DNA from: Jimgerdemannia flammicorona
Taxonomy: Eukaryota
Reading direction: 5' to 3'
NCBI GenBank assembly: GCA_003990765.1
Contig: RBNJ01000030.1
Span: 1-49,869, forward strand
Length of the DNA: 49,869 nt
The notes beneath the pieces are model-generated. The model was not told where the DNA came from. It saw only the letters and a list, made by a program, of their open reading frames with translations, and searched no databases. Shown here piece after piece: positions 1 through 49,869 of the stretch. Numbering within the stretch: position 1 is the first letter of the stretch; every line of letters begins with the position of its first letter. A program made the position numbers and the translations under genes.

Positions 1-20
1 AAAAAAAAAAAAAAAAAAAA
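1..20 (+). repeat. Poly(A) run, probable 3' tail of a retroelement lying mostly left of the window
   Basis: A20 at the window edge abuts and cuts the LINE endonuclease frame that follows. Confidence 0.5.
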
Positions 21-389
21 CCAAACCATTCCTTGCTCCACTCCTCATAATCTTGCTCCCCATAGGCCTGAATGTCCTGTAGAAACACCACATCATAACT
101 CCTGTTCTTCAGCCACCGAAACAAATATCTCTACTTCACTCCATCTCGCAAACCATTGACATTTAGCGATAATATATGTATGTAGACTGTTCATCATCAT
201 GAATATAAATGTTTAAAGCTCAGCCGGAGTTGCCACCACCTTTTCAGCCCTACTGCAGATTATTGCCTTCCATTCCTCACAGATGGCCCTCCAGATGCGG
301 GCTCCATTCGCACCACTGCAGAAGGCATCCACTTGCTCTGATGCCACCTTCCTGATATCAGCCATACGATCCTCATCCACCTCATATCC
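21..389 (-). mobile_element. LINE fragment: end of ORF1 and start of ORF2 (AP-type endonuclease)
   Basis: Reverse strand reads ..LSLNVNGLRDGVK*RYLFRWLKNRSYDVVFLQDIQ.., matching FSLNVNGLQG..IWLRGLEADLFLLQDIR at 17495. Upstream GYEVDED resembles GYEVDKE in ORF1 at ~17200. Confidence 0.85.
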
Positions 390-1575
390 TTTTTTTTTTT
401 TGATTTAACGGATTCATGTCCCGCAGATTTTTATTGGAAGGGAACCTAGACTATATAGGCCAAAACCCTCCCCCACCACCCACCAAGCACTGCCCCCCCA
501 TTAACCTAGGCTAGCTATTGTCCAGCAGCTCGACCATACCAGGTGCAGCAGGGCCGATTAGGCCCACACCTCATTCTGTATACCATGCTCTCCCTACCAC
601 CAGGGGAAACCCAACCATATGCCAATGACTGAAAGCGCATGCCTGAGAACCCAACATATGTACAAGGTCATGCCCAAGCCAAATAGAATAGCCCCTGCCA
701 CCCCAAAGTGAATAACAGGCAAAGAAAAAACCCTCATCAAAGCACAATACAGTGGGTAGGGCCTGGTTCTCCCAGTCGAGGTGAGTAAAGGACTTATACA
801 TGAGGTGGGAGGAAACCCCCAATACCCCACTACTCAAGCCTGTGGGCCTCAATCACATTGCTGTGTCAGCTCCTGGTTCTAGTTGAGTGCAGCCAAGATG
901 CCTGAAATGGGTAGCCTCGGGCCTCCTGACCCCCCCTGACAACTGGGGCCCAACCCTGCTGATTGCCAAAAGAAGCTGATAGTGACACCTACCACCTAAC
1001 TGCACCACACCAAGCAAAAGGCCCCACCGAAGCAGTACCTGCTCCAGCCCTGATGACCACCCCCAGCCTGGCACCCTACTGGTTCACCGTTATTGCCCTT
1101 CCTCCTATCTGTGATGGCCATCTCCCCTCCCATCCTGACAACACCCAAAAAACAGTCACCTATACCAGAACTGTGCTTGCCGGGAAGCTCACGAAAGCCA
1201 GAGAGCCCCACTACAAGTACCGAGGATCTACAGGTAACCTACACTGAGCACTTGATGCCCAAGGTTGGCCAACTCCCTATGTAGCCCAAGACATACCAAG
1301 ACAGCACCTTGTTGGTGATGGCAAAAGGAAGAAGGTGCTGCATCAAAACAGATATACCCCAGATGCAGCCAAAGGCATCAGAATCTGTGAAAAAGTGGAG
1401 GAAGCACTGATCCGACACTGATAAAGGGGCAACTCATCACTATTGCCCTCCTCCCACCATGCCCCTGCAGGCACAGCAAACCAACCCAAGGTAGAGGGGG
1501 TAATAATAGGGGAAAGGGGACTCTGAAGGTCGCCTACCAAACCTTGTGACTGGTAAGGTAGTGGAGAAAGGAGCT
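390..1575 (-). mobile_element. Poly(A)-tailed retroposed sequence of unknown type
   Basis: T12 at 390-401, with AATAAA on the minus strand ~30 nt upstream of the tail. No recognisable RT or EN motif. Right boundary is taken from where Gypsy homology begins. Confidence 0.45.
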
Positions 1576-1849
1576 GTAGTCTTGAGCCATTCTCTGTATA
1601 CTGGCAGAATGGGGCAGACTTTTTGATAGATTGGTTTGCATCTCCAGTATTGATATCATAATAGTACAAGGGTTTCTTGGTCTTGATGTCCTTGAAATCT
1701 GTGGCCAGTATATCTTCAAATATATGCAAGAGGTTCTGCAACTCCTTCCTAGGAGAAAGTTCTTTCCGATTATATAAGTGTGTTTGTCTTGGCTTTCCTC
1801 CTTCTTGTGCTCCAATTCTGTAATCTTGGTTGCTGTGAGGACTCCTCTT

Positions 1850-2260
1850 CCTGTAGAGCCAAATTCAGCTCTTCCTTGCTGAGTTTGTCTGATGTTTGCA
1901 ACTTTCTTGATTCTTGGGTTAAGGACAGGTAGGATGAGCATCTGTACCAGCTGATCCTTCTTTCTTACTTCAAATGGGATTGTTGGATTATGATTCCTGG
2001 TGAGAAGGAGAATTTCTCCTGTATAGTCTGAATCAATGACTCCTCCTTCTATGGATATTTCACTCTTTGCCAAGCTGCTTCTTGTCTTGAGGATTCCGAC
2101 ATGATTTGGTGGGATGGTTACTTTAATTCCTGTTTCCAGTATAGTAGTGGTTTGCAGTTCAAGGGTTATGTGTGTTGTGGTAGACAGGTCCATTCCTACT
2201 GCATTCTCTGATTTGTACTGTGGCATGACTGCATCAGGGTGGATCCTTCATATCTTGACT
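1850..2260 (-). pseudogene. dut: Retrotransposon-encoded trimeric dUTPase domain (copy 1)
   Basis: AVGMDL, KTRSSLA, GGVIDSDYTGEI, QLVQML and RAEFGSTG correspond to dUTPase motifs I-V. Confidence 0.92.
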
Positions 2261-4408
2261 GTGATATCTTCTTTATTATCACTGTCATCCAATAGCTCTG
2301 GTGGTCTATCTTCTGATTTCTCCTGGTACTTTTTTGGTTTGTTGGTGATCTTTTTTACCTTGATGATGCAGGAGTAGCAGTGATCCAAGTACTGGGTGCA
2401 GTACATTCTTTCACCATGGGGGCACCTTCCTAGTGGGGCATATCCATCTGTGATCCTCCTATACCATTCCTTCTCTGTCAACTGCTTTCCTTTTCCCTTC
2501 TTCATGGTAACCATGTAGGCTTCTTCTTCTTGCTCTTCCTCTATCTCAGGGCAGACTTCTTTGTAGACATTGATGGGAATTCTGATCTTCTTTCCCTGGT
2601 AGATGATTTGCATCTTCTGTGTACTGAGATCAATCATTTTCTTGGCTTTGTGAAGCCATTGATTGCTGATGAGGATATCATAGTTGGTTGCATTTGTGAC
2701 AATGACATCTACTGGAATAGTAGCTTCTCCGAACTTGATGGGTACATCCCAGATCATTCCCAAAGGTATTGCTTGTGTTCCATCAGCTGTGACAAACACC
2801 AATTTGGTGGCTTCTTCTATCTCCCAGCCTAGGCGGTCTACTGCTTTCTTGGTGATGAGACATCCTCCTGCTCCTGTATCAATGATAGCTTCAAAGACTC
2901 AGTCCTTGATCTGGTAGGTAGCATAGGCCGATGTCTTCTGATTATCTTCACTTTCTTTATCAGAATCTTGTGCATTGTTGGCTTCGATGATTCTGTAGCC
3001 TTGATCCTTTCCAATATCAGATATCTCTATTCTCATTTGCTGTCTGAATGTTGGGATTTCAGCTAGCTGGCCAAAGGTTGTATTTACTTTTTGGTCCTTG
3101 AGATTCTTAAAGATATCGTACTTGAAGGTCTTGCTCTTGTGCAATTTCTATTCCTTCTTTCCTTCACTTGATGGGGTGGTATTTCGAATGATATCTTCTA
3201 CTGCTTGCTCCAGTTCAGCATCTTGTTCTAGTTCCATATCTTGATCAGCTTCGGTCTGCTGGATTTCCTTTTCAATGACTGTTTCTGGTTGTTTTATCAG
3301 TGTCTGAGCCTTCTTAGGAGGTCTGCCTGGAGGTCTTTGGTAGGGACTGGTTCGGACATCCTTCTTGCTTATAGTAACAGGATAAGCTTCCCATTCCTCC
3401 CTTTCCTCTTCAGATTCTCCAATCTCTTTGAAGGTGATAGTATTTGCCTGTTCATGGTTTCTGGTTGCATTACTTTAATTGGCCTTGTGCTTGGTTTCTG
3501 TATGCAATCAGAGGCATAATGGCCTTCTTCTCCACACCTGTAGCAGGTTACTGATCATCCATCATAAGTAGCTGCAAATTTCTGTACTGGCTTCTTCTTG
3601 AACTCCTTGACCACATCACTGAGGTGTGCAGTCATTTCTGAAAACTGCTTGGCCAGTTCCTCTATTGGGTTGGCTCTTCTCTGCTCTTATGGTTGGGGTT
3701 GTGGTTGTATATTCCTGTTGACTATAGTAGTTGGAACTGTATTGGTAATCCTTGATGCTTGTTCAATTTTTACTCCTGTTATTCTTTCCATTGTGTGGCC
3801 TTGAGGGTGTCTAGCAGTCCAGTATCTTTGAGCATAGGTAACCTTTTATACTAGGTCCAGTACCATTGGGGTGGATTGGATAGCTAAGACAATTTCTTGA
3901 TGAATGCCATTCATGAAGGTATTCTCAGCCACTTGGTCTTGAACTGCATCCAGGTAGTCAGTGAGGACTATTTGGTATCAGATTTTGTGTAAAATGTGTT
4001 TGGGTCTTTGGGCATTCCTTGGCAGATAGTATTCAATTGATCCTTGAGTACTTGTTTGATTTCATCTGTATAGTAGGTTGCTCGGAGCCAGGTCTTGAAA
4101 GCCAGAATTCTTGCTGGATCATTGGCTCCTTATATATTAGCTGTGGTGAATGCAGTTCTTGCCAGGCCTCTGAGGCTTACAGAGAGTAAGGCTACTTATT
4201 GTGCTGCACTTAAGGTCTTTACAGCAGCATACTGCTCGAAATCATCAATGAAGTTGATGATTGATTCATTGGAGGTATATCTATAGAATACAGGTGGTCT
4301 CATATCCATTTTGTCTGATTGTGTTGTGTGGGTTCTTGTTGTGGTCATTCATTGTTCAGCTTGAAAGTAAGGGATTTATCTTGAATCACCAGCCAATGGG
4401 CACCAAGT

Positions 4409-4867
4409 TGTAACATAGCAGATGCTAAGATGGGCAAGTATGTTGGATTTCTTTTTCTTGAATTCTTGTCTTCTTGACTTCCAGAGTCAGTAGTTCCTTG
4501 AGGCCAAATGTATTTAAAGAGGTAATTCTGAAAGTCCCTTTATCGGTATACTTGTTCTTTTTTTCTAACACTTTCGATCTGAGGTTTTATTCACTCGAAG
4601 ATACTGGGTTATTTATACAAGTTTGCTAGCTATGAGATGGTTACTGAGTTACATGGCTAGATTATGAGTCATTTAACACTTTGTGAAATATTTCACTGAT
4701 TGCAAAATGCTATACTATATCGAGAAGCTCGATCTCACACTTTGTGAAATATTTATCAAATGGTGAAATCGGGGACTGCTAACTATGTGGCTATACTACT
4801 TAGGGACTGGGTACGATCAAGTATCTGTTTCCTATTTCCTTCTTCCAAATCTGGCTATACTGTCACA
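4409..4867 (-). repeat. Short (~459 bp) LTR of family A copy 1
   Basis: TGTGACA...TGTTACA termini on the minus strand, TATAAATA (4610-4617) and AATAAA (4586-4591). Directly followed by the PBS. Confidence 0.8.
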
Positions 4868-4871
4868 CTAT

Positions 4872-5255
4872 ATATTATATTGGTATAGTGTAATATATGG
4901 TATGAAATAGAAACAGGAAAAAGATATTTGATTGTGGTATCTGAATTTTTACAAATAGCAGTTATTTCACAAATGTAGAAAATTTACAAATGTAGAGATT
5001 TTATAGATGTAGAGGATCTATACTTGTAAAAAGTGACTTATAGGAAATGTGGTTATAACTCAGCTACCTTATAGCTAGCAAACTTGTATAAATATCCCAG
5101 TATCTAGAGTAAATAAACCTCAGGTCAAAAGAGTTTGAGTCTCACTCTGATAGTCTGATAATAAGATCAGAGAGATAGTACTTGTGACTCTGAGGAGTTA
5201 AGAAGAGTTATAGAAATCTACTACATTCTCTAGTTATATACCCACTACAATATAA
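4872..5255 (+). repeat. Degenerate LTR related to 4409-4867, head-to-head with it
   Basis: GCTAGCAAACTTGTATAAATA.CCCAGTATCT..GAGT.AATAAA.CCTCAG (~5074-5123) is the reverse complement of ~4580-4630. Ends are approximate. Confidence 0.7.
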
Positions 5256-5302
5256 TAGATTAGATTTAATAATAAATAATAAAGTCTGAGTAACTATAAA
5301 AT

Positions 5303-5341
<39 letters not shown>
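5303..5341. repeat. (AAT)n microsatellite
   Basis: About 12 AAT units seen directly. Confidence 0.9.
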
Positions 5342-8290
5342 TTCTAAAGTCTAACTGACTTTTAAGCTAACAAGAACTCAATATCTAAACTGGATATATT
5401 TAACGTAATACCAATCTCTATCACTAAAAAAGAATGAGTCCTCACTAGTATTTGGATAAAAAGAGAAGTAATTATCTCAAGACTTATCAATTATCTAGTA
5501 TCAAAAGGATCTCAACCAGAAGTCAGTATAATAGAACTCTCAACCAGTATCAACAGATCTATCACTAAGAGATCTTATACAATTAGATTAATTAGATAAT
5601 ATAGAAATCCTGCCAGAACTTTAATGAACAAGTATAAGAATTAAAATATCTTATTATAAAAATTTCATTTTCCTTGAAAGCTCCACTAGTCTCTCCCATC
5701 AAACTACTATAAAAACTAGTAACTACAGTATTAGAAGGACTAGAAATAGTCTATTTGAGAATACTGAGATATATAGTATCTCACTTAAGATCAAAAATCC
5801 CATCTTTAGGATACCAAAGTATCTCAAGCTCTAGTAATAACTCAAAAAGTACATAAATCAGAACCAGAATCAGAACTAAAAGACAGTGATGATAAAATGA
5901 CCACCCCAATACTAACTTTTGCAGAATATCTAAAAGAAGACCTAAGGGAATTTCTCAATGAAATCAAAGAAATAGAAGCTCTAAAGAATCTCTTTGCCCA
6001 GATAAAAATTACTATCTTTTAAGCTAATTTAGAAAACCAGTCAAGGGAATTTTCAATTAAGTAGTAAATAATTTAAATATAGATCTTAGAATAGCCATTC
6101 AGACAGAAGTATCTTGGAGAGAAGAATATGAAGCCATGATCTACTAGCTTATTGAAAAATATATAGAAAATGAAATATACTATAAGATAAAAATCTATTA
6201 TAAGGATAAAGACTAATTATAAAAAATTACCAAGAGCATTTTTTATCAAAATTCAGAAAAGAATATATATAGCTGAGTTTAATACCACTAGCCAGAACAT
6301 CATAGATCTAATGATCTTCATAAATGAGATTCTACAAAACATTACTTATTGTATCTGCACTCTAAATATCAGAAGACCTGAAGAACAAGTTGATATAGCT
6401 TTAGAATTTTTTGATATCAGATAAGAAACCATTAGTAATAATCACAATAAGAAGAATGATAAAGAAGACCTCTTGATTAAAACTCTACAAAGACTTTTTC
6501 AAGAATATAAAAAATTAAAAAAAGGAAAGTCAGTTAAGGAGTAGAAATCAACCTCAACTCCAAGTTAGACTAATTGATTAGATAAATAAAAAAAAACTCA
6601 CTATATGTAATATTAGAGCTATCTATAAGACAATAGAGATTATATACTATAAAAAAACCAACACTACTCACCTAAAGATAACAGAAGCCACTAGTTATAA
6701 GAAGAAAGAAAAAATTGATCCCAAGATAGAGCTCAAGTTCAATGTTTCCATTACAGATAGTTTGGATACTATTCTATAGTTTGTGATAGCAGAAGAAGTG
6801 ACCAAAGAGACTCAGAGGTACCAAATTAAAAGAATATAACTTAGTATAAGAAGAATGAAGCTTACTCTGTTAAAGACTTTGAGAAGAGTAATAGTGAGGA
6901 CTACTATGACCTAGACCTATATCTAGTCAAGATTATCTCAAAGAAGATAGTCTCTCTGCTGAGAAAAGAATGAAATCAGTAGGAAGACCATTAAGAAACA
7001 CTGGCAGAAGGACTATCCAGGAAGAAGATAAAGAAGAATAGATGAGTAAATTGAGATATTCCCTAGATCTTTCTCATCTTTTGTCTCTGAAATAAATAAA
7101 CTACTACTAGAGAATAAAGAAATAGAGCTAGAAGAACAGGAGCCCATTGTCTCAGAGTCTAAGAAAAGGTATATTTCAAGAACTATACCTAGAGATATCT
7201 ATAATAAAGCCTGATAAAGGATTCAAGAAGTCAAGATAGAAGTCTCTCTTCCTTTAGTTCTTATAACTAATAACTGCTGGAGTTTAAAATAAACTATTGA
7301 GAACCACCAGATCCAGTACTAGCTAAGTCCCAATTTAATAATAAGAACTAATACCAACTACTATCTAGGCTGCAGAATGATATATAAGTATATATATATC
7401 TATATAGAGATATTGAAGGACAGCAAAAATCCTCATTCATACAGGAATAGCTATATATATATATTGTTGCTAAATAATTCCTAGATACCCTCCAATGGTC
7501 TATTGATAGACCATCTAACCTCAGTATCATAGTAGCAGATGAAGCCTAAACTCAACTTCTTGGAGGAATATCTCTATCTCTCTTAGACACATTCAGTTCT
7601 CTATTCCAAAAGCTATTATCACTCAAGCTGTCTCTTATAACATAATCCTTGGCACTAACTGGATGAAGGAAATGAATTCAGTTATTAATATTGACCAATA
7701 GATACTCAAATTCGACTATAGAGAAAAGAAATACTGAATCAAGGTAACCAGCTATAAGTAATTGAAGAAGAAGAAGGTTATTATCCAGGAAGTATATACC
7801 AGTAGTGAAGAATCTACTACAGAGGAAGAAGAAGAATTTAAAGATAAATAATCCCGGACTCACTCTATAAATCATCCTAGTAAATATATAACAGACTAGC
7901 AGACAATATATATATTGATATCAGATGACATTTCCATTATAATTAGAGCTATTAAAAGATAAGCCAAAAATGATCTATCTATCTCAAAAGATATAAATAT
8001 TCTGAATATTCCTTTAAAATTATTGAAATAAAGAATTTGTCTAGTACAGTCTGCTCTAAATGTAGAAAAAAGAAGAAGAAATACAACTACTATCTGAAGT
8101 CACCTACAACAGAAGCTGCTAAAGTATAAGCAATCTGAGATTAAGAAATATCTAATAAAGAAACCCCTGAAAATAATGTTTCCAAACAGGAGAAATTCCC
8201 TTATCTTATTTTTTGGAATGACTCATATTGGATACCACCAGAACCTAATGATCTCTAGTATACTGAAGAAGGACCAAGCTAAGAAACAAA
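5342..8290 (+). mobile_element. Gypsy-like family B, heavily mutated gag-protease copy
   Basis: Collinear with the reverse complement of 8606-11470, for example TFAEYLKEDLREFLNEI and IVADEA*TQL. Very AT-rich with many stops. Confidence 0.8.
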
Positions 8291-8299
8291 TTAAAAGTA

Positions 8300-8605
8300 G
8301 TGAAGAGGGGGGTTGATGAGTAAGGTAGATGAGAAGACTTGAGAGATAGATTGATGTAGGGGATTGGGAATGAGTGGCTCATAGTTGAGTGGGTATTGGC
8401 TATATAAGTAGGGTTGGCTGGACACTGGCTGTTTGTTTTTGAGGAAGAAAGGAAGTTGAGTTTAGGAGAGTAACTGGTAAGTTGAGAAGGATTGATGGCA
8501 GATGTCTTGATAGGTTGGTGGCTGGGATGGGGTCTACAGGGAGGTTATAAGTACTGCTTAGTCGAGAAGATCTATAGGTAGAGTGGGGGGATAGTTATAG
8601 TGGTA
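8300..8605 (+). mobile_element. LINE ORF2 C-terminal fragment
   Basis: GGGTATTGGCTAT..GGGTTGGCTGGACACTGGCTGTTTGTTTTTGAGGA matches ~20870-20930 of the full LINE. Confidence 0.75.
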
Positions 8606-11600
8606 ATTGTACTGGGTACTTCTTGTTCAGGAACTTCTTGGTCAGAAGTTTCTTCTTCCTCAGATGATTCTTGACTCCAAATTACTTGTACTTCTGCAGC
8701 TTCAGTTGCAGGTGTTTCTGGAACATGTCTGCATTTCTTCTTCTTATTTCTGCACTCTGGGCAGGCTGTACCAGGCAATTTCCTTGTTCCCATAATCTTG
8801 GAGGAATGCTCAGGACACTTGTGTCTCTTGAGGCAGGTAGGGCATCCTTTGATTTCTCCTGCAATAGCTCCAATGGTAATGGGGATAGTGTTTTTGACCC
8901 ACACATTGTCTTCTAGTCTGTAATCCACCAGATTAATTTGGGGATTGAGTCTGGGATCATTTCTATCTTCAGATTCTTCCTCTTCTTCTGTGGTAGATTC
9001 TTCACTGCTAGTATATTCCTCCTGAATAGTGACCTTCTTCTTCTTCTTTGATTGCTCATAGCTGGTCACCTTAACTCTGTACTTCTTGCCTCAGTAGTCA
9101 AACTTGAGTACTTGTTGACCAATATCAACAACTGCATTCATTTCCTTCATCCAGTTGCCAAGAATCATGTCATAGGTGACAGCTTCTGTGACAACAGCTT
9201 TGGGGATGAAGAACTGGATGTGTCTAAGGGAGATAGTGATATTTTGTACTTCTCCAATGGGTTGAGTTTGGGCTCCATCTGCTACTATGATGCTGAGGTT
9301 GGATGGTCCATAATGGACCATTGGAGGGTGTCCAGGAATTGTTTGGCAATGATGCAGATAGCTGCTTCTGTGTCTATGAGGATTTTCGCTTTTTGTCCTT
9401 CAATATCACCATGTAAATAGGTACTGACATGTCTTTCCATGGCCTGAATAGAAATAGAAGCTGGTTCTTGCTGTGGGATGGGAACTCAGCCAGTATGAGA
9501 CCTGGTGGTTCTCAATAATTTGTTTTAGACTCCAGCTGGTGTCAGTTGCAGGAACTGCAGGAGAGGGACTTCCATCTTGACCTCTTGAATCTTCTGCCAG
9601 GCTTCATTGTAGATATCTCTGGTATGGTCTTTGGGGTGTACTTCTTCTTGGACTTTGAAGCAGCAGGTTCCTGTTCTTCTTGTTTCATTTCTTCATCTTC
9701 TGGTGGTAACTTATTTGTCTCAGGAATAAAAGGTGAGGGAGTTTGGGGAGGTATTTCTACCTGCTCCTCTTTATGTTCTTCATCTTCTTCTTGGATAATT
9801 CTTCTGCTGATGTTCCTGGATGGCCTTCCTACAGGTCTCTTCCTTTTCTCTGCTGGGTAGACTGTTTTTTGGATGGTATCCTTGGTAGGATATAAGTCTG
9901 GGTCACTGTAGTCTTCACTGTTGCTTGCTTCCTCGAAATCTTCAACAGAATAGACTTCAGTCTTCTTATACTGGATATCATTCCTTCAGTTTGGTGGTTC
10001 TGAGTCCCTTTGGTCACTTCTTTTGTTGTCACACTCAGTGGCATAGTGTTCCAATTTTCCACAGTAGAAGTATTGGACTTGGGCTCTGTCTTGGACATAG
10101 TATCTTCTTTCTTCTTGCTGGTAATTTCTGTTATCTCTTGGTAGATAACCTTGGATCCTCTGTGGTGGATATCCTCTGTTATCTTGGTAGCTCCAATTTT
10201 TGCATGTAGTGAGTTTTTCAATCTGTCCAACCAATTGGTCCAACTTGGAGCTGAAGTCTTAGTTTTCACTTCTGTCCTTCTTTTCTTCTTTGGCTGGCTT
10301 TCTTTCTTCAGATCTTTCTTGTCCTTGAAGGAGTCCTTGCAGGGCTTTGACCAGGATATCTACTTTACCTTCTTTCTTATTATGATCACTCCAGGTAGTT
10401 CCTTGTCTGACATTGAAGAACTCTTGGGCTGCATCTACTTGCTCTTCGGACCTTCTGATGCCTAGAGTGCAGACATGCTGAGCAATGTTCAGGGGAATTC
10501 CATTCATGAAGGTCATTGGTCCTATAATGTCCTGGTTGGTGGCATTGAACCTGGCAGCATGTGTTCTCTTCTGAATTCTTGTGAAGAAGGCTCTGGGCAA
10601 TTCTCCAAGATTCATCTTCATCCCCATGATAGATTCTTGGGCCTTGTGGCAGGTTTTGTTTCCTGCATACTTTTCAATGAGCTAGTGGACCATGGCCACA
10701 TATTCTAGCTCATAAGACACTGCTGCTTATATCTGTCTTGCCAGTTCTGAATCTGGGTTGTCTGCTGTTTGATGGAAAATTCCTCTGGCTGGTTCTCTGA
10801 GCTGAGCCTTGTAGATGATGATTTTTCTTTTATCTGGGAGATTTCTCAGAGCTGTGATTCCTTCAATTCTATCAAGGAATTCTCTGGGGTCTTCCTCTGG
10901 GTATCCTGCAAAGGTTGGGAATGAGGTGGCCATTTGTTGTCACTTTTTTCTAATCCTAGTTCTGGTCCAGATTCTGATTCTGGTTTACTTTCTGAGCTGT
11001 CACTGGAGATGGGGGTGCTTGGGTATTCTGAGGATGGTGTTCTGGACCTTAGATGAAGTAGAATGAGCCTAGGTATTCTTATAGAAGCTACTTCCAACTC
11101 TGCAAAGAGTTGTGGTAAAGGTTCTATTGGTGAGATTGATGGGACTGATATGGGGTGTCTGGCTGTAAGATCTCAGACTTGTGTAATAAGATCTTCTAGT
11201 TCCTGTGCAAGTTCTTCAAAATCTCCAGCAGGGCCACCTGTATTATCTGGTTGGTCTTATTGGGGATTTTGGACTATACTGCCTTCTGGTTCTGGTTGGG
11301 ATCCTTCTGATACTAGGTAGTCGGTAAGTCTTGAGGTGATTACTTCTCTTTCTGTTCAGATGCTGGTGATAACTGGTTCTCCTGTAGTGGCAGAGATTGG
11401 TGTTGTGTCAAATGTATCCAGTTTGACTATGGGTTCTTGTAAGCTGAAAAGTCACATCAATTTTGAAATCTTCTCAGTTGAGCCCCCAAATGTAACATCC
11501 CTGGCTCAATAGAGGCAAATTACAAGGTTGGAGGTTGATGTAGTTTGGCTTGAGCCCCTAGTTACTTTGTCAAAAAGTAACAAAATGTTCTAAGATTCCT

Positions 11601-11617
11601 GAGGTCCTTGGTATTTA
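8606..11617 (-). mobile_element. Gypsy-like family B: partial LTR, PBS, gag, zinc knuckle, aspartic protease, Cys/His domain; no RT present
   Basis: PTFAGYPEEDPREFLDRIE gag motif, degenerate knuckle (C>Y)FYCGKLEHYATEC, ILIDT(G>E)AAICII and YDMILGN protease motifs. LTR end TGTTACA at 11491. Confidence 0.85.
11472..11488 (-). promoter_or_regulatory. Primer-binding site, tRNA-Pro-like
   Basis: TGGGGGCTCA 2 nt after the LTR end. The canonical tRNA-Pro PBS begins TGGGGGCTCG, so this fits with CpG decay. Confidence 0.65.
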
Positions 11618-12668
11618 TCTCTGAGATTCATTTTCATTCTCATAATAGATTCTTGGACCTTGTGGCAGGTTCCATTTCCTGTATACTTTTCAATAAGCCA
11701 GTGGGTCATGGCTTCATATTCTGCTTCACAAGTTGCTACTACATAGATGGCTGTTCTAAGGTCTAAATGTGCATTATTTCTTACTTAGTTAAAGATTCTC
11801 TTGACTGGTTCTCAGAGTTAGGTCTTATAAATAGCAATTTTTCTTTCAACAGAGAGGTTCTTCAGAGCAGCAATTTCATTAATTCGATTAAGGAATTCTC
11901 TTGGGTTGTCTTTTGGGTATTCTGTAAAGATTGGCATTAGAGTGGCCATATCATTATTACTGTATTCTAATTCTAATTCTGGTTCTGATTCTGGTTCCAA
12001 TTTTTCTTCTAAATTATCATCAGAACTTAGGATGCTTGAGTATCCTGAAGATAATATTGCTAATCTCAGATATGATATAGTGGGTCTGAGTAATCTTGAA
12101 GGGGCTATTCAGATCCTTCTGGTTCTGTAGTTACTAGTTCTGATAGTGGTTCAATAGAGGAGATCAGTGGAACTTCTAAAGGGTCCAGATTATAAGATAT
12201 TTAAGTTCTTGTAAAAGCTTGTTAAAGTTTTTAGTAGAGCTATCTATATTATCTAGTAAATCTGATTGATCTGATTGATCTGATTGATCTAATAGTAACT
12301 CTGCTAGTACTGACTGAGGATTCTGTACTATACTGATCTCAGGTTGGAATTCTTCTGATACTGGATAGTTGGTAAGTTTTGAGATAATTTCTTCTCTTTC
12401 TGTCCAAATACTGGTGATGACTGGTTCTCTTGTAGTGGTAGAGATTAGTATTATATCAAATATGTCCAGTTTGACTATAGGTTCTTGTGAGCTAAAAAGT
12501 CATATAGATTTTAAAAAATCTTCTCAGTTGAAACCCCAAATATAATATGCCAGCTCAATGGAGATAATTTACAAAGTTGGAGATTGGGGAAGTTTGGCTT
12601 GAGCCCCTAGTTACTTTGTTAAAAAGTAATAAAATATTCTATAATTCCTGGTATCCTTGTTGGTGTTT
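11618..12668 (-). mobile_element. Second family B fragment (LTR end, PBS, 5' gag)
   Basis: MATLMPIFTEYPKDNPREFLNRINEIAALKNL is homologous to 10727-10933. LTR/PBS sequence at ~12520-12650 repeats ~11470-11600. Confidence 0.82.
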
Positions 12669-13408
12669 TTTTTTTTTTTTACATAGACTCTGCCATTTAT
12701 TACAAGACTATAAATATAATTACATTATCATCTCCTACTACCCAATTCCCATAGGGGAACTCCCCCCCACTCCTTCACATCTGAAAATCACCTTATCACT
12801 CACTACCCCAACTCTCTCCCTACTCTGTCCACAGATTTTCTCTACCAAATGATACTGCTGATCACCCTGCTGACCCCAACCAAGCCACCAGCCCATCAGA
12901 GTGTCCTCCATGAACCCTTTCCATCTCAGCAGCTACACCCCCAAGCCTAGATGTCTTTTTTTCTCAAAAACAAACAACCAGTGACCTGCCAACCCCATCT
13001 ATACAGCCAGTACCCAATCTAAAGTAAGCTACTCCTTCTCAACCCCCCTCTACCAATCTATTCCACAAATCCTCCCACTGACTCCTCAAACCATCCCCCC
13101 TATGTATGATATCCAATTATTCCCCAACTACTATCCAGAAATTGCTAAGTACCTGATACTCTCCTAGCCAATGTTCTGGTGTCTGCACAAAAACCCCTTC
13201 CTGTCCAACATTGTTGTACTCCCCACAGTCAAAGCTTCCCCCCTCTATAAGGTAGCCTGAGTGAAAGTTGAGCATAATATTCCTCCTCAACAGACCACCA
13301 AATACTTCAGTGGCAGCCACTGCCTAACCTCAGCACTCTAGGCTCAAACCCCATTCCAGTTTCACTCTTCTCTGATACCTGCCAACTGCCACCTACTGGA
13401 CCACATCA
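12669..13408 (-). mobile_element. 5'-truncated LINE with poly(A) and 12-bp TSD
   Basis: T-run 12666-12680. TSD TTGTTGGTGTTT at 12657-12668 and 13409-13420. LRRNIMLNFHSG..VQTPEHWLGE matches the full LINE C-terminus. Confidence 0.9.
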
Positions 13409-13513
13409 TTGTTGGTGTTTAGCTATATAATAGTTAAATCTGAATACAGCAGTCAATTCTGGCAGATTTTCTTATTCAGATGGATTCTTGGGTATAAGTA
13501 GTAATTTGTATAT

Positions 13514-14994
13514 TGTAACAGTGACTCCAGAATGATGACATTAGCACAGGAGGCAGTCTTTCCTTACAAGCCACCAGATCAGAGCACAAGAAGATCATAT
13601 GGCATATGAGATGAGCAATGATGACCAACTGTGAGTCATTGAGACCACAGTATGAGTATCTTGAGGAATATAAAAGAAGAACCAAGGAACCACAGTTGCA
13701 GCAACCAATAAGAGCCACCAATCCCAAAATAGCTCAAAGACTTACTACAAATTAAATGCCTGCTGCTTGCCAAATCTCAAGGTCAAGGAACCACCAAGGC
13801 ATCTTGGTTGAAGAAAGGATGTTCCAAGACATCAGAAGCACCATGAGGACCCATTCAAGAAGGACTCCTAGTGTCAACCTGGGTACTGCAGATCCTTATC
13901 ACTTTATTCTCTACCATCGTAAAATGAAAACAAGGATCACCATTGCTACCAAATGCCTCCAAATGTGGCAGGAGTATGAAATAGGAAACCTCCACTGCCA
14001 GGAGTTCCTACAGGCCAGCACTCAAGAGCTACAAGATGCCACTCCCATGAATATACACGAAACAAGGACAGCTAAGAAGATCCATCAGATCTTCAGGCAT
14101 GCACCATGGTCAATCCCCAACTTGAAGTGTTTTAGTAGAAGACTTCTGGCATCCCATTCTCCAGGACAACCTAGATCAATTCCTGCAAGGATAGATCTCA
14201 GTATTCCAAGGGCCAAGCTTCTAGGTTAGACCTCCCCAAGATCCCACATTTGTTCCCTATTTTGTGGAAGAGAACCTCATAGACTGGAGAGCTCCAGATC
14301 TCCTTATCCCTGCTGCTGCCACTGTCAAATGTGATAACGTCATTGGCAATGATGTCATCCTGCATGACATATGTGAAGCATGCGAAGTACACAAAACGTG
14401 CGACCTATGTGATGACAATGGTGATGAGACAGATGAGACATTTGCAGACCTCATCTCCTTTGAAGACATCCTGACCTCTGATGAGGATGAAGCCTCTATG
14501 GTCTTGAACATTCTGCTCTAAGTCCCTTGGTTATACTGAATAATGCCAGCTCTGGCATTCTGAGGATGCAGAATTGTTCCAGCACCAGCATTCTGAGGTG
14601 ACACTGAATTATACCAGCATCCTGAACCTGTACAACCATCAGTGCCGACCCTGGAACTTAGCAGTTTTTCCTGTCCTGGCATTTTATTTTAGTTATTGGA
14701 ATTTATATTTAGCTTTATATCTTAGCAACCATTGAATTATATTTTGTATAAATATCTCTCTTATTTCCTCTGAAATAAAGTCAGTCCATTCAGTTCCTCT
14801 CAGTACAATATACACTTCCTTGCAAGCAATCTAAGAGATAACAAAACAGTTTAAAGATAAGAAGTTTGAGGACTATAAGACCTTAAGAAGGCACTCTAAT
14901 AAGAACTTGCTTATAACAAACTTGAGTTAGTCTAAGAGATATACTTTGAAGAGAATCTGGCATATTTGAAGGACTCAGCGACCACTACATGACA
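13514..14994 (+). repeat. 5' LTR of copy 2 (1481 bp)
   Basis: Direct repeat of 26563-28145 with a ~100-bp deletion near 14133. TATAAATA at 14747-14754, AATAAA at 14774-14779. Confidence 0.95.
13756..14521 (+). pseudogene. LTR(U3)-encoded accessory ORF, 5' LTR copy
   Basis: MPAACQ...LNILL*, broken by a deletion and TAG stops. Same frame is recoverable in two other LTR copies. Confidence 0.7.
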
Positions 14995-14997
14995 ACT

Positions 14998-15014
14998 TAG
15001 TGCCCATTGGCTAG
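14998..15014 (+). promoter_or_regulatory. Primer-binding site of family A (consensus TGGTGCCCATTGGCTGG; tRNA not assigned)
   Basis: Lies 3 nt after the LTR end. The motif is intact after the LTRs of copies 1 and 3; here TGG>TAG. Confidence 0.75.
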
Positions 15015-15437
15015 TGATTCAAGACAAATCCCTCACTTTCAAGCTGAAAAACAAACAACCCCCACAACAACTACCCTGACTACAAGAGTCACCCCTGCAA
15101 GAATTCAAGACAAGATATAAATGCATCCCCCCACATTCTATAGATATACTACTGAAGAGTCAATCCTGACCTTCATTGAAGACTTTGAACAATTTGCTGC
15201 TGTATGAGCCCTTGGTGTAGATGCACAATTGGACCTTCTACCAGTCAGCCTCAGAGGACCTGCCTTAGACAAGTTCAATGCAGCCACTATTGCTGATAAT
15301 GGTGAAGCCAAACTTGCTAACATGAAGGCCTTCCTCAGAACATACTATACTCAGATATCCTTTCACCAGTACCATGCAGGTTATATAACCTTTGAAAGGC
15401 ACTTACAACATCGTTTTTGGAGTAAAGAGACTTACAA

Positions 15438-17464
15438 TATGGCAACTGACAGGCAATCTGAGGTGTGTAATGAGCAGGGTGGCCCAAGCACTTTCGAATG
15501 GTAGCAGGTGGGGAGGGTCCCAGACCTGGGGGGGGGCATGAGGGGGCTGCTGGTGAGAGGATGTGGAAGAGGTGGAGGTACTGGTGGAGGACAAGGGTCT
15601 GGGAGGGCAAGCTTTGCAGAGATGGTGAAGGGAAGGCAGCAGGCATCTGGGCTGGAGGGCTGGCTAAGGGGGGGCAAGGAGACTGAGAAGGGGGCAGTGC
15701 ATAGGGGAGTAGCCCTTGAAAGGGGAGGCAGTGGAGCTGGGGGAGTAGCAGCTGGGGGGAGTGTGACTACTGATTGTGATGGGACTGCCAATCTGGAAAA
15801 AAAATCCAGATGTGATGGCTGTTGGTGAGGCTGAGTGGCTGAGGCTTGGAAGATAAGGGGATTTAGCAGATAGCGTGATGGGCCTGGCAGTGGCCTCATT
15901 ACTCAAGAAATCAATCTCAGTATTCACAGTTACACTGTGCTTTCAGGGCTTAGTGGTGATAGCGAAAATGGTGCTGGGGTTTATCACTAAGCAGGTGGCA
16001 GGAGCTATGTCAGTGAAGTTTTTGAAGGGGCTGGAGGGTGTGGAGGTCGGTTTTGAGGAGGCTGAGCCACTGGAAGAGGCACTGAAGGTTGGGTTGGTGG
16101 TTGAGGAGGTTTGTGTTCCAATGGCAAGGTGTCTGAAATGGGATCTGAGGGTGGTCCAACTACTGGTGAAAGGAGTGCCCATGGTGACAGCAATGGAGAT
16201 AAGAAAGAGAGTTGAGGATGTCATGGCAGAGTATGGAGAGGTGGTAGATATTGGATTCAGGGTCTGGGAAGGGACCTTGCTCAGGACTGGGGACATGGAT
16301 GTGAGGATTTGGCTAGCTGGGAAGGAAGCTACTGGAAAAGCAAGGGACTGGCCTTCAGTGATGGTCTGGGGAGCAATCTTGTACAAGGTGATGAGGGTAA
16401 AAGGAAGTGAAGAGGAGGAAGAGGATTTATTGGAAGCACTAGAAGAATTAAATGGTGCTGTAGAGTGGCGAGCAAAGGCTTGAAAGGCTTTCATGGAGTC
16501 AATACACCTGGAGGTGGTGGATGGAAAGAGGATTCGAGTGGACAAGGTGCAGTGGGAAAGGGCTCAAGGGTGCAAGAGACAGAAGGATCTGCTGGCTAAA
16601 CTAGGGGGTGGGCCACAGGAGGATGTGAACAAGGTGACAGGTGTGGAAGGGGCCAAAGTGAGTGTCTGGGCTGGCGAGAGGTGTGGGAATGCTGGGGAAG
16701 AAACAGGGAAGGCGAAGGAGGTGAAGGTTATTGACCTGTATGTTGATGGCACCCTGGAGGTTTGGGATGAGGTCTGGGAGGACTCCCCCACTCCTTCTCC
16801 TCTTATCAGGCGAGGCCTGGCTTCCAGAAACAAAATTGTGGAGGATGTGACAATGCTGGGGACCCATCGGGTGAAATTCAGTGTTCCAGAGATGAAGAAC
16901 AGGGGATATGTGGTGATGGCTGGAGAGGCGGAACTGGTGGATGTCCCAGAGGTGTGGGATGAGGCTGTGAGTGCTGATGCTGACACCACAATGCTGGATG
17001 GAGGGAGGCCAGCAACCTCTAAAGGGAAGGAGGTGGGGAACCTACTTTGGATGTGTAGGATGATGAATAACCTGGCAGCAGAAGAGTTGGGGGAGGTGGA
17101 CTTGCGAGTGATGAGTGATGAGCACTGGGCACAGATATTGCAGAGAGATGGAGTGATGATGGCACTGAAGGTGGAAATTCTCACAGTGTATCTGAAGGAG
17201 GAAGGGTATGAGGTAGACAAGGAGTGGGAGGCAGAGATGGTGGTTGTCACAGGGGAGAGGGCTGAGTACTGCTGGAACAAGCATCATGGATTGCAGCTTT
17301 GGCAGGAGGCTTGCATTGAGTACCGAGAGGAGTTTGAGGAGAAGGTGGATGAGGAGATGAATGAGCTGTTGGCTGGATTGGAGGCACAGAGGGCTGAAGA
17401 GGAGGAGGTGATGGCAGAACATAATCTGGACACAGCACAGGAGGAGATGAGCATGGAGCAGTAG
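15438..17464 (+). pseudogene. LINE ORF1 (disrupted)
   Basis: Long purine-rich open segments (15875-16483, 16493-17464) upstream of the EN. LLVKGVPM..EDVMAEYGEVVDI is RRM-like; acidic C-terminus. Confidence 0.7.
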
Positions 17465-17494
17465 AGATCAACTAATAATCAAATATATTTCATT

Positions 17495-20400
17495 ATGAAC
17501 AGTACAATCAAAATTTTTTCTTTGAATGTAAATGGGCTACAGGGTGCTGTTAGATGTAGGAACATTTTTATTTGGCTAAGGGGATTGGAGGCTGATCTCT
17601 TCCTCTTGCAAGATATCAGGTGTGAGAATGACTCTGATAGAATGGAAGGGACAAAGGAATGGGGTGGCATGGCGATTTGGAATGGCAAGGTTGGGATTCT
17701 GGTTCAGAAAGGCAGAGGGGAGATAAGGGATGTGAGGAGCTGGAGGGAGAGACTGGTCTGGGGTGAGAGGATTCATGCAGGCTGGGAGCCAGTTACCATG
17801 GGCTCCTGTTACTGCCCTGCCATATGGGGGAGCATGTAGATTGGGTGAAGGGTCTCCAGGAGAGTGGGATCCTTGCAGAGGCTGGGGTGGATATGCTTGG
17901 GTGAGATTTCAATATGGTTCAGGATATATAGATGGATAGAACTGATGGTGGATGGGGTGCTGAGAGCAGGAGTGGGGGACTGGCGATGTGAGAGGAAGTT
18001 GAAAGACTAGGTGCACTGGTAGATACTGGTAGGGAGTACTGGGGGGATAGGAGTGTATATACACATTGGGCTGGAGGCCTGGGGACAAGGATCGACTAGA
18101 TTCTGATGGCCAACTGTTGGGGCCGAGATGTTTGAAAGTTGCTGGAGGTGGAATGGTGTCCATGGTCAGATCACTGGGGCCTTTTGGAACAGGGGTGCTT
18201 TGGGGGAAGTGGGGATGGGCCTGGATATTGGCACCTAAATGCCTTCTTGTTAGATGATGAGTCCCAGTAGAGAGAGTAGGCTAAAGACATTCAGCTGAGG
18301 GTGGAGAACTGGCAGCAGGAAGGTGCCTTGATTGGGGTCTGGTGGATGAGGATGAAAGAGATGGCCAGGATGTACTGGAGCGAGGCTGGCAAGGAGGCAG
18401 GGAAGCAGCAAAGGCAGAGAGTGCATTGGGCTTCTACTAGATTGGCTAGGCTTCTGGAGGAGTGGGTGAGACTGGCAATGGTGGAGGGAGAAGAGGATTG
18501 GAGATTAATGAGGGTGAAGATGGAGGTTGGGGAACTACAACAGGTGTTGCAGGAAGAGGAAGAGGCAAGGGTGCAAGCTTGGTGGCATGGCTTCATTGGC
18601 AGGGGCTGGAGGAAGGGGTGAGGCCTTCCAAGTTTCTCATGAGGACTCTTAGGGCAAGAAGGGTACAGCAACAGTGGGAAGGGGTACTTGACTCAGATGG
18701 TGTACTAGTGCATGGTGTACAGGATATTCTTGGATCACTGAAGGAGCAATGGAGTGGATTGTGGAATGAGGAGGAGGGTGGGGCAGATACTACTGCTATT
18801 GACCGAACATTGGAGGATTGGTACCCACCATAAGTTGAGGGATTAGGTGACCTGATGATGTCTGTAAAGGAGGATGAGATCCACCAGGTTCTTGTCATGA
18901 CAGCCTTAGGTACAGTACCTGGGGAGGATGGCCTACCCTGGGATTTCTGGAAGCGAATGGTTGGAGTCCCAGGTGTGATGGAAGAGTTGATGGCATTGTG
19001 TAACTTTATATTACAGACAGGGAGATGGGTGGGGGAGCAGGATCTTGGGCTGGTGATGCTGCTTTATAAGAACAAAGGAAGGTGAGAGGATTGGAAGAAT
19101 TGGTGGCCAATAATGTTGCTAGATATGGACAGAAAGTTGGTGACTAAGGTGGTGGTCGTGAGGCTACAGAAGGTAGCCCAGTAAGTTATAGGTATTGAGC
19201 AGAAGGAATTTGTGGGTGATTGGCTCATCAGAGATGGCACAGCCTGGGTACATAGAGTTATTGAAGGGGCTAGAGCCTGTGGACTGGATGGGCATCTAGT
19301 CTTCTTGGACCAGGAGAAGGCTTATGACTGGGTACAATGAGTCTGGCTGGCGAAAGCACTGGATAGAATGGAGGTTCTGATCCAATTTTGGTCAACAATG
19401 GTCAGCCTACTGGAAGGGAGTAGGGCTGTACTCATGTGTAATGGGCATAGAGGGGTAGCATTCCCTCTGGATAGAGGGGTGCCCCAGGGGGACCCACTGT
19501 CCCCCATTTTGTATGCTCTTTCCCTGGAACCACTAATGGACAGAATTAGACAAAGGATAGTGGGGCTCTCTATCTATGGCATTGGGTGGAAAGTTGGGGC
19601 CTTTGTGGATGATATGGTGGTTGGTTTGGGATTGATTGCTGATGTCGAGGAGCTCAAGGAGACAGTGGAGTGGAATGAGGAGAACTCTGGGGCAAAGCTG
19701 AATTGGCATAAGTGTGAAACAATAGTGCTAGGCAATGGCCTGGTGGGAGGAGAAGTTATAGGAACAATTGTCCCCACCAGTGAGGCAGTGCAGTACTTGG
19801 GCATCTATTTGTCTGTCTATGGGTCAGTTCTGCCCAGGCTTTGGTGGGAGCAGCAAATTGGAATTTGGGAGGAGGACCTGTGGGGTTGGGGGGGAAGACA
19901 CTTTTCTCTGGTGGGACAAGTCTCGATTTTGAATGTATATTGGCTGTCAAAGCTGTGGTATTTGGCTTATCATCTGGACTTCCCAGCCTGGGTGGTGAAG
20001 AGATTAGTGAAGGTGGCCAAGGGAAGAATTTGGGCTGGCAGACGGAGTCAGATTGGTTGGGAGACCTTGTCTCTACTGGTGGTGAGGGGTGGTCTTGGGC
20101 TGGTGGACTTTCTCAAATGACTACACTGCTTGAGGGCATGGTGGCTTAAGAGGGCAGTGGAGTTACGAGGAGGGGGTTGGGTTCCCCTGCTGCAGAAGGT
20201 CTGGGAGAGGCAGTCATTACTGAGAGGCTCAACTGGTGATCTCCTCTCATTGGTTGGACTTCAGAATACTGCACAATTATGTTATAAAGGTTTCTGGTGG
20301 GGGATAGTGGAGGGGGCACACCACATTGGTATTTGCTGGCAGGAGAATGAAGGGGAGGAGGCTTGGGACCCGGCAATGTGGAGATGGGATGGCATACTGC

Positions 20401-21150
20401 TGGGCAGTATACCATTACTTAAGTTCAATGTTGGTGATGGAATAGAATACCAAAGGGGACTAGGCCAGGATCTGTGGCCTAGTGGTTGGCAAGGAGTTGG
20501 CATTGGAGAAGAGTGAGACTGGCATGGTGTTTGGACCTGGAGTGCTACAGTGCAAAAATAGATACTGCCAAAGTACTGGGTGGTCTGGTGGTGCATGCTG
20601 AGGAGGAATGTAATGCTCAACTTCCATTCAGGGCACCTTATTATAGGGGGTTGCTTTGACTGTGAGGAGTGCCATAATGTGGAGCAGGAAGGGGGCTTTG
20701 TACAGATATCAGAACATTGGCTAGGAGAGTGTTAGGTGTGGGGAGACTTTTGGAGAACCATTGGGGACTACTTGGGGGTGAGCCGTAGGAGAGATGATGT
20801 GTGGGAGAGGTGGGAGGACTTGAGGGATTGATTGGTAGGAGGGGTAGGAAAGGAGTGGATTACTCTAGGCTGGGTATTAGCTATTTGGGTTGGGCTGGCT
20901 GGTCACTAGCTATTTGTTTTTGAGGATGGGAGGTGGCAGAGCTTGGAGAGCCAGTTATCATAGTGGCAGAGACTTATGGAAGACACCTTGACAGGCTGAT
21001 GGCTTGGTTGGGGGCTGTAGAGGGGTCGGAGGCGCCACTTGGTGGAGAAAATCTGTGGACAGAGCAGTGGAAGAGTTGGAGTCATTGTTGAGAGGGTGGT
21101 CTTTACTTGTAAAGGGGTAGGGGGGGGCTCCCCTATGGGGATTGTATAGT
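17495..21150 (+). pseudogene. LINE ORF2: AP endonuclease, reverse transcriptase, C-terminal Cys/His region (disrupted)
   Basis: SLNVNGL, LLQD and WSDH (EN); PGEDGLP, LDQEKAYD, GVPQGDPLSP, FVDD and YLGI (RT); CEEC..EHWLGEC. Confidence 0.93.
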
Positions 21151-23089
21151 GGGCAGTGATATTGTATACTTAATCATAGACTGGTAATAAAGATGGAGTC
21201 CAAGTGAAAAAAAAAAAAAAAAAAAAAAAAAAAAACATACTATACTGAAGAGATTAAGCAAGCTCTCAAGGATCAACTCAATACTATCTGCAAGGGACTT
21301 AGTGAAGATCCCAACTCATTGTATACCTGAATCTGCCACCATATTATCTTGGCTGGCTATGATGATACCCTCAAGGAACAAATAGCAGATTCAACCTTCC
21401 TCAAAAGAGTTCACTCTGAAATTGCCCTAGCAATCTGGTCTATCCCAGCTGCACTGACCCTTGATCAGAAAGTGGTCTTTGCACAGAGATATTGGACTGC
21501 CAGATACCCTGTTGAACACTCAATGGAGAAAATATCTAGCATCAAGATGGAGCCATCAAAGCCAACTAGTATCATATCTGCTACAGTTGTAAACAGACCA
21601 CCATCCCCACCTACCCCCAAGACAGCCAAAGCTGACCCAGTGGAGGAACTTGCCAAGCAGTTTGCCAAGATAACTGCACACCTTAGTGATGTTGTTAGAG
21701 AAGTCCAAAGTGCCAATAGGAGACCAGTGTAGAGATTTGTAGCTGCTACAGAAGAATGCAATATCACATACTTCAGATATAGAGAAGAAGGCCACTATGC
21801 AAAGAATTGCATGACCAAAACAAGATGCAAAGCTCAACTAAGCAATACTAGCAGAACCAGAGAACAAACTGATGCAGTAGTTATTGAGGAGATTGGTGAT
21901 ACTGATGATGAAGAATACTATGTGGAGCTTGAATTCTACCCTGCTACTGAAGGTACCAGAACCCAGTCCAAGCCCTATAGCAAGAAGAGCAACAGCAAGC
22001 CAGTTGGAAGACCAAAGAAGACCCCAGCTGTCACTATTCAAAGTAAGACTCAACCTGAGGAGATTGATCAAGACATGGAGTTAGATAAAGCTGCCTGCCA
22101 AATCATTGAAGGCACTACTCCAGTCTCAGGAGAAAGTGAAAGCAAGGAGGAATAGAAGCTGTGCAAGACCAAGATCCACCAGTATGATATCTACAAGGAC
22201 CTCAAGGAACAGAAGGTCAATACTACCTTTGGACAGCTAGCTAAAGTCCCTGTCTTCAGATAGCAGTTGAGAGTACGACTTGCAACTATTGCCAAGAATC
22301 AAGAGTACAAGATTGTAGAAGCTCACAATGTACAGGAAGAATCCGAAAACTCAGGTAAAGAATCTGAAGACCAGTACATGATATCAGCCTATACCCCGTG
22401 CCAGATTGAAGACTGTATCTTTGATGCCATCATTGATACTGGTGCCGGAGGATGCCTCATAAGCAAGAAGACAATTGACCACTTAGGCTGGGACATTGAA
22501 GAGTCCACCAAGATGGTCTATGTTACAGCAGATGGTACATAAGCTACCCCCCTTGGCAAAATCTGAGAAGTCTCCATCAAGATAGGAGGAGCTACCATCT
22601 CTGTAGAAGTGATTGTTACAAGTGCCACCAACTATGACATCCTCATTGGCAACCAATGGCTTCATAAGGCCAAGGCCATCATTGACCTCAATGCCCAGAA
22701 AATGCAGATCAACTATAGAGAGGGAAAGGTACAAGTCTCTATCAATGTCCACAAAGGAGTTCTACCAGACATGGAGGAAGGAGATGAAGAGGACACAGAA
22801 GTCTTCATGTACTTGGTGAACAAGATTAAGAACAAGACACTCAAGCTCACAGATGAGCAGTGGTATAACAAGATCATTGATGGCTATGCCCCTCAAAGAA
22901 GATGCCCCCATGGTACTAGGATGTACTACTCTGAACACCTAAATGACTGCTGGTCCTGTATTAGTGAAGTCAGGAAAGTCCACCAATAGATATAAGCAAG
23001 AAGCTGCTGAAGCAAAAAGGAAAGCTGAAGAAGATGACCAGGCCCCAGAGCTTCAGGCTGACAGTGATGACAAGGAGGAACAAGAACCA

Positions 23090-23520
23090 GATATCACCCT
23101 CAAAGTCAAGAAGTTCTATCCAGAAGCCAAGATCCCAGAATATAAGACTGAAGGAGCCATAGAAATGGACCTTGCCAGCATTCAAGATGCTACCCTTGAA
23201 CCACAGACCACCACTCTACTTGGCACTGAAATTGGAGTCAAGCTTTCAGAGAATCATGCTGGAATTATCAAGACCAGGAGCAGTCTGGCCAAAAGTGAAA
23301 TCTCAGTTGAAGGAGGAGTAATTGACCCTGATTACACTGGTGAGATCTTCCTCATAGTCAGGAATCACAACCCCACCACCCCATTCAAAGTCAAGAAGCA
23401 TGTCAGGATTGGCAAGATGCTGATTCACGAAATCAAGAAACCCAAGATCACTGAAGCCATTGAACTCATTAAGATCAAGAGAGGAGAACAAGGCTTCAGA
23501 TCTACTGGAAGAGGAGCCTA
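23090..23520 (+). pseudogene. dut: dUTPase domain between protease and RT (copy 2)
   Basis: GAIEMDL, KTRSSLA, GGVIDPDYTGEI, RGEQGFRSTG. Confidence 0.92.
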
Positions 23521-23689
23521 TGCTGCCACCAAGATTACCAAACTTGAACACAAGAAAGACAAGGACCAGAACAAGTATACATATACTATTGGAGAAAACT
23601 TTCCCCTAGAAGAACAACTTCTCAAGATCCTGTACCAGAATGAATGAATACTTGCTACAGACTTCAGGGATATCCACAACCAAGAACCC

Positions 23690-25018
23690 AAGTACTACCA
23701 TAAAGTTGACACTAGTGATACCAAGCCCATCTACCAGAAAGCCAGACCCATACCACCTGCCTATAGAGAATGGCTGCAAGCAGAACTCAGGGAAATAGAA
23801 GAAGCCAGAATCATTAAGCAAGCTATCAGTCCCTGGGCTTCACCCATTGTCCTTGCCCCAAAGAAAGGAAGCAAACCTGGAGAGTTTGCACCAAGACTCT
23901 GCATTGACTACAGGAAGCTCAATGCCATCACCAAGAAGGATAGGCAGCCCTTGCCAAATATTCAAGAAATCCTTACCACTCTTGGAAGTGAAGCCAAATA
24001 CTACACCACCTTGGATCTGTTTTCAGGTTTCCATCAGATTGATCTCACTCAAGATGCCAGTAGGAAAACAGCCTTCATCATACCAAACACCACCTATATC
24101 TACCTGCAAATGCCATTTGGAATGTACAATGCCCCAGTAAGTTTCCAGTAAATGATGAACAGAGTCTTCAGCAATGAGATTGGAAAATGGCTCTTTGCCT
24201 ATGTTGATAATGTGATCATCTTCAGCAATACTGCATGGAAATATATCAATTACATACAGCTAGCCCTCAAGAAGCTCAAGGAGCATGGCCTCTACATCAA
24301 GCCTATAAAATGTAAGTTTGCAGTCCAGGAAATTGCCTATCTAGGACACCTCATCAACCAGACTGGAATCCATACAGACTCCATGAAGATTGAGGCTATT
24401 GCCATCTACTCAAAACCCAGAACAACTACAGAAGTCCATGCCTTCCTTGGACTGGCCAGCTACTACAGAAGATTCTTCAAAGAATACTCCAACATTGCAG
24501 CACCTATCTATGAGCTACTGAAGAAGGAAACCAAATTCAAATGAACCAAGGAACACCAAGAAACCTTCAATGAACTCAAGACCAGGTTGACTCAAGCACC
24601 TATCCTCAGAAGACCAGATTGGAACCTAGAATTCATCCTGCATACAGATGCGAGTACTATAGAACTTAGAGCAGTTCTAGCTTAGAAGAAAGATGGACAT
24701 GAATATGTCATCTCCTATACAAGCCAAGGTACCTGCAGAGCAGAATAGAATTATAAGTCATGTAAGCTTGAATGCTTAGCAGTAGTTTGGGCAGTAGACA
24801 AGTTCTACTACTATCTAACTGGGAAACACTTCACCATTCAAATAGACCATTCTGCTCTTGCCTGGCTATTCCACACTCTGAACCCCAAAGGAATATATGC
24901 CAGATAGATCTACAGGCTGCAAGAGTATGAGTGTACTGTCAAGCACTACTCAGGAAGAACCAATACCAATGCTGATGCACTCTCAAGGACACCCATCAAG
25001 ACTATTCAACATGAATAA
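23690..25018 (+). pseudogene. pol: Gypsy RT and RNase H
   Basis: SPWASPIV, RLCIDYRKLN, LDLFSGFHQI, MPFG, YVD(D>N), FILHTDAS, LECLAVVWA, DHSAL, NADALSR. Confidence 0.93.
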
Positions 25019-26250
25019 GGAGTTATACTATGGATTAATCAGCTACCTTGAGCAGCAGAAGTTGCCCAACCACCTTGAACTCTGGACAATCACTATCATC
25101 AACTGGACTTAGAAATAGTTTGAACTAGACAACACTATACTCAGAAAAGGAGGAAAGCTAGTAATACCCAAACACAAGAAGTATCAAGTAATGAAGGAAG
25201 TACATGAGCAAGGACACCTAGGAGGAACCAATATATACAACAAGGCAAGATGGTGACCCAAGATAGAAGAAGACCTGTGTCAATTTGTCAAAAGGTGTGA
25301 CAAGTGCCAAAAACAGAAATAAGATCAGCAAAACCAGGTACCCAGGTCATTAAGAATTGAGCCTATCCCCTTCTACTATATCACAATGGGTATCATTGGG
25401 CCACTACCAGTAACACTATCAGGAAACTACTATATTATAGTTATTGTAGACCTCTTTAACAAATAGATAGAAGCAGGAGCATTACAAGAAGCCAATGCCC
25501 TCTCTATAGCTGACTTCCTGCACTGAGAAATCATCTGCCGCTACAAGACACTGAAGCAAATCACAACAGACTGCAACACAGAATTTGTCAATGGATTCTA
25601 TGAGATAATATATCAGAAATACAAGATCCAGCACATCAAGACCACTGCATATCACCCTTAAGGAAATGGACAGACAGAGAGAACCAATAAGACCCTCAAT
25701 AACATACTGGCAAAGATCTCAGAGACATATGAGAATTGGGATAACTATCTCTCAACTGCCCTCTCTGTCCTATGAGATATATGATCACAGAGCACACACT
25801 TTACCCCAAGGGAGCTGCTCTTCGGAGAAGAAGATTCTGATAGAACCTCAGCCATGAATCTAGACATAACTTGGAGATGGGTAGTTGCAGAAATCCAGAG
25901 ACTATACCAAATCAGGAAGAAGGCTAAAGATTACATCATCATGTCACAAGTACTGATGAGAAAGAATGTAGAAAAGAATCACAAGACTCTAGAACTCATC
26001 CAAATTGGAGAAAAGGTTCTACTGTATCAAAATATGGTAGAAGCCTCATAGTCATGAAAACTGGAGCCCAAATAGGAAGGACCCTTCTATATGCAACATA
26101 TCAAGGGAACTACCTTCTAGCTTAGAAAAATCTCAGAGACTATACTGCCTACTATGGTACATAGGAACAGACTCAAGAAGTACCATGAACCTATATAAGT
26201 AAAGCAAAATGTGATGACCACCCATGAGGTTCTAATCCATGAATCATAAT
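25011..26250 (+). pseudogene. Gypsy integrase (HHCC, DDE, GPF); no chromodomain seen
   Basis: HEQGHLGG..CDKCQ, IIGPLP, TTAYHP*GNGQTERTNKTL, KLEPK*EGPF, VHRNRLKKY. Confidence 0.9.
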
Positions 26251-26562
26251 AGCATATCCTGTGACTAGCAGGATATCTGTCTGGACCATTCTCTAAGAGA
26301 TATGGCACCAGCAACTACTCATCTATAAGACTTTTGAAACCAGAGAAGTTCAAACCATCAACTGATTGGTCAAGATCAGAATCAGGCCCTTGCTCTATAT
26401 GAAGGGAGCAATCCTTCACCATCACACCAAAATACAAAGAGAAGACACCAGCCTATAAACACCACTTTTCGACCCCCTGCCAGAGGTTATGGGATCAGCA
26501 AATTTTTCAGGACTGGACCAATGAATAAGGATACTTGAGAAGATCCTTATTCAGGAGGAAGA

Positions 26563-28145
26563 TGTAACAGAGACTCCAGAATAATGACATCAGCACAGGA
26601 TACAGTCTTTCCTTGCAAGCCACCAGATCAGAGCACAAGAAGATCATATAGTATATGAGATGAGCAATGATGACCAACTGTGAGTCATTGTGACTACAGT
26701 ATGAGTATCTTAAGGAATATAAAAGAATGATCAAGGAACTGTAGTAGCAGCAACCAACAAGACCCACTAATCCCAAAATAGCTCAAAGACTTACCACAAA
26801 TGAAATGCCTGCTGCTTGCCAAACCTCAAGGTCAAGGAACCACCAAAGTACCTCAGTTGAAGAAAGGATGTTTCAAGACATCAGAAGAGCCATGAGGACC
26901 TGCTCAAGAAGGACTCCTAGTGTCAACCTGGGTACTGCAGATTCTTATCACTTTATCCTCTATTACCATGAAATGGAAACAAGGATCACCATTGCTACTG
27001 AATGCCTCCAAATATGGCAGGAGTATAAAATAGGAAACTTCCTCTACCAGCAGTTCCTACAGACCAGCACTCAAGAGCTACAAGATGTCACTCTCATGGA
27101 TATATATGAAATAAGGACAGCTAAGAAGATCTATCAGATCTTCAGGCCTGCACCATAGTCAATCCCCAACTTGGAGTATGTTAGAGTCTCAGATTTCAGT
27201 GACCTGTCATCCCACTATATCAATTACTAGAAGCCAGGGTGACTATAGAAGCCCAGTCCACTATCACCCTCAATAGTGATGAAGTAGAAGACTTCTGCCA
27301 TCCCATTCTCCAGGACAACCCAGATCAATTCCTGTAAGGATTGATCTCAATATTCCAAGGTCCAAGTATCTAGGTTAGACCTCTCCAAGACCCCACATTT
27401 GTTCTCTATTTTATGGAAGAGAACCTCATAGACTGGAGAGCTCCAGATCTCCTTGTCCCCACTGCCACCACCATCAAACATGATGACATCATTGGTGATG
27501 ATGTCATCCTGCACAATATATGCAAAACACATGAAGTACATAAAACTTGCAATCTATATAATGATGATGATGTCAAGACAGATGAGATATTCATGGACCT
27601 CATCTCCTTTGAAGACATCCTGACCTCTGATGAGGATGAAGCCCCTTTGGTCTTGAACATTTTGCTCTAAGTCCCTTAGTTATACTGAATAATACCAGCA
27701 CTGACATTCTGAGGTGATGCAGAATTATTCTAGTACCAGCATTCTGATGTGACACTGAATTATACCAGCATCTTGAACCTGTACAACTATTAGTACCGAC
27801 TCTGGAACTTAGCTGTTTTTCCTGTCCTGGCATTTTATTTTAGTTATTGGAATTTATATTTAGCTTTATATCTTAGCAATCATAGAATTATATTTTGTAT
27901 AAATATCCCTCTTATTTCCTCTGAAATAAAGTCAGTCCATTCAGTTTCTCTCAGTGCAATACACACTTCCTTACAAGCAATCTAAGAGATAACAAGATAG
28001 TTTAAAGATAAGAATTTTGAGGACTATAAGACCTTGGAAAGGCACTCCAATAAGAACTTGCTTATAACAAACTTGAGTTAGTCTAAGAGATATACTTTGA
28101 AGAAAATCTAGAGTATTTGAAGGACTCAGCAACTACTATGTGACA
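26563..28145 (+). repeat. 3' LTR of copy 2 (1583 bp)
   Basis: TGTAACA...TGTGACA, preceded by a PPT. Direct repeat of 13514-14994. Confidence 0.95.
26805..27670 (+). pseudogene. LTR(U3)-encoded accessory ORF, 3' LTR copy (~288 aa in consensus)
   Basis: 866 nt from ATG to TAA. One 1-bp deletion (~27225) and transition-type stops relative to the other copies. Confidence 0.72.
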
Positions 28146-28349
28146 ATATATAGTATGAGTAACTTCCTTATGTAGAATGGTCTGGAAATTTAGCAGTTTC
28201 TTTCTTGAGTAGTAGATGATTTCTATATAGTATGATAATCTCCAAAAGCATGTGATTTCTGGTTTGATGATCTTGGTGGTATGGTATAATACAGTAGATT
28301 GGCAGATAACTTGATTTAGTATAAATTCTCCTAAATCAGCAGACTTCTT

Positions 28350-28460
28350 GAATAATAACTCAGATAACTTAGACAATGTAAATAACTTGATAACTCAGAT
28401 GGTGCAGATATGTAGCTTGATAACTCAGATGGCATAGATAACTTGATAACTCAGATTCTC
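28350..28460. repeat. Short degenerate tandem repeat (TTGATAACTCAGAT core)
   Basis: ATAACTCAGAT occurs four times in ~100 bp. Confidence 0.7.
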
Positions 28461-28735
28461 TTCTTGACAAAGTTATGTCAGAGATAGGCTCTATTTGTAT
28501 GGGGTTATGTCAAAAAACTGGCTTTACTGTAAAGTTACATCAAGTAGACTGACTTTGTAACAAGATGTGTACTTCAAAATATTATAGATACTTGGAAAAA
28601 GTTACCTCAAAGACTGGCTATATTTGTACAAAGTTGTATCAAGATAGACTGGCTTTATAGTAAGATAATAGACTTTATTAAGAATGGTAGCTTTTTCTTA
28701 ATCAGCAGATTTCTCTTCAAATGGCAACAAAGTTC

Positions 28736-29160
28736 TTCACATTTACTTGAGTGGTAAATTCTTTTAAATTCAGACTCATTCTTTATATCAGAAAGTGGAC
28801 CAGAGTAGAAATAGACAAACACTTTTTTTACAGTGACTTATTAGTAGGTTTCTCCTTCTAAATATACTAGATAATTAGCTTTTGCTTTTGATTTTCAGAC
28901 TGAGGTTTATTTACTCTTATCTCTGGGGTATTTTATACATTATGGTTGCTATCTGGTTGCTATATGGCTAACTATAGAATTCTCTTTATGGCAGGTGTTC
29001 TTGGTTCAGTATAGTGTTCTGTTCCAGTACAGTGTTATGGTCTGATATAGTATACTTATCCAGTACAGGTAAACACACCCTTTCTGATATCTCTAGCTAA
29101 TTATACAGATTGGTACAGTAAAGCAGTCTTGGTTACCTAGTGTACCTGTTAGTATGTGAT
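28736..29160 (-). repeat. Probable degenerate solo LTR related to the short family A LTR
   Basis: CTGAGGTTTATTTACTC..CTGGGGTATTTTATACA (~28900-28940) resembles 4580-4620. Ends uncertain. Confidence 0.5.
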
Positions 29161-29368
29161 TATTTTTTAATTCTAATAGTATAAATTCTGCTGCTCATTA
29201 CAATATATAAATTTACTAATTTCCATATTTACTATATTTTCAAATTTCAATAAAGATATTTCTGTAAATAGAGTCTTTCGAAATTGGGAGATATTAAGGT
29301 TGTTTATATTTCTATTCATTTTATATCTAAAAATAGTAAAGAGCAAGAACATATATCTGCTCTTTATA

Positions 29369-31990
29369 TTAAGTTTCCTGGGAGTCTGTTACAATGGTGC
29401 CTGCTTTGCTCCTATTGATTGATAATTTAGCCAAGTAGGAGAAAAGATGCTTTTGGTTCCAATTGATGAGAGTAACATTGCTTTCTTCATTCTCAGCAAG
29501 GAGTTCGAAAATATCCTCTTCGCGTAAGGATGCGAATTTGACTGCATTTACCATACTATTGAAAAGAAGTGCATGAATTAGTATGCCCTCAAGGAGACTG
29601 CTAGGGTGCGAGTAGAAATTAGGGAATCATATAGAGGTCAATTTATATACGTTTTCCCAGAGTAGGGAAGAGAGCTACAACCACTTCACAACTACATAAC
29701 GGTGACACAATGTTTCGCGCATGGTTCCTTCGCAGACTATCCAATGAAAACTAACTGGCTAACCAAGGCCGATGGACTGAGGCACACGTACCAGATAGCT
29801 AAGTCTCTCGATGACGTACATGATTCACTGCAAATTTCACAGTGCATTTTTCTGTATTTGGAAAACATTATTGCCCGATAGGCCAATGACGTCTCATCGA
29901 CATCGAAGATGCAAAGTGGTTGTCACCGCATTGCCCCTTCTGCTCTGGTTGAAAACTGCTCGCGACTAATAAAGATCCTGCAGTAGCTGAGATTAGCAAA
30001 AATAATGTTTAATGTTAATCTCCCGGTCTGCGAATGTCAGAGGGGCAATAAACGTTATCAGATTCCATATCTTTGCTGTGCCTTCTGGTGGCTGATAGGA
30101 AAGGAGTGTTTCCGATCACTGCCACATGACCAGAGCCATACAATGAAAGTTGCCAGCACGCGAGAACCCAATATTAAAGATTCCCAGCCATATCTTAACT
30201 CATCATGCAGCACACAATTGGTGATACGTGTCATAGCTGGCTTTTTTTTATATGAAGTATCTGGTGCGATAGTTCTAAGCGAATCTTGTGACACAATGGC
30301 AAATAGGGTCGGAAGAACTTTAAAATAACTTAGAGTCATATATAACATGCTCTGAGCAATGCTCTAAATTATGAAAACCCCATTATTGTATGTGTTGGGT
30401 TTAGTGCTTTGTAGAAACAATTATGGTATTTTCTGCACTATTATATCTTAGTCGTATATACAGCCAATATAATTATCAACCATGAAAACTATTACTTATC
30501 TCACCCACAAAGTGACAAGATAAACTCTGAGACGAGTCTTCTAGTATGAGCAAGTGCAAGACGTGAATAGTAGAGTTGTAGTGAGATAACGAATATTTTG
30601 ACAAGGCCAATCCCATAAATCGAGCTTTGAATTGAAACGGTCAATAATATGATTGTTACATTCCCAAGTTGGTTCAGATTTATCGCTGCATTCCTTTTTC
30701 TGCCTCCAATTTCATCAATCGCCGTGCGAGAACGGTCGATCATTTGTTTGTCATTTGTATGTCACTGGGAACCTGAATGATAATGAAATCCCTAAGCGAG
30801 CTTATGTGGCTATTTTTGTATTATTTGAAATACTCATAAGTTCGAAGAGGTATTTCAGAATCATGACTTTACTACTACTTCAATGCGGATAAGAATCAGA
30901 AAGAAGACTGAATATGTCGTAGAAGAAAATAGGATAAACTGACCATTTAAATATGATTGATTCAACCAAACCAAATCTTGAATAGTCAGAACATCTGATG
31001 CCATTTTGAAACGCTTTCAGTTGGTCAAATTCACTACGTATATCAAATGAGTACTTCGTTGAGGCTTCTACCATCTTACATAATGTCCTATTCCTAGCTA
31101 CTATTTCAAAATTTAAATCGCCAGTCACGACTGACTTTTAAATAAAGAAATCTCTTGGAATGATACACCATAAAAATATCATTCAAAGAGGACCAGCTAT
31201 TAAAGATGTCATCAAGGTCTGCTTGGGCATGAACATGGGCCTGACCAGGAGCCGTTCTGTGAATTCTCAAATTAGATTTTTGCCTAATAGGGTCATATAC
31301 TTATACAACATACCATTCAATACTATGGGTCGTAGCTGGCATAGTAATCTTTTCTATTTTATACGAAGAAACCTGTGCGATGGTTCTAAACAAATCTCGA
31401 GACACAATGGCAAACAGGCTATGATAGTGTAAAAGGAACTGTAAAATATCATAGAGTTTTATATTACTTGCTCTTCAAATCATTTTGGAAGCGTTCTGAA
31501 ATTGTGGTATTATTTCTAGCAGGAGTGCTCATGTTTCTCCATTGTGGTGAAGGCAAACTCATCGCCCTCATAAGATTGCATAGTAGCGACGACATTGCGA
31601 TGTTTGACATCGATGGCGATTAGCATCTCGCAACGGAAATAGCGAGTTGATGTGGCGACGCCCCTCGACCTTGAGTGCGGTTTTTAGCCCTTCAGGGTTT
31701 TCAGCTTCGGGAATCAACCCAAAAGTTCCCGACCGAGCTCCATGACCACGTGTAGATTCTTGATAATACTGGAGCCTACGGGAAAAGAGTAAAGTCGGGT
31801 TCAACAAGTTCCGTTTCTCCGAGATTGTGTTAGGCAACGTCAGTTTCAGGGAGGTCGTGTTGGTCGGAATCTGTTCCGGAGAGGTCGCTTTGAGCGAGGT
31901 CAGTTACGGCGAGTTCGCGTTGGACGAGATCAGGTCCGAAGTCATTCGACGTGCTTGGCTTTATCTTTAGGGATAACAAAAGGGGTCATA
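29369..31990 (-). pseudogene. Multi-exon host-type gene or pseudogene of unknown function
   Basis: CpG-retaining DNA with protein-like minus-strand segments (29369-29554, 30058-30330, 30880-31128, ~31320-31440) and GTATGT/YAG signals. Exon structure not resolved. Confidence 0.4.
31800..31945 (-). repeat. Degenerate 15-bp tandem repeat
   Basis: Plus-strand units GAGGTCGTGTTGGTC/GGAATCTGTTCCGGA/GAGGTCGCTTTGAGC/GAGGTCAGTTACGGC/GAGTTCGCGTTGGAC/GAGATCAGGTCCGAA. Confidence 0.65.
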
Positions 31991-32509
31991 AATTGTTTCT
32001 TCGGAGTTTCCCCTCAAGGAACTCAAACACGAACGAAATGATTATTCATAGGAGCATAAGATACCAGGTGCTTCTCGGTCGGTTTGGGGTCGCTGTTGTG
32101 GCGTGGGGTTCGCGTTAAGCCGATAGGTAAAAATACTTTGTTATGGCAACCATATATGGACAAGCTGGTTTCCGTAACTGACAACAACAGGAAGGGTACC
32201 TTGCCTGCCAGACGTCGCAACAACGATTACCCTAGTGTTCTTAGATGTAGACGCTTTTGCCGCCCTCCAAAGACCAGAGTTCGAAATCACCATATTAAGG
32301 GTGATATAGAGAACCCAAATATCTGAGGAGAAACAATAATATATTAATCGTGTTCCAGCACAAGGTTCCGGTGATATATAGCCGGGGTGCCACCTACCGA
32401 TTAAAATTTGACATTGCAATGGAAATACGCGATATCGTCCAGCATCGGCCTGAATGCCTATTTCAATCCTGTGTTGGAGACGGCGACAGGCGCCTGGATG
32501 AACCTTTTG

Positions 32510-34335
32510 GAGAAGGAATAAATACGTCGGTCAAATTATTTGCGTTGAGTGCTGTTACTGGTAGGACTTCCAAACGAACTCGTCGCCAACAACTGCGTGA
32601 CTGCACAACATACCTTTTGGTTGTCCTGCACATGGCCATTGAACATGTCGCCTCGAGTTGGCTTTGTCCACCTTTGGGACAATAAAAAAGGAATCGATAA
32701 ATCAGCATTGCGTCGAGTTCTGGTAATCTTGGATATTGCACAAAACAAACTCGTCGCTTACAACTTGGTGGCAGCACAGCATACTTTTTGGCTGCATATT
32801 GGTATTGCACGTCGTTGACAAGAGTTGGTGACAGGAAGGTTGGGAAAATTTTTGAGTTGTCGCTAGGTGCTGCCGCCAAAACATGTCGCCTTCGGTTCAG
32901 TTGATTTTTTTTTTGGAACAATAAAAGAGGAGAATAAATAAATTAGTCAAATACTATTGCGTCGGGTGCCATTAATCGTAGGTCTTGCACAAAACGAATT
33001 CGTCACCAACATATAGGATTCCTTGGACTAAACAAGATATGTTTGTGGCAGCACAGCCTACCTTTTGTTTTTTCTGCTTACTAACATTGCACGTCGTTGA
33101 CAAGAGTTAGTGACAGGGAGGCTGACGTCGTTGAGATGGCGCTCGGTTGTTGTCAGCTTCGAGGAGGAGAGTTTGATAGCAGAGGTGTTGCCCACAAAAC
33201 ATTTCGCCTTCGGTTCAGTTGACTTGCCTTTGGAACAAGAAAAGAGGAGGAATGAATAAGTCAGTCAAATGCTATTGCGTCGAGTGCTGTAAATCGTAGG
33301 TCATACACAAAATGAACTCATCGCCAACAACCGGGATGCCTCGGATTAAACAAGCGACTTGTGGGTGGAATTATAGCATACTTTTTAGTTGTTCTGCATA
33401 TTGACATTGCACGTCGTTGATAAGAGTTGAGCAAGACTACGGACGTTGTTGATATGTCGCGCGGTCGCCGTCAGCTTCGAGATGTCGCCACCCGATCGTG
33501 TCGGCTCCCAGATCGCGTCGCCTCGAGTTCGGGCTTTGGCTCGGTTGTGACAATAAAAGAAGAGGAGTAAATACGCCAGTCAAATACTGTGCGTCGAATG
33601 CTGTTAATCAGAGAGACCTTACACAGAGGAACTCGTCACCAACAACTGGAATATTTCGGATTAAACAAGCAATGTATTATAGGCAGCACAACATACCTTT
33701 TGGTTGTTCTGCATATTGGTATTACACGTCGTTGACAAAGAGATGGTGACAGGATGGCTGCGGACGCTGTGAAAATGTCGCTAGGTCGCCGTCGGCTTCG
33801 AGAATAGTTTCACTACGTAGGTGTCGCCCCCTAATCGCGCCGCTTCGAGTTTGGGATTTGGTTCGGTCGACTTGCCTTTCGGACAATAAAAGTGGAAGAA
33901 TAATACATCCGTCAAATACTATGCGTCGAGGGCTCCTAATAATGCCTTTTCGTTATTCTGCATATTACCATTGCGCGTCGTTGGCAGGAGTTGGCGACAT
34001 GAAGGCTGTGGACGTTGTTGAAATGTCGCTCGGTTGCCGTCAGCTTCGAAAACCGTTTCACTGCGCCGATGTCGACCCCAGATCGTATCGCCTCGATTTC
34101 GAGCTTTGGTTCCGTTGACTTGCATTTGGGACAATAAAAAAGGAGGAATAAAATACGTCAGTCAAATACTATGCTTCGAGGCCTCTTAATCGTACGCTTT
34201 ACAGAAACGCCAACAACTGGGATGCGTCAGATTAAACAAGTGATATATTGGTAGCACTACATCATACCTTTCAGTTGTCCTGCATACTGGCATTGCACGT
34301 CGTTGACAAGAATTGGTGACAGGAAGGCTGGCGAC
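32510..34335 (-). repeat. Tandem array of ~7 diverged ~250-320-bp units (exon+intron-like)
   Basis: GCACGTCGTTGACAAGAGTTGGTGACAGG-like core near 32807, 33090, 33409, 33725, 33973 and 34296, plus a partial unit at ~32520-32700. Confidence 0.88.
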
Positions 34336-36569
34336 GGCTGAATGTTTTGTAAAATTTTGCGAGGAAGCACGACGAGCGAGGTAGGCTGGAAACGAAGGGT
34401 CGGAGAAATTATTCTAAAGGGTGGGTTTTTGAAAGGAGATATTTCGAGGCAGGAGAGAGTTCGAAGAGGCAGGGGGAAAAGGGGTAGCAATGGGCGACAG
34501 GGGAAGCCGTTTCGTGTGGGGGTGTGGCGTTTAAGCAGACCAAACTGGGACTGCGATTCTTAGTCGTCCCATATCGGTCTCCACTCAACTTGATCGCCCC
34601 TCCAAAGAATCATATTCGATCTCTTTGTATCTTACGATTATTTGCCATTAGATCACTTGAACCTAGTCCTATCACGCGTGCGCACCGGCTCTTCATGGCG
34701 GGCTACAAACGTACAAGCGAAACCATCGAATGGCTATAGGTGTGTTCTGTAAGGCTTTGCCGTTTTACGAAATTTTTATGAGCCTAGCTCAAATTTCGGC
34801 TATGGGGCCCAAAGCGAAATAGCTCACGAACAATTGATTCAGTATCAGTTTCATTATGCTAGTATTATCGGCAGTTCCTTTACGCCCACGGCGCTAGCTC
34901 CATTACATGTTCTCTTCATCTGCGCATACACTACTCTATTGAACATCAACATTATACTTTACGGCCACTTGCCATTCAGCAATATATAAGTTTATATACC
35001 CCCTTACTCATCCCCCTTTCTGTTTATATGGCTGTTCGTTCAGTAAGGTTGCATTATCGCCATAGAATGTTCCACAATAAACCGCCCAAAGGTTATTATA
35101 TTTTGGTGACACTGTCTCTCCTGGCGAAAATTTTTTTATTTTTATTTTTATTTTGGGCGCGGCAAAGGAATGATAATCATAAAGTCACTAATATGGCTCA
35201 CCACATGACACTCCATCATATTTCGTGATTATTAATGCGTTCCTCCAATTCAAATCGTCCTGATTAGCGATTCTAATATGAATTTTCTCCTTTATCGACT
35301 TATTATTTTTGTCCATGTCGTCTTCAGTGGATGCCGGTTCCGCCGATGAATGACTTTGTAACCGCTGACAGTTTTCCACAATGTCCATCCGTACCGAAAC
35401 CCTCAACGATGCAAGACAGTCCAAGGATATTATGGCGCTGCCCACCTTGGATAACAACCGAGGAGGCGCTTATATATGATTTCGTAGACGCCGTGAAAAG
35501 TGTACCCGCAAGTCAGGGGCCGGATATCAAGCCGACTATCAACGCATCGCACGGCAATATTACATGGTGCACTTACATCTTAGTAGGCTTGAGCGGCAAG
35601 TTGTTCAAAATCGCTTCGATGCCGTTATGGGAGAGATAACGAAGGGTTTATGGCCAGATGTCCTCAAAACAGTAACAGCAAAAAGTTTTTGAATCAACGT
35701 GTAATGTACGGAATGAGATATTTTCTAAAAGGTGATGTTCCTCAGGAATGCCTTACAAAATTTTCGGCATCACCGTGAAGGAACTCTCGGAAGCAATCGA
35801 AAAATACATGGAATATGACAACAAAGTCGGTGAGATCGATGAGTTCAATGAGGATTAGATCGCCCCCCCTTTTTTTTTACTCCTTTCTCCTTCAGTGATA
35901 TTCAAGCTACGTATGATATATCCAACACAGTTCGAGGCTTACATCTCCTGAAAGCACGCGGAAAATAAACAAGCCATCATAGCGCAAATAAACAATGGGG
36001 CCGACGTATCAATGACATCCGAATTCAAGACAGACTGTAGACAAGCGATGTTACCAAGATCGTGATAGCCGAAGGACGAAATGTTACAAGAGTAATTGCT
36101 TCTGCGCTATAGGAAATGATAGTGCCGATGGAGCACCCGCACCTGATAAATTTTAATGTCATCATGTTAATGTCATCACTAGTAAGTCTGCCACCACAAA
36201 AGCAAGGTCAAGGTGTCTAAAAAGCACCTTGTCAAGAGGAATTCAGATTTGACGGCGTAAGAGAGATTCTATTGAATGAAGAAAATGCATAATAAATTAA
36301 TGCTGACCTGTTTAAGCTCGTTTAGTTCTTTCTGATCGTGTATACGGATTCTCGGGAACAATGCTTAGACTGGATGAGATCAGCAAAAATAGGTGTGAAT
36401 TCCGCTTGGTCCCACCCATGTCCGTTGTCCCGCTCTCCACCTGGGCGCGCGCCAGAAACTACCGCAGACCTGCGACGACATCTTAGACATGGATGACCTG
36501 CCAACCCCCCGGCCAACATTTACACACCCCATCGCTGTTATAGATATTCCCCTCGCACCTCCACCACTC

Positions 36570-37150
36570 CTCCCCATCGCACAGTACGCAGGCAACCTAA
36601 CTCAAAATCTATATCTGCGGCCCCCTCATGGGCGCAACCGTCCTCGCATTCATTACCATTCACCACCTAATCTCTCCCATCACTCACCTCTCGCTCGCCG
36701 GATGCCACCGCATTACCGACACTTGTCGCAGCTCACTGCCTCAAATTCCAGCACCTCGACCTCCGCGCCTGCGGTCTCACCTTCGACGTGTCAATCATCG
36801 CAGTAGCTCGCACTTGCCCACCTTAATATCGGCCACGTTCTAGAGCGCGACCACATCACTGATGCCTCCATCCTCCTGCTCGCTCGACTCACCCAGATCG
36901 CCGTGCTCGGCTTCGTGGGATACGACGTTACGGACGAGTGCATACTAGACATGTCCTAACATAAGGGGACGCGCTCGAGCTTGTCTTAGACGACAACTAC
37001 CACGGAATCATCGATTGTTCCAACAGCTCGCTTGTCGATAAGTGCAAGAAGCTCGCGGTAGTCAGCCTTAAGGAGTACCGTCAGTTAAGGATTTCGAAAT
37101 GGTTGATGAGCTCGTTCAGCGCAAGGTGTTACTCACCTTGTGAGCAGTAG
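36570..37150 (+). pseudogene. RNI-like/cysteine-containing leucine-rich-repeat (F-box-LRR type) pseudogene
   Basis: Across frames: ITHLSLAGCHRITD, HLDLRACGLTFDVSIIAVARTCP, HITDASILLLAR, GYDVTDECI, DKCKKLAVVSL. Multiple frameshifts. Confidence 0.7.
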
Positions 37151-38737
37151 GGTGCATTGGAGGAGTGGGTGCGTGGGCGAGTGGTCGGAAATATGGGAAT
37201 TCCAAGAGTGGAGTTACTGGTCGATGAGTTAGTATTATTTATTTTTAGTAGCAACCGCGTGGAATCCGATCATCGTATATACATAACCGGATTCAAATTA
37301 TTCATATTTACCGGCGCTATTGTAAGCGAGGAAAGTAGATGCCTGTCTATACGTTTTTGTCTCATTGTATCAAAGTAATTTTTTTTTTTCTGTTCGTATA
37401 CTAACGTTTTCATGTACATTAAGATTTCCATAGCTTTCCCAAACTCACTTTCACAGACTCGCTTCCCCAGCTACCCACTGCAAAAATGTTTAACGGTATC
37501 CTCAACGCCATCTTGTCCTATATAGTCCAGCCTACTGATAGGTAAGTCCTATTAATGTTTTGGTATTCTACCCTTGCCACCGAGTTCGAACTTCATTTCA
37601 CGCGCGTGGTGTACTTTGCGCGTTTGCTTCGTTCGCTTTCTCATGTAAGCATTTTGGCGGCTTGCGTTCAAAACACTTACCCGTTCAGATCAGACGTTTC
37701 TGGTCCTACCCTGTCGACACCAACTTTCCAACATCGGTACTGCTAACTCCGACCGCACATTCACCACACCCAGTCACTTCACCCACCAAGACCAATACCC
37801 CGCGGCGCCGGAAGACCCTTATGCTCCCGCCGTCGGAGTACTTTTTGACAATGCGGTGTGAGTTTGGCTTCATTTGTTGATGTATGTCATTTTCCAAATG
37901 TAGTTTCCGTCCTAAAGTTTAATTTCTATATTCATTTACATTAAACATCGTCTTCCTGACCCATGTGAAAACGTATATAGAAACCTATGGGTATGTAATT
38001 TTATTTTATTTGTGGGAACCGTGTGTGAATGCGCAATATATCAGTGAAGATTACAGGACCTTTTCAATTGTTAAAGACTTTCTTTATTCTATCAAAAAGG
38101 TTAAGAGGGACGTCGACAAGAACCACATGGCCCGCCCCTTCGGCAAGGCTCCCACGAAGTCCAAGGTCCTAACCTCCACTACTGTCTTGACTTCCGCAAC
38201 TACTTTACTCTTCCCTACTGTCACCCAACCTTATTTACTGCTTCCCCGACCTCCTCCACCGCCCCACCGAACTGGAGTACCCGCCAGTCGTCTCCCCACT
38301 CATCATTGTGTGCCTTTCTGTTCTCCATTATACATCAAAGATATCCGAAAAAAAAGACAATCCACTGAGGCTCGCCACTGAACCGAAGCTCGCCGGCAAA
38401 GTCCTCAAACAGAAAACGAGGCCACCCCTATGCTCGACTCCATCGCCCAATTGCGGGGACTGTTTCCAGTGGGTTACCATATGAAATTTGAGTTCACGCC
38501 GACAAGGGAACTATGGTAAGGAGCATCCAAGCTGTGCGAGCACGACATCTGTCAGGAGCATCCAAGCTGGGCGTGCACAATGGCGACGCCATTAGTCGTG
38601 AATTTGCGACAATCTATTGTCCGGAGCATTTGTCCAAACTAAGCAAACACGACGAAAATGCGATTTTTCGCGAAGTGAATTTACCATGAGCGATGGTGTA
38701 GCCCCCGTCATCGGCTATTTTGACAACGATAAGTAAG

Positions 38738-39151
38738 CTATATATTGTATGGGAAACCGTAACAGAAATCCTGCCAAGCTGATAGAGCAAGTAGATGGTC
38801 CCTCAGTAAATTGTAACGACGCTCGGTAAATTCGACATATTGAATAGCAGCTTTTTCTGTTTTGCTGTACGTAGTAATAGAAAAATCAATCCTCCATAAT
38901 GTTGATGTCATGCCACTGTCGCATGAAATCTTCATATTATGTTTCCCGAAACGTGCTATGCCTCTTAACGCCATCCGGTCGAGCTCGACGTAGTTAGCGA
39001 GGGCAATTGGGAAGGTGTTTTCAAGTGAGGAACCCTTGGCAATGACCAGGGCATCGAAGAAGCGCGCGGCTACCAGCTCAGGGCATACGGGGACAGAAAA
39101 CAGGCTGCCGTAGCCTGCCCGTCGAGGTCTAGTGTGCCAGGTGCATGTCAA
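38738..39151 (-). other. Open 137-codon segment, possible exon of an unknown gene
   Basis: Protein-like composition in the CpG-retaining island; no recognisable motif. Confidence 0.25.
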
Positions 39152-39187
39152 GGGTTCAAATATCAGGTAAAAATTTCTTCAACTAGA

Positions 39188-39224
<37 letters not shown>

Positions 39225-39346
39225 ACAAGGGATGAACAAAATCGGATCACGGATTTCTTATCACTAATTCAAATCATTCGATGGACAACCTAGCTTTTGA
39301 TAAACTAATAACCTTTTGCTACTATCAAGCCCTTTCCATTCTCTCT

Positions 39347-39347
<1 letters not shown>

Positions 39348-39409
<62 letters not shown>

Positions 39410-39445
39410 GTCGCTTGGACTCCCTTCCTTTATTAACTTGGGGCC
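39348..39445 (-). mobile_element. Very short LINE 3' tail with long poly(A)
   Basis: T~59 followed by ATAGTCGCTTGGACTCCC..TTTATT, nearly the same as ATAGTCACTTGGACATCCCTTTATT after the T-run at 42631. Confidence 0.7.
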
Positions 39446-39449
39446 ATTG

Positions 39450-40600
39450 ATGGTCATTCTATTGAATCTTGCTTCACATGAACAACTAAGCTATCATCAT
39501 CATTATCAATTCTGAAATCTCTCAGAATCCTCTTCTTCTTGAACTACTACACTAGCTTCACTTCTTTATATCATCTTATATATTTCAATTCTTTAATATA
39601 TATACATATCTCTATAGTTGAAAATAGTATTGCTGACACTCTATCCTACTCTGACCAACTCTATTTCCACTACCTTACCTGCTATATACAGATGCTTCCA
39701 ATACAGATTAGTACTATCTACATACTGCACTTCTATCTATTTTTGTCTTCTTTCTATGGTTCATCCTGGCAAAATCAGTACCACTCAAATTTATCAGAAT
39801 AATGCAGTTTCCTTCAGTTCTGTGTTCTCTATAGTAGTAATCATGGATCTGGCTATATTGGTCTCTGTAATGCTCTTCCTGCATTTGAGCTAGTATTAAT
39901 ATATTGGATATACTCTCTCACCCAATGTTATTTGCAACCACCTACTATTAAAAAGTATCTCTCAGTTATTTGATCTCTTCACATTGACTCTGGCTTTGCT
40001 GACCCATTTGTGGTCTTCAATAGCTCTCTTGCATGATGTGTAGTATAAAATACTGGTTTGAGCTATACCTGTCCCATCCTCAGTTACTAATTACAATTGA
40101 TATTCTATGTCATCTCCTCACTCTCTTATACTTGTTCAATTTTGATGATCTCAACCTTGCTGTGGCAATGTCTCTTGCACATGTTGGCTTTTTGCAGTCT
40201 GGTGAATTCATGTGGGACCTCTCTTTAAATACATTCCATCATGTATCTCAATGCTATATTGTCTTCTACTCTCATATTACAGACTTTATACATATTATCT
40301 TCACCCTACTGGCCTCCAATATTTTATATATCTTCTTCTTATAGTTGTTATTCCTTGTATTTCCCACACCACCCAGTACTCTCCTGTTCATATGCTCAGT
40401 ATGCCATCTCTTCTCTTGATCCTATCTTGTCCAGCAGCTTCAATTTCTACTTCCTCAAATTACCTTGCCTTAATTCTCTTTGCTAGTCATAGCTTTTGAT
40501 TTAGTGCTATATATATCTAATGCTGTAATGGCAGGTCTCTCAGACTATAAAATACAAATAATCAGATAATAGTCTTGCAGGACTTTTAAAGGGTATCAGT
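39450..40600 (+). mobile_element. DIRS/Ngaro-type tyrosine-recombinase retrotransposon remnant (RNase H end and YR)
   Basis: HISIVENSIADTLS (RNase H C-terminus), TIKKYLS.I*SLH, LITIDIL, AHVGFLQSGEF (FLRxGE), SHSF*FSA (GHSFRxGA), AGLSDYKIQII. Confidence 0.78.
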
Positions 40601-40619
40601 ATACAACCTCCAAGCCACT

Positions 40620-42628
40620 GAAATCACATGTCACCCTCAGAACAAATTCAGAAATTACATATAAGATTACAAAGCTAAGTTAACTTGAAGTTATAGAATA
40701 TAAGAGATATGAAAATAGAACCTTATAAATTAGGATTGAAAGTATATATAGTATATTAAAATCAAGAACTACAACAAACAACAACAATAACTCTCAAACA
40801 TAATACCCAGATATAACTACTGAAATCTACAACTGCATCTATAATAATATTTAGATTGCTGTTGTCAATAAAGCTACAGCTCCCCTGCCTCTTATGAATA
40901 TCCATAGTCTAGCACTCCTCTATTTTGAAGAGGTCTAATGGAATGCCCTAAACATACTTAGTAAGACCAACTGAATCAGACAAATCTTAAGCTATTACTA
41001 GATCAGCTATCTTCTGGAAGATATGATTAACTATCACTATAATATAGATATATATTACTAAAATGTCTCAACACTAGAAACTTATCACCTGTAAACACTG
41101 AGAACTCTTTTATAAGTACATATAGTACCTTTATTCTCTACCTCTAAGTTACTACTACTGAAATGGTTACCACTCTAATATATGACCAAATTAACAACAT
41201 AGTATAAGAACTCAACCACAAGTATATCAAGTATACTCAAACTACAGACAGACCCTTTCTGTACCCTAATGATCACATCCTATGAATGCACCAAGTTGGA
41301 TATATCATGAAGGACATTTATGATATAATTTAGTTTGACAATAATGAAGAGAAGACATTGATCCCTCTAATGCTAATATGACCTTTAGCCAAGGATCACT
41401 GCCAACCCTGATCACCCCACCAATCTTGCTAATAAACTTACAACAGTTTATAACTACCTACAAGACCTATTGGAATAATGACCACTGACATAAGTATCAA
41501 TTTACATTTATACCTAATTACTTCAACTACAATAAAGAGACCAGAGAATATAATCTATACCTCTAGATGACTCTTGAGATTGAACCAATAACTCTACCTC
41601 CTGAGTATGAATAATATGAACAACAGCTACCAGTATACTATAATCCTGTAATATATAGTGTCATAACTTACCAAAGGTATGCTGATAGTGAATTTGATGA
41701 AAGATGATATATCTCTCCTCTACTCACTGATACTCTATCTAGTATATGAGACAGATGATACCATCCTATAAAATAGTGATATGGTTCTAACATACTACTA
41801 TATAAATAAACAAAGAGATATAATCTAAGAACCACTCTTTCTAGATGACTACTTCATTAGAGATAATATCATTGATTGTAATCTTATCAGATAGTATCTA
41901 AATCTATAGATAGCTCAGCAGTTATTAATATAGTTAAATTAGTCTTATTCTATATAACTATATACTGACTCAGCAGTCAGTTGATCTCTTGATATATTAG
42001 TTCACACTTGTACTATATGACTGCATTTTAACTCATCAAAGTATTAAGTGCTATACTCATATTTAGTATAGTCCAGATATTCTCTTATTAGTATAAATAC
42101 CTGCTCCTCCAGACCTCAGAATCTCAGATAAAAATAGACAAATAAGTTAAGAATACTTTCCTACACAAATATCTCTTCATATATTACTTCTAGTATTAGC
42201 TAATAATAATATCATAAATAGCAAATAAATCTATTTAATAACCTACAAATTACTCTTAAGTAAAACTATACTATATTAGATCCCACTCCTAACTAGATTC
42301 TGAAATTTCTTAATTGAATATTGTCTGCAAACTAAGCTGGTCTTAGTTTCTTAAATTTTCTGAAAAATGAAAAATCCTGAACATCCAGAACAAGTCCAAA
42401 AAAAGAACTTTGGTTGATATTAACCTAATCTTGAAATCAATAAGTATAAAGAATATACTCTATATAAAACTGATCTTAACCATAAGTAAATAGTCTTTCA
42501 GAATATCTAGAACTTTCAGAAAATCTTCCAGAACTATATAATGGTACTCTAATAAAGTACTCTCTTACAAAGAATATATATACTATCTATCTCTCAAATT
42601 GTCAAATATCGTATATCTCTCTCAATTA

Positions 42629-42630
<2 letters not shown>
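40620..42630. mobile_element. Extremely AT-rich, CpG-free degenerate repeat DNA, probably LTR-element derived
   Basis: No ORFs. TATAAATACC..CCTCAGAATCTCAGATAAAA at ~42092 resembles the LTR promoter blocks elsewhere in the window. Confidence 0.35.
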
Positions 42631-42668
<38 letters not shown>

Positions 42669-42872
42669 GTCACTTGGACATCCCTTTATTACGCACTCTC
42701 TATAGATAATACATAAATGCCTCCATCCACCTTAACCGATGCCCCTTGGGTCCCCCTCCCCACCCACCCCACTTCTCTGCCGAAGGACAACCCACCCACC
42801 CACTACCCTAACTCTCCCCTCACTCTTCTTGCAGATACATTCCACCAATTTCCGGTGACTCCTCCCACTTCA
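42631..42872 (-). mobile_element. 5'-truncated LINE 3' end
   Basis: T35, AATAAA and ..GTCCAAGTG.. terminus like that at 21198-21206; G-rich sense strand. Confidence 0.75.
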
Positions 42873-45800
42873 CAGGTAGATATAGGTGGCATCAGATATG
42901 ATGAAAGCTGATTTCTCACTAGCATCTTGAGTGAGACCAATCTGATGGAAGCCTGAGAACAGATCCAGGGTGATATAGTATTTGGCTTTACTTCCACAAG
43001 TGGTAAGGATTTCTTGAATATTTGGTAAGAGCTGTCTATCCTTTTTGGTGATAGCATTGAGCTTCCTGTAGTCAATGTAGAGTCTTAGTACAAACTCTCC
43101 AGGCTTACTTCCTTTCTTTGGGACAAGGACAATGAATGAAGCCCAGGGACTGATAGCTTGCTTGATGATTTCAGCTTCTTCCATTTCCTTGAGTTCTGCT
43201 CACAGCCATTCTTTGTAGGCAGGTGGTATGGGTCTGGCTTTCTGGTAGATGGACTTGGTATCACCAGTATCAACTTCATGATAGTACTTAGGTTCTTGAT
43301 TGTGGATATCCCTGAAGTCTGCAGTAAGTACTTCTTCATTCTGGTGTAGGATCTTGAGAAGTTGTTCTTTCAGGGGAAAGTTTTCTCCAATAGTATATAT
43401 GTACTTGTTCTGGTCCTTGTCTTTCTTGTGTTTAAGTTCAGTAATCTTAGTGGCAGTATAGGCTCCTCTTCCAGTAAATTCAAAGCCTTGTTCTCCTCTC
43501 TTGGTCTTGATGAGTTTGATGGCTTCAGCAATCTTGAGTTTCTTGATTTCATGGATCAGTATCTGGCCAATCCTGTTATACTTCTTGACTTCGAATGGGG
43601 TGGTGGGGTTGTAATTTCTGACTATGAGGAAGATCTCGCCAGTGTAATCAGAGTCAATTACTCCTCCTTCAACTGAAATTTTACTTTTGGCCAGACTGCT
43701 CCTGGTCTTGATAATTCCAGTATGGTTTTCTGACAACTTGACTCTAATTCCAGTACCAAGTAGGGTGGTGGTCTGTAGTTTGAGAGTAGTATCTTAAATA
43801 CTGGCAAGATCTATTCCTATAGCTCCTTCAGTCTTGTATTCTGGGATCTTGGCTTCAGGGTGAAACTTCTTGACCTTGAGGGTGATGTCTGATTCTTGTT
43901 CCTCCTCATTGTTACTGTCAGCCTGAAGCTCAGGGGGCTGGTCATCTTCTTTGGCTTTCTTTTTTGCTTTAGTGGCTTCTTACTCATATTTCTATTGGCA
44001 GATTTTTCTGACTTCACTGATACAGGACCAGTAGTCATTCAGGGGTTCAGAGCAGTACATTCTAGTACCATGGGGGCATCTTCCTTAAGGGGCATAGCCA
44101 TCAATAATCTTGTTGTACCACTGCTCATCTATGAGCTTGGGTGTCTTGTTCTTGTTCTTGTTCTTGTTCACCAAGTGCATGAAGACCTCTGTGTTCTCTT
44201 CATTTTCTTCCTCCATGTCTGGTAGAACTCCTTTATAGACATTGATAGAGACTTGTACCTTTCTTCCTCTATAGTTGATCTGCATCTTCTGGGCATTGAG
44301 GTCAATGATGGCCTTGGCCTTGTGAAGCTATTGATTGCCAATGAGGATGTCATAGTTGGTGGCACTTGTAATAATCACATCTACTGGAATGGTAGCTCCT
44401 CCTATCTTGATGGGAACTTCTCAGATTTTGCCAAGGGGGGTAGCTCATATACCATCTGCTGTGACATAGACCATCTTGGTGGACTCTTCAATATCCCAAC
44501 CTAGGCAGTCAATTGTCTTCTTACTTATGAGATATTCTCCAGCACTGGTATCAATGATGGCATCAAAGATACAGTCTTCAATCTGACATAAGGTATAGGC
44601 TGATGTCTTGTGCTGGTCATCGGATTCTTCACCTGAGTTTTCAGATTCTTTCTGTGCATTGTGAGCTTCTACAATCTTGTACTCTTGATTCTTGGCAGTA
44701 GTTGCAAGTCCTACTCTCAACTGCTGTCTGAAGGCAGGGACTTCAGCTAGCTGTCCAAAAGTAGCATTGACCTTCTGTTCCTTGAGATCCTTATAGATAT
44801 CATACTGATGGATCTTAGTCTTGCACAGCTTCTGTTCCTTCTTGCTTTCACTTTCTCCTGAGACTAGAGTAGTGCCTTCAATGATTTGGCAAGCAGCTTC
44901 ATCTAACTCCATATCTTGATCAATCTCCTCAGGTTGAGTCTTGCTTTGAATAGTGATAGCTGGAGTCTTCTTTGGTCTTCCAACTGGCTTGCTGTTACTC
45001 TTCCTGTTATAGGTCTTGGACCAGGTTCTGGTACCTTCAGTAGCAGGGTAGAATTCAAGCTTCTCGTAGTATTCTTCATCATCAGTGTCACCAATTTCCT
45101 CGATGACTACTGTATTGGTTTGTTCTCTAGTTCTGCTAGCATTGCTTGGTTGGGCTTTGCATCTTGTTTCAGTTATGCAATTCTTTGCATAGTGGCCTTC
45201 TTCTCTACATCTGAAGTATATGATATTGCATTCTTCTGTAGCAGCTACAAATCTCTATACTGGTCTCCTGTTGGTGCTTTGGACTTCTCTAACAACATCA
45301 CCAAGGTATGCAGTCATCTTGGCAAGCTGCTTGGCAAGTTCTTCCACTGGGTCAGCTTTGGCTGTCTTGGGGGTAGGTGGGAATGGTTGTCTGTTTACAA
45401 CTATGGCAGGTATAATACTAGTTGGTTTTGATGGCTCCATCTTTATGCCAGTTATTTTCTTCATTGAGTGATTGGCAGGGTGTCTGGCAGTCTAATATCT
45501 CTATACAAAGACCACTTTCTGATCAAGGGTCAGTACAGCTAGAGTAGATCAGATTGCTAGGGCAATTTCAGGGTGAACTCTTTTGAGAAAGGTTGAATCC
45601 ACTATTTGTTCCTTGAGGGCATCATCATAGCTAGCCAAGACAATCTGGTAGCAGATTCAGGTATAGAATGAGTTGGGATCTTCACTAAGTCCCTGGTAGA
45701 TAGTATTGAGTTGATCCTTGAGAGCTTGCTTGATCTCTTCAGTATAGTGTGTTGTTCTGAGGAAGGCCTTCATATTGGCAAGTTTGGCTGCACTATTATT

Positions 45801-47303
45801 GACAATAGTGGCTACATTGAACTTGTCTCTGGCAGGTCCTCTGAGACTGACTGGTAGAAGAGCCAATTGTGCATCCATACCAAGGGCTTATACAGTGGCA
45901 AATTGTTCAAAGTCTTCAATGAAGGTCAGGATTGACTCTTCAGTAGTATATCTATAGAATATGGGGGGATGCATTTCTATCTTGTCTTGAATTCTTGCAG
46001 AGGTGACTCTTGTAGTCAGGGTAGTTATTGTGGAGGTTGTTCGTTTTTTAGCTTGAAAGTGAGGGATTCTTCTTGAATCACCAGCCAATGGGCACCAAGT
46101 TGTCATATAGTGGTCGCTGAGTTCTTCAAATATATCAGATTCTCTTCAAGGTATATCTTTTAGACTAACTCAAGTTTGTTATAAGCAAGTTCTTATTGAA
46201 GTGCCTTCCCAAGGTCTTATAGTCCTCAAACTTCTTATCTTTAAACTATCTTGTTATCTCTTAGATTGCTTGTAAGGAATTGTATGTATTGCACTGAGAG
46301 GAACTGACTTTATTTCAGAGGAAATAAGAGGAGTATTTATAAAAAATATAATTCAATGATTGCTAAGATATAAAGCTAAATATAAATTCAATAACTAAAA
46401 TAAAATACTAAGACAAGAAAAACTGCTAAGTTTCAGGGTCAGCACTGATGGTTGTATAGGTTCAGGATACTGGTATAATTCAGTATTACATTAGAATACT
46501 GGTGCTGGCATTATTCAGTTTAACCAAGAGACTTAGAGCAGAATGTTCAAGACCATAGGAGCTTCATAATCAGAGGTCAGGATGTCTTTGAAGGAGATGA
46601 GGTCTATGAACATCTCATCTGTCTCATCATTATCATCATATAGGTCACATGTTTCACATACTTTGTGTGCTTCATTGCGCATCTCACATATGTTATATGG
46701 GATGATGTCATCACCGATGATGTCATCACATTCAGTGGCATGAAAATCAGGGGCTCTCCAATCTATGAGGTTCTCTTTAACAAAATAAGGGACAAATGTG
46801 GGATCTTGGAGAGGTCTAATCTGGATGCTTGGGCCTTGGAATACTGAGATCAATCCTTACAGGAATTGGTCTGGGTTGTTCTGAAGGATAGGATGCCAGA
46901 AGTCTTCTACTTCATCACTATTGAGGGTGATAGTGGACTGGGCTTCTGTAGCTACCCTGGCTTCTAGTACATTGATACAGTGAGATAGTAGGTCTCTGAA
47001 ATCTGAGATTCTAATATACTCCAAGTTGGGGATCAACCATGGTACATGTCTGAAGATCTGATGGATCTTCTTAGCTGTCCTCATTTCATGGTAAGTGGTA
47101 TCTTGTAGCTCTTGAGTACTGGTCTGTGGGAACTTCCAGCAGAGGAGGTTTCTTATTTCATACTCCTGCTACATTTGGAAGCATTCAGTAGCAATAGTGT
47201 TCCTTGTTTCCATTTCATGGTAGTAGAGGATGTAGTGATAAGGGTCACCAGTACCCAGGTTGATACTAGGAGTCCTTCTTAAGCAGATCCTCATAGCTCT
47301 TCT
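42873..47303 (-). mobile_element. Ty3/Gypsy family A copy 3 (partial long LTR, PBS, gag-PR-dUTPase-RT N-terminus)
   Basis: Close homologue of copy 2. ORF-track pieces ending at 45888, 45657, 45255, 44445, 44085, 43200 and 42870 all share one frame. LTR 46101-47303. Confidence 0.93.
46533..47303 (-). pseudogene. LTR(U3)-encoded accessory ORF, copy 3 (N-terminus cut off by hAT)
   Basis: 46857-47084 and 46533-46853 are in frame, separated by one TAA that is CAA in the 5' LTR of copy 2. Confidence 0.72.
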
Positions 47304-47406
47304 TAGTGCTCTGAATTAGTCAATTCAAATCAAATCTGGATTCGATTTGTCACATGACAGTTTGATCTGAAACTCAAATCTGAAGCCATCTAAATCAACT
47401 TAGATT

Positions 47407-47641
47407 AATCCAAATTGCTCCATCTGAATCGCTCCATCCAAATCACCCATCTGAACCACCCCAATCTGAATTACTCAATCTGAATTACTCAATCTGAATC
47501 ACTCAATCTGAATCACTCAATCCAAATCACTCAATCCAAATCCTCTAATTCAAATCCTTTAATTTGAATCCTCTAATTTGAATCCTTCAATCCAAATCCT
47601 CATCTAAATCCTTCAACTGAATCCTCCAATCCAAATCCTTC
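47407..47641. repeat. 14-bp subterminal tandem repeat of the hAT element
   Basis: Roughly 16 units such as AATCTGAATCACTC and AATCCAAATCACTC. Confidence 0.85.
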
Positions 47642-47670
47642 ACATGACTCATATGCCGGACATGTTCACA

Positions 47671-47745
47671 ATACAATATATATATATACATATATAATAC
47701 ACATACATACATATACATATACATGCAAACACACAAACACATATG
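47671..47745. repeat. TA/CA low-complexity microsatellite
   Basis: Seen directly. Confidence 0.7.
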
Positions 47746-49520
47746 TTGACAGATCAGTCTTCAACAGTTCACAGTACTGATAATACTTTAAGTCAAACAT
47801 CCCTGATAGTTCCACACCTTCTATGCAATTCTTGCTCCAAAATCTGGCAATATTGTACTAAGATAGGAGATGATATTGTTTGTAATTATTGCAGGTAAAT
47901 AATTAAGATATACCTATTAACACTTTTTGTTTTGATACATATATGATATTGTTTCATCCACCCCCATAAACTGCACCAGCCAGAAGTTTAAAATACTTGG
48001 TAGTATGACTTCAAACATGAATCAATATATAAAAGACAAGTACTCTGACAAAATCAAAAAGAACATGGAGACAAATAAAATCGACATCCAAGCTATAGTG
48101 GGTATGTTTATCTGATTGCCTGACCATTTCTGTACCAACAATACTATTTAATCGCCATACTCTTTGGCAGAATTTCGAAATTGGCTCATTTGCTGGATTG
48201 TGTGTACAGACCAGCCATTCACAACCATCAAGAGTGATCAATTGCATAGTATCTTTGGCCTCCTCAAGCATGATTTATATTTGCCAAGTGCCGATACTAT
48301 TTACAAAGATGTCCTGGAGGCCTATAGGAAGGAGCATGATAATCTCCACCAGACACTTCAGGTAAAATAAGGGCAGTACTGTGACCTTTGTAAGCTAAAT
48401 TATATAAAAGAGCTCACCAATTTAACCTCACATTTAATAAGCAGAATTCAGCAGGCAAAATTTCATTTACAATCGTCACATGGACATTTCTCAATGCAAT
48501 TTTGTTTCTGGGCATTACCAGTCATTAGATTGACCTTGATTGGCAGCTTAAATCTCTCACCCTTGACTTCATCAAACTTGCTGGCCCTCATTCTGGAGAC
48601 AATATTGCAGATGCTTTTATTAGTTATATCTGGGAGCTTGGAATTATAACCAATGTAAAAAAGGGGGGCTTACCATCAGATCAGTGTTTTGAGAGAGGTT
48701 TTAAAACAAACCAGATTTTATTAGTTATTTATTTTCACATAAATTCGTCAACTAAATATTTCAAGTACAGATTTTGGCCATTATGACAGACAATACCATA
48801 AACAACTCAACATTTTTCAAAGTTTTAGCAGCCAGCCTCAAACAGGAAAATATGGCCTTCAGTGCAGAAAGCTGCCGTGTGCGATGTCAGGCCCATATAC
48901 TAAATCTCGTTATTTAGGACTATCTTATGCATATAGACAAAACATCCAAAAGAGGAGGAACCCTGAGTATAATTTCCAAGCTGCACAAACTGGTTGTGTC
49001 AGTCCGATCATCCCCACAATGATGAGACAAATTTGCTGCATAGTGTAGGGCAATCAGTTTAGCCCCAAAAGAGCTTATATTAGATGTTTGTACATGTTGG
49101 AACTCAACATTTACAATGATTCAGTGCATGCTGGAGTTTGCTGTAGTATGCATTCTTTTTTTCTTTGGTCAGCTGAAGCAACTTGTTTCAGATAATTGAA
49201 GATTTATTTTAAAAAAAAAACAAAAAAAGTCAATAGATTCAACAGTGGCTGCTGACAAGGAAATATAGATCAAGGCTCTAGGTGAAAGCAAGTGGGATGT
49301 ACTTAGGAATGTTGTCAGAGTTTTGGAAGTAAGTAGTGATTGCTCTGACTCCACACTCATTTTGTCTGCCTCTACACAATGCAACACCTCACCACATATA
49401 ACTGTCAGTATTTTAATGATTATACAAAGGATATAGTCAAACAAATGACCCTGACAATAAGCTCAGCAATACCAGTATACAACCTTCTGATTGACCAGCT
49501 AGAGGACAAGCTCAAGGATA

Positions 49521-49869
49521 GGCTAGAGGGTTGCAGTGATTTACAGTTGAGTCTGGATCAGAGAGATACTATGAAGGTTGCTCGGTCTTGCCAAAGGTGT
49601 GGTGGGAGAGCAAGGTGCGTAGTTGGGGGGAGACCCTTCGAGGCTGGGGAGGCCGCCATATCTCTTTGGCAGGGCGGGTGTCGATCCTGAATGTGTATTG
49701 GTTCCCTAAGCTGTGGTATGTGGCGTATCATCTGGATTTTCCGGCATGGGTGGTGAAGAAGCTCGTAAAGGTGGCTAGGAATTGGATTTGGGCGGGGAGG
49801 AGGTCCCAGGTCAGTTGGGATACTCTGGCGAGACCGGTAGTCAGGGGAGGTCTTGGCCTGGTGGATTTC
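49521..49869 (+). mobile_element. 5'-truncated LINE (RT-downstream region) inserted in the hAT, runs off the window
   Basis: SLAGRVSILNVYWFPKLWYVAYHLDFPAWVVKKLVK..RGGLGLVDF is homologous to 19905-20112 and retains CpGs. Confidence 0.88.

Follow-up and report, generated by a model that had tools for sequence, protein, structure and literature searches.

The window, that is, the whole stretch of 49,869 nt analysed here, contains a full-length Ty3/Gypsy retrotransposon of 14.6 kb (element 1, positions 13514-28146), delimited by self-comparison of the window together with Pfam searches, and the remains of a second, 5'-truncated element on the opposite strand (Table 1). Element 1 is flanked by a TATAT target-site duplication (13509-13513 and 28147-28151), and its two long terminal repeats (LTRs) are 89.4-89.7% identical over two BLAST segments. 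The LTR termini are of the TG..CA type (TGTAAC at the start, GACAA at the end) and are adjoined by a primer-binding site (PBS) and a polypurine tract, all as is characteristic of LTR retrotransposons. The PBS begins 2 nt past the 5' LTR, and its TGG, which is mutated in element 1, is intact in the second element and in metagenome contigs. Between the LTRs, Pfam identifies Asp_protease_2 (4.5e-6), dUTPase (4.4e-23), RVT_1 (2.3e-14), and RT_RNaseH (2.7e-14), with a weak match to Integrase_H2C2 (E 3e-4, under the curated cut-off); the resulting order of protease, dUTPase, reverse transcriptase (RT), RNase H, and integrase, read from a decayed frame, is that of Gypsy elements. All Pfam domains in the 42 other ORFs of the window are of transposable-element (TE) type.

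Table 1. Features of the retrotransposon, its LTRs and the gene that they carry, in window coordinates.
Feature	Position	Strand	Remarks
5' LTR of element 1	13514..14995	+	1482 bp; 101-bp internal deletion; TGTAAC...GACAA ends
LTR gene, 5' LTR copy	13756..14521	+	Pseudogene: 2 stops, 101-bp frame-breaking deletion
Primer-binding site region, tRNA-type	14996..15012	+	TGG mutated to TAG in element 1
gag (CCHC) and pol of element 1	21234..26562	+	All with stops and frameshifts
Polypurine tract	26553..26562	+	Adjoins 3' LTR; read directly from the letters
3' LTR of element 1	26563..28146	+	1584 bp; TATAT directly after, at 28147-28151
TATA-like box (TATAAAAG)	26718..26725	+	LTR position 156, 87 nt before ATG; also at 13669 in 5' LTR
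LTR gene, 3' LTR copy	26805..27670	+	Pseudogene: stops at 27156 (TAG), 27335 (TAA), and 27371 (TAG); 1-bp deletion after 27224
Hypervariable part of gene	27436..27600	+	Homologues not alignable; contains the 'Cys/His cluster' of the sequence-only reading
TATAAA (27898) and AATAAA (27925)	27898..27930	+	LTR positions 1336 and 1363; kept in all three copies
LTR of second element, 5'-truncated	46100..47303	-	Runs into internal region down to 42873
LTR gene, copy 3 (in LTR of second element)	46533..47315	-	260 codons in one frame plus stop codon; 2 internal stops, no frameshift

The LTR family is not confined to this window, and we found it at 80-99% likeness in contigs of all four runs searched, three of them from separate studies of soil metagenomes and the fourth from an organism. 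The LTR end is visible in these data as well: contig depth drops from ~1075 to 8 at position 28146 in run X1, and the PBS letters that follow the LTR end occur as loose ends in contigs of three of the four runs (X1, X4, and X7). An Rfam scan of the whole window had no matches, Tandem Repeats Finder reported a single array in the LTR (12 nt, 2 copies), and no complement of the PBS region of at least 9 nt, as self-priming would use, is present within the LTR. A scan for promoters and terminators of bacterial type, whose models are ill-suited here, found no excess over shuffles.

Within the LTR is a frame of ~288 codons, occupying positions 243-1108 of the 1584 and thus lying wholly inside the repeat. 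There are three copies in the window, one in each LTR of element 1 and one (copy 3) in the LTR of the second element, and tblastn searches with eight family members revealed no copies beyond these. A previous reading of the DNA from its letters and translations (the sequence-only reading) had placed the copies at 13756-14521, 26805-27670, and 46533-47303, and self-comparison confirms these places; it had treated these spans as the LTRs, which are far longer. The two deletions that it described are also present, the one of ~100 bp in the 5' LTR measuring 101 bp and the 1-bp deletion in the 3' LTR falling after 27224. Its statement that all three copies carry the same frame is correct as to the frame, although copy 3 is truncated at ~47303-47315 and lacks the start codon and approximately the first 22-26 codons, so the N-terminal part is supported by two copies only.

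All three copies of the gene in the window are dead. The 5' LTR copy is matched by open homologues in two frames (tblastn), and the remaining lesions are given in Table 1. It had been proposed that the three copies have no lesion in common and that stops in one are sense codons elsewhere; the first holds, and for every stop one or both of the other copies have a sense codon. Two of the stops are nonetheless each common to two copies: both LTRs of element 1 have the TAG at 27371 ('SI*VRP'), and the TAA at 27335 ('FL*GL') is found in the 3' LTR copy and in copy 3.

Four independent lines of evidence say that the frame is coding, and the strongest of these is the existence of open relatives, described below. 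Over the 260 codons of copy 3 the frame has 2 stops where the five alternative frames have 14, 32, 9, 13, and 25, and none of 20,000 base shuffles yielded two stops or fewer. Insertions and deletions follow the same frame. Element 1 and copy 3 differ within the frame by five indels whose lengths are all divisible by three (9, 15, 12, 3, and 3), whereas of four outside it (35, 1, 9, and 2) only one is. Three further indels, each found in only one LTR of element 1, have lengths of 101, 1, and 2, none divisible by three; they arose after insertion or, for one of them, possibly just before it. The soil-metagenome contigs show a similar picture, with all three resolved replacements in the variable stretch keeping the frame (-36, -48, and -36), a three-base insertion (TGA) in the gene adding one codon, and a length change of 53 at the one resolved joint outside the frame.

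The sequence-only reading had suggested dN/dS as a check. Between element 1 and copy 3 the NG86 ratio is 0.37-0.38, versus 0.58-0.86 in two shifted frames, a modest signal drawn from three decayed window copies; at codons that are identical in both LTRs of element 1 it is 0.28. Between the two LTRs of element 1 there is no signal (0.60, versus 0.51 and 0.78 in the shifted frames), as is expected because the two LTRs diverged only after insertion.

Open relatives of the protein are present in public protein sets, and there are 11 of them, 138-342 aa long and ~28-80% identical among themselves. A word-indexed search returned five open proteins with 54-70% identity to copy 3, one of which, 271 aa long, spans from MPA.. 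to ..LNFLL. An exhaustive profile search of 1.84 billion representatives returned five clusters and nothing else, and two more cluster members bring the total to 11. The distant members have 47, 40, and 28% identity to the 271-aa relative (E 3e-52, 2e-42, and 3e-11, respectively) and keep the start (MP..), the block structure, and the C-terminal motifs; in tblastn searches against the window, distant members match in the gene frame with E-values of 2e-39 and 6e-31. The source contigs are 778-4848 bp long, annotation of the proteins is either absent or 'hypothetical protein', and no known domain is present. On sequence comparison, these proteins, at least 11 in number, form a previously unannotated family to which no other is known to be related. 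The relatives are known as proteins alone, and the location in an LTR is read in the window copies.

We searched for the DNA of the relatives by protein-pattern scans, which gave 243 pattern matches in metagenome contigs and 125 in viral contigs, none of them confirmed, and a degenerate DNA pattern of a conserved 11-residue peptide had no matches. Among 56 pattern matches in genome contigs one was scored as confirmed, but it is a 15-residue stretch in a bacterial metagenome-assembled genome (L001) and was judged to be a chance match. No longer, fused forms of the LTR protein were found among 2424 candidates, although this is weak evidence.

These findings bear on the simplest alternative, in which the LTR segment is ordinary non-coding U3 with a frame that is open by chance, and the public 'homologues' are artefacts of gene callers run on LTR copies. 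The short contigs, the lack of names, and the lack of domains would all suit such artefacts, but stops as scarce as those in copy 3 do not arise on shuffling, indels come in threes inside the frame and not outside it, and frames of 200-342 aa stay open at 28-47% protein identity with conservation arranged in blocks. The divergence of the relatives also excludes that they are near-identical recent copies of one sequence, and we regard this explanation as extremely improbable. We consider it likely that the LTR contains a real, conserved gene that is dead in this window, its LTR position being seen in the window copies. The proposal of a genuine accessory coding frame in the LTR is upheld, on the grounds of stop depletion, indels in threes, and open relatives.

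Close relatives of the LTR protein are ~247-290 aa long. The pI is 4.5-5.9, and the maximum 19-aa hydropathy is 0.59-1.05, which argues that the protein has no membrane segment and is soluble. Charge is unevenly distributed: the first 60 aa of the 271-aa member have a net charge of +8, whereas its residues 151-270 sum to -23. The protein has a basic N-terminus, a predicted helical middle, and a strongly acidic C-terminal third that is probably disordered. Conserved blocks include W-x-E/D-Y-E-I, A-K-K-I/V-H-Q-x-F-R-H, and N-P-I/L-L-x-D-N-P-D-Q-F/W-L-Q, together with F-Q/E-G-P-x-I and P-Q-D-P. The acidic tail has three short conserved hydrophobic motifs of its own (I-D/R-W-R-A/S-P, one to three copies of D-L-I-x-F, and a terminal V/I-L-N-F/I-L), which stand on both sides of the hypervariable stretch at 27436-27600, where contig cover at ≥80% likeness collapses.

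No homologue of known function had been recognised from the letters, and the searches agree. Pfam reports no significant match to the window frame, the sole row at E ≤1 being SWI-SNF_Ssr4_N (0.044, below its cut-off), and none at 0.01 to the open homologues; a PDB sequence profile search with the LTR protein has no matches at E ≤1, and the exhaustive HMM search returned only the small family itself. Structure prediction, also suggested as a check, was carried out with a limited return. An AlphaFold2 model from a nine-row alignment is poor (mean pLDDT 44.5, with the best block at approximately residues 131-150), and in this poor model helices are predicted through residues 18-184; Foldseek searches of PDB gave no matches at E ≤0.001, which says little given the quality of the model. 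The ESM Atlas model of the 271-aa homologue has a pLDDT of 0.35, and in the ESM Atlas search the best feature score is 0.83 and all structure rows have TM <0.5. Because the AlphaFold2 model is poor, any guess at function draws on composition and motifs only.

The sequence-only reading described the C-terminus as a Cys/His cluster followed by an acidic tail, and of these it is the acidic tail that is conserved. A zinc-binding regulator would be an attractive reading of the 5' LTR copy, which has C-x2-C-x2-H-x2-C-x2-C in the stretch homologous to ~27520-27570; however, this cluster sits in a hypervariable stretch that cannot be aligned, the aligned open homologues lack the Cys and His residues in question, and there is no conserved ligand pattern. 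Cysteine makes up 2.6% of residues in the decayed window copies versus 0.8% in the open homologues, and of 29 window residues aligned with an Arg of the homologues, 8 are His, Cys, or Tyr. We consider a zinc-binding role very improbable.

The decay of the window copies has a strong mutational signature. CpG observed/expected ratios are 0.02 in the 3' LTR, 0.07 in element 1, and 0.10 in a nested LINE, versus 0.88 in the 14.7 kb between the elements, and polarised differences are mainly C>T and G>A. We propose that TE-targeted C-to-T mutation decayed the window copies after, and possibly just before, insertion. Metagenome copies differ from the 3' LTR: the base absent after 27224 is present in them, and they have A for C at 27148, which changes a Pro to the conserved His of the family. 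The LTR has 317 variant places in the contigs, and the stop positions 27156, 27335, and 27371 are outside the 40 of these that were listed.

The shared stops can be explained in two ways. Element 1 may already have been gene-dead when it inserted, as the TAG at 27371 in both of its LTRs suggests, in which case the gene could be dispensable in cis. Alternatively, the shared stops may be parallel CpA-to-TpA changes, a plausible origin given that apparent private T>C or A>G changes number 26 in the 5' LTR versus 8 in the 3' LTR, an excess of 'reverse' changes for which parallel C>T mutation of the other two copies is the best reading.

The first of these explanations would also suit a gene that is real but a dispensable passenger, a gene of host or foreign origin that the LTR of a single lineage took up, tolerated without using, and could lose without cost: an element with a dead gene seems still to have transposed, and three of three window copies are dead. 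The frame, the start, and the C-terminal motifs nonetheless persist in relatives that are only 28-47% identical, with indels that keep the frame, a persistence that calls for purifying selection in the family over a long time. The sequence-only reading had named a captured host exon or an ORF of another TE as what might overturn its proposal, and the exhaustive search found no relative of other architecture or annotation. We therefore consider a passenger quite improbable and retain the view of a gene conserved within its LTR family.

The position of the gene relative to the LTR signals is consistent with a location in U3. From the end of the frame it is about 228-230 nt to TATAAA and 255 nt to AATAAA, so the claim that it lies upstream of the TATA box is borne out. 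This pair is presumed to be the main LTR promoter and poly(A) signal, marking the U3/R border, and because it lies 3' of the stop codon and is the usual short-R LTR pair, the gene would be placed in U3. A location inside the LTR also means that reverse transcription copies the gene to both ends of each insertion, and that the gene survives in solo LTRs too.

How such a gene would be expressed is suggested by the TATA-like box TATAAAAG upstream of it, since in the 5' LTR there is no other ATG between this box and the start codon. We propose that transcription would start from this TATA box, 87 nt before the ATG, and use the LTR poly(A) signal, such that each LTR would be a self-contained unit with an mRNA of ~1.2 kb. 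That the gene has such an LTR-internal promoter is a tentative suggestion to which we give somewhat less than an even chance; if so, the promoter would be active in every LTR, and the 3' LTR would not be special. Fungal introns are short, and for a fungal host we consider expression by long-range splicing from the 5' leader less likely.

The same box could instead be where transcription of the whole element starts (LTR position 156), with the frame lying in a very long R as the first cistron ahead of gag. The perfect TATAAAAG and the ATG-free interval that follows it in the 5' LTR, the less decayed of the two, are equally compatible with this. However, the second TATAAA, 27 nt before AATAAA and kept in all three copies, is the usual layout of a short R, and with an R of ~1.2 kb each genomic transcript would contain a poly(A) signal 1.2 kb from its start, and scanning to gag would be blocked. 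We consider a long R improbable, and favour the placement of the gene in U3.

The basic head, helical body, and acidic tail with its motifs would suit a product that works in trans, as a regulator or an adaptor. Its acidic, hydrophobic tail resembles an activation module or one that recruits host factors, and a possible role would be to raise LTR transcription or to counter silencing, although we regard an activator or adaptor function as doubtful. In its fullest form, the proposal is that every LTR, solo LTRs among them, would work as an autonomous gene with a promoter, a frame of ~270-290 codons, and a poly(A) signal, whose product would act in trans to boost transcription of the family or to weaken host silencing. 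This would be a 'complex retrotransposon', a functional counterpart of complex retroviruses with their regulatory genes, in a soil eukaryote, probably a fungus. We regard this complete version as speculative and doubtful. If it were true, thousands of LTR remnants would constitute a dispersed multigene family.

HIV/SIV nef and spumavirus bel/bet overlap U3, spumaviruses have internal promoters, and the Sag protein of mouse mammary tumour virus (MMTV) has a membrane segment. The MMTV 3'-LTR ORF is a coding frame in a retroviral LTR. The arrangement here is like that of these complex retroviruses (MMTV sag, nef, and bel/bet) in having an LTR coding frame upstream of the TATA and poly(A) signals that is duplicated to both ends on reverse transcription, and the candidate promoter of the gene recalls the spumavirus internal promoters. 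It differs in that the carrier is an env-less Ty3/Gypsy element and the frame is wholly within the LTR and does not overlap its edge. Neither in sequence nor in fold does the protein resemble Sag, Nef, or Bel/Bet, as judged by Pfam, PDB, and Foldseek searches, the last with a poor model, and unlike MMTV Sag, it lacks a membrane segment.

Additional ORFs (aORFs) of plant Ogre/Retand/Athila-type and rotifer elements sit in the internal region, ahead of gag or after pol. Additional ORFs are carried by LTR retrotransposons of plants and bdelloid rotifers (PMC7264820, PMC5408684), and like the gene here they are extra conserved ORFs of unknown function alongside gag-pol; in contrast, the frame here is inside the LTR (243-1108) and has no homologues outside its own five clusters. 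A term search of the plant aORF review (PMC7264820) gave no mention of ORFs in, within, or into an LTR, and passages on Gypsy clades in a truffle genome paper (PMC12581995) have nothing on LTR genes. In the literature searched, we found none that describes a conserved gene located entirely within a retrotransposon LTR. Two fungal papers use LTR-ORF wording, but the phrase means pol ORFs or has another sense.

Retrotransposon LTRs are usually taken to be non-coding control regions and are masked by annotation pipelines. If the gene is what it appears to be, accessory genes in repeat ends would not be limited to vertebrate retroviruses, and solo LTRs could remain protein-coding once the element is gone. 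Among retrotransposon-encoded proteins it would also be a concrete candidate for a regulator or for a factor that counters silencing, in a genome with heavily CpG-depleted repeats (0.02-0.10, versus 0.88 between the elements).

The carrier has counterparts among dUTPase-bearing fungal Gypsy/chromovirus elements, including PosPlaTy3-5 of Postia placenta, which has a dUTPase between protease and RT (PMC2864245) as element 1 does, the Phanerochaete elements, and Tuber Tmt1. In a figure legend of the Postia report (PMC2864245), some elements are labelled as having an 'add. ORF' whose function is unknown, and its passages on these elements report no LTR gene. Chromoviruses have a chromodomain at the integrase C-terminus; a search of eight pieces (25119-26535) of the decayed 3' pol of element 1 gave no chromodomain match. 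The closest relative of its pol is a JGI protein with 88% identity.

Beside element 1, the full-length Ty3/Gypsy element with a dUTPase, the window holds a second, diverged dUTPase-bearing Gypsy fragment on the minus strand, which shares ~74% DNA identity with element 1 over 650 bp. A tblastn search did not find the LTR gene, the ~288-codon frame inside the LTRs of element 1, in this fragment (window positions 1-5000), whose LTR lies wholly out of view.

The gag region of element 1 is interrupted by a nested non-LTR (LINE-like) retrotransposon of ~5.9 kb. This insertion has a reverse transcriptase domain and a poly(A) tail that is 29 nt long and stops at 21234, and it is flanked on both sides by a target direct repeat, CATACTATACT, of ~11-12 bp. 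Copy 3, the 5'-truncated minus-strand element, does not carry this insertion. CpG observed/expected is 0.02-0.10 within the Gypsy and LINE copies versus 0.88 between the elements (28147-42872), and the copies have an excess of TG/CA and none of TA; this sequence pattern resembles the outcome of cytosine methylation and deamination targeted at repeats, and not that of classical RIP.

Coordinates of retroelement features and repeats
Feature	Position	Strand	Details
Second Gypsy fragment	1-5000	-	protease and dUTPase
Its protease	2251-2898	-	
Its dUTPase	1537-2247	-	3.8e-24
LINE-like element	15351-21234	+	nested in element 1
Its RT domain	19341-20117		RVT_1 1.9e-15 (Pfam)
Direct repeats	27680-27790		common ATACCAGCA
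Degenerate short repeats	47316-47700	-	GGATTTGGATTGA-like units
~315-bp-period repeats	32865-34340		73-78% identity
Inverted duplication	5341-12517		~72% identity between arms
First pair	5341-6210 vs 12517-11632		
Second pair	6123-8162 vs 10706-8653		

Between the stop of the LTR gene and the TATA box, imperfect direct repeats are visible by eye; Tandem Repeats Finder did not report them. Copy 3 is short of 35 bp here, about one unit. The repeats could be enhancer-like. Where the LTR of copy 3 breaks off, degenerate short repeats replace its first ~320 bp.

Imperfect repeats, tandem or dispersed, with a period of ~315 bp lie in otherwise unique surroundings, and a Pfam search of the ORFs there gave no match. 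ORFs of the large inverted duplication likewise match no Pfam family; its arms are possibly two copies of another repeat, arranged head-to-head.
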